A DNA stretch of 43,177 bases, from the NCBI GenBank assembly GCA_036339465.1, contig JAYZAY010000016.1:1-43177 (forward strand), given 5' to 3'. Of the stretch, positions 1 to 43,177 are shown one piece after another. The notes under the pieces are model-generated. The model was not told the origin of the DNA. It was given only the letters and a program-made list of their open reading frames with translations, and ran no database searches. How positions within the stretch are numbered: the first letter of the stretch is position 1; the number at the start of each line of letters is the position of its first letter. This DNA comes from Myxococcota bacterium (GTDB lineage: Bacteria > Myxococcota > XYA12-FULL-58-9 > JABJBS01). The position numbers and the translations under genes are program-made.

Positions 1-114
1 AACATAAAAAACACAACCCATATCCATGTCGTAAATAGCCCTGGATGAAAACAAGCTCCTGCACCCCGGTGAGAAAAATGGCGGGTCGTAGCGTAAATAT
101 AAAAGGAAGAAACC

Positions 115-909
115 ATGCCCATCGCGCGATACTTAAACCGATTCATGAAACTCCCCATGCATGGCCCCCCCATGACGAGTTCCACCCTTCGTTACCGCAC
201 CAACTCGAGCCTTCCTAACACCAACCACCCCACCCCAAAAACACCGGTGGATAGCCTTGAAAGCAATACCCCAAGGACAAGCGGCGTGGTGAATACCCCT
301 ACGACACTTCCAAAGGAGAGACTGGGAATGCTGACGGGTAACACCAAGATCGACAACAAGAACAGCCGCGTTATGCAGAGGGTGTGGCAAAAGCGACAAA
401 AGCGGCTCATGAAGGCGACCAATGCGGTCATGGAGGTGTTTAGGACAAAGGAAATCCAGTTTAAATCCGCAGAGATCTTTGTCCGTAAAGCTGGGTCCTT
501 CGATGATTCAGAGGACAACGCCCAACGGGAAGTCCACATTGCACTAAGAGGCATTGCTCACACCGTGGTCGTATTAAAAAGCGCCGATTCATCCAATACC
601 TTCCTCTTAGACCGCGTGGTAGAGGGGATCCGATTAACCGAGCTCAAGGTCGACAAAGAGGATAGCAACAAGATCGAGAAATGCAGCAAGTTCAAACCAG
701 AAGAGATGCTCAAACTGAGCACGTATAATAACATTGGTCTGTCCTCCCTAGACATTGCCGACTGGATCGACATGCAATCCAAGACCGAGTACAATGTGCT
801 AACCAACAGTTGCGTTCAATTTTCGTTTTACTTCCATCAGCACTTCCTGTCGGGATTGAAGACGCGGCAAGTTCTGAAAGCGATGAGAACCAAACTCAAC
901 ATAAAGTGA
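115..909 (+). CDS. Orphan protein with Ser/Thr/Pro-rich N-terminus and putative permuted papain-like (PPPDE/LRAT-like) Cys-protease domain
   Basis: 264-aa ORF with AAGGAAG upstream. His in a beta-strand context (AHTVVVL) precedes YNVLTNSCVQFS, resembling the Y-x-L-x-x-N-C-x-x-F catalytic motif of permuted NlpC/P60 enzymes. Confidence 0.6.
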   Translation: MPIARYLNRFMKLPMHGPPMTSSTLRYRTNSSLPNTNHPTPKTPVDSLESNTPRTSGVVNTPTTLPKERLGMLTGNTKIDNKNSRVMQRVWQKRQKRLMKATNAVMEVFRTKEIQFKSAEIFVRKAGSFDDSEDNAQREVHIALRGIAHTVVVLKSADSSNTFLLDRVVEGIRLTELKVDKEDSNKIEKCSKFKPEEMLKLSTYNNIGLSSLDIADWIDMQSKTEYNVLTNSCVQFSFYFHQHFLSGLKTRQVLKAMRTKLNIK

Positions 910-1226
910 TTAAGTGTTTATTTCCATACCTCGATTGGATATGCCAGCCCGATGGATGATGAGATGAGCTAAATACTCTATGCTTTAGCTCTTTGTCGAT
1001 TTGCTCACGTAGTGCAGACTATCGCTATTCTGTCTTTGGCACATAATTTTAGGTGCCAAGAAATGATGAAGCCCTATTTCGGCACCAAACCATTCCAGCC
1101 ATTCACCCACCTTTCCGGCGAAGATGAAAAATAATCAACCAATGGAAACACCCATATCTGCTTACCAACATGTGTACTCGGTAAGCTATCATCTTGATTC
1201 CCGCACCGACAGACATCGACCTCGAA

Positions 1227-1928
1227 TCAATCGTCTTCCTCGTCAAAGTACATTCGAAACAATGATTCAAGTCTCTCCGGCATAAACTTGGCCAAAGAAC
1301 CCCCATATTGCGCGAACGTATCCAAGAGAGTCAGTCCCCCAAGTGTCGTCTCTTTGCCGGGACCATTTCTCAATCGCTCCGAAAAGTCGCGATTCACGGC
1401 ATGAATTTCACCATAGATCTTTTCAAGGCCTTGCAAGCTCCAGTCGGGGGTCAATCCTCGGCGCTGCCGCAAGAATTGTGAAGTCAAATACATGCCCATT
1501 GCCCGATAAAGAGTTTCTGTCTTATCTGCAAATGGAAGATGAAAACGAGCCATCGGCCGAAGCTTTCCAACAACAGGACACCCAGAGCTGGCCATAACAA
1601 GTCCCATCACTGATGTAAGTGCACTTTGGGCAGGCACTTCAGCAGAAATAGTACGATTGGCTGTCATAATCACGACTGAAATCGGGACAAACGACACAAC
1701 CTCCGCAAACTCAGTCATCAACCGATAAAGCCCTTTTGCTGCGGGGCAAAAGTAATGGTCTTTCGGTTTTAGAGGACATTCCCGGCACTGGTCCACCTCA
1801 AGCCTAACCCAATCGGGATAGTCACATTCGGCCGCCGGCTCAATATAATTCCCTGCATCATCGAGAAAAACTTTATATTCCCTCACCTGCTCATTGCTCA
1901 GTTTGAAACGATACGTGATCTCCAACAT
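1227..1928 (-). CDS. DUF6901-family protein
   Basis: Motifs W-x-x-L-x-x-x-QC-x-x-CPL, CPAA, SGCP, PMARFHLPFA, PDW-x-L-x-GL. Start moved to ATG 1928 (MLEITYRF) because GGAGGAA directly precedes it. Confidence 0.75.
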   Translation of the reverse strand: MLEITYRFKLSNEQVREYKVFLDDAGNYIEPAAECDYPDWVRLEVDQCRECPLKPKDHYFCPAAKGLYRLMTEFAEVVSFVPISVVIMTANRTISAEVPAQSALTSVMGLVMASSGCPVVGKLRPMARFHLPFADKTETLYRAMGMYLTSQFLRQRRGLTPDWSLQGLEKIYGEIHAVNRDFSERLRNGPGKETTLGGLTLLDTFAQYGGSLAKFMPERLESLFRMYFDEEDD

Positions 1929-2339
1929 TTCCTCCACCCGTTGGCGCTCAGTGAAAAGGCCCACCCACTTCGAGCATCCTAAAAGATTCCAGCGAAAACC
2001 AGGAAAATATTCAATTTGAACACATTTCACTGACTTTTCATCACCAGTAATCCAGACACAGGAAACAACAGCGCCCCCATCTTGGCGCATGGGAAGGAAA
2101 CCCGAGCAAAAACGGGCTCTCTCAGGTGGGCGGCCAAGTCAGATATCCGACGACCCCCACAGTTCGAACCGAGGCCACTGCACTGGCCTGTTGGGCCGAT
2201 CTAAGGTGCAATTTAGCTTACTCGATCCTTGATACTCAACCACAAAAGTGAATTTCCGCCCAAACCACCTCTTACCGCTCCCCACTCTTTTTACGAAATT
2301 TTATTGCCCTCACCCAGACCTCTGCCATAAAATCCAGAC

Positions 2340-3329
2340 ATGAGTTCCTCCCATGTGTTAGACGTCGCCGTTATCGAAGACAATCCCGCGTTCATGGCCA
2401 TGATGGTCGCAACCATACAAGGTTCGGTCTCTAATAGTCGGCAATTTAAGTTTCTTGCGACCGGCTTTAGTTCCGCCGAAGCCCTCCTCCAGAACCTTAC
2501 TGAAGGTTATAACCCAGCCATACTCTTTTGTGATGTTAAGCTTCCTGGGATAAGTGGCCTTGAGTTAGCTACCGAGGTGAGAGCGGGTAAGAGCAGGTCC
2601 CAGATAATATTTTGTTCTTCTCTAATGGAACACCCTCTTGATGCATTCTACGAGAAGCTGGGCAATAGCTTCATCTATTATACCAAGCCAATGGGGTATT
2701 TCGAAATCCACACCGCTTTGAATTATGCAGCTAGGGCTTGGAAACAGGCAACGATAAGTGAGTTTCTCGTCAGTTGCAACACCTCCCATGTGCTCGAGGG
2801 TCATTGGCTTCCTAAGTTGAAAGAGGCTAGGCTAAGTTCCGATATCAAAATCCCAGAAGAGGCATTCCGAAAATCAAGGGGTTTCCAGGGGCTACTCCGC
2901 ATGTTGAATTGCAAAGCGCTGATCATGCCCAATAAAGCAATACAGGAAGTAGAAAAGCCAGAAGACTTCACCTTACTTTGGAGCGCTGGCAAGCAAGAGG
3001 AGCTCAAAGATTTAGATGGGAGCGGAATAGGGGATTTATTTGATGCTTGGGCGGATTTGACAACGGTAGGCGAAAACAAGGCTGCCGATCCCAATATGTC
3101 GCGTTTTGCTCATCTAACCGGTGACTCCTACCAAACAATACAGCTCAACTCAGAACGCGTACTCGTGTTCCTACCTAAAAAACGATTTAAGGCGTCGGAA
3201 ATCGAGAGCTTCGCGGTTTTGGCTCGTATCTTCATGAATGAGCTCTCTGTACAACCCGGGAGAGCTTGGTCTCCTGACTTGTCAAATCCGTCAAGGATGG
3301 CGCAGCATCTAAAATCGTCTAAACCGTGA
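2340..3329 (+). CDS. Response regulator receiver domain protein with unrecognised C-terminal domain
   Basis: N-terminal REC motifs VIEDN, LFCDVKLPGISG (phospho-Asp), FCSS, YTKP. Confidence 0.8.
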   Translation: MSSSHVLDVAVIEDNPAFMAMMVATIQGSVSNSRQFKFLATGFSSAEALLQNLTEGYNPAILFCDVKLPGISGLELATEVRAGKSRSQIIFCSSLMEHPLDAFYEKLGNSFIYYTKPMGYFEIHTALNYAARAWKQATISEFLVSCNTSHVLEGHWLPKLKEARLSSDIKIPEEAFRKSRGFQGLLRMLNCKALIMPNKAIQEVEKPEDFTLLWSAGKQEELKDLDGSGIGDLFDAWADLTTVGENKAADPNMSRFAHLTGDSYQTIQLNSERVLVFLPKKRFKASEIESFAVLARIFMNELSVQPGRAWSPDLSNPSRMAQHLKSSKP

Positions 3330-3602
3330 CACCGAAGTTCATTTTTTGTTTCCACAAACAGTTTTTCGTCACGCATTATCCCCAATCCGACGATCCCATA
3401 CGATCCTGATTTGGCACGAGAAAGACCATAATCTATTTTTTGCAAGCAAAGAGTGTCTTTGCGCTCCAGTCAATGAGCGCTGGGCATGACCTGGCGAATT
3501 TTATGTCTGTGAGGCGCTCGAAAAGAGGAGGTTTTAGGGCAATTTCCCCACTGCGATGGAGGATTTTGAGGACGAAGGGCACAAAACCACGATAATCTAA
3601 CC

Positions 3603-4736
3603 ATGAAGAACCAACAGCCCTATCCTGTATTGATTTTCCTTTTCTCGATCGGTTTTTTCGGCGCATTGCTCACGGGCTGCAACAAAACCTCTTATGGGAC
3701 CGATGAATGTTCGGCGAATCAAGGAATGCCCATTGCCAATTACAAACCAGGCGGAGGAAAAACAGATGTTACCTTTATTGCTTTCGGAGATTCCCAACTT
3801 TGGGAGCCGACCCTTCGGCAAAATGATATTCAGGTAGAGGCCCTGAATCACTTTACCAAGGCTCTTACTTGGGGCGATGCGGGTTATCCTGAGCTTGGCA
3901 CCATAGACGATGTGCGTGGGATTATTATGGCGGGAGATATCACTCAAAACGGCCGTGATGGTCGGGGATTTGGAAACGACGAGTACGGTGATTTTACAAG
4001 CCGATATGGTCTTTGTGGAAACAAATTGGTTAAGTACCACATGTATGAAGGATACGGTAATCATGATTTTTATGAATGGAACAACATTGCATATCTTCCC
4101 GGAGATCATCCGGTCGCTGACTCTGTCGCGGTTCGAAATGCTTATAGGGCAGGCTTAAACAAGACTGCTCCGGGCATGGATGGTCATTATTCTTGGGATT
4201 GGGACAACATCCATTTTGTTCAATTAAACCTGGCTCCATCGGATCTTGACCCAAACTTAGCCAAAAAAGGACTGCGCGACCCTCGAAATGCTTTGAACTT
4301 TTTTCGTGAGTACCTTGAGGAGAATGTAAAGGGCACGAAAAAGAAGGTTATCCTTGTGTCCCATTATGGACCTTCGCCAACCTTCGAATGGACACAACCG
4401 CAAATCGACAGTCTCTGTTCTGTGATCACCGAGTATTCCAACAATATGATGGCTTATCTTCATGGTCACTCTCATTCGACAAACCAGTACAATTGGTGCA
4501 ATATTCCAGTGTTTAATGTTGGGTCTCCATATTACTTGAATTACAATTCGGATTCCCGAGGTAGATTTACGGTGTTTCGAATTAAAGAAAACGATGACCG
4601 CTCCCTCCGATTGGTGGCAGCAGACGTTTCCTGGAATCCCAAAACCTACACGCCTGGAAAGTCTGAAACTCTCGATTTGGAGATGAAGCGTTGGCGACGG
4701 TATCCTTACGATAGCACCGTGTTGCCAGCTCCCTGA
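3603..4736 (+). CDS. Calcineurin-like metallophosphoesterase, lipoprotein
   Basis: Signal peptide with lipobox LTGC; motifs GDSQ, AGDITQNG, GNHD, SHY, LHGHSH. Confidence 0.9.
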   Translation: MKNQQPYPVLIFLFSIGFFGALLTGCNKTSYGTDECSANQGMPIANYKPGGGKTDVTFIAFGDSQLWEPTLRQNDIQVEALNHFTKALTWGDAGYPELGTIDDVRGIIMAGDITQNGRDGRGFGNDEYGDFTSRYGLCGNKLVKYHMYEGYGNHDFYEWNNIAYLPGDHPVADSVAVRNAYRAGLNKTAPGMDGHYSWDWDNIHFVQLNLAPSDLDPNLAKKGLRDPRNALNFFREYLEENVKGTKKKVILVSHYGPSPTFEWTQPQIDSLCSVITEYSNNMMAYLHGHSHSTNQYNWCNIPVFNVGSPYYLNYNSDSRGRFTVFRIKENDDRSLRLVAADVSWNPKTYTPGKSETLDLEMKRWRRYPYDSTVLPAP

Positions 4737-5035
4737 GTGCGAAATATGCAAACCAAAGATGTGGAAATCCTGTAAATCGAAGGCGAGAAAAACGCATCTA
4801 CCCATGATGCGCCAGTGCTTTTACCTCCCCCTAATATCCAAATGTTGCCCGTTGTGGCCATCAACACCAAGCTTCACGGTTGGCTAAGGCGAAAAAACAT
4901 ATCCCTCCCCTAATCTAGACCAGGTACAAACAGACGACCTAATTCGTCCCCTGCTCAGATGGGCACAAACCCCACGTCCAGAAATATCGGTGGTTTCTTG
5001 AGTAGGACTAGACTCCGCTAATATCTCCAGGATCG

Positions 5036-6085
5036 CTATTTTTCGCGCTGTTTCTGGCACCATACTCTGTAGCGATCATCCATCTCGTAAATATCTTCAG
5101 TTACATCCTGCTCCATATTCAACCAAGCCCTGAGACTGGGGAGACGATTGGCCAAACGCAATCTTCTTTTTTTCAGTTTTTGCAGGAGAGCTGCTTCAGA
5201 CATCAAATCAAATCTCTCAATATCAGCTTCAGTAATCTCGCGACAAATGGGTTCTATCTGCCGCTTACCGAATCGCCCATTTATCGACTCTTCCCAAACA
5301 TCGCCATTGAAGTGGGTTGGGCGCGCCAGACTGCCCTCGATTTTCAAATTAAGGACCTCGGCGTGCTTCACGGCCCCTATGACCTCCGCCGCCTCATCTG
5401 CATTCAACACAAAGTCGGTTCCTACCCCGACGGTTTGTAGATGGCCCTGGTAGCGATGATAAATCTCCATAACGGTGGTGTGTGCCAAATCAGCATACAC
5501 TTCACTCCGCGGTGACAGCGCACCATCTTCTTGATGGACTAAATCCAAGAACTCTTCGCCACGCTTGCTTCGGTGACTATTGTTCATGGGATCGTCAATG
5601 CGGTCTCCTGAAAGCGCATGGCGCGATGGATATTCAGTTCGAGACGAAATGAGATTGGACGGAAGACGACAAAGAGCCAAAGCCCGACAATTCCAATCCA
5701 AATGCAAAGCATCCTTTAAATTTCGCTGCTGCCCCGGTGTCATGTGCTCATAAAGCCAGGCCACCACATTTTTTCCCAATTTATGGTGTGCATTGGTCAC
5801 CCCATCATGGCCCCTACTCCATTTTCCGGTGTTACTCTTTGGACGGAGGGTTTGAAGAAACTCGGTAGAACTAAGACGTGAGGCGCCAGAAACCATCTGC
5901 CGCGCCTGCTTGGCAGCCAAACTCTTAACGTTATTGTCCAAATGTGTCGGCCCACAAGAGCCGGTACCTCCCCAGGCGCACGAAACACCAAGTGATGCAG
6001 AAGATTTTAAATTGTATTCGTCCAGTGTAACTGCCCGTGGATCGACAGCAGACATCAATTGGACGCTCGTCGAGCTGAATGGCAT
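5036..6085 (-). CDS. Hypothetical protein (349 aa orphan)
   Basis: Long ORF with AAGGAG RBS at 6091-6096; no family recognised. Confidence 0.75.
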   Translation of the reverse strand: MPFSSTSVQLMSAVDPRAVTLDEYNLKSSASLGVSCAWGGTGSCGPTHLDNNVKSLAAKQARQMVSGASRLSSTEFLQTLRPKSNTGKWSRGHDGVTNAHHKLGKNVVAWLYEHMTPGQQRNLKDALHLDWNCRALALCRLPSNLISSRTEYPSRHALSGDRIDDPMNNSHRSKRGEEFLDLVHQEDGALSPRSEVYADLAHTTVMEIYHRYQGHLQTVGVGTDFVLNADEAAEVIGAVKHAEVLNLKIEGSLARPTHFNGDVWEESINGRFGKRQIEPICREITEADIERFDLMSEAALLQKLKKRRLRLANRLPSLRAWLNMEQDVTEDIYEMDDRYRVWCQKQREK

Positions 6086-6126
6086 GAGCGCTCCTTATAA
6101 ACTTCACGAAAGACTCGTCGAGGTCA

Positions 6127-6134
6127 TTATCGGC
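6127..6134 (-). promoter_or_regulatory. Putative sigma28 (FliA) -10 element GCCGATAA
   Basis: Perfect GCCGATAA about 40 nt upstream of ATG 6085; the -35 match is poor. Confidence 0.4.
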
Positions 6135-6647
6135 GAACTGAAGTACATGTACCCAAAAAATGAAAAAATATGGTTCCACAGGTTCGCCCCCTCAAAAATA
6201 TCAAATCCACTGAATGATAAACCACACGTTGCCCACCAAGCCCTTTCATTTAGGCTCTTGGCAGAAGGAAGAGCTTTTCTACGGGGGCGATGGGTCCGTG
6301 ATTTGGTTCCAGAAATAGTGTAGAATACCCGCTTAGCTGAAATTTTTCGCACGAGGCGTAAGTCATTGGCGATAACTTCCTCATAATACGAAATTGAACC
6401 ATTACCCTTGGATCACAACCCTGAACCATTCAGATAATTCCATGTCGACGTTTTATTGGCGGCCAGAGGTATATCTAAAAACCTCACTAACTTAACAATA
6501 TTTTGTGCGATAAGTCGTGAGGGGGGCTAGGAGACAATCGGGCGCGTCTATTTGCGGTTTAGTCTTAGGTTTGGTCTTGCAGGATAGGGGTATGATCTCC
6601 GGTGACCGAAATTCCACGGATTTCCCCCCTAGTAATTCAGCGAGTTC

Positions 6648-7499
6648 CTAAAGATAGTCATGGACCAGTGGATAAACCCCAATACAGGGGCGACAGATGG
6701 CTGTGGGCAAGCCTGAATTTCGTCGCGTTCGAGCCGAAACGGCTTTAAAAATGGGGCCACTTTGGTCTTCATCGCATTGGAGGCAGGCGTTTAAACTTCC
6801 GTCTTTCTGATTATATGCCGCATTAAGCAAATCGAAACAAACCTCACATTCCTTTCGTGTATTGGTTGTGTTGTAGTACCAAATTTGCGCACAGGGCAGG
6901 GTAAAACCAATTTCGGTTAGACAGGCTAGATTGGCCTCGGGGCTTTCAAGTATCCCCTTGAATCCACAGGTACGTACGGGTCCGGTTAGATCTGGATTGG
7001 CAATGTAGACAGCGAGGTCCGTCAGAGTTGAGCATAACCCACACGCGCCGCCGTGTGTAATAAAGGCTCCGGCCAATTGAGCGTCGCTTTCACTTGTGTA
7101 AGTTTTTAAAGAATACGTTAGTCTTTCATCATCTTCGTAAAGGACACCACAAAATCCATCTGTAGGGTAAGCAGCGAAATTCGGGTCCGCGTATGGGTCC
7201 TGTCCCAGGTTGGGAAAAGGGTTGCTTAGCTTTTTAACTTTGAATTTTTCGACGACCTCCGCCGTGTAGGCAGGGGCTATCCATGGCTCTCGGTGGCACC
7301 TGCAGGTTGGAGAACACGCAGAGTTGTCTAGCCCAGTGGAGTCATTCGGTTTCCCGAACAGTTCGCTGCAATTTGCTGTATCGGCATCGGTGTTACAAGA
7401 GGCTGAAAGTAACAAGAAGACGAGATTGATGAACCCTAGGTAAAATAGAGAGAGCCACAGTGAGGGCTCAGTCTTGGTTTGGTGAGTTCGTAGGACCAT
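6648..7499 (-). CDS. Cysteine-rich lipoprotein, conserved hypothetical
   Basis: Hydrophobic leader ending LSASC; many Cys pairs (CGLCS, CEVC, CLQCDE, CRPC) and RTRRNSGL motif. Confidence 0.8.
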   Translation of the reverse strand: MVLRTHQTKTEPSLWLSLFYLGFINLVFLLLSASCNTDADTANCSELFGKPNDSTGLDNSACSPTCRCHREPWIAPAYTAEVVEKFKVKKLSNPFPNLGQDPYADPNFAAYPTDGFCGVLYEDDERLTYSLKTYTSESDAQLAGAFITHGGACGLCSTLTDLAVYIANPDLTGPVRTCGFKGILESPEANLACLTEIGFTLPCAQIWYYNTTNTRKECEVCFDLLNAAYNQKDGSLNACLQCDEDQSGPIFKAVSARTRRNSGLPTAICRPCIGVYPLVHDYL

Positions 7500-7655
7500 G
7501 ATTTTTTCTTGATATCAGAAGGGTTCGTTGGAAGGCAAAACATCAATGATGCGTCCCCACAAGAACATTGAAGTGGAAGGGGTGGTAAAGCAGAACAGGC
7601 TCCTTTGGCCAATATTCGGAAACTTTCTATTTAAAGTTATGGGAAAGAAAATCCT

Positions 7656-8021
7656 TTAAGAAACACCAGAATCATCAACCTTAGAATCTCCATCCTTGAC
7701 CATCAGTCTCAACAAGAAGAACCAACCGATAATGGGAATAAACCAAAGCCCCGCCAAGAATCCGCTTTGCCCTACGTCATGGAGCCGCCGGGCCGTTACC
7801 GCCAACCCTGGAAGTACCAGGAGCATTCTCGCGATTTCAAAGGTGGGATGCCAGGTCATCCAATCGACGACATTTTTTGTTCCCCAACCCATCAATCTGT
7901 CCAAACCTAAGGCGACCAGAAGCACCAGGGCCATGAAGAAAGCGAAGGTTGCCCACTCTTGCTTGCACGCGCGTCCTGTGAATTTCAGGTAATTCTTGAG
8001 ACAATGTTTGATCCAGTGCAT
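7656..8021 (-). CDS. DUF805 (YhaH-like) inner-membrane protein
   Basis: F-x-GRA-x-x-x-E N-terminal motif, LAVTARRLHDVGQSG, IPIIG; three hydrophobic segments. Confidence 0.9.
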   Translation of the reverse strand: MHWIKHCLKNYLKFTGRACKQEWATFAFFMALVLLVALGLDRLMGWGTKNVVDWMTWHPTFEIARMLLVLPGLAVTARRLHDVGQSGFLAGLWFIPIIGWFFLLRLMVKDGDSKVDDSGVS

Positions 8022-8346
8022 GGTAGTACCACTACAAAGTACTTAAGTAAGAATCAACAAGAGGAATCGGAAATCAAGAAAATCAACAAGCAGGGTGGTG
8101 AGTGGCAGTTAGTGGCACAAACGATAGGGCGATGAACTTCTGGTCCTTTGCTACATGAATACTTCCGGACGGCTGCAAGCGATGGCCGGCCGCACAGGCA
8201 GCGCTCTCTGTACCTGCTCCATCGGTCGACTCACCTACCGGTTGGCGTGACCGCATAGCACCGCAAAGTCGGTGTGTTCTTGCCTGAAAACACTGCAACG
8301 AACAATCACGCTCACAAAAGAACATTCGGGCTGCGAAGCCCCGTAA

Positions 8347-9663
8347 ATGGAGAAGCGAATGACCGACAATTCCCAACGAGGCCCCCGTATTCATTTGAAT
8401 CCGAAGGTAAAGGATCTCAAGCCCTCTGCAACACTCACCATCAACGAACGGTGCGATGCTCTGAGACGAGAGGGTAGAGCAATCACCAAGTTCGGTCTTG
8501 GGCAATCCCCTTTTCCTGTTCCAGAGTCCGTGGTGCAGGCCCTCAAGGACAATGCCCACCAGAAAGATTACCTCCCAGTGATGGGACTCCGGGCCCTCTG
8601 CGATGCAGTCGCGCATTATCACAGGAGACGAGATGGCCTTGAGTGCACAGGAGACGGGGTTCTGATCGGGCCCGGTTCCAAGGAACTTCTCTTCATTGCC
8701 CAGCTTGCCTATTGCGGCGAGTTAATCATTCCGAGCCCGAGTTGGGTATCCTATGCGCCCCAGGCGAGTATCATCGGACAATCGGTTCGGTGGATCGAAA
8801 CCCAACAGAGCGATGGCTACCGACTCACCCCATCGGGACTCGATGCCACCTGCCGCCTAGATCCAGATCGCCCCCGACTTTTGATTCTCAACTATCCAAA
8901 CAATCCGAGTGGTAGTTCATACACAGCTAACGCACTGGCTGAGTTGGCAGAAGTGGCACGGGCACGAAAACTTCTGGTCCTCTCTGATGAAATCTACGGA
9001 GAAGTCCACCACGAGGGAAATCATGTCTCCATCGCGAAGTTCTATCCAGAAGGCACCATTATCAGTGCAGGTCTGTCCAAATGGTGTGGAGCGGGAGGAT
9101 GGCGGTTGGGCACATTCCTATTTCCCCCTGCCCTTCGATGGCTCCAGGAAACCATGGCTACCATCGCAAGCAAAACATTTACCGCCACCAGCGCCCCCAT
9201 CCAATACGCCGCGGTCCGAGCGTTTAAGGGAGGAGATGATATCCAGCAATACCTAGGCCACTCCCGTCGAATTCTCAAAGCCCTCGCGACACGAATGGTA
9301 AGCGCTTTTGAAGCGGTCGGAATCCATGTTGTGGCACCGGCAGGCGGCTTTTACCTTTTTCTCGACTTCTCCACCCATGAAGGTGAGCTAGCATCCCGTG
9401 GAATCACCTGCGGACGGCAATTGACCCATCGTCTTCTCGATGAAGCCGGGATCGCCATTTTGCCCGGAGAAGACTTCGGACGACCTTCACAGGAACTCTC
9501 CGCTCGTCTTGCGTATGTTAATTTCGACGGCACCGCCGCTCTCGCCGCAGCAGCACAAAGCCCCATAGACATCCCCCTGCCCGATTCGGCCCTGGATGCA
9601 ACTTGTGCAGAAGCCATCGAAGGTGCCCACAGACTTTGCCGGTGGATTGCAGGAAAGCAGTGA
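8347..9663 (+). CDS. PLP-dependent aminotransferase class I/II (aspartate aminotransferase-like)
   Basis: GLGQSPF, PSWVSY, NYPNNPSG, SDEIY, GLSKWCGAGGWRLG (PLP Lys). Confidence 0.93.
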   Translation: MEKRMTDNSQRGPRIHLNPKVKDLKPSATLTINERCDALRREGRAITKFGLGQSPFPVPESVVQALKDNAHQKDYLPVMGLRALCDAVAHYHRRRDGLECTGDGVLIGPGSKELLFIAQLAYCGELIIPSPSWVSYAPQASIIGQSVRWIETQQSDGYRLTPSGLDATCRLDPDRPRLLILNYPNNPSGSSYTANALAELAEVARARKLLVLSDEIYGEVHHEGNHVSIAKFYPEGTIISAGLSKWCGAGGWRLGTFLFPPALRWLQETMATIASKTFTATSAPIQYAAVRAFKGGDDIQQYLGHSRRILKALATRMVSAFEAVGIHVVAPAGGFYLFLDFSTHEGELASRGITCGRQLTHRLLDEAGIAILPGEDFGRPSQELSARLAYVNFDGTAALAAAAQSPIDIPLPDSALDATCAEAIEGAHRLCRWIAGKQ

Positions 9664-9986
9664 CTGTGTTTGTTCCCCGCCAGTTCACATTCCTTTTTCT
9701 GTGCGCCATCTTTTCTTGTAGCTACACACACAGCCAACGACCCATCAAACCATGGATGCATTTAAAAAAGAAGATACCCTGATTTGGGAACTCACCGATA
9801 CATTCACGCCAAACAGCCTCGTTCAGGAGAAAGCAAAATCCGAAGAAAAATAGGTGAGATTGAAAAACACGTAATAACGGACCCAATAAGTTCTCGTTTT
9901 GGGAATACTCGCCACGAGCTTCCATGTGTCTATTGTTAGATGTGGATGTGGATGTGGTGCAAAACAAAGATGGGTCGCTGAAACCA

Positions 9987-10910
9987 TCACATCGCTTGCT
10001 GGAATGTCTTTCGATGGGGAGGGCGGGATTCCATATCAACATCGGTTAGGGTCAGGGGGGGGAAATGCGCCTGGGAGCGGTCCTTTAACGTCATGCAGAT
10101 ACCCATATTGGCTTCCTCAATAACAATACCCTGATTCTGCTCTAACCACTCTTTAAACGTCAATTTACTCCCATCAGAGCAGGTCACCACGTTCCTTCCA
10201 ACTACGGCCATGTGAATATAAACCCTTCCCCCCTCAGCAAGGAGGTCAATGTATTTATTCAACACCGTAGCCGGCTTTGAAGAGTAAGGCAGAATCCCAA
10301 AGACATCCACGATCATCGACATCGCTCCAAAATCCCCCTTCAGTTCGTCGTTCTCGATATCTTCGAAAAATCGCCCCGTAAAGAGGGACACACCGCGCGC
10401 ATTGATCTTCTGCTTCGCGCTCGATGTCACAAAATAAGACACAGCGCTCACTTTAGCTCCATCGTCCCCGGCCGACTTCACGTAATCCATCACCGCCACA
10501 CACTGCCCCGCCCCTGCATCGAGGAGATGGTCCTTCGGACCCAACCCCGAGACTCTTTCCCCAAACTCCGCACCAAAGATGCGGGTGTATTTCTCGATGC
10601 CGCGTCGCACCACGAAGTAGTTTTCTCGAATTGTTGCCTTGGTCGCTAACGCGGCCTGTTGCCCAAGAGAGGGCACCGGCTTGAGGTGCTCGCAACGAAA
10701 AACAGACCCTACCGGGATCCCAAAAGGGTCCTCCCGAGGCGCCCATCGTTGTCTATTAACCCTCGGGTTCCACATGTCAGGGTCTGTTAAAGAGACGGGC
10801 CTCGCCTGATTAGCCAATGCCGCACCGGTGGCCAGAGCACCAACCCCCACTCCAATCCCCACCCCACGGGGCGGGATCCGGCCAATGAAAGAAGAAAGAA
10901 AACGTTGCAT
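9987..10910 (-). CDS. Class I SAM-dependent methyltransferase with basic/hydrophobic N-terminal extension
   Basis: Motif I LLDAGAG, later MIVDVFG and LLAEGGRVYI. Start set at ATG 10910, preceded by GGAGG. Confidence 0.75.
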   Translation of the reverse strand: MQRFLSSFIGRIPPRGVGIGVGVGALATGAALANQARPVSLTDPDMWNPRVNRQRWAPREDPFGIPVGSVFRCEHLKPVPSLGQQAALATKATIRENYFVVRRGIEKYTRIFGAEFGERVSGLGPKDHLLDAGAGQCVAVMDYVKSAGDDGAKVSAVSYFVTSSAKQKINARGVSLFTGRFFEDIENDELKGDFGAMSMIVDVFGILPYSSKPATVLNKYIDLLAEGGRVYIHMAVVGRNVVTCSDGSKLTFKEWLEQNQGIVIEEANMGICMTLKDRSQAHFPPLTLTDVDMESRPPHRKTFQQAM

Positions 10911-11000
10911 AAATTGAGCCTCCCGAGAAATAACATACAAGAATGGACTTGCTCCCGCGCTCACGCCACTAAGGCCGCACGGGGATGGGCCACATCTCGG

Positions 11001-11027
11001 TTATCGGCCCCAGCAACAACACGTTGT
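11001..11027 (-). promoter_or_regulatory. Putative sigma28 promoter ACAA-N15-GCCGATAA
   Basis: Perfect -10 and correctly spaced partial -35, about 90 nt upstream of ATG 10910. Confidence 0.45.
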
Positions 11028-11624
11028 TCATAATTTACGCTCAATTGGGCCGGGCTCATCCGCCAAAATGATGGCGGAGGAGGTCAAGGGTTGCCTCCCG
11101 AGCATTTTTAAAGCGGCGTGGTCCCCCTGCTCGCCCAGATAAATACTTTGCCCCCGCAAATCCTTATGGAGCATTTTACGATTTTCGAGTCGATAAGGTC
11201 CGGATTTTACCTCCACCGGAATTGCCTACCAACGCTTGGTAATATCAGCGTTTTTTGCGAAAACCAACTTCCCAAACAAAAGTGCTCCGCCCCTCATCCA
11301 CCTCGAAGAGTCCAAACACCGTCTTACCACCCTCTATTTCACACGCACCGGCCAGTGCGTCCTTTACCACTCCATAAGACTTTCTCCCTAGAAATCAGGA
11401 TTCATCTCTACCATCATCGCAATTGAGACGGAGGTCTTTACGTTTCTTGGCCCAAACCTACGCACTTTTACGCCCTTCGAAGAGCCGTTTATCAATTCGA
11501 GAGGAATAGCCGAAAAGACCAAACCTCCCCCTCCATCGGCGGCGCCCTTCATAATCGCTATAAGCTTCCGTTTGGGGATTGTTCCAGAAATACGCAATGA
11601 TGCCGGGGATCTCCCCCCCGTTTC

Positions 11625-11668
11625 TGCACTAAACATGCACTAGACATGCACTAGACATGCACTAAACA
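11625..11668. repeat. Intergenic tandem repeat, 4 x 11 bp TGCACTA(A/G)ACA
   Basis: tgcactaaaca-tgcactagaca-tgcactagaca-tgcactaaaca read directly. Confidence 0.95.
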
Positions 11669-12005
11669 AGGTACAAGATTCACTCATCTCGCCCTGCCTT
11701 GTTTTGATGATTGATGCCTTGCGGCTGTGGACCGGCCTATTCAAGCTCCGAGGGGAAGGTTTCGTGGTGTTTTCGCGGTGCTTTCGTGGAGCAGCGTCTT
11801 TATGGGACAGCGGGGGGTTGTAGAACTTGGGTGTGTGGCGACGGGGTCAGGAATTACAACTTCCGTGGCTGGCTTAGATTTCCTGCAGTGGGGTATTTTA
11901 GATGCTTAAGTGCCTCGAAACAGAACAGGTGTTGCAAAATCGGGCACTTCCTAGATACTTTACGTCGTGTTTTCGTTTGCGGAAAAACCGATTAAATTGT
12001 ATTAG

Positions 12006-13037
12006 ATGGGACTTATGCACATTCCCTCCCCCCTCATCCCCCTCTTTGATGATGGTATCATCCAAGAGGTAATCCGCCCTCTTATGAGCGGTAAGGAGGC
12101 GTCGGTTTACATGGTGCATGCACAAAACAAAGTTTGTGTGGCCAAAGTTTATAAGGAAGCCAATAATCGAAGTTTCCGGCAGCGCGCCGCCTATGCGGAG
12201 GGCCGGGCAGTCCGCAATACCCGTCAACGGCGGGCAATGGCCAAAGGTAGCAAGTATGGTAAGGCCCTGCTTGAGGCCGAGTGGCAAAATGCAGAAGTTA
12301 GCTCTCTCTACCGTCTCCATAACGCAGGTGTCCGCGTCCCGACTCCCTATCATTTTGGGGAGAATGTTCTCATTATGGAAATGATCACCAATGAGGATGG
12401 CAATCCCGCACCGCGACTTTGGGATGTGCAGTTAAACAGAACTGAAGCGCTTTCGGTGCATTCCTTCCTAATTCGCCAGATCGTTCGCATGCTTTGCGCG
12501 GGCCTCGTTCACGGAGATCTATCCGAGTACAACATCTTGATGTCCTCAGACGGACCGGTCATCATTGACTTACCCCAAGCCACAGACGCTGCCCATAACC
12601 AAAACAGCGAGCGTATCTTTCTGCGAGATGTCAAAAACCTAGGCATGTTCCTCAACCGGTTTGCCTCACGGCTCCAAAATACGCAGTATGGCCCTGAAAT
12701 CTGGGATCTTTACACGAAGGGTAAGCTCCACCCCGATTCCGTACTGACCGGTCGTTTCAAACGCGACACTCGCCAGGCGGACACTGTGGGGATTTTGGCC
12801 GAGATTCAGGCATCTTCCAACGATGCTCGTGCCAGACCTTTAAGTGCCTATCAGGAGAAACGACAGCGGAAACTCGCCGAGGCCCTTGCCGAGGCTGAGC
12901 GGGATGCCCAGCGGATTGAAGCCAGCAAAGCTCAACCGAAGCCCAAGGTTAAACCCAAGGTTAAGCCCAAGGTTAAGTCCAAGAATACGAGCGGCACCCC
13001 AAACAAAGAGCGCCGTCGCCGTCAACGACGTCCGTGA
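12006..13037 (+). CDS. RIO1-like serine protein kinase (PA4780 family)
   Basis: LMSGKEASVY, AKVYK, WQNAEV, VHGDLSEYNIL, IIDLPQA; basic C-terminal tail with KPKV repeats. Confidence 0.95.
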   Translation: MGLMHIPSPLIPLFDDGIIQEVIRPLMSGKEASVYMVHAQNKVCVAKVYKEANNRSFRQRAAYAEGRAVRNTRQRRAMAKGSKYGKALLEAEWQNAEVSSLYRLHNAGVRVPTPYHFGENVLIMEMITNEDGNPAPRLWDVQLNRTEALSVHSFLIRQIVRMLCAGLVHGDLSEYNILMSSDGPVIIDLPQATDAAHNQNSERIFLRDVKNLGMFLNRFASRLQNTQYGPEIWDLYTKGKLHPDSVLTGRFKRDTRQADTVGILAEIQASSNDARARPLSAYQEKRQRKLAEALAEAERDAQRIEASKAQPKPKVKPKVKPKVKSKNTSGTPNKERRRRQRRP

Positions 13038-13710
13038 TCTCCTATTCATTTGTTTCTCGCTTAAACTCTGGCTAAAACCTGGTCCGTACCCATGTCCTAA
13101 CGAGCGTGATCTGAGTGTGAGCCGACTCCATGGGAATCGGAGCCCCAAACTCCACAGCACGCAGTAAAGGAACTGCAGTGTGCAAGCTGGCCTATATCTT
13201 CACCGATATTGATGACACTTTCTAACAGCTCCCGAATGGCTTTAAAACGCTCGGCCTTAGGATTGGCAAGGTGGCGTTTGAGGGCCAATTCAAACTCCCT
13301 GGGGTTTGCCTATCCCCTGACCCTGAGTCGATCAGAGGCTCGTTATCTAGCGCCTCCACCTGATAACTGGCCCAAGTATTTCGCCTCGAAACCTCGGCCT
13401 GAAAAACACCCGAACTTTCAGGGTGTCGTCAATAGCCAAGCAGGCCAAGCTTATCGTGAAGACGGAAATTACCGAGACCCTCCAAAACCCTCCGGCACCT
13501 TCGGAGGATGCGAGAACGGGTTTTGGAGATACGTCCTTATCTTGTTTTGCAAATATTTCCACCAAGAGTGGTTTCTGGCCCCCGAAGGAATTCCAATACT
13601 GGTGGTCCTGAGCACGGTAAGGAAGCTCTGATTTACTTCGGCGATTTGGGTATAGGCTCAAAACAGGCGTTGCAAAATAGGGGCCACCCCCGCTTATCAG
13701 CGGCTGCACT

Positions 13711-14949
13711 TTAGAGAAAATGAACCGGGACCTGAATAACCCTGTCGCTTAATTGCTCCACTCTCTTACCCGAATTAATCAACAAACCAAATTCCAAATT
13801 CAGATCTGAAATTAGATTATTCAAACCTCTTAGGGCTTGTTTTTTAACCGTTGAGCCTAGTTTAATCTCCACAGGAATGATGCCGAATGGAGCATCTATC
13901 ACTAAATCAACTTCCGACTTATCCACAGTTCGGTAGTAAAAGAACTCAAGTTGGGTTTCACCAGTACATTGCAATCCTCGAACAATCTCCTCGATCACGA
14001 AACTTTCAAATGAAAAACCCGCCACAGGATGAATCAGCAAGTCATCAGAACTTTGAATCTTGAGAAAGTGGTGCAAGAGGCCTTGATCTCTAAAAAAACC
14101 CTTATTGGACTTTTGTATCTTCTTGAGACTATTTTTCTCAAAAGGAGAAAGATTTCTCCAGATGAATGTTTGATGAACAATATCAAGATAATCCTTTACC
14201 GTAGGTACGGTCACCTCCAACGCCCGTCCAATATCGCTCATATTCAGTTGATGACCAGAAAATTGAGCAAGAAGGGTGAGAAAACGCCTAAAATTGTGGA
14301 TATTGAGCTTAGGGAATAGCCCCCGAACATCGCGGTTGATGTAATTTGAAATGTAGTTTTCCATCCAAAATCTATGATAATTCTCGTTCTGCTCACTTTC
14401 GATAAGTGGCTCTGGAAATCCTCCCTTAAACCAAATATTCATCGACTCTCTCAAACTCACTTCTGGTTTCAGCGACTTAAAGTCCTCAATTACGACGTTT
14501 TTCGAGGTCAACATTTCGTAAAAGGTGGGAAGTTTCTTTTCGTAATATTCACTTCCTTTGAAGGGCCACATCTCAATTGTGCTGATCCGTCCGGCTAAGC
14601 TTTCGGTCAAACCTTTGATGATTTCAGGTGAGCTAGAACCTGTTAAAAGAAAACGCCCCTTCTTTTTGCGATCTGAATCGATAACGCCTCGCAAAACTTT
14701 GAATAGATCGGGATACTGTTGGGCCTCATCGATAATCAGACTTTCCGAATGGAGCCGAAAGAAAGCGACGGGGTCACTTGTGATGAGCTGATAATCGTCA
14801 GGGCTCTCCAAATCATAATATTTCCAATCCGGATGGAGGTCCTTCACCAAAGTCGATTTCCCGCACTGCCGGGGACCAATCAAGGCCACCACAGGAAATA
14901 TTCTTAACATTTCGTCGATTTTTGAGCTTAAGCCCCTTATTTTACCCAT
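13711..14949 (-). CDS. AAA+ ATPase, AAA_14 + DUF4143 family
   Basis: Walker A GPRQCGKST, Walker B IIDEAQ, LTGSSS, ESLAGR, GGFP, C-terminal EVDLV...PVEIK nuclease-like motif. Confidence 0.93.
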   Translation of the reverse strand: MGKIRGLSSKIDEMLRIFPVVALIGPRQCGKSTLVKDLHPDWKYYDLESPDDYQLITSDPVAFFRLHSESLIIDEAQQYPDLFKVLRGVIDSDRKKKGRFLLTGSSSPEIIKGLTESLAGRISTIEMWPFKGSEYYEKKLPTFYEMLTSKNVVIEDFKSLKPEVSLRESMNIWFKGGFPEPLIESEQNENYHRFWMENYISNYINRDVRGLFPKLNIHNFRRFLTLLAQFSGHQLNMSDIGRALEVTVPTVKDYLDIVHQTFIWRNLSPFEKNSLKKIQKSNKGFFRDQGLLHHFLKIQSSDDLLIHPVAGFSFESFVIEEIVRGLQCTGETQLEFFYYRTVDKSEVDLVIDAPFGIIPVEIKLGSTVKKQALRGLNNLISDLNLEFGLLINSGKRVEQLSDRVIQVPVHFL

Positions 14950-15612
14950 GATATTTATACCTTACGCTTAAATATACGGCACAACAAGAGTTCATCCCCG
15001 AAAAATAAGACTTTGGCCCATGATACCGGTCTCGGTATTATGCACCAACATCTCAAGCCTCGGGACAAAATCGAATCCGCCAATCTACCGAAAAAAACGA
15101 CACAAATTTCAACAGAAAATCCCCACCTCCTTCTTCAAACCAACGGCGCCGTTGTGCCCATCGCTCTTCTGGGGCCAAGAGCACCCAAATACTTTTTCTG
15201 GGGCCCCCATAGCAGCCATAGAATCGACGCTTGCATCAAAACCATAGCACCCGCAGAGCAATTCGAAAGCGCGTCGTTGTCCATAACCCCCTTCTCTGCG
15301 CCTTTCAGCCATGAAAACAATCCTTCGACGAAAACCAAGCTAGACACGGCGCAATCCATCTACCACCTAGCGTGATAGTTCGTTCAGACGTTCCACGATA
15401 CTGACAACAGGCCTAACACAGCGCCCCATGGGATACGCATTTTTGAATCTCCGGCCATGGAAAATCACCCCCACCCTTCCCACGTATGGTCGTCAGGAAA
15501 CACTGAAGAGCGAGGGTGGATCTCTACTTTAAATCCTACGTCGGCGTGCTGTATTTTCCCTACCCACAAACCCGACCTTGAACAGTTCTATTTCTCCCAT
15601 TGACCCAGTATG

Positions 15613-16992
15613 CTACACACGACGGAAGTCATCGGTTGTCACCATGTGTTCTTCTAGCCGGGCGCGCATCGCCGCCAAGGTTTCAGCATGGGCGGATTCG
15701 CCCGCTAAGTTGTTGCGTTCGAGGGGGTCGTCGTTCAACGCATACAATTCTTCAGGCACCCTCGCTTCATGCCAGGTCTGTTCAGGTTCCAATGCAAGCA
15801 GACCCTTCCAAACGCCCTTGCCATCCCCTGAGCCCCAGGGGTCGTCGGTGAAGTTGCGAATATATTTGTAATCGCGTGTTCTCACAGCCCGCGCGGGCCG
15901 CAAAGCAACATGTCGTTCCATTTCCGAAAATAGCGCAACCGCAGGTTCCCAGCCCGGCGCCCCCAATAATAACGGAGCCAATGACCGACCTTGTGCCGAA
16001 GCCAGCGTAGGTGCTCCCGCCAATTCAAGAATTGTCGGTGCAATATCCACCGAACTTACCAATTCATCCAAACGGCCTGGTGACAACACCGCTGGCCATC
16101 GAAACATCAGTGGCGTGCCGACCCCACGGTCGTACAATGTCGTTTTGCACCCGGGAAACGCGGGGCCGTTGTCCGAAATAAAAACAACCAAAGTGTCGTT
16201 GGTCAAACCCATGGTGTCCATGCCATCGAGTAACTCTCCAATAAGAGCATCCATCCACTTCAGCTGGCTAAAATAGCCCGCAACCTCTTCCCTAATTTCG
16301 AGCCAGTCGGGTAGGCCCCACCACGCAGGCACTTCGGCATCGTCAAGCGAAACCTCAAATCCCTGCGCCTGCAAGAATTTCCCAAAGATGTTGCGGTGGG
16401 TCTGCATGTAGTTGAGTTCGAGGTAAAACGGGCCTTCCCCCTTCTTCTCTAAGAACGCAAGCGCATCATCGGTGCAGCGAATGACCTGGTCAAAATCGGT
16501 CAGTAGGTAATCGTCATAGCCAAACGCGGACGGCTCTTCCACCGAGGATAGATGCCACTTCCCCTGAATCGCGGTCGCATACCCCGACCCCGATAAAGTG
16601 CGAATAATATTGGGGTGGTCAATGGGTAGAGACAATTCAGGGTGCCGATGAACCAACCCCATCACGCCATTGGTGTGAGGATATTGCCCCGTAGCAAGGG
16701 CAGCGCGACTAGACGAGCAACTCGACACCACATCAAACGCATAATCAAAAGCCACCCCTTCATGCACCAATCGATCGAGCGCCGGCGTCGCAACTGTCTG
16801 CAAACCATAAGCCCCCACATCACGCCACCCAAGATCATCAGCTGTAATCACCACAATGCCTCGTGGCTTAGAAGCTCCCTGACCCACGGCTTGCGTGCAA
16901 GCCCCCGAACCCAAACCGGGCATGGAAGCAGCCGCTATTCCAAGTAGAGCGTTGCGATTGAATTGTCGGCGGGTCCATTGGTCGTCACTCAC
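15613..16992 (-). CDS. Tat-exported formylglycine-type (S1) sulfatase, N-sulfoglucosamine sulfohydrolase-like
   Basis: Twin-arginine TRRQF, ITADDLG, CSSSRAALATG, GKWHL, SDNG, K-x-x-LY, EELY-x-L-x-x-DP-x-E-x-x-NL. Confidence 0.92.
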   Translation of the reverse strand: MSDDQWTRRQFNRNALLGIAAASMPGLGSGACTQAVGQGASKPRGIVVITADDLGWRDVGAYGLQTVATPALDRLVHEGVAFDYAFDVVSSCSSSRAALATGQYPHTNGVMGLVHRHPELSLPIDHPNIIRTLSGSGYATAIQGKWHLSSVEEPSAFGYDDYLLTDFDQVIRCTDDALAFLEKKGEGPFYLELNYMQTHRNIFGKFLQAQGFEVSLDDAEVPAWWGLPDWLEIREEVAGYFSQLKWMDALIGELLDGMDTMGLTNDTLVVFISDNGPAFPGCKTTLYDRGVGTPLMFRWPAVLSPGRLDELVSSVDIAPTILELAGAPTLASAQGRSLAPLLLGAPGWEPAVALFSEMERHVALRPARAVRTRDYKYIRNFTDDPWGSGDGKGVWKGLLALEPEQTWHEARVPEELYALNDDPLERNNLAGESAHAETLAAMRARLEEHMVTTDDFRRV

Positions 16993-17659
16993 GCCCTACT
17001 CCTGTCATGATGCCGCGAGGGTTATCAATAATACTGTGTAATGATGGCGCCTTCAGTAGCACCTTACATCCAGGCGTTCAACTCTCGGCGATAATCGGAA
17101 CCCTGACGTAACCTCGCTATAGCTTCCCGGGCCCTTCGAGCAGAAACCACCAGTTTCGCTTCCCTGCGAGCTTCGCGGATCTCCGATGCCCGGTGGAGCT
17201 CCATCAATACCCCATGGTAATCAACGAGTTGCTGGCCATTTCAAACCGCCCTTTCTTATGGTTTCACATAAACCCCTAATCACCAGTTCCGATTCACAGA
17301 GCCGAAAAATCGAACCACATTGCAAAACCCGGCGAAAATCGAATTTGCGTTTTGCCTGGACCCAATCAGCGCTAATGCAAGTGCAGCTTAGGCCATTTAG
17401 GCATATGAGTGAACCGCTTTTTCCATTGTATCTATGCAAGCCCTTATAAAAGACTTCGACCTCGATAAATTTCTCCACAGGACAAGGCCATGTAAAGAAT
17501 CACACTTATTTTCATCGCTATCTTCAGTGAAGCCCCCAATTTCCTGGACATAAGCCCCGAGTTTTCCAAAAAAAAGAGCTTCAAAGCTCACATCACCAAG
17601 AAGGTCTTGGAAGTCCTAGGGAAGTTTGTTTCGCTTGTAATCTAAACGAGAAGTGGACC

Positions 17660-19960
17660 TTAAGCCTTAATAGCTTTGAGGCTGTCCACTAAATAGCAAC
17701 CAACTTTTTTGGTTTTTCCCTTCACATAAACCTCTTGGCGAGATTGAACCGAGACCACATCTTGAAGCAAGTCGTGGGTTGAATCCGCGATGAGAAGTCT
17801 GTTCACCGGTGCAATGGATTCTAATCGTTGAGCCTGATTCACCGTATCCCCAATGACGGTGTAGTCCCGGCGATGTAGCTTACTCCCGATATCCCCCATA
17901 ATGACTTTTCCGGAACTAATCCCAACTCGAATCTGAATATTAAGACCATTTTTTTCATTAAACTTGGTGAGAGCTTCGGTAATTTCGAGAGCAGTCCGTA
18001 CTGCTCGGTAGGCGCCATTTTCAACTCGGCCAAAAAGAACCATAATTGCATCACCGATGAATTTATCAATGAGGCCATCATGCTTCTTGATGATACCGAC
18101 GGCTAAATCGAAATAGCAGTTCAAGATTTCAACGACTCTCTCCGGATGCAGCTTCTCGCAAAGTCCGGTGAATCCGACAATATCGCAAAAAAGAACGGTT
18201 ACGAACTTCTCTTCGACCCGCATCGAACGCCCATCAGTGGCGTAGCTGCAAAAGCTCTCCGTTGCCCCCTGTAAAACCGCGTCAGAGAGGTACATTTTAA
18301 TGGCTTCATGCTGTTTTCGAAATGAATATTCTGAGAGCATCCGCTCAACGATAACAATGAGCTTATCAATGGTAAACGGCTTCGTGATATACTCATCTAC
18401 TCCGGCGCTGAATCCCTTAGCCCTTCCGCTTTTGTTGTCGCGGTTACTCAACATAATAATTGGGGTGAGTTTGAAGTTGGGATTTTCCCGAACCTTAAGA
18501 ACAAACTCCCGCCCCCCCATTTTGGGCATTTCTAAGTCCGTGAGGATAAGCTCAGGGTTGTGATTCTCGAGAATAGCTAAGGCGTCAATCCCATTTTCTG
18601 CGGCCATAGCGGTAAAGCCCTGATTCGCCAATCCCTGCACTATGTGATTGCGCAAAGACCGACTATCGTCCACAACCAATATCTTTGCGCGCCCACGACG
18701 AACCTTTCGATCAATCAACGGTCGTATTCGACTTAAGAGTTCGTCTCGATCAATGGGTTTCGGTAGATAATCATCCGCTCCAGATTCGAATCCTTTATCG
18801 ATATCGAGACCGGAGTAAAACCTGGAGCAAATAACAACGGGGATATCGCAAGTCTTGGGGTCGTTTTTTATTTTCTCGCAGAGCTCATACCCAGTCATAC
18901 CCGGCATCTCCACATCCATCAAAATGATGTCCGGCCTCTTCAGCTCGATGGCTTCCACCGCGTCGTGGGGGTCGGTAATTGGAATTAAATCAAATGTATC
19001 GTCCGCAAGCATTTCCCGAATAATGGTATGCACGGTCTTGTTATCGTCCACATGCATGATGGTAACGGTCTGGGTTAATATCTTGCGGAGAAGAGTCGTA
19101 AGCTGAACTTTATAAAATGGCACAGTGATAAACGCTCGCGCCCCAGCCGATCGAGCATCTGCTCGATGTGTATCATCGGATGAGAAGACCAGTACGGGCA
19201 ACTGACTGGTATTCGGGTTGGACGCCAATAAACCACAAACCTCAATCCCAGAAAGAGACTCTAAGTTCCTCTGAACAAGAAGAATATCGAATTTACCACT
19301 TTGCGCGGCCCGCAACACTGATGGCCCATCTCCTTCGACTTCAACAGTGTGAGGAAAGTTCTCCAATTGCCCTCGAATTATCTTTTCGTTGGTTCGACTA
19401 CCCGTCCCCACGAGAATTCGACACTCCTTCTTTTCCCTGTTTGCCGTTGCTTTGTTCTCATTTGTCTCATCTGGTTCTAGAATGGGTTCCCCTTGAACAC
19501 TTCCTTCAACCATCTGCTTCGACTCGACCTGTTGAACCAGTTCGTTCATAACCTTGGTGGCTGTGTTCATTTGAGATAGCTTCCCAACAATATCCAAGGT
19601 TTCATCCAACCGGCGAGCCAGGGTTTGAATGATGTGGCGAGCAACAACGTGATACTTCGTGACCCGCGAAGAAAACATTTCCCAATTAAGTGACTGCAAT
19701 TCAACATCAGTTTCTGCGGTAACCGTCGCGATCCGACTCTTAGTATTAAGAAGACTCATCTCCCCAAAAAAGTCGCCTTTCGATAATCTGGTCAGAACCT
19801 TTTCTTCACCAAGAATATACTTGGAGACAATAACCGACCCCGATGAAATGATAAACATCGTGGAACCTTCGTCACCCTCGTAGATAATGACTTCGCCCGG
19901 CTTATAGACAAGCCGACCAGCCTCTTCATCTGAGGGTGAATCTATCTCCGGTTTCACCAT
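17660..19960 (-). CDS. Class III adenylate cyclase with cNMP-binding domain and three receiver domains
   Basis: cNMP domain (GDFFGEMSLL, RIATV), REC x3, cyclase motifs LFCDIVGFT, DKFIGDAIM, YTVIGDTVNQAQRLES. Confidence 0.93.
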   Translation of the reverse strand: MVKPEIDSPSDEEAGRLVYKPGEVIIYEGDEGSTMFIISSGSVIVSKYILGEEKVLTRLSKGDFFGEMSLLNTKSRIATVTAETDVELQSLNWEMFSSRVTKYHVVARHIIQTLARRLDETLDIVGKLSQMNTATKVMNELVQQVESKQMVEGSVQGEPILEPDETNENKATANREKKECRILVGTGSRTNEKIIRGQLENFPHTVEVEGDGPSVLRAAQSGKFDILLVQRNLESLSGIEVCGLLASNPNTSQLPVLVFSSDDTHRADARSAGARAFITVPFYKVQLTTLLRKILTQTVTIMHVDDNKTVHTIIREMLADDTFDLIPITDPHDAVEAIELKRPDIILMDVEMPGMTGYELCEKIKNDPKTCDIPVVICSRFYSGLDIDKGFESGADDYLPKPIDRDELLSRIRPLIDRKVRRGRAKILVVDDSRSLRNHIVQGLANQGFTAMAAENGIDALAILENHNPELILTDLEMPKMGGREFVLKVRENPNFKLTPIIMLSNRDNKSGRAKGFSAGVDEYITKPFTIDKLIVIVERMLSEYSFRKQHEAIKMYLSDAVLQGATESFCSYATDGRSMRVEEKFVTVLFCDIVGFTGLCEKLHPERVVEILNCYFDLAVGIIKKHDGLIDKFIGDAIMVLFGRVENGAYRAVRTALEITEALTKFNEKNGLNIQIRVGISSGKVIMGDIGSKLHRRDYTVIGDTVNQAQRLESIAPVNRLLIADSTHDLLQDVVSVQSRQEVYVKGKTKKVGCYLVDSLKAIKA

Positions 19961-20553
19961 AGGGTCATTAAACTGTTAATTCATCCTGAAGTCAAAGCGG
20001 AATCATAGTCTGTAATCAGGTACGTCTGATAAAGCCACATCTGCGCATCAACCGCGTCAAACGGATCACCCGTCCCTGCTATCAGGATAAACCCTTGGTG
20101 TGTTGATTCCCCTCCCCTCTTTTGTGTTTGGGGAATTTCGCGACAACAACATTTCTGAACCGGGAATTGCATGCCCCCCCCCGTGATAACCAACGACATA
20201 ACTTCGGGGCTTGGGAATCAGAACCACGAGTTTCTAGGTGCGAGTTTTCGGGTTGGGGCGGTCCCCATCTTTTGGTTTCGGTTGCCCCCATCACGGTCAG
20301 ACCCTAAACTTCCACCGGGCCTGCAACCATAAAACGTCGTCAAACTAAGGGCATTTCCGGAGAAAATAGGCCACGGGCTTGTGGCAAATCCCCAAGACCT
20401 GTTTTTTAGGAGCTTTTGCGCCGAGACAGAAGAGGTGGCGAAAATGGAGTCCGCTGGTCCTTGCCAAAAAAAATCCATCGGGAATGCCCCGTCTATACCC
20501 GAAAATCATCACCTGCTAGAGTGGTATGTATACTTTAAGAAAGGCCGATTGAT

Positions 20554-21516
20554 ATGGAGTCAGAAGTTCACATTGGAACCAAAATGCTCGCGTTTGAAAA
20601 ACAAGAGGAATCCAAATCCCAATTGATCGACTTTTTCCGCCGCCGACAGGTCACAGGGGCTGTGGTCAACACGGATGTTGCATTTTGGGAAACCCTCAAT
20701 TCCGACCTAAAACTCGGAGCCATTTTCCTTGGGGGCCCCTTTCCTGACCTAAAACTCTTGCTAGATAAAATTCATGAACGAAAACGAGAAATCCCAATCT
20801 TTATTCGCTCTTCCGAATCCCAATCCCAATTAATCAGCGAATTCATGCTGGAGCAACCCGGCTCAGTGGTCGTGCAATATGACGCAATTTCAGATGCACA
20901 ATTAACTTGGATTATGGGACAATATATTTTTTCCCGTTATTATCCAAACAAACTTATTCAACATGTCGTTCGTGATCTTTGCGATATCCTCGCAGAGCAA
21001 TTCTCTGAAGTAACCCCCTCCATCAACCAAATTTTATCGTCAGACGACAGACGCATGCACGGTGATCGGATAGACCACATACACATTAAAAGCAGTTGGT
21101 GTGCTGGTTCAATACTCCTAGAAACAAATACATCAGATATAACCAATCTTGTAAGCCTTGGACGAACTCATTTTGCACCAACAGTCGAGGAGGCCTCACT
21201 TTGCGCTGAAAGTGTGATCCGGGAGATAGTCAACCGACTCGCAGGCGCATTTAAGCGCAAATATGTTTCCTATGACTTTAACCCAAACATGGATTACCCA
21301 GAAGTTCCAATGTCCATAAGCCGTGATCGACACGTCAGTTTTGGTCCTGCCATACCAATTCTATGCTTTGACTTTGGCATTCGCGACGGACGAGACGGAG
21401 CCAATGAATTCGATCCGTTTCAAATGTATCTACGTATGTCATTTCATTCACACTGGGATCCAGAGGACGCCATTGTGCAGCAATCTGTGGAACAAGAGGG
21501 AGTAAATTTCTTTTAA
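20554..21516 (+). CDS. CheX-like chemotaxis phosphatase-domain protein with degenerate receiver-like N-terminus
   Basis: LGAIFL, IPIFIR, YIFSRYYP, SSWCAG and E-x-x-N (REIVN..AG) match long CheX-annotated proteins as I recall them. Confidence 0.6.
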   Translation: MESEVHIGTKMLAFEKQEESKSQLIDFFRRRQVTGAVVNTDVAFWETLNSDLKLGAIFLGGPFPDLKLLLDKIHERKREIPIFIRSSESQSQLISEFMLEQPGSVVVQYDAISDAQLTWIMGQYIFSRYYPNKLIQHVVRDLCDILAEQFSEVTPSINQILSSDDRRMHGDRIDHIHIKSSWCAGSILLETNTSDITNLVSLGRTHFAPTVEEASLCAESVIREIVNRLAGAFKRKYVSYDFNPNMDYPEVPMSISRDRHVSFGPAIPILCFDFGIRDGRDGANEFDPFQMYLRMSFHSHWDPEDAIVQQSVEQEGVNFF

Positions 21517-21726
21517 TATCAAATTTTGATGCCTAAAGGTTCAAAATCCCTATTTAGGCACAAGAAGGTATTTTACTGGCTCCCATAGGAGGACCGACTC
21601 TCAAATTATCCGGACCAAGCCCGCTCGCCAGGCCCCTATGGCTTTAGCCCGAATTGAGGCTCCTTTTGGAGCCAATAAAAAAGCCAATACTGTGACCTTA
21701 AGCTCGCCACATAAACAAACAAGGCT

Positions 21727-22556
21727 ATGACAATATCAATGGTGACAAACATTGTGTGCCGCAGTGCGCAAAAAAACCTTCGAAAAACCACTGACAGTTT
21801 GGGACAGTCCATCGAATACCTGTGTTTGGAGCTCCGCATCAAAAAAGCGGCGACGTTCCCGCCAGAAGTTCAATTGCCAGTCAACTCGGCGCGCACATAC
21901 TCGGCCTAAAACAAGCACAACAAAACGGAAATGATGTGGTCAGCGTGGTGCAAGTTTCCCATGCTGCGATATCAAAGTTCACAGGTATCATCACTCGGAT
22001 GCGGGAAGTTTCAGTTCAAGCCTCCGGCAGCGAAGGCATGGATAGCACGGAACGTGGATTCCTAAATCAGGAATTTAAGTTTTTAGATTCAGGGCGTGTT
22101 CGAATCATCCAAGCGACAAAATTCAATGGTACAAATTTGGTCAACGAGGGCCTAGCCACTGGAGCATCGTTCCAAGGTTGTTTTAGAAATACGGCAAACG
22201 ACCGGATTTTCATTACCATCACCAGTTCAACCTCAACCCAATTAGGACTCAATGACGACCATTTGAGTACAGCGACTGCCGCCCAAAAAGCGGTCACGAC
22301 GTTGGACACAGCGTTGGAGTCTGTCCATACCAAATTGGGAATACTTGGTGCCAGCCAAAACCCTTTCAGCATGACTATCAGTAACTTCGGATCCCTGTAT
22401 GAAAATCAAGGGGCTTGTTTATGGCGTCTTCAAGACGCAGATGTCGCCGAAGGATCTGCCGCATTTACACGGAAGAAAATTATCACCCAAGCAGGTACCG
22501 CCCTACTTACCCAGGCCAACGCACTTCCCCAAGCGACATGGGCACTTCTAGTTTAA
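21727..22556 (+). pseudogene. fliC: Flagellin, frameshifted and degenerate
   Basis: N-terminus MTISMVTNI...AQKNL...LRIKK in frame 21727. It continues in another frame as GDVPA...QAQQNGND...TKFNG...LGASQN...DADVAE...QANALPQ. One base is missing at about 21841-21850. Confidence 0.88.
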
Positions 22557-22624
22557 TCAAATAAACGGCGGTGGGTGTTTTGAGATCTCAATAAGGGCTC
22601 TCTGATCTTAGTCTTCTGTTTATT

Positions 22625-24118
22625 TTAGTCTTTCGTAATCAGGTGGCTCAGCGCGCTGCGAACAACATCGATGATCAAATCAATTTCTTCCGAAGTGAGC
22701 GTGAAGTGGGGCGTAAACCGAAGCGCATTCTTTCCGCCATGAATGACACCAATGCCCCGAGTACGGCAATATTCTTCAACACCGCCAAACCCAACCACCC
22801 GTAGGCGGTCGGAGTCAAGCTCTGCACACAAGAGAAGGCCCGTGCCTTCAACATGGGTGATGGCCCCCGGAATCTCCTCGGCAAGCTTCTTAAGCTTGGC
22901 CACAAACTCAGCGCCGCGATCTCGGATATTGCTTCGGATCTCCGCCGTCATATTTTCCAACACCGCGGACGCAGCTTCCAGAGCACGGGGATTGGTGGTC
23001 ATCGTATTGCCGTAGACACCACAGACATAGTGCTTACTTGCATTGGCGCTCAAGGCCAAAACTGAAAACGGATACTGCCCCGCATTGAGGGCTTTTGAAT
23101 AGGTCTCCATATCCGGCACATCACAGTCCTCGAATCCCGGGTAGTCGGTAATGCTCAAATTGCCGGTTCCCCGAAAGCCCGCTTGAATCGAATCGATCAC
23201 CAAAAGGCTACCGTGGTCGAGGGTAAGCTTGCGCGCCAGGTCGTAAAAGTCACGCTTCAGAGCACGGCCCGGGACACCCTCACCCATGACTGGCTCGATA
23301 AACACCGCTTCAATGAAGACGTTGTTGTTGTCGGCATCGGCAAAGGCTTGTTTAAGCCCCTCAACATCATTTGGCTTCACGGTGATAAGGTTATCCCGGT
23401 CCCGAAATGATGCCATAGTATCGCGGTAGGTGCCGATACTGGAGTCCGAGATCTGTGCGGGCCTATCGGTTCGCCCGTGGAATGCGCCGGTCAGACTCAG
23501 AATCTTGATGGTCCTACCTTCATGGCGACCCCCAACATCGGTCTTTGACTTCGCATTGATGTCGCAAATTCGCGTGGCCACAGAGACTGCTTCGGAACCA
23601 CTGTTAAGACAGACAATCTGACCGTAGGGAAAGCCCCCGGCCCGGTTGTGCCCAATTTCTGCTTTGAGGCATTCAGCGAAGCGCTTCTGAGAAAAGCTGG
23701 CTGTCATAACATTGGCCATGACCCAATTATTCGACATAGCATCGAGGACATGGGCCGGGCCGTGCCCATTGCCGAGCATCCCGTAACCGCCGGAATCGTG
23801 AAGGACTGCACCATGGGTGGTAACGACCCACGGGCCACGAGCTGCAAGTGCCACATAGGGGTTCACAGCTTCTGGCGCGTAGAAATTGAGATAGCTCTGC
23901 TGAAGCCTTTCAATGAGTGCAGTCTCGTCGAGGCCCAGATCGTGGGCACAGTTTCCACGCAGCTCCTGGTGACGCACGTAAGCCTCATCAATGGCCGCAA
24001 CCAGCTTCGGGTGGTTGGGCATGTGCTCGCAAAGGACCGATTCCGCAAGGCCCTGGGTTTTGCGTTCACCCCCATAAGCCTTCATTTCCATAAGTTTTTC
24101 TATATGTATTTTTGACAT
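22625..24118 (-). CDS. lat: L-lysine 6-aminotransferase-like class III aminotransferase
   Basis: NFY...PYVALAARGPWV, D-x-GGYGMLG, LNSGSEAV, FHGRTDRPA, EPVMGEG, DSIQAG, PDMETYSKALN, GNTMTTNPRAL, IHGGKNALRFTPHF; recalled close match to Flavobacterium lutescens LAT. Confidence 0.8.
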   Translation of the reverse strand: MSKIHIEKLMEMKAYGGERKTQGLAESVLCEHMPNHPKLVAAIDEAYVRHQELRGNCAHDLGLDETALIERLQQSYLNFYAPEAVNPYVALAARGPWVVTTHGAVLHDSGGYGMLGNGHGPAHVLDAMSNNWVMANVMTASFSQKRFAECLKAEIGHNRAGGFPYGQIVCLNSGSEAVSVATRICDINAKSKTDVGGRHEGRTIKILSLTGAFHGRTDRPAQISDSSIGTYRDTMASFRDRDNLITVKPNDVEGLKQAFADADNNNVFIEAVFIEPVMGEGVPGRALKRDFYDLARKLTLDHGSLLVIDSIQAGFRGTGNLSITDYPGFEDCDVPDMETYSKALNAGQYPFSVLALSANASKHYVCGVYGNTMTTNPRALEAASAVLENMTAEIRSNIRDRGAEFVAKLKKLAEEIPGAITHVEGTGLLLCAELDSDRLRVVGFGGVEEYCRTRGIGVIHGGKNALRFTPHFTLTSEEIDLIIDVVRSALSHLITKD

Positions 24119-24826
24119 TACTCATTTCCTATAACCGAAGGAGTGGGGCGGCTATCACATAAAGAGAAAGCCTATCAACGTAAATCATACAAATCCGAGC
24201 TTTGAACCTCTATCAAGACAGGGAAAAAATAAACAAAGCACCTCTCAAACATCCTCAACTCCTGGGTGACCAAGAAGAAATCCAAACCCTAATTTAAACC
24301 CGATACACCGTAGACAATTCTCCCATCCCCCCCGCCCTTCTCTGGAATCGATATCCATTGGATTCATTCAGCCGACGGTGTGTCAGTAGTGCCTATATTT
24401 ACCGCACAATGTTGATGAAAAGTGACCGACGGTCCAAACCAACAATGCCGGCAATCCCGCACATGTGGTACTTCCCTCTCGACTTTGAATCTCCTTCGGA
24501 TTTTCGAAAACGCTTTCGATATTGGGAGCACTATTTCAACAAACGAATGTTCAGAGAATGGATATCGAGCAGGAAACTCTGGGTCGTACCCTTCTTGAGC
24601 CGCTTAACCCACACCAATGCGAACCATCCCGAAAAAAACCAAGAGAAGAAGTCAGAAAAGACCAATCTAGTGCCAACACCATGCTGTCTCCACACATTGA
24701 CTCTCTTGGTCTTTCAAAAGATTCCACCGCATAGCGGTCGCTACATGAACAAATGCCATTGGCACAAGCCTTGACGAAAAGACTCAATTCCCAAATCATC
24801 TCGCTCTCAAATAAAGCTCAACCAAG

Positions 24827-26092
24827 TTAGCCACCTTCCCGGTGATGGGGATAGTTCTCGGGCGTGGGCGGTAGATTCAGAATCTCTTCGGGATACTTTT
24901 CAGCCAGGAAAGTGATGATATCTTTGACGGATATAATTTCCAGAGCATCGTCGTTAACATCCAAAAGGGGAATGTGCCTGAAACCACCTAACTGCATGCG
25001 ATTAATGGCGAATGCAAGTGGATCAACGGCATGCAGATACTCGGGGTTTGTAGTCATGTAGTCATCGACGACCGCGCAGTCGAGATTGATGTCTTCCCCT
25101 ATAACTTTCATGAGAAAATCACGCTCGGTCATAATCCCTTTAAGTCGTGAATCTTGTTTCACTAGGAGGCAGCCAATATTGTTTTCCTTGAGCACAAAGA
25201 TAGCCTTTCTCAGAGAAGTTCCCGATTCAACGGTGATGGCAGTAGATGGTTGCAGTTCTGTGATAGGACATTTGAACATTAATGTTGAAGCTTCGGAATA
25301 TATATTCACGAGCTCGGTGAGTACGCGTACGAGCAGCTCACGAGCGTGGGATCTGGCATGGGCTTGATCGGCAATGTTTACATCGTCGATGTTTTTTTCA
25401 AGCGCATTAAAATAATAAGACAACGCGTCTTCTCCGCGACCGCCCGTTTTCGAAATCGAACGGGCAAGTCGTTTGATCTCTTCGGTTGTATCACTAAGAG
25501 AATAACCATTGTTTAAGAATGAGGCGTATTCTTTGCTAATCTCACTATTTCGTGAGCTGTGGGCCTTAGAAACAGAGGAGAGTTCGGATCTACATTCTTC
25601 CAATTCTTCTAACCGTTCCGTTATTTGCTCGTGAAGAGATGCGTTTACTCTCTCTAACTCTTGTTGATGTTTTTGCTGGCGAAGAAAGACCTCAACTCGA
25701 CACTTTAGTATCTCGGCTTTGATAGGCTTACTAATATAATCAAAAGCACCCAAGGAATATCCCAATTCAATATCCATTTCTGAAATTCTGGCCGCACTCA
25801 TGAATATTATGGGGAGGTACTCGTGACCTGGCATGGCGCGAATCGCACTGGCTGTTGCAAACCCATTTAAGTCCGGCATATCGAGATCCAGTAGTACCAG
25901 TGACACAGCTTCTGTTTTGATACATTCTAACGCGGCTTTCCCACTGCCCGCGGTTAAAATCTTACGATGGTTATTTGTCGAATTAGAACCACCAAGAAAA
26001 GCTGAAATCTCTATCCTATTCGCTTCGGCATCATCGACGACCAGGATCGTTTCTACTATGTTTTCCTGACCGGACTCTTCTGATTCTGTCAT
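24827..26092 (-). CDS. Receiver domain - coiled coil - helical domain - CBS pair protein
   Basis: ILVVDD, LLDLDMP, DYISKP; C-terminal GCLLV, GIMTERDFL, MTTNPE, GFRHIPLL, ISVKDII. Confidence 0.9.
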   Translation of the reverse strand: MTESEESGQENIVETILVVDDAEANRIEISAFLGGSNSTNNHRKILTAGSGKAALECIKTEAVSLVLLDLDMPDLNGFATASAIRAMPGHEYLPIIFMSAARISEMDIELGYSLGAFDYISKPIKAEILKCRVEVFLRQQKHQQELERVNASLHEQITERLEELEECRSELSSVSKAHSSRNSEISKEYASFLNNGYSLSDTTEEIKRLARSISKTGGRGEDALSYYFNALEKNIDDVNIADQAHARSHARELLVRVLTELVNIYSEASTLMFKCPITELQPSTAITVESGTSLRKAIFVLKENNIGCLLVKQDSRLKGIMTERDFLMKVIGEDINLDCAVVDDYMTTNPEYLHAVDPLAFAINRMQLGGFRHIPLLDVNDDALEIISVKDIITFLAEKYPEEILNLPPTPENYPHHREGG

Positions 26093-26297
26093 AACCGGAT
26101 TGTAGTAGCTCCGAGCAAGTAGAGCAACCCGACTATTTCACAAAAAAAACTGGAGACACCTTTCCAAAATGAACCGCTTGTCATTTCAACGTGGCCTTTG
26201 ACTTCCTTCATTTTTTGGACCTATGCCAATAGAATATGTGTGTCTATGTGAGTAAGTACAAGATAGCCGGCAGAGAGCCAACCGAATAGGAGATAAA

Positions 26298-26543
26298 ATG
26301 TGGTTTATTGACGCACACGCCCACTTGACTCACGAGCAATTTAGCAACGACGCAAAAGAGGCGCTAACTCGAGGCAAAGAAACAACTCCTCCACATAATT
26401 ATGAACGTCTCGGGTCCAGCCAGCAACCACAAAAAGGTGGTGCTTTGTGAAGGCGAACCCAGGCCCTTGTCACCACCGACTTTCAAAGCCGTGCATTGGG
26501 AACAAACGCGCTGTGATAACGAATCAATTGGCTTCGGGGTTTA
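26298..26543 (+). pseudogene. tatD: TatD-family hydrolase 5' remnant
   Basis: AGGAGA RBS, then MWFIDAHAHLTHEQFSNDAKEALTRGKE (D-x-H-x-H-L). The frame stops at 26450 and a shifted frame continues HIIMNV...KKVVLCEG. Confidence 0.65.
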
Positions 26544-26716
26544 GAAATCACCACCATCAATTCCTCAATTAGGATTTGGCAATGAGTGCAAACTTAAGGT
26601 CCATCAGAGAGTCATATCAAGGGAGGTGCCCCGAGTAAAGAAGTCAAGCCAGAGCCGCGGTCAGGTCCCAAAAAAGACCTAAACCTAACGCCTCAAAGAG
26701 ACTCGAGGCCTTTTTT

Positions 26717-27184
26717 CTATTGGGTCTCAAAAAGGCTATTATCATCCAAAGCGGGTAAACCCTGCTCTCGACGCCAATCATCCCGGAGAAGACAAAGCCG
26801 CTTAAAGTGCCGACGCGCTCCTCCCACCATAAAGACAGAAGGAACACTATCGGGCCGCATGATTTCCAACAGGAACGTTCGATACCGACGCACCAGCGAA
26901 AACCGTCGCTTGCATCGGCCCAGATTTGCCCACGAAATAGAATACCATCGCTTCTCTACATACACCCAAAGCCGACCATCCTGGCCTTCCACCAACTCCA
27001 CCATGGGTAAAGGCTTGGGCCGACGCAGCACACCAAAATAACCGAACACGATCCCAGCCAGCAGAGGCATAATCATCAGCTTAAAGTCCGCGCCTCGATA
27101 AAGTAGAAACACCACCGACACCACACTCATCACGGCCAGCAAGACAGAGCTAATGGACAGCATGGCCCCCTCGGTCTTGGCCAT
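26717..27184 (-). CDS. Hypothetical membrane protein (2 TM plus soluble C-terminal domain)
   Basis: Two hydrophobic helices then a basic beta-rich region. Start uncertain (27163, 27184 or further upstream). Confidence 0.6.
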   Translation of the reverse strand: MAKTEGAMLSISSVLLAVMSVVSVVFLLYRGADFKLMIMPLLAGIVFGYFGVLRRPKPLPMVELVEGQDGRLWVYVEKRWYSISWANLGRCKRRFSLVRRYRTFLLEIMRPDSVPSVFMVGGARRHFKRLCLLRDDWRREQGLPALDDNSLFETQ

Positions 27185-27327
27185 GAAGCTATAGTAAATG
27201 GAAACCAATCGTTTTCCCTGGGGTTTGACAGTTTGACTCAAGAAAACATTTAAATGGGGTGCTGCGGTCATCATAGGAATTCTCCTGGTTGGTGAGCCAT
27301 ATCCATGGCTGAATGAGTGGATTCGAG

Positions 27328-27930
27328 TTACTTTCTGGGACCGCCTAAACCAAGGACCAGACTGGCACACGCCTCGGGCTTAGGTAGGGATTTGGCGGGG
27401 ACCCTGTTTGGCAACTCCACACAAACCTTCGTATGGAAGGCCCCCAGAATGGCAGCACCCACGGATAAGCAAAGTTCCGATTGACCGTCCCGGTCGTGGT
27501 CCTGTTGCGACACCTCAAGGTGCGCCCCAGCGCCAATACCCACGCCAACCTCCACCGTCGCCCTATCTCCCTGATACCCCACTGTGAGACGAGCCGCGTC
27601 AACTTCCGCGGCGATACCAACACTGCCACCGGTATCCTTGGCTCTAGCATGGGTGCCAATCCTTCCAGCTAAGAGATCCAAGCGTCCTGTGAACCCAATA
27701 TCCGACTCGCCAACCAACTGAAAGCCATTGCCTGCCAGTTCGGTGGAGAGCCCCACCTCGGCAGTAAAGGCCATGGACGTTGCTGACACACCGCTTGATT
27801 CAACCTCCACACGGGCGAGATTTCCGGATACCCCTATGGTTTCCATCGTGTTGGTCACTTTGAATTCCCCCACACTCCGAGAGGCAGAAGGAGAATGAAA
27901 AGCAGGGCGTTGAGAATTGACTGAGGACAT
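27328..27930 (-). CDS. Hypothetical Gly/Val/Ala-rich beta-strand protein with Ser-rich N-terminus
   Basis: 200-aa ORF with GGAG RBS and an upstream sigma54 motif. Confidence 0.75.
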   Translation of the reverse strand: MSSVNSQRPAFHSPSASRSVGEFKVTNTMETIGVSGNLARVEVESSGVSATSMAFTAEVGLSTELAGNGFQLVGESDIGFTGRLDLLAGRIGTHARAKDTGGSVGIAAEVDAARLTVGYQGDRATVEVGVGIGAGAHLEVSQQDHDRDGQSELCLSVGAAILGAFHTKVCVELPNRVPAKSLPKPEACASLVLGLGGPRK

Positions 27931-27963
27931 GATGTTACTCCGTTTCTAGATTTACCTAGGCAT

Positions 27964-27981
27964 TTGCGAAGAACGTGCCAA
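27964..27981 (-). promoter_or_regulatory. Putative sigma54 (-24/-12) promoter
   Basis: TTGGCACGTTCTTCGCAA, with GG-N10-GC spacing, about 35 nt upstream of ATG 27930. Confidence 0.65.
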
Positions 27982-29413
27982 CCTCGACGCACGGGCGAAG
28001 CTTACGTGTCAACGGAATAAATAGTGCATCCCGAGCCTATGATAAGAATAAATAAAGACCCGTAACCTCGGTAACTTACGAAAAAGAGAAACAACACTCC
28101 ACAGCCATTCGTGCACTCAAAATCAACGAGACGAACTGAGTTCGACGCCTGCCTTTTGAGTCAAGTCCCCTCCCCTCCAATAAGCTCTTCGTGGTCCACT
28201 GAACGGTTCAGCCCCTCGGTGAAACACCGATGACTTCCTTGGCCCCTCACCAACATCGCAATAAAGCCGGGAAAAGAACCACACAAAGCGCACTAACTGT
28301 CCACACCGTGCATGCCACCCGGGAGATTCAAGATTCGAAGGTGATTCTTCGTTCTTAGAAACTCTAATAAGTTAATGCTCACTGAGGAATTCTTGGAATC
28401 CCACCGCACCCAACCAACCTCTCCAATAATCCCCCCCATGTTTCTCAAAAACAGCAAAAAGCCGGTAGCGCAGCAGTAGATGAAAGAAGTACGTCCATTG
28501 GCACATAAACCGGCACAAAGGTGTTGGCTATGGGTCCTGCGGCAAATCAGAGCTCCGGCAACCTGTTACCTTAGGCAGAGTCCATGGCGCTTACATGGAA
28601 ACGTTGCCAGATATTTATGGGAGCGGCAGTGGTACCGGCCGCGCACATAAACAGCCGACCACTCTAATACCACGACCGAAATACGCCCCCCCCCCCGCCA
28701 GGCGATGCCTAGCTTACTCTGACCAAAATCTGTAAGTGGGGGCGGGAGGGCTTCCAAGTGACCTGGTGGATTTGGTAGCGTGGATTTTGCTACCAGGCGG
28801 TGGCCTATGGGCTTAAGGCAACGCTAAAATCCGCAGTTAGGACTTGCGCACCTCGCCGATGGCCCTCTAAGGGAAGGCGATTTTCTTGTTTAAGTCACTT
28901 CAAAAAGAAAGGACAGGATTGTGAAACGAAACACCCTCCTCTCTTATGGGCAAACTCATGCTCATATCCGTCTCGATATCCGCTAATTTATCCTCAAATC
29001 GCCCAACAACCAAGGACAGAAGGTGGCCCTCCAGTAGGGGTCATCGATCGCCATGACCACCGGATGAAAGCTTCGGTGCCGATATCGGGACTTTTTTGCG
29101 AATGCCGCTGGCGAGAACTCGAGACGCTTTGGATATAGATAACAAAGTTCCGAGGTTCCTAAGACCGTGGCATTCATGGTGTACCGCTGCGATTGGATGC
29201 TTGGCGCTTTGGCCTATGGCTTATGGCATTGAATCAAAACACATACTACGACAGAAGGTACCCTGCTCCCTCATCAAACAATCCCATGTAATTCGTCTCT
29301 TAACCCCCATTCAAAGAACTCGCTCCCCTCCCCCATGGAAATCTGTTTGGAAACATTCGAGATACCTTAGCCTCCCCCTAAAAACGATTGTCGGGTTTCT
29401 CTTCGGATCCGCG

Positions 29414-31717
29414 CTAAACCACTTCTTCCCTTTGAGCTCTGAAGGCTTCTTTAAGCGCCTCCTCTGCAACTCGTCCACTTGGGCTAGCCACGCCCGCAAG
29501 ACGTCGCTTCTCGGGCTCTGGGAGTTCCGAAACCCAGAGTTGGTAATCGAGATTGAACTGCTGGTGTTTTATCTGTTTGAGGCGTTGTAATTTTTTCATT
29601 TTATCTTTGAGGATGGCCTGCTCGCGGGCTTCTTCTGGGGAAATATAAGAAGCGGGCTCTGGATAGTAGCCGCCATTCTTCTTTAGCTGAGAGATTGCCC
29701 AGGTTTTTGGTTTATCGATGCCTTCGGAGTGCTCGGGGCTTCCGAGGTAGAAACCGAGATGAAACAAGCCGGCTTTGAACTCTTCGAAACTCAACTCACC
29801 GGATAAAACGAATTTGCGATAAAGGGGTAGTACATCACTTAGACCAATCAAAAATTCGGTGAGTCCTGCGCGGTCGAGGGTTTCTTTTAATGCCTCGTCA
29901 ATTTCACTGCCTGCTTTCTTGTTGTCTGTTGTATTATTATAAATACTACTAACTACTACGTTCTGAGGTTCCGTTTGGAGGTTCTGTATAAGCCGTCGTC
30001 GGTTTCCGTAGGAGGTTCCGGTTGAATCGTTGCGGAGGTTCCAATTAACGCTGAGGGCAAGTACCGTAGTGTTGGGATTAATGATCTGGTAGCGCTTCCC
30101 TTTTGAGTACCTTCCTCTGGATATTTCGGTTTCTCGGATGAGCTGGAGGCGTCGGAGTTTAAAGACTAGTTTTTTCGCAGTGGCGGTGGTGGTTGCGAGT
30201 TCTGCGGCGAGTTCGTTGTAGGTGATCCATCGGGTTCCCTTGGTGGGGTCGTCTGATTGTGCTTCTTGCTGAGCGATGTATAGGAGAACGACCTGTTCCT
30301 GTGGAGAGGCGGGAAAGAAATGGTCGGTGAGGTTCTGGTCAGGAGCTCTGAGAGGTTCCGCTTGGCTTAATGGAGACCTTGTGGTTGAGGTTTCGATTAG
30401 GCGGCTTTGAGGTTCCGGTTGTGAATGAGTACCTAGGACTGGGGAATTGGAACCTTGGGGGGGGGAAATGGTACCTGAGGCCTGAGGTACCATTTGTACA
30501 TGAGAACCTCGAAGTGGAGGTACGGTTTGAGGGGGGTGAGGTTCCGGTTGGATGGATGGAGGTCCCGATTGAATTGGCTGAGGTCCCCGTTGAATAATTG
30601 GAGGTCCTGATTGGATTTCGGAGGTCCCAGTGAGAGGTTCTGATTGGGAATGGGAACCTAAGGATGGAGGTCCTGATTGGATTGGCTGAGGTTCTCTTTC
30701 GGTGACTTGAGGTCCTGATGGGTAATCGGAGGTTCCTGTTTCGGGTTCCGATTGGATTTTCAACGTTCCAATAACGAGTTCAGAAGGCCGCTTTGAGGTC
30801 CCGCTTGGAGGTTCTGATGGAGGCAATGGATTAAGGAATGGTGGTGACGATAGATAGGACGTAGTGTGGAGAGAGTCCTCCTCCTGGGGGTGTAAGGGCG
30901 CACTCCGATGGTCGGATTTAAGACGTGAAGCCGCTGTGGGAGGGTGTTCTTGCTGAGGGGTCGGGTCGATTGGCTGTTCTGCTTGGTGGTGTGCTTCCGT
31001 GCTAAGAGGTTCCGATTGGCGGTGTGCTTCCGTGCTAAGAGGTTCCGATTGGTGGTGTGCCTCCGCGCTAAGAGGTTCCGGTTGAGGGTGGGAAGTTTTG
31101 TATGTCTCGCTTGGGCTGGGTTGGGAGGTTCTCAAAGGAGGTTCCCATAGAGGAATGCCGGAGGTCGCGGCGACGGGGCTCCGTACGGCCCCGGCTGTCA
31201 GGCGAGGTTCTGTATGGGTTTGCGAGGTTCTAATTGGAGGTTCTGTATGGGTTCCCGAGGTTCTTATTGGAGGTTCTGGTTGCCGTTGGCATGCTACTAT
31301 CGGCGAGTCTGATCCTATTAATGAGGTTCCAGTTCCAGGTTCCGATTGATTCTCTAATCTCGCAACTGAGAGATCTAGATGGCTATCTGAGATTCCGACC
31401 ACAACACCTGATTGAGCATCCGAAGGTGTACTTCGAGCGCCTGATTGAGGTCCTGAGGTTCCGATTGGAGGTCCCGATTGCGGATCGAAGGCCTTGGCTG
31501 CCGTCTCGGCAGGGGAGCCCAGCGGTTTAGGTTCTGAGTTAAGGGGCGACAGGTAGGATTCCTGATTTGAGTGAGTCGCTTCGGCTGCAGCTCGCTTGTC
31601 GAGAAGGGGAGGGGAGACAGGGAGCGACCTTCTTCCGTTGTTAAAGGCGGATTGTTGCCTTGTGGTTTTCCTAGGCCGCCGACGAGGGGTCGAGGCCATA
31701 TCTAAGTCCATCGCCAT
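29414..31717 (-). CDS. Putative replication initiator / DNA-binding protein: long Pro/Ser/Glu repeat region, winged HTH, helical C-terminal domain
   Basis: 767 aa, 19 nt downstream of parA. wHTH QEQVVLLYI...ITYNELAAELATTTATAKKLVFKLRRLQLI...GKRYQI, then an SSIYNNTT linker; dense DNA repeats inside the gene. Confidence 0.65.
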   Translation of the reverse strand: MAMDLDMASTPRRRPRKTTRQQSAFNNGRRSLPVSPPLLDKRAAAEATHSNQESYLSPLNSEPKPLGSPAETAAKAFDPQSGPPIGTSGPQSGARSTPSDAQSGVVVGISDSHLDLSVARLENQSEPGTGTSLIGSDSPIVACQRQPEPPIRTSGTHTEPPIRTSQTHTEPRLTAGAVRSPVAATSGIPLWEPPLRTSQPSPSETYKTSHPQPEPLSAEAHHQSEPLSTEAHRQSEPLSTEAHHQAEQPIDPTPQQEHPPTAASRLKSDHRSAPLHPQEEDSLHTTSYLSSPPFLNPLPPSEPPSGTSKRPSELVIGTLKIQSEPETGTSDYPSGPQVTEREPQPIQSGPPSLGSHSQSEPLTGTSEIQSGPPIIQRGPQPIQSGPPSIQPEPHPPQTVPPLRGSHVQMVPQASGTISPPQGSNSPVLGTHSQPEPQSRLIETSTTRSPLSQAEPLRAPDQNLTDHFFPASPQEQVVLLYIAQQEAQSDDPTKGTRWITYNELAAELATTTATAKKLVFKLRRLQLIRETEISRGRYSKGKRYQIINPNTTVLALSVNWNLRNDSTGTSYGNRRRLIQNLQTEPQNVVVSSIYNNTTDNKKAGSEIDEALKETLDRAGLTEFLIGLSDVLPLYRKFVLSGELSFEEFKAGLFHLGFYLGSPEHSEGIDKPKTWAISQLKKNGGYYPEPASYISPEEAREQAILKDKMKKLQRLKQIKHQQFNLDYQLWVSELPEPEKRRLAGVASPSGRVAEEALKEAFRAQREEVV
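29911..30041. other. Candidate intragenic replication origin: four GAGGTTC repeats plus adjacent AT-rich tract
   Basis: GAGGTTC at 29965, 29978, 30012, 30035 next to TTGTATTATTATAAATACTACTAACTACTA, between the wHTH and C-terminal domain coding regions. Confidence 0.5.
29965..31474. repeat. Array of about 33 co-oriented GAGGT(T/C)C heptamers (iteron-like)
   Basis: Hand-counted copies, e.g. 30538, 30559, 30580, 30601, 30621, 30634, 30667, 30688, 30709, 30729, 31204, 31224, 31237, 31257, 31270; recurrent spacings 13, 20-21 and 33 bp. Confidence 0.93.
30983..31081. repeat. 3 x 33-bp tandem repeat (SEPLS[T/A]EAH[H/R]Q) within the array
   Basis: TTGG(T/C)GGTGTGC(T/C)TCCG(T/C)GCTAAGAGGTTCCG(A/G) three times. 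Confidence 0.95.
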
Positions 31718-31736
31718 GGGTCATCTGTCCTCGAGT

Positions 31737-32858
31737 TTAAGCTGCCTGTGTTTTGCCTGACTTTTGGGTCTGAATTTCCATTAGCCGGTCAAAGAGCTCT
31801 ATAAATATCTCTCGTTGTTCCGAAGCCAGCTTATGCTTCGGTTTGTATTCTAGTAGTGATTGATTGGTGGCGAGGGCTTCTTCGTAGGCAACCGAGGACT
31901 TGATCGGATTGCCAATGATTTTTCCTTGGTATCGCCGATAATATTCCATGAGAATCTCGCGATTTAACTTTGCCGTCGCAGAGAATCTCGTGGGAATGAA
32001 TAATTGGTCGATGGACATTGATGCATCTCTTTCAAACGTTTCCAGGCACGTGTGGAATACCTCAAGGGATTTGAACATCGTAATGGAGCATTCGATGGGG
32101 GAGAGCAGGGTGCCCTGAAGTTCCCCGATGGCGTAAATGGCGCTTTGGTTTAATAGGTTCCAGGCTGGGGGTAGGTCCAGCAGGATGACATCCCAGTTGC
32201 CACTTTCTTTGAGGGGTCTTACAATTTTATCGGTTACAAATTTCTCACGATGAATCTTACCGAATAGCTCTTGGTCGACTATGGATAATTCTGGGCTGGC
32301 CGGGAGGATGCCTAAATGATTCCCGAGACTATAATCCATTTCAATGAGTGATGAGACGTCCAAGTCTGGATTACGCAGGAGATCCAGTAACCCCACCGCA
32401 CATTCAACCTGTGATTCGAGGTAACGGTCAAGTTGTGCAGAGCTACCCTCGGGATTGGGGAGGTCTTTGTTGGTGACGGTTTCCAGGCCCCAGAGTGAGC
32501 TGAGATCTGTTTGTTGATCGAGGTCTACGCAAACGGTTTTTAGGCCACCCCCGATCGCGAAAATTCGCGCCAGCTGATGAACGGTGGAGGTTTTGTAAAC
32601 ACCACCTTTCTGAGACCAGCATGCAATGACCAGTGGTTCCTTGAGACGTGACTTATCGAGGAAGCCGTGGCCTGCTTCGGCTATTTCAGGTAGTTGTGGG
32701 GTTTTCCAAACGCGCGTTGGTTGCTTGGAAACACCGCGATGTACGCGATCAGCTTTTGGGAACCTATTGGTTTCCGACTCTTCTGCCCTAAGAATGGTCT
32801 GTTTGGTTGATTCGAAATGAAATATGGCTTCTAAGTCTCGATAGAGAAAATCTCGCAT
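31737..32858 (-). CDS. parA: ParA-family partition ATPase with N-terminal (type Ia-like) extension
   Basis: Deviant Walker A QKGGVYKTS, A' VDLDQQ, ILPAS, Walker B VILLDLPP; about 75-aa N-terminal extension; AGGAGG RBS. Confidence 0.93.
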   Translation of the reverse strand: MRDFLYRDLEAIFHFESTKQTILRAEESETNRFPKADRVHRGVSKQPTRVWKTPQLPEIAEAGHGFLDKSRLKEPLVIACWSQKGGVYKTSTVHQLARIFAIGGGLKTVCVDLDQQTDLSSLWGLETVTNKDLPNPEGSSAQLDRYLESQVECAVGLLDLLRNPDLDVSSLIEMDYSLGNHLGILPASPELSIVDQELFGKIHREKFVTDKIVRPLKESGNWDVILLDLPPAWNLLNQSAIYAIGELQGTLLSPIECSITMFKSLEVFHTCLETFERDASMSIDQLFIPTRFSATAKLNREILMEYYRRYQGKIIGNPIKSSVAYEEALATNQSLLEYKPKHKLASEQREIFIELFDRLMEIQTQKSGKTQAA

Positions 32859-33829
32859 AATGCATCCCTCCTGATGTTATATAGCTGAAGCCGACGCGCA
32901 TCGACAGAACTACACTCTCACCATATGTAACCGTTAGATGTAACGCAAACGCTTTGTTATAGTTTAATGCGTATTAGCTTATGCTCTATATGATTTGTTT
33001 ATATAAGCGTAGCGATCCCTGAATGGGAAAACCCAAAAATTCAACGGTGCGTTCCGGACGCACTCTCTTAAAACAGCCACAGGACTGTCTCTGGTGGGCG
33101 CTAATGACCGTCGTAATTTCCTTCTATGCTTTTGAACAACCGGCAGCACGGACGATCGGCTTAGATATAGGGCTTTTTTGGAGGTGCCCGATTTTGGTGT
33201 TCGGAGGGTCGACGTGTAGAACAACGATCCACGTGTTGCTCCCCCCCAGCCGCCCTTACTGATCTACCAACATTTATCGACCCCTCCGTTATTACTTCGG
33301 ATGAATGCTGGAGGTTGGTGCAAAGAAAAAGGCAGGGCAAGGGGCGTAATCACACGCTATGAACAAATGCGTGGGGCTGGCACAACCATTAGACACGCTC
33401 GGATCCATTCATCGACACCGGTCAAACACTCAAGCCTGCGTCCATTGGAACAGGCAGCGAATCCCAAATATTAGGCCAAATGGCATTTTTTTCTAACGAC
33501 TGACAACCACTGGTGTTCCAAACCCCGAATGGGATTTGATTTGCGTTGTGGCGTGTCACAGTGTTGGCGATGAAAGCCCCTTTGCACGCCAAATAGAGCC
33601 GGCAAAGGCCCTCCCTTGCCTTTTTTTCAAGCAAGCCCGCGGGGGGCCAACAATCATAATAAGCCAACGCCTGGGGCAATCCTTAACCGCGCTCAGAGCT
33701 ATTGCAAAGAGGTTGATTTGGGGTCAACGAGTGGCTGCTTGCTGCCGCCGATACCCCCCCACAGGGAAAATCGGGGTCGAACACTGAGGTCGATCTGGGT
33801 CCCCAACAGGACCGAGTTCTGTGGCGGAA

Positions 33830-34306
33830 TTAGAAACCAGCTCCGACGGCCAGACCATAGACATAGGAAACATGTCCATTGGCGTAATCCACACTTGCGA
33901 CAGGACCAACCGACATTGCTCCGAAGTGTAAATCGTAGCCCACACTTCCGCGAAGCCCGAAATTCGCCTTGTCGAGATTGGTTACAACAATGACTGGAGC
34001 TACCGCGAACCGCAGGCCACCGACTGGATGAACCACCACCATCGGCCCCCCAATTAGATGGGTTTCATCAAAGAAAGCGGCATCAACCAAGACCCCAAGC
34101 CCAACGAGACCGTCCATCACCGAAAGCCGATATTCGTAGTCAGCTCCCACCGTAATCCCATGGTGAACCACGTCGTCAATGGTATGAGTCGTCGCACCGA
34201 TGAACAACGCTGCATGGCTATGGTGTGCATGAACTTCCCCAGCCTGCGCCGATCCCGTCCACAGACCAAGCAATATTACAGCTACCAATAAAGACCGTCT
34301 TCCCAT
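33830..34306 (-). CDS. Exported small outer-membrane beta-barrel-like protein with His-rich N-terminus
   Basis: Signal peptide ending AQA, HAHHSH, alternating amphipathic strands, terminal Phe (VGAGF). Confidence 0.75.
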   Translation of the reverse strand: MGRRSLLVAVILLGLWTGSAQAGEVHAHHSHAALFIGATTHTIDDVVHHGITVGADYEYRLSVMDGLVGLGVLVDAAFFDETHLIGGPMVVVHPVGGLRFAVAPVIVVTNLDKANFGLRGSVGYDLHFGAMSVGPVASVDYANGHVSYVYGLAVGAGF

Positions 34307-34695
34307 CTTCTTTTTCCTGTGTGAGATTTGGCTGTTCTCTCATGACCCATGGCTTGAGGAAACCGCAGTCTGTTACGCTCGCCCGCCAAATCCGGCCAGC
34401 CTGGATTATCCTACCTATGGTAGCGCCCGGGTTGGTAGTAAAATACATGAAAAGCGAGGGGACCTCAAATGTCGCCGATGATGCACTTCACCACTTCGTG
34501 GTCATAATTGCTCTGAAGCATCCGCGCCCTTTAGCTCGAGACATTATCGGAATGATGCCGCCGAGAGAGAAAACGATACGACTCTTTGGCCAACCTCGGA
34601 GATGCAGAGCGAGCAAGCCCAAGTGTCTGGAAGGTGCCTGCCGCTCACCGCCGGTGTCGCTTAGAATCAACGCTTTTAGAGCATTTCTTGTCTCC

Positions 34696-34890
34696 TTACG
34701 AGCCGGCGCTGCATTCCACATGGTGTGTTTGTGGAAACAAACCACGAACTAAAGTGCCTTTGCTGAGCCGGTCCCATTGCCGAAGACATCGAATCCATCG
34801 CCCAAGCGTGTTTATCATAAGCTCCCAAGCCCAACCTACGCCGTAAAGGGGAGGATGAAGAGCAGAGGCCTCAAAACGTCTACCGCCCAT
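34696..34890 (-). pseudogene. 3' remnant of RlmD/TrmA-family RNA m5U methyltransferase
   Basis: GRRFEASALHPPLYG resembles RFD.VVLDPPR.G, NTLGRW resembles TLARD, and LFPQTHHVEC resembles DMFP.THHVE. The catalytic YVSC segment is missing. Confidence 0.5.
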
Positions 34891-35797
34891 TCCTGCTTAA
34901 GGGGCGAGTCTTCGTTTCTGTGCGCCAGCGCCAGGCATATTTTTGTGCACTGATATTTATGGGAGTGAGCAGGGCTTGGGTTGCAACAAAAAGCGGATGG
35001 TTTGGCACCGGTTAATGCATTGTGCGTATGAGATTGAGGTGCTCAAACGGCCCAAATGCAAGGGTGGCATGACCAACATGTCGTTTGTTATCTTGTAGAC
35101 AGTGGCCCGTGAATATTCTCAAGTATCATGGACTTGTTGGGGACTGACGGAAACGAAGGCCTTCGAGATTTAATTAAATGGATTTTGAGTATGTGTGGGG
35201 CTGCTTAGAGACAGGGTCAAGGATTGGTTTGTTCTTTTGCAGGGTGAACTGTTCAGCGGACGATTTTTTACGGTTTGCAGATTGGGAAGCTTCTTGCGGG
35301 TGGATATACGCGAATAATGTGATTGGTTTGATGGAGGTGGTGCGTTCTCAAATAATGATTCTCAGCGAATCTATTGGTGGTTGCGGCTTCCAAGTGATGG
35401 TTTTTATCTCGTGGGTTGTCTGTGGACCTTTTTGGTTTAACCCGATGTTTTTTTGTTTTTGGTGCTTTTCTTTAAGTGACGGAGCCTAGCTATTTGGGAA
35501 TGTGAGGATTTCCAAGGATGTCGTCAGTTTGTGTATGTTGGAGGTCCTGTGGGTTGGGGAAAGTGGGCCTTATAGAGTGTGGAGACCGGTCAAACTGAAT
35601 TCCTAGAGCATAAATTAAACAAAACCTGGCCTCGACTATTCCACTGACCCCCGGCTTTTGAATAAAATAACAGGAGCGATTGCGCGGTGGAACCGATACG
35701 CATGGGGTGGGCCTTTCTATGCTTTCGGGTCTTGTAGGAGGTCCTTGGTTATCAAGGACTTAACACATAGAATGATGAGGCTATTGTAGCGTGAACA

Positions 35798-37912
35798 ATG
35801 ACTGATCAATTTGGACAGGGAAGGTTGATCGTTGGTGCTGCGTTTGGCGACTATGTCTTGGAGAAACGACTCGGTTCTGGTGGGATGGCCGAAATATTTC
35901 TGGCCCGCCGCTCCGGTTCTGAGGGGTTTCAGAGGCAGGTTGTCATTAAACGAATTCATCCACATTTGAGTGAAAATAAAGAGTTTCGGGCGATGTTTGT
36001 CGATGAGGCAAAGCTATGTGCGCAGCTTCATCATCCCAATATTGTTTCAATTTACGATTTCGACACTTATAATGGATCGTATTATATGGTCATGGAAGTT
36101 GTTGATGGTGTCGATTTAACGTCATTAATCCTGTGGGCTATTGATCAAGAACGTGTCCTTAGGACTAACGAAATTGCATTTATCGGTAGCCAAGTTGGCA
36201 GTGCACTTTCCTATACTCACAATGCTCAGGCCTCAGACGGTACGCCATTGAATATCGTCCACCGCGATATTACACCCTCCAATATCATGGTGAGTCGCTT
36301 TGGTGAGGTTAAAGTGATGGATTTCGGTATCGCAAAAGCTGCGGCTAGAATGGCTAAAACCCAAACGGGGACGCTGAAGGGTAAGTTCAGCTACATGGCG
36401 CCGGAACAAATTGAGCACAGTGTTGTGAGCAAATATACTGACCAATTTGCTTTGGGATGTGTGCTTTGGGAACTTCTAACGCTCCAAAAATTGTTTTCCG
36501 GTTGTAATGAAGCTGATGTCTTGATGAAAGTCATCAAGGGCGACGTGCCGAAGCCTTCGGAGTATGCGTCAGTTGAGAAGGGTATGGAAGACATCGTAAT
36601 GCGAGCTTTAGCGAGGAAGCCGACGAGTCGCTATGCAGATATTGGGGAGATGGCTGACGACCTGAGTCGGGTTGTTTTGGCATCGGAACGGGCGATAGAG
36701 TTGAAGTGCTTGGTCGACCAAATCATCAAGGAAACCCCAGAGGAAGAGGAAGAAGACCCCCAATTGCAGTCCCCGAAGACCAACCTCAATTATTCGGGAA
36801 ACTCCAGTCCTTCCCATCGTATGCGAAAACAGCCCAATGATTTTAGTGATTCCAGTCACCCGTTTGATTTGGAGCAAGATGAGCGGCCTGTATTGAGCAT
36901 GGAAGCGTATCCAGACGGTAAGGTGACGAGGGAGATGCCCCTTGTATCTAGTGATTCCAGTCACCCGTTTGATTTGGAGCAAGATGAGCGGCCTGTATTG
37001 AGCATGGAAGCGTATCCAGACGGTAAGGTGACGGGGGAGATGTCGCTTGCATCAGATACCGATTTATCCGTTCTAGAGAAGGATCGGGTAATGAAGGTGT
37101 CGAAGGTTGGAAAACCGACTGAAGCTTCTGTCACAAGTATGAGGGGTCTTGCCAAAGAGAGTTCCTCTGGTGAAGTGGGCCAGTTCCCAGTGAAACGCGC
37201 TCGGGGATCTGCTTTGGTTCCCAATGAAAGACGCACGAGGAAGGAAGAGTGGGCAACCTTCGCGGTTGTAGGCGTGATATTTGTGGGGGGTATGTTCTTT
37301 GCCACCCAGAATAACAGCTCGAAAACGACCATGGAGGGCAACAGTATCAACGCGGTTGAGACACCTGATATGGCTATCCAAGGTGTGGAACCTGAAACCT
37401 CGACAGCGTTATCCGGGACGAAAGTCGATGTTTCGGGGAGTGTCGACTCTGCTCGCAGAAGAGGCTCGTCCAGTCACCGGCAGGGGGATGGGGAAGTAAC
37501 CAATGAGGGTGAAGCGATGGCACCTACGCTTTCCGGAGGAGATACCTCTGAAAATGTAAGGAAGCCGTCGAGAATTGAAAGTGCTGTAAAGAAAAAAAAG
37601 GCGGTGACGCCAGCTAAAGCTCCGAGCCCAACTGTCGCAGCTCCAGCTAAAGCTAAAGCCCCGAGCCCAACTGTCGCAGCTCCAGCTAAAGCCCCTGTGG
37701 TTGCACCTCCGGGCACCTTGTCCCTACGGAAGGTAGGGCCGTGGGTGGCGGTTTACCTCAAGGGTGAAAAGTTGGGCCATACGCCCCTGCGGAATGTGGA
37801 GGTGCCCTCTGGAAAGCAGATCTTCCAGTTGGTGAACAAGGCTGCTGGCATTGATGAGCTCCTTGAGCTTGAGATTAAACCGGGAGAATTGACCCAGTAT
37901 ATTGTCCGGTAG
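35798..37912 (+). CDS. Membrane-anchored Hanks-type Ser/Thr protein kinase with PEGA-like C-terminal domain
   Basis: LGSGGMAEIF, VVIKRI, HPNIV, HRDITPSN, DFGIAK, YMAPE; TM segment WATFAVVGVIFVGGMFFA; PWVAVYLKGEKLGHTPL. Confidence 0.95.
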   Translation: MTDQFGQGRLIVGAAFGDYVLEKRLGSGGMAEIFLARRSGSEGFQRQVVIKRIHPHLSENKEFRAMFVDEAKLCAQLHHPNIVSIYDFDTYNGSYYMVMEVVDGVDLTSLILWAIDQERVLRTNEIAFIGSQVGSALSYTHNAQASDGTPLNIVHRDITPSNIMVSRFGEVKVMDFGIAKAAARMAKTQTGTLKGKFSYMAPEQIEHSVVSKYTDQFALGCVLWELLTLQKLFSGCNEADVLMKVIKGDVPKPSEYASVEKGMEDIVMRALARKPTSRYADIGEMADDLSRVVLASERAIELKCLVDQIIKETPEEEEEDPQLQSPKTNLNYSGNSSPSHRMRKQPNDFSDSSHPFDLEQDERPVLSMEAYPDGKVTREMPLVSSDSSHPFDLEQDERPVLSMEAYPDGKVTGEMSLASDTDLSVLEKDRVMKVSKVGKPTEASVTSMRGLAKESSSGEVGQFPVKRARGSALVPNERRTRKEEWATFAVVGVIFVGGMFFATQNNSSKTTMEGNSINAVETPDMAIQGVEPETSTALSGTKVDVSGSVDSARRRGSSSHRQGDGEVTNEGEAMAPTLSGGDTSENVRKPSRIESAVKKKKAVTPAKAPSPTVAAPAKAKAPSPTVAAPAKAPVVAPPGTLSLRKVGPWVAVYLKGEKLGHTPLRNVEVPSGKQIFQLVNKAAGIDELLELEIKPGELTQYIVR
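36844..37053. repeat. 105-bp in-frame tandem duplication in kinase linker
   Basis: SDSSHPFDLEQDERPVLSMEAYPDGKVT twice; copies start at 36844 and 36949 and are identical over the first ~85 nt. Confidence 0.95.
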
Positions 37913-38016
37913 CTGCGCTTTATCCAGCTTCTGGCTATCTCACGCAGATAATTGCATCGCTGACCGGAAGTGGCTAGCATGGATAGAGGTCGCTCTTAAT
38001 AGCTGGGTCACGATTG

Positions 38017-39294
38017 ATGGGAACTCTCTATCTCCTAAGTGCATGTTTATTGTTGGGGAGCCCGACTCCCGATAAAACCCTGATTATCAAGATCGGGGAT
38101 ACCATCGACGCGAACTTGGAAAAAGGGCTTCAATCTTTCCAGCAAGAGCGGGTGGAGTTTGTTTATTTACCTATTCGCGAATTGTTAGAGCAAGAGATGG
38201 GGTTTGCCTTTGATGAAAAGGTAACCGATGCGAGTCTAAAAAAATTATTTGATGATGCCCGAAACCTAGAGCAAACAACTTTCGGCAAAGAAAAGGAAAT
38301 CCAGGCCCTTCGCGAGCAAATTATTGAGGGTTACCAGAGAATTTTATGGCCATCCAGGGATAGTTTTCGGGTTATTGCTTCCACGAGTCTTGATATAGCA
38401 GCAGCTACCTTCAGCGAAGGGAAGGAAGAGTTCGCTTCGCGATTGGCTCTGCAGGCTCTCATTGATTTTGATGATCCTAAAATTGATCGGGATTATTACA
38501 ACCCCTCGGTTCAGGAATTATTTTCCGATGTCAGAAATCAACTCACGGATCGGAAACGTTCCACCGTTGAGGTGATGTCGCCTAGCCCAGGGCGGGTCTT
38601 TTATATGGGGCAGGAAATCGGCTCTGTGAATGCGGCCATCGCTATGCCCCAGGGAAAACACCGCGTGTGGTCAGCTCTTAATGAAAAACGGTCCTTGCCC
38701 CGATTGATTAAAGTACAAGATGGTCTGAAGATGGTGAATCTCGATGCGGATTTAGAGTGCCGAATTCTACTTGGGGAGAAGGTGTCTTTTCAATGTGAGG
38801 ATAATTGTCCCAAGTATCTCAGTGCTCTAGGTTCCTGGTTGAAGGTGGACCGGGTGGTGGGTATTGCGTCAATTGGCGATTCTTCAAGTTTTACGGTGTT
38901 TCAAGTGGAGATTAAGAATAATCGCTTTACCAAGTACACCTATCTACCAGGGACCCGCTATGAGGTGCTTTCGGACCCTTGGTATAAAGTGCCCATGAAT
39001 TACTCGCCCTTTGGGTTGGCTCAATTGAATCAAGGGAGAGTATTGCCAGCGGTGGCGGTGGCGCTATTGCAAGTGGGGACACTCGGGTGGCATTTACAAG
39101 CGGTTTCGTCCCATCAGTCTGCCCTTGAGGATAGGACTCTAACCCAAAGCGACCGAGAGGGGGCCCTGGCCATGCGCAATGTTTCAGCGGGACTTTTTTA
39201 TACGGCGATTTTGGCGGGGGTTGCCGAAGCGCTTATCGTTGATTGGTTGGATGATTCGGAGCCCGTTGAAGATTCGACGATTTTTCCGTGGTAG
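38017..39294 (+). CDS. Hypothetical exported protein with C-terminal hydrophobic segments, probable partner of the kinase
   Basis: About 425 aa, signal peptide-like N-terminus, PEGA-like centre (GRVFYMGQEIG...PQGKHRVW), C-terminal PFGLAQ followed by TM segments. Confidence 0.75.
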   Translation: MGTLYLLSACLLLGSPTPDKTLIIKIGDTIDANLEKGLQSFQQERVEFVYLPIRELLEQEMGFAFDEKVTDASLKKLFDDARNLEQTTFGKEKEIQALREQIIEGYQRILWPSRDSFRVIASTSLDIAAATFSEGKEEFASRLALQALIDFDDPKIDRDYYNPSVQELFSDVRNQLTDRKRSTVEVMSPSPGRVFYMGQEIGSVNAAIAMPQGKHRVWSALNEKRSLPRLIKVQDGLKMVNLDADLECRILLGEKVSFQCEDNCPKYLSALGSWLKVDRVVGIASIGDSSSFTVFQVEIKNNRFTKYTYLPGTRYEVLSDPWYKVPMNYSPFGLAQLNQGRVLPAVAVALLQVGTLGWHLQAVSSHQSALEDRTLTQSDREGALAMRNVSAGLFYTAILAGVAEALIVDWLDDSEPVEDSTIFPW

Positions 39295-39400
39295 GGAACA
39301 ATTTTCAGGGGTATTTGCATTGTAGGATTATTCTGGTGCATTTTGTTGAATATTGTATGGTTTATATTGACAGTCTACCTCGTAGCCCCGCGTTTTGTTC

Positions 39401-39787
39401 TTATTCGTTTTCTCGATAGGAACGGTGGTGTCGCAGGATGACCCACTTATGGTATAAGCGATGAACGCAGTATGGTTTAAGTGTCAAAATGGGTCTGTTG
39501 TTGTTCGCTATGATAACGATATCGATGGTCTTTTCGAAGGTTGTTACCCAGCCGTTCGCTACGACGGTTAGGGAATCTGCTTTGAATCTGTTTTCAATGG
39601 ATGCTAGTTGGATTTCAATAGAGTGAGTCTTGAGTGAAAACTGCATGATGGCAGATGTTTCTGGTTCGATGGAATAGGTGCCCACTTGGGTTTGCTCCTC
39701 AGGGGGGATGTCGGTCGAAGTAATGAATATTTTGGCGGTCCCAAAGTCCCAGTCGAGGGTGGTCGTTCCAGATAAGGTAAATTCAGA
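39401..39787 (-). pseudogene. Out-of-frame 3' continuation of the Ig-like repeat gene
   Basis: After the C6 run (G6 at 39788-39793) the shifted frame reads SEFTLSG...DFGTAKIFI...EEQTQVGTYSIEPETSAI...NNNRPI, paralogous to the in-frame repeat RFTIEK...DFGTITISI...NEQEQTVTYSVEPSSSAL...NDEPI. Confidence 0.8.
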
Positions 39788-41789
39788 GGGGGGCGTCGAT
39801 ACTTACCACGGTAATGGTTATTTGAGCCACGCTACTTTGAAGTACCCCATTTTCTTCGGTATCCCCATCGTCGGTGACGTAAAATTCAAAACCATCGTTG
39901 CCGTGGGTGTGCAAATTAGGATGATAGTACAGGCTACTCGAATTGAGTGGGAAGGGAAGAACATCGAAGGTAATGGCATGCCCGTCTGCGGTTTCGCTTA
40001 AGGTGCCTTGGTTGGGGAGGGAAGATAGATAATAACTGAGCGCCTGTATGTCTTCATCACCATCGTGGGTGACCAAGGTGATGGCTAAGGGGGTATTCTC
40101 ATGGGTTTCGAGGCTCTGACTTTTGGCGATGGGCTCGTCATTGGGCGCAGATACGGTGATGGTGAAGTTTTCCACCGTGAATTTCCCCAGGCCATCATCG
40201 GCGACGATATTTAAAGTGACGGTTCCCGATTTTGCTTCGATGGAGTGTAAGTTTAGTTTTGGTGGGGTGGTGTCGAGGGAATATTCGATAAGCGCAGAAC
40301 TAGATGGTTCCACGGAATAAGTAACCGTTTGTTCTTGTTCGTTGGTGGGCACAGCATCAGGTATAATCGAAATGGTGATTGTACCAAAATCCTCCATCAA
40401 GTCTTCAGGTTTTTCGATGGTAAAACGGGGGAGGTCGTTGATGGGAGAAACGTTAATCGTAATTTGCGCAGCGCTGCTTTCGTCAATGTCGCCTTGGTCG
40501 GTGCTCCCATTATTGGTGGCCTTAAAAGTGAAATTATCGTTGCCAAAATAGTCAGGATTGGGGAGGTAGTTGAGGCGGTCGGCGTCGAGTTGGATTGGGA
40601 GACCTGAGTCTTTGATGGCGGTGCCACCACTGCTTTTGGATAGAACGCCATGGGCGGGTAGGGCGGTCACGAAATAGTGGAGTAGCTCGTTGGCTTCGCT
40701 ATCAGCATAGGAAGCGGATAAAATTATTTCCACTTCTTTATCTTCATCAACGTCCACGTTTTGAGCTTCGGCCATGGGGGCAGCATTCACCGGATTGACG
40801 TTGATGATTATTTCCCCTGGGGCACTCGTATTCTGCCCTCCATTTTCAACACCACCAGTATCTTCCACCACGTAGAAGAAGTTGATGGGGCCGGCGTGGC
40901 TCGTCTCGGCGCTATAGTTAAGGTTGACAGAGTTGAGAACTAAGGGAAGTTGTTGGTTCAAAATGGGAGATTGTTCACCATCCTGAGTGAGTGTGCCAGG
41001 ACTTGGCAGCGATTTGAGAATATAGATGAGTGTTTGTTCTTCGTCTTCGTCTCCGTCGTCTCCGGTGAGGGTTATTTCAACGCTTTCACCCTTGTTGACT
41101 TCCACGGTTTGGTCTACTGCGTTGGGGGCGTCGTTTACCGGTGTGACGAGGATGGTGATGGTTCCCAGTTCGCTATCGTCTAATTTTAAGGCGCTTGGAG
41201 GTCCTACTCGCTTATTTTGCTTGACCACAAAAGTGAAAGTCTGTTCCTCGACACTGTTTGGGTGGGTCTGGAAAAAGATTGTTGGTGGGTCATTCCGTAT
41301 GTCTAAGGGTATTCGATTTTCGATGGGACCACTCTCGCTTATACGCAGGGAACCTGATTGGGGGTATGAGCGCAAGGAACAAAAGGTGTTGATTATTGAG
41401 TTGTCGGAGACTTCGGCCTTCAGGTAGATGGCGGTCGAAATGTCTTCAATGACGGTGACACTTTCCGATATTGCTAGCAAGGTGGTTTGGGATGTTTGAC
41501 CCGTGCTGTCTTCTGCTGACTGACTACCATCGGTGTTGACCGATTCGGATTCATCGATTTGAGACCCGGTCATGGTTGGATCGGTGTTGGTCGATTCGGA
41601 TTCATCGACTTGAGACTCGGTGTCGGTCGATTCGGATTCATCGATTTGAGACTCGGTCATGGTAGAATCGGTGTTGATCGCTTCGGATTCATCGAATTGA
41701 GGCGCGGTTATGGTAGAAAAACAGGCACCGGGAGAGAAAAGAACAAACCCTAGGAGATATAATTGGGGTCTCAGTCGGTAGAACAGCAT
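39783..41789 (-). CDS. Lipoprotein with tandem cadherin-like/bacterial Ig-like repeats (truncated by frameshift)
   Basis: Lipobox-like PGAC; repeats bounded by PVNDAP, PVNAAP, PINDLP, APNDEP; YLPNPDYFGNDNFTF. Confidence 0.88.
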   Translation of the reverse strand: MLFYRLRPQLYLLGFVLFSPGACFSTITAPQFDESEAINTDSTMTESQIDESESTDTESQVDESESTNTDPTMTGSQIDESESVNTDGSQSAEDSTGQTSQTTLLAISESVTVIEDISTAIYLKAEVSDNSIINTFCSLRSYPQSGSLRISESGPIENRIPLDIRNDPPTIFFQTHPNSVEEQTFTFVVKQNKRVGPPSALKLDDSELGTITILVTPVNDAPNAVDQTVEVNKGESVEITLTGDDGDEDEEQTLIYILKSLPSPGTLTQDGEQSPILNQQLPLVLNSVNLNYSAETSHAGPINFFYVVEDTGGVENGGQNTSAPGEIIINVNPVNAAPMAEAQNVDVDEDKEVEIILSASYADSEANELLHYFVTALPAHGVLSKSSGGTAIKDSGLPIQLDADRLNYLPNPDYFGNDNFTFKATNNGSTDQGDIDESSAAQITINVSPINDLPRFTIEKPEDLMEDFGTITISIIPDAVPTNEQEQTVTYSVEPSSSALIEYSLDTTPPKLNLHSIEAKSGTVTLNIVADDGLGKFTVENFTITVSAPNDEPIAKSQSLETHENTPLAITLVTHDGDEDIQALSYYLSSLPNQGTLSETADGHAITFDVLPFPLNSSSLYYHPNLHTHGNDGFEFYVTDDGDTEENGVLQSSVAQITITVVSIDAPL
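41529..41700. repeat. Four acidic Q(I/V/F)DESE repeats in the lipoprotein N-terminal tether
   Basis: TTCGGATTCATCGA at 41544, 41595, 41631, 41682 (spacing 51/36/51). Confidence 0.9.
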
Positions 41790-42341
41790 TTATTCGATTC
41801 CAAAGGTCGTTTCGGGTTTTCGAAGTCGTGAATTGGAACTGCAGTATTCCCTAAAAGTTTAACCGATTTTTCGCGGTTGTCACCACTCTTTTTTTGGTTG
41901 AAACCACATCCGCAGACTTTGTCTTACCTGGGGTCTGGGAGGGTTTCTTTGGTGGCAATTGATATTGGGCGGTGCCGCTCCGGATGCATTGGTTCACCAT
42001 TCAAGTCGTATTGCCACGGAAGGTGGCACTTACCGGAATCCAACAAAGCAGAACCGTCGGTTTTGAAACGCGCCAGCCTAAATATAGGGGCGAATATCGG
42101 ATAAGCTTGGCTGTTTTTGGCTCTGTTGAGAGAATCAAAGAACCTGCCGCAACAGTTATTGACAAAACCCCGAGGGTCTAAAAAGTAAATAAGCATCACC
42201 GATGCCCTTCAAATCCTGTGACCACTTTGGTCGATCCCGGAGCTGTCAGATTACTGGAACCAGACATGTTTTGAGGAAAACCATCCACGGTCCATGCCTT
42301 GTCTCTTAGGGAATCATTGTTGAGGAGTGCCCTTTAGTGCA

Positions 42342-43175
42342 CTACTGGTTTCGATTGATAAGTGGCTTTGAAGTAAGTCTTGGGGCTTGTATGTCACGGA
42401 GCGGTTTTAGTGCTGGATTATCCTTCGAAATACAGGAAATGAGGTTATCAAGAATCTGAGTTTTTTCGGAATTCGAAACATAGGTTGCACGCATTGAACA
42501 TACCCCAAGAAAGGCTTGTTGCAAATCGGCACGACTCAGTTGTTCTTTTCCAACCCGAAAGAAATGACGAATTGGGTTCGCAAATTGTTTGTCATTGAGG
42601 ATACTTATTCCTGAGCTAAACATTCTCGGAAGGGTTTGGGAGAAAAGTCCTGCTTTCTGCAACTCAAAACCGTTTTCATCAAACCACAGCTTTGCACCGG
42701 GGTTCTTTCTTAGCGCAATCAGGGTACTTAAGTTGTGAAAAAGAACATCATCAAAGATGGCTGGTTCACTCTGGGCGATTTCCTGAACTGTCTCGGCTGG
42801 AAAATCAATGGACAAATCGCAATGCTTAGAATCTTTTGAAGCTCCTAGCCCAGGTAACTCACGGGTCGGATGCGTATGGTCTCTCGAATCCTTTATCGAT
42901 AAGGTCTTTGGTTTAGATAAGGCTTCATCGGGTATGGTCGAATGTTGAAGTGTCTTTATGGTTAGCGCAATCGCAGCAGTAAGGTTATCATCTGAAAAAT
43001 CATCTTTATCCAATGATGACGTAGTCTTTGCATAAATCCGTTTTGATTCAGCAAGCTGTGCTCTCAGGGCGTCAATTTCTTGCTCCTTGGTGGTGCGAAG
43101 GCGGCGGATGTCTTTCTGAAATTGCTGCAAGGCATGTTCTGAGTCACCCTTTAGAAGTGCATTTTCTCGCTTGAG
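42342..43175 (-). CDS. Hypothetical coiled-coil protein, 5' end outside the window
   Basis: The frame stays open to the window edge (LKRENALLKGDSEHALQQF...); heptad region followed by a globular C-terminal domain. Confidence 0.75.
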   Translation of the reverse strand, partial: LKRENALLKGDSEHALQQFQKDIRRLRTTKEQEIDALRAQLAESKRIYAKTTSSLDKDDFSDDNLTAAIALTIKTLQHSTIPDEALSKPKTLSIKDSRDHTHPTRELPGLGASKDSKHCDLSIDFPAETVQEIAQSEPAIFDDVLFHNLSTLIALRKNPGAKLWFDENGFELQKAGLFSQTLPRMFSSGISILNDKQFANPIRHFFRVGKEQLSRADLQQAFLGVCSMRATYVSNSEKTQILDNLISCISKDNPALKPLRDIQAPRLTSKPLINRNQ

Positions 43176-43177
43176 TG

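Follow-up and report, generated by a model that had tools for sequence, protein, structure and literature searches.

Does the switch in strand composition near 29.4 kb, at a gene that an earlier note took for a putative initiator, mark an active origin of replication, and to which replicon would such an origin belong? The window, i.e. the whole stretch of DNA analysed here, is the complete contig C16 (43,177 nt), one of 102 contigs in a metagenome-type assembly bin of 4.17 Mb. By computing cumulative GC skew along it, we found one V-shaped minimum at position 29,512, which lies 99 bp inside the 3' end of a gene for a 767-aa protein. The raw depth of this V is 985 units, ranking first among the 102 contigs (C23 is second with 694), and it was matched in 0 of 2000 block shuffles at each of the block sizes 500, 1000 and 2000 bp. 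The minimum falls at 29,502 for keto skew, at 29,489 for intergenic and four-fold sites together, and at 29,495 when the coding-strand effect is subtracted. The flip that had been placed by eye at about 29.4 kb is thereby confirmed, it withstands the controls that the note had called for, with neutral sites and with correction for gene orientation, and it is of the origin type as claimed, with a C-to-G switch that gives a V rather than a terminus-type peak. Intergenic sites alone have their minimum at 34,842, and a single-breakpoint likelihood scan gave near-equal peaks at 29.4 kb (dlnL 55.4) and 34.8-35.0 kb (dlnL 59.1). This two-peaked placement arises because a 2-kb patch at 32.9-34.9 kb has reversed skew. 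The features around the flip are as follows.

1..29413: left arm, C- and A-rich on the plus strand (GC skew -0.088, AT skew +0.054, corrected four-fold skew about -0.14)
27931..29413: non-coding stretch of 1.48 kb just downstream of the parA/winged-helix operon, ending at the skew minimum; candidate origin region
about 28687-28699: poly-C run inside the candidate origin region
29414..30355, minus strand: C-terminal part of the 767-aa protein, conserved, 313 residues (winged helix, S/T-rich linker, helical domain)
30356..31717, minus strand: N-terminal half of the 767-aa protein, low-complexity, P/S/Q/E/T-rich, with internal repeats; its coding strand is C-rich, giving the strongest local G excess on the plus strand (up to +0.5 per 100 bp)
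31737..32858, minus strand: parA, a ParA/Soj-type ATPase gene, 19 nt upstream of the 767-aa gene
32859..34900: reversed-skew patch, mostly non-coding, probably a recent insertion or inversion
33830-34306, minus strand: likely gene in this patch (four-fold skew -0.28), the start of which resembles a signal peptide
34961..35262: one copy of a dispersed repeat of 100-300 bp
34901..43177: right arm proper, G- and T-rich on the plus strand, with 694 of the 985 units of rise and four-fold skews that match the genome-wide leading and lagging values

The composition of individual stretches was as the earlier note had described it. Of the spacers, those at 28.1-28.5 and 29.2-29.5 kb are rich in C and the one at 35.0-35.6 kb is rich in G, the plus-strand gene at 8347-9663 is C-biased (four-fold skew -0.38), and the minus-strand genes on the right are G-biased, with +0.37 for parA, a typical value for a lagging-strand gene of this arm, and +0.47 for the Ig-like gene. 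Its local exception at 33.4-34.8 kb was also recovered, as mostly negative skew over 33.2-34.9 kb. Gene orientation is mixed on either side of the flip, which is visible at four-fold sites in both orientations. Read on the plus strand, the four-fold skew of the left arm is -0.265 in plus-strand genes (n=737) and -0.007 in minus-strand genes (n=1174), and that of the right arm is +0.114 (n=404) and +0.403 (n=559), respectively. A replication-type term thus switches from about -0.14 to +0.26 across the flip, and the coding-strand term stays steady at about -0.13 to -0.15. Intergenic skew goes from -0.094 to +0.065, and the corrected four-fold skew per gene averages -0.134 on the left (23 genes) versus +0.127 on the right (7 genes; Mann-Whitney p=0.004). 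Genome-wide, the corresponding four-fold values are +0.085 and +0.415, which the right arm equals, and the replication-type term of the host amounts to about 0.25 GC skew at four-fold sites; the left arm has about half of the genome-wide strength. As the skew of the genome is strong and uniform despite only 51.8% co-oriented genes (1381 vs 1283), it is mutational.

Sequence and structure comparisons were used to add functional annotation to the two genes at the flip. The parA product matched AAA_31 (2.9e-17) and CbiA (1.6e-10), carries a deviant Walker A motif (KGGVYKT), and scored under the cut-offs of the NCBIfam partition models RepA, ParA and SopA. The 767-aa gene occupies the slot of ParB after parA, and its product matched no Pfam family and no Rep family, with Cdc6_C at E 0.093; no ParB/Srx or ribbon-helix-helix domain was found in it. 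Structural comparisons, by profile against solved structures and by Foldseek and VIA for both models, picked out the winged helix alone, with a VIA Z of up to 10.6. The helical C-terminal domain is confidently modelled (pLDDT 95.3) and had no significant structural match (best Z 5.3, E 1.2, within noise), which speaks for neither a new nor a known fold; the VIA Z of 4.8 for the DnaD domain is also within noise. Among 40 relatives of the protein all helix-turn-helix matches were below cut-off, including HTH_36 in three of them (best 4.4e-05, 23.6 bits against a cut-off of 25). Protein-language-model look-alikes include a cluster with 19% RP-C members, which is a lead only. The chances are about even between the protein being the centromere-binding partner of ParA and its being an initiator.

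A word-indexed homologue search with residues 455-767 returned nothing; an exhaustive profile search recovered the family as 262 cluster representatives among 1.84 billion. The family is thus sparse, and no Pfam or NCBIfam model captures it. The module of parA and the 767-aa gene occurs in three genomes, this one among them, out of 401 sampled from the phylum. A profile built from a four-sequence alignment found no loci in genome contigs and five in metagenome contigs, and a tblastn search of 72,556 plasmids with the conserved domain came back empty. Counting the loci with upstream DNA, and omitting three that start at the gene, parA lies directly upstream of the relative in six out of six. 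Conjugation genes (coupling protein, MobA relaxase or VirB2/VirB4) were found in three of the five relatives' loci scanned (L023, L026 and L027). In L023 the module is next to a tyrosine integrase, in L025 a dnaN paralogue adjoins it, and L029 has transposase genes only. In the short metagenome loci, the position of the skew minimum relative to the gene end is -444 to -898 bp, which coincides with the junction between low-complexity and conserved parts, and there it may be an intragenic effect.

The geometry recurs elsewhere. The only other copy of the module in this genome, on contig C3, also adjoins a V, with skew that is strongly negative up to the end of the gene, near zero for 5.5 kb and positive thereafter. 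A copy of the dispersed repeat lies about 1 kb upstream of this second parA module (C3:29625-29918), and others are found on C22, C53, C84, C54, C73 and C7. Comparison by k-mers of the sequences downstream of the two modules gave no common motifs. The best plasmid match of ParA (31% identity over 99% of the query) is on pBdHAGR1 of Bdellovibrio sp. HAGR004, a complete circular plasmid of 62,183 bp (AP029177.1; genes HAGR004_40690 and HAGR004_40700), where ParA is likewise followed by a gene for a protein (526 aa) with a basic N-terminus, tandem repeats of low complexity, a middle part resembling a winged helix and a helical C-terminus. As on C16, the skew minimum is at the 3' end of the ParA-partner gene: the detrended minimum is at 17,444, i.e. 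289 bp before the end of the 526-aa gene, and the maximum at 44,171, a range that only 6 of 1000 shuffles reached. Unlike on C16, the skew is weak (about 0.05-0.09), and the sequence similarity of the partner is marginal. hhalign aligned it with the family profile over 273 columns at a probability of 45% (E 2.2e-4), which hints at a weak kinship. Every gene of pBdHAGR1 is annotated as hypothetical, and a literature search on the strain name HAGR004 found no mention of the strain among the papers listed.

Within its own genome, C16 is not where the chromosomal replication genes are. These, recF-dnaN-dnaA and the divergent rnpA-yidC-jag, occupy C30:58-7736, and the flip on C16 is therefore not the chromosomal origin; the nearest relatives of the DnaA of the host are in genomes labelled Bdellovibrionales and Myxococcales. 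In five genomes of the same family, the left arm of C16 had 2, 4, 3, 4 and 3 matches, the right arm 1, 0, 2, 1 and 0, and C3 2, 0, 2, 2 and 0, compared with 7-15 and 6-22 for two chromosomal controls. The one family relative with the left-arm aminotransferase (G003:C177) has no further gene in common within 41 kb. By these counts, both C16 and C3 are accessory DNA. The tetranucleotide composition of the C16 arms lies between the 4.5th and 71st percentile of genome chunks, and together with right-arm skew at genome values this fits long residence. Family searches of the C16 proteins found no relaxase, type IV secretion or toxin-antitoxin genes, an NCBIfam scan of 17 otherwise unnamed proteins had no match, and the window as a whole gave none to Rfam (gathering thresholds) and none in a tRNA scan. 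The contig is open, with no end overlap and no terminus-type peak. At the candidate origin there are no iterons and no repeat family of more than two copies (27.8-29.6 kb), no AT-rich unwinding block (GC content 40-60% per 100 bp over 27.9-29.5 kb) and, at the module, no parS-like repeats; a repeat search of 32.8-35.9 kb gave no iterons either.

Taken together, we favor, with a probability of roughly 0.6, the reading that the flip, itself real, is the bidirectional origin of a long-resident plasmid or chromid. C16 would then be part of a secondary replicon of at least 43 kb, or about 59 kb or more if its arms are equal, presumably existing outside the chromosome. Replication would start in both directions at the 3' end of the operon or a little past it (27.9-29.5 kb), and the strong replication-linked mutation bias of the host would have been imprinted on the two arms in opposite senses, leaving the V. 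For both arms to carry the host bias, this point would have had to serve as the origin for a long time, in this host or in close kin. The two genes of the operon would be transcribed towards the origin, near which the winged-helix protein would bind DNA, as initiator or as centromere-binding partner. The earlier note had proposed a long-standing active origin rather than a recently inserted plasmid. The long standing fits the host-like right-arm skew and the typical tetranucleotides, but the contrast with a plasmid does not hold, given the chromosomal gene set on C30, the plasmid/ICE-type parA module and the accessory DNA; the long-standing origin likely belongs to a plasmid-like replicon.

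What competes best with this reading, though we consider it unlikely, is a chromosomal location of C16, where the flip would be the boundary of an inversion or of an integrated mobile element bearing the parA module, and no origin would fire. A V alone is not specific, since such flips also lie on contigs of this genome without any replication gene: C21 and C68 have V-plus-peak pairs 9 and 14 kb apart, and C23 has an unpaired V among ordinary metabolic and pilin genes. Moreover, the right arm runs for just 13.7 kb from the flip to the contig end, the module relative in L023 is the one beside an integrase, and C16 itself is devoid of conjugation genes. Against this, a uniform scan made only five V calls, on four contigs, in 3.18 Mb, from which we estimate odds of about 1 in 200 for a V within 1.5 kb of a given module, and the module on C3 and the complete plasmid pBdHAGR1 share the geometry. 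No tRNA, integrase or flanking repeat was found at 29.4 kb, both arms are accessory and not one alone, and the four-fold skew of the right arm is fully host-like.

An artefact of assembly or binning, by which two unrelated pieces with opposite skew were fused near 29.4 kb or C16 came from another organism, is improbable. The bin is of the metagenome type and in 102 contigs, and the contigs from public runs are short, with none listed that bridges 29.4 kb. However, two of these runs, X1 and X2, from two studies, cover 30 out of 30 bins of 22.0-41.9 kb, with 52 of 59 and 46 of 51 pieces, respectively, at 99% identity or more, even depth and no alternative joints; two of the four runs had uncovered bins, and such gaps were given no weight. 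The operon within or beside which the flip falls is also intact and has homologues elsewhere, the tetranucleotides of C16 are typical of the bin, and other contigs of the bin share gene paralogues and the dispersed repeat family with C16.

That the flip is the chromosome's own oriC is more improbable still. The V of C16 is indeed the deepest in the assembly, and a V on C30 would be poorly visible because only 1.7-3.7 kb are left of the dnaA region. Nevertheless, skew on C30 is positive from about 1.7 kb onward and its origin region is collinear in five out of five family relatives, whereas C16 is not conserved; the rarity of the module in the phylum argues in the same direction. C16 furthermore lacks a DnaA-box cluster, with 13 matches in the window against 9.4 expected, and a single one, with one mismatch, in the candidate region. 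Equally hard to sustain is the idea of no replication signal at all, i.e. of a V made by gene orientation and amino-acid composition, chiefly those of the Pro/Ser/Gln-rich minus-strand 767-aa gene: roughly one third of the right-arm rise, 314 units of 985, does fall in this gene, in part due to its Pro/Ser/Gln codons, and the short homologous loci have their minima at its internal junction, but the V persists with a depth of 696 when the parA/767-aa operon is masked, and four-fold sites in both orientations and intergenic sites flip amid mixed gene orientation.

That plasmid origins show skew flips is textbook knowledge, and the phenomenon on C16 is thus ordinary. The interest lies in the protein family at the flip, which is sparse, always paired with parA and often found on conjugative elements, and coincides with the skew minimum of three replicons, including one closed plasmid. 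If its members are initiators or new centromere-binding partners, they would offer a handle for recognizing plasmids of predatory and myxobacteria-like lineages, from which few are known, and for building new ones; a 2024 paper puts the plasmid-bearing organisms known in Myxococcota at only two. In a bin with such strong skew, contig-level skew alone can reveal secondary replicons. More speculatively, and doubtful in our judgment, parA and the disordered winged-helix gene could form an undescribed two-gene replication-and-partition cassette, in which one protein serves as both initiator and centromere adaptor with the origin at or inside the 3' end of its gene, carried by two co-resident, chromid-like and long host-adapted replicons (C16 and C3) of this uncultured marine bacterium.

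Among known systems, theta plasmids show V-shaped skew whose strength correlates with that of the host (r=0.791), as given in Arakawa, Suzuki & Tomita 2009 (PMC2804667). C16 resembles theta plasmids and secondary replicons in having a V with the switch next to maintenance genes and a host-like skew strength, and it departs from theta plasmids in that the replicon is not closed, no recognized Rep gene or iteron origin is found, and the left arm has half the host strength. Type I parA-parB-parS operons share with C16 the ParA with deviant Walker A motif, followed (here after 19 nt) by a DNA-binding partner with a long disordered N-terminus, as well as the non-coding stretch after the operon. In place of a ParB with a ParB/Srx or ribbon-helix-helix domain, however, the partner here is a winged-helix protein of 500-1000 residues with an unmatched helical C-terminal domain. 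A further parallel is found in the repABC cassettes of alphaproteobacterial plasmids, which hold partition genes and the initiator RepC in one operon, with the origin inside repC. C16 differs from these in having two genes instead of three, no Pfam RP-C match and no AT-rich block inside the gene, but like them it unites the genes for a partition ATPase and for a winged-helix protein in a single operon, whose last gene has the skew minimum within it or at its 3' end.

In 1-kb steps, the contig studied here (C16, 43,177 bases, which is the whole window) has mostly negative GC skew and positive AT skew from 1 to 29.5 kb. GC skew then turns positive up to 33 kb, drops below zero between 33 and 35 kb and is positive once more from 35 kb to the end. 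The cumulative GC skew forms a single V with its minimum at 29,512 and a depth of 985, the deepest in the assembly (the second, on contig C23, reaches 694), and this depth was attained in 0 out of 2000 block shuffles of the window at each of the block sizes 500, 1000 and 2000 bp. By calling genes as greedy longest ORFs and splitting skew by gene strand into intergenic sites, four-fold degenerate third positions and codon positions 1+2, we found the minimum at 29,489 (intergenic plus four-fold sites), 29,495 (orientation-corrected) and 29,502 (keto skew), with intergenic sites alone placing it at 34,842. The corrected skew per gene was -0.134 to the left (23 genes) and +0.127 to the right (7 genes; p=0.004). 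The flip that the earlier note had described by eye near 29.4 kb is thereby borne out and survives correction for gene orientation, so that the result which the note said would refute it did not arise. The note's local exception corresponds to a 2-kb patch of reversed skew at 32.9-34.9 kb.

Due to this patch the breakpoint is two-peaked. A one-breakpoint likelihood scan, for which three doubtful ORFs at about 33.6-35.5 kb were swapped for a more gene-like one (33830-34306, minus strand) and one further ORF at 28.8-29.1 kb was removed, gave near-equal peaks at 29.4 kb (dlnL 55.4) and 34.8-35.0 kb (59.1). The following features lie between them:

29414-31717, minus strand: 767-aa gene, with a low-complexity N-terminal part and 313 conserved residues at the end
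31737-32858, minus strand: parA, matching AAA_31 and CbiA, with the Walker A motif KGGVYKT
33830-34306, minus strand: 158-aa ORF with a signal-peptide-like start, rich in Gly/Val/Ala/His, four-fold skew -0.28

The stretch beyond 34.9 kb contributes 694 units of the 985-unit rise, the 767-aa gene 314, parA 62 and the patch -85, and with the operon masked the V persists at 34,842 with a depth of 696. We nevertheless prefer 29.4-29.5 kb, since the four-fold skew of parA (+0.37) and the 767-aa gene (+0.42) fits lagging-strand genes of the right arm (expected +0.415) and not left-arm genes (expected about -0.085), and since the same geometry recurs elsewhere. The 158-aa ORF, whose four-fold skew is opposite in sign to that of its neighbors, is likely a recent arrival within the patch.

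Both genes of the pair point towards the flip and are separated by 19 nt. The ParA matched NCBIfam plasmid partition models below cut-offs only, and the 767-aa protein had no Pfam or NCBIfam match above cut-off. Its first ~450 residues are of low complexity (P/S/Q/E/T-rich, with internal repeats), followed by a winged helix, an S/T-rich linker and a helical domain, which together make up the conserved part. The winged helix resembles ArsR/MarR-type chains (VIA Z up to 10.6), and faint matches to Cdc6/Orc1 winged helices were also seen (E 0.014-0.09). The helical domain was modeled at pLDDT 95.3 from a 78-sequence alignment and had no significant structural match (best VIA Z 5.3, best Foldseek E 1.2). 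An exhaustive profile search returned 262 cluster representatives at E<=0.001, of which 74 also passed <=1e-10 and 16 passed <=1e-30; all ten clusters looked up were unnamed or "hypothetical protein". Forty relatives gave helix-turn-helix matches below cut-off only, with HTH_36 in three, while language-model look-alikes (HTH_36 clusters, a DnaD_N cluster and one cluster with RP-C in 19% of its members) are leads only. Neither the 1.48-kb spacer nor the surroundings of the operon yielded iterons, a cluster of DnaA boxes, an AT-rich block or an RNA family. A poly-C run occupies 28687-28699 in the candidate origin spacer, with C-to-T differences at 28688-28691 in one public sequencing run.

The 767-aa family is rare, being present in 2 out of 41 close-to-distant relatives and in 3 out of 401 sampled genomes of the phylum, the present one included. 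Leaving out three loci that start at the gene itself, parA lies directly upstream (0-19 nt) in all six loci with upstream DNA, i.e. C16, contig C3 of the same assembly, the genome contig L023 and metagenome contigs. Other copies and their neighbors are:

C3: parA 30904-31959 and partner 31962-34973 (1003 aa, ~32% identical)
L023: type IV coupling protein, HNH nuclease, integrase, Fic
L025, a metagenome contig: full-length dnaN (DNA polymerase III beta-clamp) paralogue at 964-2166, directly upstream of the pair
L026: VirB2 and VirB4, with a DUF4143/AAA_14 ATPase directly after the winged-helix gene
L027: methylase, helicase, coupling protein, MobA/MobL relaxase, toxin-antitoxin pair
L029: IS element, FRG-domain protein

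The parA/winged-helix pair is thus a module of plasmids and integrative elements. On C3, strong negative skew (-0.15 over 30.9 kb) stops at the 3' end of the partner gene, after which skew is about zero for 5.5 kb and positive from 40.5 kb (minimum 41,129 raw, 40,447 at neutral sites). In the two longer loci from other genomes, skew changes from -0.007 upstream to +0.065 downstream (L027) and from -0.012 to +0.056 (L023). In all short loci the minimum falls 444-898 bp before the end of the gene, where the C-rich low-complexity part meets the conserved part; these minima may therefore be intragenic, and we give them little weight.

With the conserved domain as query, tblastn gave no match among 72,556 plasmids. 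The best plasmid match of the C16 ParA (31% identity over 99% of the query) was in the complete circular 62,183-bp pBdHAGR1 of Bdellovibrio sp. HAGR004 (AP029177.1), where a 526-aa "hypothetical protein" of similar build follows 15 nt after ParA. It aligns collinearly with the family profile over 273 columns (hhalign probability 45%, E 2.2e-4), a suggestive but not secure relationship. The detrended cumulative skew of pBdHAGR1 has its minimum at 17,444, 289 bp before the end of the 526-aa gene (17,733), and its maximum at 44,171, ~43% of the circle away; the range was reached by 6 out of 1000 block shuffles. None of 58 CDS scanned (10 annotated IS genes excluded) had a classical Rep domain. 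Flanking the module are SSB, a KfrA_N protein, two toxin-antitoxin pairs, an integrase and type IV secretion remnants. Separately, plasmid NZ_CP039095.1 of Piscirickettsia salmonis (19983-25655) carries two ParA genes, ~33% identical to that of C16, with an unnamed "hypothetical protein" after each (478 and 210 aa).

Whether the 767-aa protein is a ParB-like adaptor or an initiator stands at roughly even odds, and one protein may perhaps be both. An adaptor is suggested by the order of the two genes and their tight coupling, by the lack of another partner gene, and by the long disordered N-terminus, of which relatives keep a short conserved motif. An initiator, as yet putative, is suggested by the winged helix with its HTH_36, RepC and DnaD-like leads, the dnaN neighbor in one relative, the absence of a recognized Rep on pBdHAGR1 and the location of the skew minimum at the 3' end of the gene.

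Skew is unusually strong and uniform across the assembly (4.17 Mb, 102 contigs, 92.8% complete), with most contigs monotonic at |skew| 0.10-0.18; strong skew was also seen in contig C177 of the one family relative sampled for it (G003). We treat the phylum as uncertain, the nearest public-genome relatives of the host DnaA being "uncultured Bdellovibrionales" (76% identity) and then "Myxococcales" (46%). Measured on the G-rich strand, co-oriented genes have a four-fold skew of +0.085, opposed genes one of +0.415 and intergenic DNA a skew of +0.143; only 1381 of 2664 genes (51.8%) are co-oriented. These values give a replication-type term of ~0.25 at four-fold sites (0.14 in intergenic DNA) throughout the genome and a coding-strand term of ~-0.165, with little orientation bias, so that the skew is mutational and not driven by gene orientation. 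In C16, four-fold skew split by gene strand is +0.114 and +0.403 in the right arm, essentially the genome values, and -0.265 and -0.007 in the left arm (1-29413), a replication-type term of about -0.14.

A V alone is no proof of an origin in this genome, as a uniform switch detector (5 kb each side, |skew|>0.06, 3.18 Mb scanned) called V-type switches on C16, C21, C23 (two calls, 2 kb apart) and C68, and peak-type switches on C21, C30, C32, C68 and C90. On C21 (23.5/32.5 kb) and C68 (17.1/31.4 kb) a V and a peak are paired 9 and 14 kb apart on otherwise monotonic contigs, probably marking inverted or inserted segments. The V on C23, at ~9.6-11.6 kb, is clean (neutral-site skew about -0.2 to +0.28) and is possibly an inversion breakpoint; an unknown 383-aa gene lies on one side of it and a short-chain dehydrogenase on the other, amid pilin and fatty-acid genes, with no replication gene present. 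The V on C16 draws its weight from coinciding with the module, as happens again on C3 and pBdHAGR1. A dispersed repeat family (100-300 bp, 68-83% identical, no Rfam match) occurs upstream of both parA modules, with one copy each, and near a small V on C22; its members may be promoter elements, MITEs or small RNAs. Its copies are:

C16 34961-35262; C3 29625-29918; C22 26084-26345; C53 10-245
C84 415-566; C54 (4 places); C73 (3 places); C7 19566-19661

The flip is almost certainly not the chromosomal origin, since C30 carries dnaA, dnaN and a recF-like gene on its minus strand (58-3740) and, divergent from them, rnpA, yidC and jag (4461-7736). Skew on C30 is positive from ~1.7 kb on, and the region is collinear in all five same-family genomes. 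DNA searches of these genomes gave many matches collinear on one contig for the controls, and mostly short, scattered ones for C16 and C3.

DNA matches in five family genomes (order G003, G005, G001, G004, G002)
C30 origin region: 7, 11, 9, 11, 15
C62 control: 11, 9, 14, 22, 6
C16 1-20000: 2, 4, 3, 4, 3
C16 23178-43177: 1, 0, 2, 1, 0
C3 1-20000: 2, 0, 2, 2, 0

C16 and C3 are therefore accessory DNA. Both arms of C16 are ordinary in composition for the bin (tetranucleotide distance at the 4.5th to 71st percentile), and the dispersed repeat and paralogues of some of its genes also lie on other contigs, a combination to be expected if C16 is a secondary replicon of long residence. The stretch is also present in public marine metagenome runs from several studies; contigs of two runs covered 30/30 bins of 22.0-41.9 kb, mostly at >=99% identity, with even depth and no alternative joints, in pieces of a few hundred bases, among those listed none spanning the flip. 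A GC-poor island at 13500-15000 (0.42 vs 0.49) carries a DUF4143/AAA_14 ATPase of the family also found in L026. The flagellin gene (21822-22556) and its upstream neighbor (together 20554-22581) have paralogues on C11 (84% DNA identity) and C85 (74%), so that C16 carries copies of chromosomal motility genes. A Ser/Thr kinase gene (35798-37912) contains a 105-bp tandem duplication (36844-37053, 96% identical) that doubles a 35-residue acidic segment.

The earlier note had taken the flip for a long-standing active origin rather than a recently inserted plasmid. Its origin-type, long-established character holds up, but the replicon that it marks is most probably a plasmid-like secondary one, even though C16 is not closed and carries no relaxase, type IV secretion or toxin-antitoxin genes, which counts against this reading. 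Among the results given by Arakawa et al. (PMC2804667), theta plasmids have V-shaped skew, and plasmid and host skew strength are correlated (r=0.791). The V-shaped flip is an already known phenomenon, while the gene pair at its center is an uncharacterized variant.

Follow-up and report, generated by a model that had tools for sequence, protein, structure and literature searches.

What does a ParA-type ATPase work with when no parB lies beside it, and when the one gene that follows it in the operon carries a dense array of short DNA repeats inside its own reading frame? This question is raised by a locus on contig JAYZAY010000016.1 (C16) of GCA_036339465.1, the draft assembly (102 contigs) of a Myxococcota bacterium; the whole contig, 43,177 bp, was analyzed and is referred to here as the window. 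(Public labels of the relatives of the source bacterium vary between Bdellovibrionales and Myxococcota, and plasmids have been reported to be extremely rare in Myxococcota.) An earlier note, made from the sequence, had described the locus as an operon of ParA and a 767-aa winged-helix protein, separated by 19 nt, and ORF coordinates and Pfam matches confirmed this layout. The second gene is called X in the following, and the features of the cassette are collected in Table 1.

Table 1. Features of the parA-X cassette, in window coordinates
Feature	Position	Strand	Description
parA	31737..32858	-	ORF of 373 aa; ParA/MinD-type ATPase with an N-terminal extension of ~75 aa (type Ia-like)
parA-X gap (operon junction)	31718..31736	-	19 nt, from the ORF list
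Gene X	29414..31717	-	767 aa, from the N terminus: basic peptide, disordered region encoded by the repeats, winged helix, linker, and helical C-domain
Basic N-terminal peptide, codons 1-25 (MAMDLDMASTPRRRPRKTTRQQ...)	31643..31717	-	Candidate ParA-contacting tail; similar peptides in relatives
Repeat array A	30329..31474	-	29 direct copies of G[AG]ACCTC, extended consensus ~CAAYCRGRACCTC; units of 21 and 33 bp, pairs 13 bp apart
Winged-helix coding region, aa 472-563	30029..30304	-	AlphaFold2 model m96e12e5ea192, residues 8-99, pLDDT >90
Repeat cluster B	29965..30041	-	4 direct core copies between winged helix and A/T-rich element; read as NL, GTS, NL and EP, in three frames
A/T-rich element GTAGTAGTTAGTAGTA-TTTATAATAA-TACAACAGAC, translated VVVSSIYNNTTD	29915..29959	-	Candidate DNA-unwinding element
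Conserved helical C-domain, aa 600-767	29417..29920	-	Model m7adde2d7f7ef, pLDDT 96.2

The upstream product matched AAA_31 (2.9e-17) and CbiA (1.6e-10) in Pfam and, weakly and far below all cut-offs, the RepA and SopA partition ATPases in NCBIfam. It carries the deviant Walker A motif KGGxxK[ST], present as KGGxxKT (K84, G85, G86, K89, and T90) and invariant in an alignment of five ParAs. The junction with X is also tight in relatives, with gaps of 2, 10, 12, and 12 nt and overlaps of 1 and 14 nt. A Pfam scan of the 24 window ORFs of 120 aa and above found no parB, integrase, phage, or conjugation families, as the earlier note had stated, and the flanks do look chromosomal. Its "no parB" stood in the literal sense of that scan but calls for a second reading: X is the sole candidate for ParA's DNA-bound partner, because of its basic N-terminal peptide, its position in the operon, and the lack of any other conserved gene in the loci examined.

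Over its 1,392-nt N-terminal region, the frame of X contains no stops, against 13 to 31 in the other five frames, and the corresponding region is likewise open in six of six genes (0 stops versus 1 to 63 in the other frames). In all relatives read, X starts with the same kind of peptide: a hydrophobic residue and an acidic or hydrophobic one, followed by a K/R cluster. By analogy with the N-terminal peptides of ParB and ParT (PMC12260392), this tail might contact ParA. The hallmarks of the ParA adaptors ParB, ParG, ParT, and McdB, i.e., a basic disordered N-terminal peptide, a gene placed after parA, and specific DNA binding, have counterparts in X, the first two in all loci read and the third as a modeled winged-helix fold, a resemblance in anatomy only. 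X was rejected as a ParB proper, with no match to PF02195 or any other ParB family in Pfam or NCBIfam and no ParB N-domain.

The AlphaFold2 model of the winged-helix part (pLDDT 86 overall) matched MarR/ArsR/SmtB folds (Z, 9 to 10.3) and the Cdc6/Orc winged helix (Z, 8.5 to 8.6), confirming the earlier assignment. The structural comparison suggested there for the C-terminal part recovered this winged helix and, for the C-domain, no PDB match (Foldseek best E, 1.4), no helicase loader, and no solved fold (VIA-align best Z, 5.9); nor was a Pfam family found for this domain in any of 53 family members. X itself matched no Pfam family at an E value of ≤1, no PHROG at 1e-3, and no NCBIfam initiator family. 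Profiles for Rep_3, RepC (RP-C), RctB, DnaA, RepA_N, and RPA (Pfam/NCBIfam) were matched neither by X nor by its relatives (sets of 53 and 34) at the thresholds used, which agrees with the earlier note, where X could not be assigned to the first four of these families; the sole trace of RP-C was a neighboring Atlas cluster, 19% of whose members carry it. Among the 34 relatives, in contrast to X, there were 10 member-family hits to initiator-type PHROGs ("replication initiation O-like," "replication initiation protein," and "DnaD-like"; best values of 4.6e-6 to 8e-6) versus a single hit to a transcriptional-regulator family; the O-like phrog_678, phrog_391, and phrog_345 accounted for three, one, and one member hits, respectively. 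The Atlas clusters nearest to X consist of HTH_36 proteins, phage ones included, and an RP-C N-terminal cluster. Judging from these matches of relatives and neighbors, the winged helix appears to have kinship with those of initiators.

The second half of the earlier description, some 33 DNA repeats inside the ORF, was also borne out: the coding strand of X contains 33 copies of G[AG]ACCTC, against six elsewhere on that strand and four on the opposite strand (one of them inside the gene) in the entire window, and Tandem Repeats Finder reported periods of 13, 21, 33, 42, and 108 between positions 30431 and 31480. The copies are distributed over frames 0, 1, and 2 as 21, 9, and 3. Synonymous resampling with the protein fixed and genome codon usage yielded 3.65 ± 1.76 copies (maximum of 11 in 2000), and shuffling of the gene's own codons yielded 8.66 ± 2.34 (maximum of 17). 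Since the copies are read in three frames and so far exceed the number obtained by resampling, the repeats are DNA-level sites that the protein sequence does not require.

Relatives tell the same story with other words. Their 9- to 10-mers reach 11 to 17 copies in each gene, spread over all three frames, versus 1.2 to 4.3 in own-codon shuffles and none in several kilobases of flanking DNA. Spacings are 10/11 and 21 to 23 bp in loci L013 and L018, and the 10 copies on plasmid pQT6929 alternate between 23 and 22 bp; because such spacings are not multiples of 3, the reading frame shifts from copy to copy. In all, seven of eight complete genes contain lineage-specific arrays, mostly spaced by 10 to 11 or 22 to 23 bp, whose motif varies between lineages around a common AACCG core; the homologue on a Cardinium plasmid has no in-gene repeats. 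X and its relatives alike contain what is typical of iteron origins, a short sequence repeated directly and in phase with the DNA helix. The arrays flank the winged-helix coding region on both sides, clusters of two to four copies following it, arranged as in the window, on contig C3 of the same genome and in L010, L013, and L018 as well, and in five of five genes mapped the last copy starts 18 to 33 nt before the A/T-rich element.

That element, lying beside the repeats as the unwinding region of an iteron origin does, has the lowest GC content (0.225) of any 40-nt stretch in the cassette, with no second stretch of this kind within ±5 kb, and its pattern occurs once in the window. In the family, it takes the form of a palindrome, GTTAGTAGTAGT-N6-9-ACTACTAC, translated VVSSS..TTTT and conserved as DNA in eight of eight close relatives with only ~30% protein identity. 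Codon choice is correspondingly narrow (AGT for 26 of 34 serines, GTA or GTT for 14 of 14 valines, and ACA or ACT for 34 of 39 threonines), and the conserved peptide exists only because of the DNA palindrome. In seven of eight genes, the element is the lowest-GC 40-nt window. The right arm of the window copy is degenerate, with a predicted hairpin of -2.9 kcal/mol versus -4.9 to -9.6 kcal/mol in seven others. The two co-resident paralogues, on C16 and C3, differ in repeat motif and share the A/T-rich element, which fits iterons that provide specificity combined with a generic melting site. DnaA boxes are frequent, albeit not universal, in the origins of iteron-type theta replicons; matches to TTATCCACA with ≤1 mismatch numbered 13 in the window versus 9.4 expected, and none clustered in the cassette. 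The DnaA-trio is described as three or more 5'-TAG-3' (3'-GAT-5') repeats located no farther than ~16 bp from a DnaA box (PMC8287927). Runs of (TAG)2-5 are found on both strands of the palindrome, with no adjoining DnaA box and with the arms oriented unlike the box-to-trio order; runs of at least three TAGs are very rare, with two in the 4.17-Mb genome.

The X family is rare (83 representatives among 1.84 billion proteins). By Pfam, parA lies directly upstream of X in eight of eight loci with upstream DNA, and no other conserved gene accompanies the pair in any locus. Together with the lineage-specific arrays, this linkage is what the earlier note's idea of a replicon module had predicted for homologues. 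Two of the eight loci are on complete circular plasmids, on which the family members were recognized by hhalign with probabilities of 97.8% and 99.1%; a tblastn search of PLSDB with X matched only Cysteiniphilum and Cardinium plasmids. On pQT6929, the operon runs on into dnaB, with no Rep annotated among 68 features, and in L013 dnaN is found directly upstream. The Cardinium plasmid could also be replicated by the products of its toprim and VirE-like genes.

A further line of evidence comes from GC skew, which is strong in the source genome. Only two of 74 contigs of ≥16 kb show a sign switch with arms of ≥6 kb, both of the origin type. One is C16, where the switch is located at the cassette; the other is C23, on which no such cassette is present. 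C3 shares the polarity of C16 and has its minimum a few kilobases beyond its own X. Near the C16 cassette, there was neither another initiator candidate (Pfam, 24 larger ORFs) nor a DnaA-box cluster. Of the idea that this contig lacks dnaA and circularizes separately, the first part held, dnaA being located on C30 together with parB (the genome's only ParB_N match), but the ends of C16 do not overlap and the contig is not closed. C16 may belong to the chromosome or may represent a chromid or megaplasmid and, given its open ends and chromosomal-looking flanks, a rearrangement may have caused the skew switch. On pQT6929, skew follows gene orientation and is therefore not independent evidence.

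Taken as a whole, gene X is most likely a replication origin and a partition site besides a coding sequence. We put the odds at about even (roughly 0.5) that parA-X represents an origin inside an initiator gene in the style of lambda O, with X serving also as ParA's adaptor. The two genes would then form a self-contained replicon-maintenance cassette with its cis-acting DNA inside the second gene. The winged helix of X would bind the direct repeats in its own gene, 29 upstream and 4 downstream of the part encoding it, and the duplex would open at the conserved A/T-rich palindrome that the downstream repeats abut, an arrangement of iterons and unwinding element within the initiator gene like that of ori-lambda, which lies within gene O (PMC6022878). 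The helical C-domain might recruit host replication proteins, while the X-coated array would double as a partition complex, from which the basic N-terminal peptide, on its long repeat-encoded disordered tether, could reach and stimulate the ParA encoded upstream. We infer binding, initiation at the repeats, and action on ParA. Against an origin inside the gene, we counted the lack of a DnaA-box cluster, the degenerate palindrome and missing initiator-family match of the window copy, the unmatched C-domain, the repeat-free Cardinium homologue, the switch on C23 without a cassette, and the unclosed state of C16. A more far-reaching version, in which origin and centromere coincide in one in-gene array and the two cassettes, each with its own site specificity, point to two further replicons, chromids or megaplasmids, in addition to the chromosome that carries dnaA in an uncultured, marine, predator-like bacterium, is offered tentatively.

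The main rival, which we regard as somewhat doubtful, would make X a ParB analogue and no initiator: the array would be a centromere that concentrates X, the N-terminal peptide would activate ParA, and replication would start elsewhere or by means of other proteins. The tightly coupled order of parA and X in every locus fits this well, as do the basic peptide on its long disordered tether and the fact that no other candidate centromere-binding protein is present, and such proteins are known to be concentrated, among other ways, on arrays of adjacent sites. Moreover, in ParT of Streptomyces SCP2, a basic N-terminal peptide activates ParA and parS lies inside the parT coding sequence, as shown by experiment (PMC12260392), so the same anatomy can exist without origin function. 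The Cardinium plasmid has its separate replication candidates and, since partition loci commonly adjoin origins, the skew switch does not decide between these two readings. Partition alone, however, does not explain why an A/T-rich palindrome, conserved across lineages and in both paralogues, abuts the last repeats, why the winged helix is apparently akin to phage O-like and DnaD-like initiator families, or why the pQT6929 operon continues into dnaB on a plasmid with no annotated Rep; it leaves the C16 switch without a nearby initiator candidate or DnaA-box cluster, and X lacks the N-domain of ParB. ParT differs as well: its middle domain is a ParB-type HTH, and it forms a sliding clamp that is loaded at one 18-bp inverted repeat. 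In X, the DNA-binding domain is a MarR/Orc-like winged helix, direct repeats number in the tens and are accompanied by an A/T-rich palindrome, and the C-domain is unrelated. The minimal replication-partition cassette of the earlier note is upheld in its parA linkage, internal repeats, plasmid members, and skew switch, with the replication part inferred and ParT as a precedent for partition only.

It is improbable that X acts only as an initiator with an in-gene origin, ParA using another, unrecognized partner or merely regulating X: all origin-type evidence applies here too, but no other conserved gene accompanies parA, and the open N-terminal region with its conserved basic start would be superfluous for an initiator alone. 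Least probable is the reading of X as a common winged-helix regulator whose low-complexity N terminus is prone to slippage and whose repeats form a neutral tandem array without cis-acting function. In its favor, both unit lengths in the window copy (21 and 33 nt) are divisible by 3, a metagenome contig carries one extra 33-nt unit (n = 1), and the Cardinium homologue has no repeats. Against it, the cores occupy three frames at ~four- to nine-fold the number that the protein sequence requires, and the 22- to 23-bp spacing of relatives is not a multiple of 3. Copies are also found beyond the winged-helix part, where their distance from the conserved DNA palindrome is itself conserved; the lineages differ in motif but keep the AACCG core, and parA linkage is constant, with family members on plasmids.

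If X is an initiator and adaptor in one, how does it compare with established systems? In phage lambda, O is a winged-helix initiator whose in-gene iterons and A/T-rich region encode a tolerant linker and whose C-terminal domain recruits the helicase system. X resembles O in having both DNA elements inside its own gene, and some of its relatives match O-like PHROGs; unlike O, it matches no O family in Pfam, PHROG, or NCBIfam, has 33 sites on both sides of the winged-helix part rather than 4, a C-domain without a fold match, a basic tail, and no P-like loader gene, is cotranscribed with parA, and occurs in plasmid or chromosome-like rather than phage contexts. RepA_N plasmids have their origin inside the rep coding sequence and partition genes beside it. 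RepA_N initiators (pSK41, pTZ2162, pAD1, and PLE RepA) bind iterons with an N-terminal winged-helix or DnaD-like domain and have a lineage-specific C-domain with no recognized partner (PMC7145576), much as X pairs a winged helix with a separate C-domain; their iterons are semipalindromic, whereas the repeats of X are simple direct 7- to 13-mers. PF06970 is absent from X and 53 relatives, and domain order and C-domain differ. The repABC operon (PMC4492784) likewise unites a partition ATPase (RepA = ParA) and an initiator (RepC), with RepB as ParB, and our ParA shows weak NCBIfam RepA matches. The parA-X cassette, in contrast, has two genes only, with no RepB/ParB, and X is not RP-C by Pfam. The repABC origin lies inside repC; X appears to combine a ParB-type N-terminal tail with an initiator. 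Finally, on Wolbachia plasmid pWCP, a parA-like gene precedes a 16-nt tandem-repeat region predicted to be oriV, with no rep gene found (PMC13734603), a similar layout of parA followed by repeats taken as iterons without a recognized Rep, but no homology to X was detectable by tblastn against PLSDB.

Should the replicon reading be true, the cassette would define a replicon family absent from curated libraries, its C-domain having no Pfam, NCBIfam, or PDB counterpart, and would give a name to "hypothetical" genes beside parA on plasmids without a recognizable Rep, such as pQT6929 and the Cardinium plasmid. It would also carry dual coding to an extreme, with tens of candidate protein-binding sites and a candidate melting element running through one ORF with a 22- to 23-bp period, so that one DNA word is translated in three frames. 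With both roles in X, this would amount to a two-gene minimal replicon in which the flexible tether of the protein is the three-frame translation of the very cis sites that the protein binds. Such a cassette would be a candidate for a compact two-gene vector backbone in groups with few genetic tools and a clean model for studying the coupling of initiation and partition. Automatic gene callers truncate X (359 aa in the public collection), and such cassettes are therefore easily missed.

The host genome is a draft of 102 contigs (4.17 Mb, 92.8% complete), and the window is the entire contig C16 (43,177 bp). The open reading frames, the Pfam matches, and a modelled winged helix agree with the two-gene operon proposed in the earlier note, in which parA is followed, after a 19-nt gap, by the gene for a 767-aa winged-helix protein; we refer to this protein as X and to the two genes as the cassette. 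The ParA matches RepA- and SopA-type partition ATPases in NCBIfam weakly, below their cut-offs, and the residues of the deviant Walker A motif (KGGxxKT) do not vary across an alignment of five such ParAs. For X, Pfam gave no family at E ≤ 1, and NCBIfam yielded a single trace, to the C-terminal winged helix of Orc1/Cdc6 (E 0.05, aa 470 to 544); a PDB sequence search returned only generic MarR-type HTH matches (best E 0.0077). Neither a tRNA nor an Rfam family was detected in the flanks of the cassette, nor were any repeats of note. The public protein collection lists this open reading frame only as a protein of 359 aa that begins at an internal start codon (P0084, window 29414 to 30493); automatic gene calling thus removes the repeat-encoded N terminus and hides the coupling to parA. 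A homologous-protein search with X returned only this gene call and one other protein, P0001.

Features of the cassette, its relatives, and their repeat arrays
Feature	Location	Strand	Details
ParA/MinD ATPase, 373 aa	31737-32858	-	ORF + Pfam AAA_31 2.9e-17, CbiA 1.6e-10
X, 767 aa	29414-31717	-	ORF; starts 19 nt after parA end
X winged helix	aa 472-563		AlphaFold2 model
A/T-rich palindrome in X gene	29915-29959	-	candidate unwinding element
Paralogous cassette	G000 (host) contig C3		ParA 351 aa, gap 2 nt, X 1003 aa
X homologue after parA	complete 33.8-kb Cardinium plasmid p_A		hhalign 99.1%, E 1.9e-18
X homologue, unannotated 492-aa ORF	pQT6929, across record start		hhalign 97.8%, E 6.8e-13
Repeat ACCGGGCAC	L010		13 forward, 3 reverse copies
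Repeat ACCGGGCAC	L011		11 forward, 3 reverse copies
Repeat AACCG[GT]AGAC	L013		17 forward, 6 reverse copies
Repeat ACCGGGGAC	L018		12 forward, 7 reverse copies
Repeat AACCG[AG]T[CT]	C3		17 forward, 1 reverse copies
383-aa ORF beside skew switch	C23, 10054-11205	-	no Pfam family

Within the X gene, Tandem Repeats Finder reported periods of 13, 21, 33, 42, and 108 between positions 30431 and 31480. The core common to these repeats, G[AG]ACCTC on the coding strand, occurs 33 times in the X open reading frame, matching the earlier note's estimate of about 33, compared with 6 copies elsewhere on the same strand and 4 on the opposite strand of the whole contig. All three frames are used (21 copies encode E/G-P, 9 encode G/R-T-S, and 3 encode N-L), and a 13-nt unit repeated at a 13-nt distance ("QSGPPIGTS") represents a single DNA word translated in two frames. 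Synonymous resampling that preserved the protein gave 3.65 ± 1.76 copies at genome codon usage (maximum, 11 in 2000), and shuffling X's own synonymous codons gave 8.66 ± 2.34 (maximum, 17); the repeats are DNA elements, not peptide repeats. The N-terminal region that bears them is nevertheless translated, with 0 in-frame stops in 1392 nt versus 13 to 31 in the other five frames, and a stop-free N-terminal frame was found in all six family genes examined. One contig of sequencing run X1 (depth 9.8) jumps from window position 31252 back to 31204 with 17 letters in between, a sign that the 33-nt repeat block there contains one unit more; repeat copy number may thus differ between populations.

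A HMMER search with aa 465 to 767 against 1.84 billion representative proteins yielded 83 matches at E ≤ 1e-3 and 47 at E ≤ 1e-10, and X matches were present in 5 of 401 genomes of the phylum (the host included) and in none of five genomes of the same family, so the X family is rare and patchy. On contig C3, the host itself carries a paralogous cassette, the X of which is 34% identical to that of the window in its C-terminal part (E 7e-32) and has a different repeat motif. Further members with DNA came from genomes G005 (L005/L018) and G122 (L003) and from five metagenome contigs (L010 to L014). Searching with an alignment of X relatives (A3) gave five loci in metagenome contigs and 46 pattern matches, none of them confirmed, in genome contigs. 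Full-length X had no tblastn match in PLSDB and X had none in a phage collection; with its C-terminal 303 aa (tblastn, E ≤ 0.1), PLSDB gave two weak plasmid matches, both confirmed by hhalign, on Cardinium p_A and on pQT6929 (NZ_CP103984.1), a complete 76.8-kb conjugative plasmid of Cysteiniphilum. Coordinate 1 of the latter record sits within the 10-copy repeat array of the X homologue, which is absent from the PLSDB feature table.

All full-length members that we read share a basic N-terminal peptide, a "VVSSS..NTTTT" stretch, and a conserved C-terminal domain (C-domain; motifs SLEHLAFYL, PKAW..QL, and GYYPxPAGF), with lineage-specific short repeats before and after the winged helix. The earlier note had made its proposal depend on parA linkage and internal repeats among homologues, and both were found: a Pfam-confirmed ParA gene lies directly upstream of X in all eight loci with upstream DNA (C16, C3, L018, L010, L011, L013, Cardinium p_A, and pQT6929), and an array is present in seven of eight complete genes, the exception being the Cardinium gene, where no in-gene repeat was found. 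The parA-X junction consists of a gap of 2 to 19 nt or an overlap of 1 to 14 nt, and no third gene is conserved beside the pair across the loci; L003, L012, and L014 begin inside X and are uninformative on linkage. Outside the window, the contexts are mobile or replicative: L018 neighbors a type IV coupling protein and a tyrosine recombinase, L010 neighbors a VirD4-type coupling protein and a ResIII helicase, L013 has dnaN directly upstream, and the operon on pQT6929 reads parA-X-orf71-P-loop NTPase-DUF2786-dnaB. Neither Rep nor ParB is among the 68 features of pQT6929 in the PLSDB table, which is incomplete by its own description. In full-text searches of the literature on ParA partition, RepA_N iterons, pMF1, and origins within initiator genes, we found no description of the X family.

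Each lineage has its own 9- to 10-mer repeat, with a common AACCG core and a variable 3' half. In L010, L011, L013, and L018, the motif is present in all three frames, has zero copies in several kilobases of flanking DNA, and fell to just 1.2 to 4.3 copies in own-codon synonymous shuffles. Spacings of 10/11 and 21 to 23 bp in L013 and L018, and of alternately 23 and 22 bp between the 10 copies of GTGGGAACAA in pQT6929, correspond to about one or two helical turns; since they are not multiples of three, the reading frame rotates from copy to copy.

The "VVSSS..NTTTT" stretch is the translation of an A/T-rich palindrome, GTAGTTAGTAGTAGT-(A/T-only spacer, 6 to 9 nt)-ACTACTACNAC, the DNA of which is kept in all eight close family genes even though the proteins are only ~30% identical. 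Its codon choices (AGT for 26 of 34 Ser, against a genome usage of 18%; GTA or GTT for 14 of 14 Val; ACA or ACT for 34 of 39 Thr) show constraint at the DNA level. In seven of the eight genes the palindrome is the lowest-GC 40-nt window, and on C16 no other window within ±5 kb of the cassette is as A/T-rich. The predicted DNA hairpin amounts to -4.9 to -9.6 kcal/mol in seven genes and, with a degenerate right arm, to only -2.9 kcal/mol in the window. The last two to four repeat copies lie just upstream of the palindrome, the final one beginning 18 to 33 nt before it in all five genes mapped. The co-resident paralogues on C16 and C3 differ in repeat motif and have the palindrome in common, as expected if the repeats conferred specificity and the palindrome served a more general purpose, for instance opening of the strands. 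While the (TAG)n arms match the DnaA-trio consensus given in PMC8287927 (at least three repeats of 3'-GAT-5'), such a role has a low probability: no DnaA box adjoins the palindrome, making the link speculative, and the host DnaA-box cluster near dnaA contains no TAG run of at least three. In the 4.17-Mb genome, TAG or CTA runs of that length are very rare, occurring twice, once within the C3 X gene.

AlphaFold2 modelled aa 465 to 767 (34-row alignment, pLDDT 86) as a winged helix, a disordered linker, and a helical C-domain. A fold comparison of this segment, also suggested in the earlier note, recognized the winged helix, which matches MarR/ArsR/SmtB proteins (Z 9 to 10.3) and Cdc6/Orc winged helices (Z 8.5 to 8.6). 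Modelled alone (53 rows, pLDDT 96.2), the C-domain had no convincing solved relative among PDB folds (Foldseek best E, 1.4); its best VIA-align scores (Z 5.9 for the Hda lid, 5.1 for the DnaA domain III lid, and 5.0 for DnaD) are within the chance range of helical bundles, so we assigned no fold. Nor did any of 53 family members have a Pfam family in the C-domain, all Pfam matches being to winged-helix families. When 34 X relatives were scanned against PHROGs, matches were to "replication initiation O-like" (3+1+1 members), "replication initiation protein" (2+1+1), "DnaD-like helicase loader" (1), and a transcriptional regulator family (1), besides four single-member matches to tail-fibre families (2 tail fibre, 2 tail) that we attributed to the repeats; the window's own X fragment had no match. 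The nearest language-model clusters contain HTH_36 proteins of ~320 aa, some from phages (score 0.96), and one with RP-C N-terminal domains scored 0.95. We regard these neighbors as leads, not as family membership.

GC skew in the host genome is strong (~0.1 to 0.2). Among the 74 contigs that are 16 kb or longer, only two change sign between arms of 6 kb or more, both in the origin-type direction (negative to positive). On C16, skew is negative from 1 to 30 kb and positive from ~30 to 35 kb onward, which places the switch at the cassette; within 5 kb of the latter, no other initiator candidate was found. On C3, skew runs in the same direction with respect to the genes, and its minimum is a few kilobases beyond X, near the contig end. 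On pQT6929 the minimum falls at X but tracks the orientation of the genes, and skew on the Cardinium plasmid is noisy; neither was counted as evidence. The earlier note had suggested checking whether C16 lacks dnaA; the gene is located, with a DnaA-box cluster and parB, on contig C30. C16 shows no terminal overlap and is not closed, so that a chromid, a megaplasmid, an integrated element, and a rearrangement cannot be told apart. Plasmids are stated in PMC11705834 to be very rare in Myxococcota. The host taxonomy is uncertain, and the DnaA closest to that of the host (76% identity) is labelled "uncultured Bdellovibrionales"; four studies contributed marine metagenome contigs that contain the cassette locus at ≥99% identity.

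All evidence on the cassette is computational. At a probability of about one-half, we favor the reading in which X is bifunctional and the array in its gene doubles as origin and partition site. Phased, lineage-specific direct repeats flanking the winged-helix coding region, the last of them abutting a conserved A/T-rich element, make up the anatomy of an iteron origin, which would here lie inside its own initiator gene, the layout described for ori-lambda and gene O (PMC6022878). X may also act as a ParA adaptor, as argued from the constancy of the parA-X operon, the basic N-terminal peptide (MAMDLDMASTPRRRPRK...) carried on a translated tether of ~440 repeat-encoded residues, and the lack of another partner; a complex prediction with two ParA, two ATP, and X residues 1 to 60 scored 0.00 and was indecisive on binding. 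The chief rival, a role in partition only, is possible, if less probable, and has a precedent that PMC12260392 reports as experimentally demonstrated: ParT of SCP2, a noncanonical centromere-binding protein with a basic, ParA-activating N terminus and parS inside its own gene. Partition only, however, leaves unexplained the common A/T-rich palindrome, the initiator-type winged-helix kinship, the dnaB and dnaN neighbors, and the absence of another initiator at the skew switch. A role in replication only is improbable, and least probable is a regulator whose tandem repeats are neutral. 

Besides the cassette and its relatives, several other elements were observed. The only other origin-type skew switch among the 74 contigs is on C23 (L017, ~9.7 to 11.7 kb), beside a 383-aa open reading frame whose N terminus is encoded by GGCACTCAA(CAC) repeats in three frames and upstream of which CATTTATTCC and CCAATAACCACGCTGCT repeats are densely packed over 500 bp. 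It has an HFHLMM-like motif that may be HUH-like; with this motif as the sole indication and no Pfam match, we did not retain its product as an HUH-type protein. A few kilobases downstream of the paralogous cassette, at positions 38149 to 38893 of C3, overlapping opposite-strand open reading frames arise from a (GCTGTC/GACAGC)n-type hexanucleotide repeat encoding AVS and DTA peptide repeats. At window positions 34961 to 35193, contigs of runs X2, X5, and X7 diverge into unlike sequence at both borders, as do run X1 contigs at 34982 and 35015, which suggests an insertion or replacement of ~230 bp that is polymorphic among marine samples. Inverted-repeat arms are located at 34910 to 34921 and 35147 to 35158. 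Finally, TGT(T/A)GGAGGTCCT, the reverse complement of the G[AG]ACCTC core plus flanks, occurs in two copies 197 bp apart (window 35536 to 35548 and 35733 to 35745), 2.7 kb upstream of parA and just before a Ser/Thr kinase gene.

Follow-up and report, generated by a model that had tools for sequence, protein, structure and literature searches.

A DNA word written in three reading frames points to a probable origin or segregation site inside the gene next to a ParA-type ATPase in a Myxococcota bacterium

The gene that lies beside a segregation ATPase in a Myxococcota bacterium most likely holds a replication origin or a segregation site that is bound by the gene's own protein. The window analysed here is a stretch of 43,177 nt, contig JAYZAY010000016.1 of assembly GCA_036339465.1 (Myxococcota bacterium, JABJBS01), in which a search for an end overlap as a sign of circularity found none; the assembly, consisting of fragments of a metagenome-assembled genome, comprises 102 contigs and 4,169,038 bases. 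The gene, ORF X, follows a ParA gene on the same strand after 20 nt (Table 1), and its product is ordered as a basic N-terminal peptide, a repeat-encoded low-complexity region of ~450 aa, a winged helix, a linker and a helical C-terminal domain (C-domain). The ParA gene also has below-threshold NCBIfam matches to the RepA, ParA and SopA partition ATPases. Throughout the repeat region the heptamer GRACCTC is kept as DNA, and every available computational test favours selection on this DNA word over selection on the peptide.

Table 1. Features of the parA-X locus in the window (forward-strand coordinates).
Feature	Position	Strand	Remark
ParA-type partition ATPase gene, 373 aa	31737..32858	-	Pfam AAA_31 2.9e-17, CbiA 1.6e-10
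ORF X, 767 aa	29414..31717	-	Holds all 33 clustered heptamer copies
Conserved N-terminal peptide MAMDLDMASTPRRRPRK	31667..31717	-	Start recurs in paralogue and homologues
5' array, 29 GRACCTC copies	30329..31474	-	Upstream of the winged-helix coding part
Winged helix-turn-helix coding segment	30032..30304	-	AF2 model, VIA-align
Presumed recognition helix TATAKKLVFKLRR	30149-30187	-	Inside the winged-helix segment
Post-winged-helix array, 4 copies	29965..30041	-	Linker; frames 2, 1, 2, 0
AT-rich element, 39 nt, encodes VVVSSIYNNTTDN	29921..29959	-	26% GC; candidate DNA-unwinding element
Helical C-terminal domain, 168 aa	29417..29920	-	Most conserved protein part of the family
Sole opposite-orientation heptamer within ORF X	30504..30510	+	
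Single heptamer	29152..29158	-	256 nt past the ORF X stop codon
Zone of GC-skew sign change	29414..35797		Cumulative minimum 29,512

An earlier note on this DNA had counted about 33 copies of the word in one orientation, where fewer than one would be expected by chance, and both figures were borne out: exactly 33 copies of GRACCTC lie on the minus strand between 29,965 and 31,474, and the density in the assembly (0.23 per kb on both strands) corresponds to ~0.17 copies per 1.5 kb per strand. On both strands of the whole window the heptamer occurs 43 times, against 12.05 ± 3.27 expected from 100 shuffles (largest 23), and no other 1.5-kb stretch with at least six copies was found across the 102 contigs. 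Tabulation of frames confirmed that the word is translated in all three, as [EG]P in frame 0 (21 copies, among them 29,965 and 30,601), as [GR]TS in frame 1 (9 copies; 30,012, 31,224 and 31,257) and as [QW]NL in frame 2 (3 copies; 29,978, 30,035 and 30,329), each position given as an example in the earlier note proving to lie in the frame stated there. The extended form of the heptamer is approximately CCAATCGGAACCTC. Neighbouring copies are spaced by 13 (seven times), 21 (five), 20 (four) or 33 nt (three), and pairs 13 nt apart form tandem units in which GAACCTCCAATCGGAACCTC is translated as EPPIGTS. The suggestion that spacings of 21 and 33 nt approximate two and three helical turns was not supported as phasing across the array (Rayleigh power 0.01 at period 10.5); the best period, 6.6, scores 5.8, below the 95th percentile of 7.35 for random placement. 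Spacings of 21, 33 and 13+20 nt are multiples of three and thereby keep the reading frame.

Selection of the repeat as DNA rather than protein is supported by codon use, synonymous permutation, homologous loci, orthologue divergence and a swap of specificity. Twenty-three of the 26 [EG]P dipeptides are written exactly GAACCT or GGACCT; CCT accounts for 22% of proline codons genome-wide, and the residue that follows these dipeptides is P, L, Q, H or R, always with a codon that begins with C. When synonymous codons were permuted with the protein held fixed, 8.75 ± 2.3 copies resulted (maximum 17 in 2000 permutations), and codons drawn from genome usage gave 3.6 ± 1.8, against the 33 observed. 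With an unbiased statistic, the maximum 8-mer count and the maximum number of off-frame copies exceeded all 200 synonymous permutations in six of six loci. Among the 1758 open frames of at least 300 aa in the genome, ORF X ranks joint first for copies outside the main frame, tied with a giant ORF of 6177 aa on contig C26, and a paralogue of X ranks fourth. The idea that a non-coding array merely happens to leave ORF X open was rejected on the distribution of stops over its 2301 nt, with none in frame 0 and 25 and 28 in the remaining minus-strand frames; it is also contradicted by the conserved N-terminal peptide and by a frame that stays open in all homologues.

Comparison with related proteins extended these observations beyond the window. 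An exhaustive phmmer search of 1.84 billion cluster representatives placed 83 relatives in the family (clusters at 50% identity), and a near-length word-index protein search with residues 440-767 returned no match. X has no Pfam family at E≤0.1, and the family is without a Pfam or NCBIfam model. It is present in 4 of 401 genomes searched across the phylum, the source genome included, and is seen in marine metagenomes; a pattern search for related loci in genome contigs gave 36 matches, none of which was confirmed. The ESM Atlas suggests Planctomycetota for the family, which is a lead only.

The paralogue and five homologous loci each have their own word of 10-13 nt (core CAAYCGG), which is confined to the ORF, is read in two or three frames and, in five of the six loci, has copies on the reverse strand too; outside the ORF, allowing one mismatch, 0-2 matches were found in 4-11 kb. 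The paralogue, on contig C3 of the same genome, carries AAACCGRTCC (29 forward, 2 reverse), locus L004 carries AACCGGGGAC (15 forward, with frames 5/5/5, and 8 reverse), loci L006 and L007 carry AACCGGGCAC (23 forward, 5 reverse) and L009 carries AACCGGAGAC (18 forward, 7 reverse); the six loci with DNA hold 15-33 sites per gene. The word is also found in the linker after the winged helix in all homologues examined, and the length of the 5' array ranges from ~0 to ~640 aa equivalents. The earlier note had named conservation of the peptide among homologues as evidence against its proposal; the reverse was found, homologues lacking a conserved peptide and each having its own DNA word in two or three frames.

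A purely protein-level or neutral account, in which a disordered repeat region grew by slippage, identical codons reflect recent duplication and shifts of frame were tolerated, would suit the tandem 13-nt units, the 33-nt (11-aa) repeats and the recurrence of EPPxGTS and QSEP in the peptide; slippage is a known route by which low-complexity regions evolve. We nevertheless consider it very improbable, because the word core is fixed at 1.6-2.4 bit, synonymous sites included, while the flanks have diverged to 0.1-0.5 bit, and because lineage-specific words behave alike in six of six loci whose proteins are only 20-40% identical. Copies in reverse complement, moreover, cannot be one peptide. Between the orthologues L006 and L007 the word columns differ at 18 of 332 positions (5.4%) and the non-word columns, the spacers within this disordered-coding DNA, at 54 of 408 (13.2%; Fisher p = 4e-4), and array indels were seen neither between these two loci nor among marine metagenome contigs. 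The fragmented metagenome contigs X1, X2, X5 and X6 show 3 SNPs and no indels, and so carry little information on constraint. With respect to the earlier proposal that the Pro/Ser-rich region of ~430 aa is a by-product of a protein-binding array, the constraint on the DNA was upheld, binding is the part that is inferred, and the disordered segment may in addition have been co-opted, for example as a tether.

A signal in the mRNA, such as a structure, a pause in translation or a site that an RNA-binding protein recognises, would agree with the common orientation of 33 of the 34 copies within ORF X. We regard this as highly improbable, since homologues have reverse-strand as well as forward copies of their words inside the ORF (8 of 23 reversed in L004, 7 of 25 in L009) and since perfect spaced palindromes fit a double-stranded DNA site read by a dimer; L006 contains the perfect palindrome AACCGGGCACAA-N6-TTGTGCCCGGTT in addition to tandem units of 10/13 nt. 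The word also appears to change together with the DNA-binding domain. The closest relative of X by C-domain, P0001, is ~88% identical to X in that domain but differs in both winged helix and word: identity over the winged helix and linker is ~25%, and the word is CCGGACACA. Loci L009 and L010 have the helix WKG[ML][KR]KQI and the word GGAGACAA in common, and L006 and L011 share the word GGGCACAA and have related helices; this co-variation of helix and word rests on few, related loci.

The DNA-binding domain is predicted to be a MarR/ArsR-like winged helix-turn-helix, with a three-helix bundle and a beta-hairpin wing in the AF2 model (pLDDT 86; elements H18-33, H46-53, H57-69, E73-80 and E85-91). 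VIA-align placed model residues 4-114 at Z 9-10 to ArsR/MarR winged helices (rmsd 1.8-5.3 over 67-97 residues), and HTH_24, MarR and Crp matches occur among the homologues; a profile search against PDB sequences gave a weak match to the winged helix only. The linker that follows is disordered in the model (pLDDT < 50), and the C-domain is modelled at pLDDT 96.5. For the C-domain fold, Foldseek returned no convincing solved relative (best E 1.1), and the best VIA-align scores (Z 5.6 for the Hda lid, 5.2 for the DnaD domain 2i5u, 5.1 for the DnaA lid) are all under the noise level of the tool. X matches no curated initiator family: RepA_N was found neither in X (E≤0.1) nor among the 25 most-matched families of 15 homologues (E≤1) or 70 homologues (E≤0.01). 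Sporadic matches in the family are to RP-C (1 of 15 members, E 0.12), RepL (1 of 70, 1.5e-5), DnaD_N (1 of 70, 0.008) and HTH_36 (3 of 70, best 4.4e-5), and Foldseek gave the DnaD model 9a5c_B at E 2.4e-3 with poor TM. Neighbours in the ESM Atlas are HTH_36, RP-C and DnaD_N clusters, again a lead only.

Just downstream of the linker repeats lies a 39-nt element that reads GTA GTA GTT AGT AGT ATT TAT AAT AAT ACA ACA GAC AAC. The GC content of this element is 25-33% in 10 of 10 loci (~8 independent), compared with 42-59% for the ORFs. Within it serine is written AGT in 32 of 35 cases, compared with 35 of 380 in the remainder of these ORFs, and threonine is ACA or ACT in 33 of 36, compared with 48% elsewhere. 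The conserved peptide 'VSSS..NTTT' of the family is better explained as a DNA element, and its position adjoining the linker repeats is that of the A+T-rich element of an iteron-type theta origin, where it may be unwound. Multiple direct-repeat sites, which also characterize iteron origins, number 33 in the window, and each of the five further loci holds 15-29 forward copies.

The GC skew was examined as evidence for a replication start. It is -0.06 to -0.12 in the left arm of the window and +0.15 to +0.17 in the right arm, whatever the gene strand; the switch can be placed only within ~29.4-35.8 kb, and the exact minimum is pulled toward X because the gene's own composition is strong (+0.32 over the repeat span). 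A sign change of this kind occurs in 3 of 75 contigs of at least 15 kb, two of which carry parA-X modules. On the paralogue's contig C3 the best split, at 41,000, is 6 kb beyond the paralogue, and the skew goes from -0.2 to ~0 at the paralogue's 3' end. In five other loci the skew of the flanks increases from left to right without exception, but these flanks (0.3-3.9 kb) are too short to count as skew evidence. A search for DnaA boxes gave 13 scattered TTATCCACA matches with at most one mismatch in 43 kb and no cluster at the locus, and dnaA and parB sit on another contig, C30. DnaA boxes are not required by all iteron origins (PMC3155836). The AT-rich element and the GC-skew switch together lean toward an origin over a centromere.

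A ParA gene lies directly upstream of X on the same strand in all six loci with upstream DNA, with gaps of 0-20 nt, as in an operon of parA and its partner, and a start of the type M-x-x-x-L/D-D...RRRP recurs in the paralogue and homologues, making the basic N-terminal peptide a candidate contact for ParA. A predicted complex of two ParA, two ATP and X residues 1-60 scored 0.00, which is no evidence either way. No other conserved gene was found around the parA-X module in the loci compared; dnaN precedes parA in L009.

The gene directly after parA classically encodes a centromere-binding protein and not an initiator. X could accordingly be a winged-helix ParA partner that replaces ParB, with the array as a multi-site centromere of parS/parC type and a separate origin nearby served by another initiator or DnaA. 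The invariant gene order and the conserved basic peptide speak for this, and the skew switch is compatible with it because partition loci usually lie near origins. Placing sites next to one another in arrays is among the known means of concentrating centromere-binding proteins, and SCP2 provides a documented parS inside the gene of the protein that binds it, ParT. We judge a centromere alone to be possible and rather unlikely, since the module offers no second conserved gene as a possible initiator, the conserved AT-rich element beside the linker repeats is left unexplained, and a DNA-binding domain joined to a C-domain by a linker that bears the sites is the arrangement of initiators. X is also without a ParB_N (CTPase) domain in Pfam, the genome's sole match to which is on contig C30, and its DNA-binding domain, modelled as a winged helix, is not the ribbon-helix-helix of type Ib partners (ParG/omega).

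In iteron plasmids the origin is accompanied by additional arrays for control (P1 incA), and the array in ORF X might likewise serve another role at the DNA level, as an operator, as copy-control or 'handcuffing' sites or as nucleoid-like coating, for X or for a different protein. The inverted pairs of L006 are typical of operator sites, and a 5' array that varies from nothing to several hundred codons behaves as an accessory array would. Such a role seems improbable, given that the promoter region upstream of parA holds no copy of the word and that the skew switch and the AT-rich element would not be explained by an accessory function.

The reading we favour, which we hold to be evenly balanced between right and wrong, is an iteron-type origin with its AT-rich element inside the initiator's own gene, possibly serving also as the ParA centromere. 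The repeats would be double-stranded DNA sites for the winged helix of the protein whose gene holds them, X binding direct repeats on both sides of its winged-helix coding segment. The loaded array would then destabilise the AT-rich element just downstream, replication would start there, and the C-domain would recruit host replication factors. Because X is co-transcribed with the ParA ATPase and has a conserved basic start, the same site-bound protein would probably also be the ParA cargo adaptor, contacting the ATPase directly, and the array would double as a centromere; that one protein combines initiator and adaptor, and one translated array origin and centromere, is a tentative proposal somewhat on the unlikely side. 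The long region rich in Pro, Ser, Gln and Glu at the N terminus would be dictated mainly by the site sequence and the need for an open frame.

An origin or centromere within the gene of the binding protein is already known from a handful of systems, with few sites and a short linker. In pSK41, a RepA_N plasmid, the initiator RepA begins with its DNA-binding domain and ends in a C-terminal domain, with a linker between them; the origin's repeated Rep boxes sit in the middle of the rep gene, and the origin-encoded linker is dispensable as protein (PMC5703833). Also listed as RepA_N replicons are pAD1, pSK1 and pLS32, all Gram-positive plasmids (PMC3155836). X resembles pSK41 RepA and lambda O in its order of domains, with the sites lying in the linker that joins the DNA-binding domain to the C-domain. 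pSK41 has four boxes in a linker of ~80 aa; in X, by contrast, 1.5 kb holds 33 copies, the majority of which precede the DNA-binding domain. X also lacks a RepA_N Pfam match, and its gene shares a transcript with that of ParA. The use of three frames and two strands seen in the X family is not described for pSK41 RepA in the accessible part of PMC5703833. In lambda, the initiator gene O contains the origin, with its repeated O-binding sites (PMC5043065). Lambda, however, has four 19-bp inverted-repeat sites and no ParA partner, and phage O families gave no sequence match to X. An AT-rich stretch follows the O-binding sites in the lambda origin. Direct-repeat arrays flank rep in P1 (incC/incA) and F (ori2/incC), with inverted copies as operators; these arrays are intergenic, whereas those of X are translated and lie on both sides of the DNA-binding segment. 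In Bacillus subtilis, parS lies inside spo0J.

In the Streptomyces plasmid SCP2, the gene for the ParA partner, ParT, contains in its coding sequence the parS centromere to which ParT binds, an arrangement like the one proposed for X. This centromere is a single 18-bp inverted repeat and not an array, and ParT is a ParB-like HTH protein, whereas X has a predicted MarR/ArsR-like winged helix and an unrelated C-domain. The repABC cassettes of alpha-proteobacterial plasmids and chromids resemble parA-X in having a ParA-type ATPase first and an origin, a candidate one in X, inside a gene. In repABC, a ParA-type RepA comes first and the origin lies in an A+T-rich region of the initiator gene repC, silent mutations in which abolish replication, but there is also a separate ParB-type RepB, and repC is without iterons (PMC3155836). 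X, with RP-C matched in 1 of 15 family members (E 0.12), does not appear to be RepC. A literature search, with most subscription journals outside its scope, found no account of the X family or of site arrays translated in three frames.

The X family departs from the systems compared above in the number of sites in each gene (15-33 in the six loci with DNA), in the use of all three frames and both strands, and in the length of the disordered regions that the sites encode, which reach several hundred residues. It offers a natural case of overlapping codes in which DNA-binding specificity sets the sequence of a protein segment. Such regions are liable to be misread as peptide repeats by annotators and in surveys of repeat proteins. 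If one protein and one array do fill both roles, the DNA sites would determine several hundred residues of X, the site sequence would evolve in step with the recognition helix and the 'peptide repeats', and the family's invariant SSS...TTT 'motif' would be an unwinding element. The two-gene cassette of parA and X would then provide complete replicon maintenance. With ParA and a single further protein, it is a candidate for a minimal module that maintains replicons in little-studied marine bacteria and, if functional, a possible vector seed for organisms without genetic tools.

Counting both strands, the window contains 43 copies of the heptamer GRACCTC, compared with 12.05 ± 3.27 matches (largest 23) in dinucleotide-preserving shuffles (n=100). 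Thirty-three of these are minus-strand copies that fall within 29965-31474, in agreement with the earlier note's count of about 33 same-orientation copies in 1.5 kb. The density across the 4.17-Mb assembly is 0.23 per kb (both strands), and no other 1.5-kb stretch of that assembly holds even six copies. The gene that carries the array, here called X (see the table), has no stop over 2301 nt in its own frame, and the other two minus-strand frames contain 25 and 28. Frame tabulation confirmed that the heptamer is read in all three frames, giving EP/GP 21 times, GTS/RTS nine times and QNL/WNL three times, and each example coordinate cited for this reading was correct on re-checking. The conserved word (short repeated DNA motif) extends to about CCAATCGGAACCTC, with the 13-nt pairs forming tandem units. 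Adjacent copies are separated by 13 (seven times), 21 (five), 20 (four) or 33 nt (three); two copies at 31447-31461 (GGAACCTCAGGACCTC) lie 8 nt apart, the sole spacing outside this set. The proposal that the spacings approximate helical turns did not hold array-wide: the power at period 10.5 was 0.01 and the best period fell inside the random-placement range. What the spacings 21, 33 and 13+20 share is simply divisibility by three.

Features of the parA-X locus, of compared loci and the words of the homologues
Feature	Position	Strand	Remark
X ORF	29414-31717	-	767 aa; contains all 33 GRACCTC copies
ParA-type ATPase gene	31737-32858	-	X begins 20 nt after
AT-rich 'VSSS..NTTT' element	29921-29959	-	directly after four linker word copies
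AAA_14/DUF4143 ATPase gene	13711-14949; L010:897-2153		15 kb from X in the window; immediately after the X homologue of L010
Second parA-X module of the genome	G000:C3:30904-34973 (L013:3904-7973)		1003-aa X
dnaN (DNA polymerase III beta clamp)	L009:964-2166		directly upstream of parA-X, same strand
Ankyrin-repeat protein gene	L007:5249-5782; L008:939-1472		after X
383-aa ORF	G000:C23:10054-11325		beside a skew switch
Word of L003			CAAAGGGGAAC
Word of L004			CAACCGGGGACA
Word of L006, L007, L008, L011			CAACCGGGCACAA
Word of L009			CAACCGGAGACAA
Word of L010			CAACTGGAGACAA

The codons of X follow the DNA word. GAACCT or GGACCT encodes 23 of its 26 [EG]P dipeptides, while CCT accounts for only 22% of proline codons in 1037 long ORFs of the same genome; the following residue is P, L, Q, H or R, always with a C-initial codon, that C being the seventh base of the word. 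Permuting synonymous codons with the protein held fixed yielded 8.75 ± 2.3 copies (maximum 17, n=2000), and drawing codons from genome usage yielded 3.6 ± 1.8, against the 33 observed. For 7-mer copies outside the main frame, X ranked joint top with a 6177-aa giant ORF on contig C26 among the 1758 open frames of at least 300 aa in the genome. Information content is 1.6-2.4 bit in the core of the word and 0.1-0.5 bit in its flanks, so the repeat units have existed long enough for the flanks to diverge while the core stayed fixed. The locus was also found at 99% identity or more in marine and seawater metagenome contigs from at least three studies, with three SNPs (29600, 29880 and 30282), none within a word copy, and no indels; these contigs are short and shallow, and show that the array assembly is reproducible and little beyond that.

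X represents a new protein family. No Pfam or NCBIfam family was assigned to it, and when residues 440-767 were used as the query of an exhaustive phmmer search, 83 cluster representatives were recovered, of which 47 had E≤1e-10. Members begin with a short conserved peptide bearing a basic RRRP-like patch, followed by a very length-variable region of short, protein-specific repeated words, a winged helix, a word-bearing linker, the near-invariant 'VSSS..NTTT' motif and a conserved helical C-domain. AlphaFold models match this layout (linker pLDDT <50; C-domain 96.5), and structure comparison of the modelled winged helix gave Z of about 10 to ArsR/MarR chains; no convincing relative of the C-domain was found among solved structures. 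By sequence, X belongs to none of RepA_N, RepC, phage O and ParB, and leads toward DnaD, HTH_36 and RP-C were weak and below significance.

At the DNA level we compared the paralogue on contig C3 of the same genome, a full-length (L004) and a partial (L003) locus of one other genome, and metagenome contigs L006-L011. Every locus has its own 10-13-nt word (AAACCGRTCC in the 1003-aa paralogue), and most begin with CAAYCGG, as does the window's CAATCGGAACCTC. At one mismatch or fewer, the words lie nearly all inside the ORF, with 0-2 matches outside in the 4-11 kb examined. They are again read in three frames (5/5/5 in L004; 7/8/8 in L006), so that the peptide 'repeats' QPGT, TGHN and NRAQ are one DNA word; the homologues thus carry locus-specific DNA words rather than a kept peptide with free synonymous variation. 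As these words had been chosen after the fact, the test was rerun with an unbiased 8-mer statistic: the top 8-mer count and the top off-frame count exceeded all 200 synonymous permutations in 6/6 loci. Slippage or repeats selected as peptide, and a signal acting in the RNA, were weighed as alternatives; reverse-complement copies, present in five of the six loci (2 to 8 copies), cannot encode the same peptide and disfavour both. We hold the former to be very improbable and the latter scarcely credible. L006 additionally holds a perfect palindrome (AACCGGGCACAA-N6-TTGTGCCCGGTT) and tandem 10/13-nt units. By eye, two words of the paralogue, AAACCGRTCCT and AGGATCAGTT, match each other in part as reverse complements, so its 'KPVLxxEDQL' peptide repeat would equal an imperfect inverted DNA repeat.

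Between the orthologues L006 and L007, with words marked on L006 only, 18 of 332 word columns differ in the disordered-coding DNA against 54 of 408 others (5.4% versus 13.2%; Fisher P=4 × 10−4), and no frame-breaking indel was seen there. Codon permutation, family-wide words and orthologue divergence together support computationally the earlier claim that the repeat is selected as DNA and not protein, and we consider selection of the array as double-stranded DNA very probable. Covariation of word and recognition helix, which the earlier note proposed as a check, is suggestive only, since it involves about eight related loci: L009 and L010 share the helix WKG[ML][KR]KQI and the word GGAGACAA, and the word GGGCACAA is common to L006 and L011, whose helices are related. 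P0001, the closest relative of the window protein, is about 88% identical to it in the C-domain and only about 25% in the winged helix and linker, and their words differ; judged from sequence, this appears to be a naturally occurring exchange of modules, with helix and word changing in concert. P0001-like contigs from the same marine samples (matches X1, X2 and X5) overlap the window only at the roughly 40-nt AT-rich element (29920-29961), beyond which, on either side, they diverge into a word (CCGGACACA) and a C-domain start of their own.

This element, the DNA encoding 'VSSS..NTTT', spans 39-45 nt in 10/10 loci (about eight independent), with a GC content of 25-33% where the ORFs that contain it have 42-59%. 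Its serine codons are AGT in 32/35 cases, against 35/380 elsewhere in the same ORFs, and its threonine codons ACA or ACT in 33/36, against 48% elsewhere. The motif is better explained as DNA than as peptide.

Regardless of gene strand, the window contig shows negative GC skew over 0-29 kb and positive skew over about 35-43 kb. Cumulative skew reaches its minimum at 29,512, and because X's own composition draws this minimum toward X, the switch can be placed only within 29.4-35.8 kb. A sign change with both arms beyond 0.05 occurs in only three of 75 contigs of at least 15 kb, two of them being the two parA-X contigs; for C3, the optimal split falls 6 kb past the paralogue. The third, C23, carries beside its switch (split about 11,600) an ORF whose HUH-like 'HFHLMM' motif is typical of Y1/RAYT-type transposases. 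About 10 copies of GGCACTCAA, arranged in 9/14/16-nt units and falling in three reading frames, occupy the 5' end of this ORF and the DNA upstream of it, and the ORF has no sequence kinship with X. Chromosomal dnaA and parB are on a contig other than the window's. The parA-X pairing holds in 6/6 loci, with no other conserved gene in the compared neighbourhoods. The complete dnaN of L009 (three Pfam domains) suggests a replicon with its own clamp gene. The near-identical metagenome loci L007 and L008 share an ankyrin-repeat gene, and in L006, 93% identical to them across X, another gene follows, so the module occurs in variable contexts; the AAA_14/DUF4143 gene common to the window and L010 may be coincidence.

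Repeated sites, the AT-rich element next to them and a switch in strand asymmetry make up, by analogy, the anatomy of an iteron origin. The sequence-specific domain of X would bind the repeated sites in its own gene, replication would fire at the array and the AT-rich element, and X would contact ParA as an adaptor. We give about even weight to an origin inside the initiator's gene, probably doubling as a partition site. A centromere only, with X as ParA adaptor, fits the constant pairing and the basic N-terminal peptide and has a precedent in ParT, whose centromere lies within the adaptor's own gene (bioRxiv 10.1101/2024.05.08.592561); we hold it to be rather unlikely, and some other DNA-level role improbable. 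The sites of pSK41 RepA (PMC5703833; the origin-encoded linker is dispensable as protein) and of lambda O (PMC5043065) lie, like some copies in X, in a linker between DNA-binding domain and C-domain, and repABC (PMC3155836) has, like parA-X, a ParA-type gene first in the operon, with the origin inside the initiator gene, where silent A+T-lowering changes abolished replication. X may work like these ORF-embedded origins and centromeres, from which it differs in its larger scale (15-33 sites spread across as much as 2.3 kb), in having most sites upstream of the DNA-binding domain, where they make a long low-complexity region, in sites read in three frames and on both strands, and in a candidate unwinding-type element that is the family's most conserved 'peptide'. 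A full-text literature search, with most subscription journals outside its scope, found no description of X-type arrays. The interpretation of a protein-binding array embedded in the ORF is computationally supported, and is extended by the AT-rich element and the GC-skew switch.
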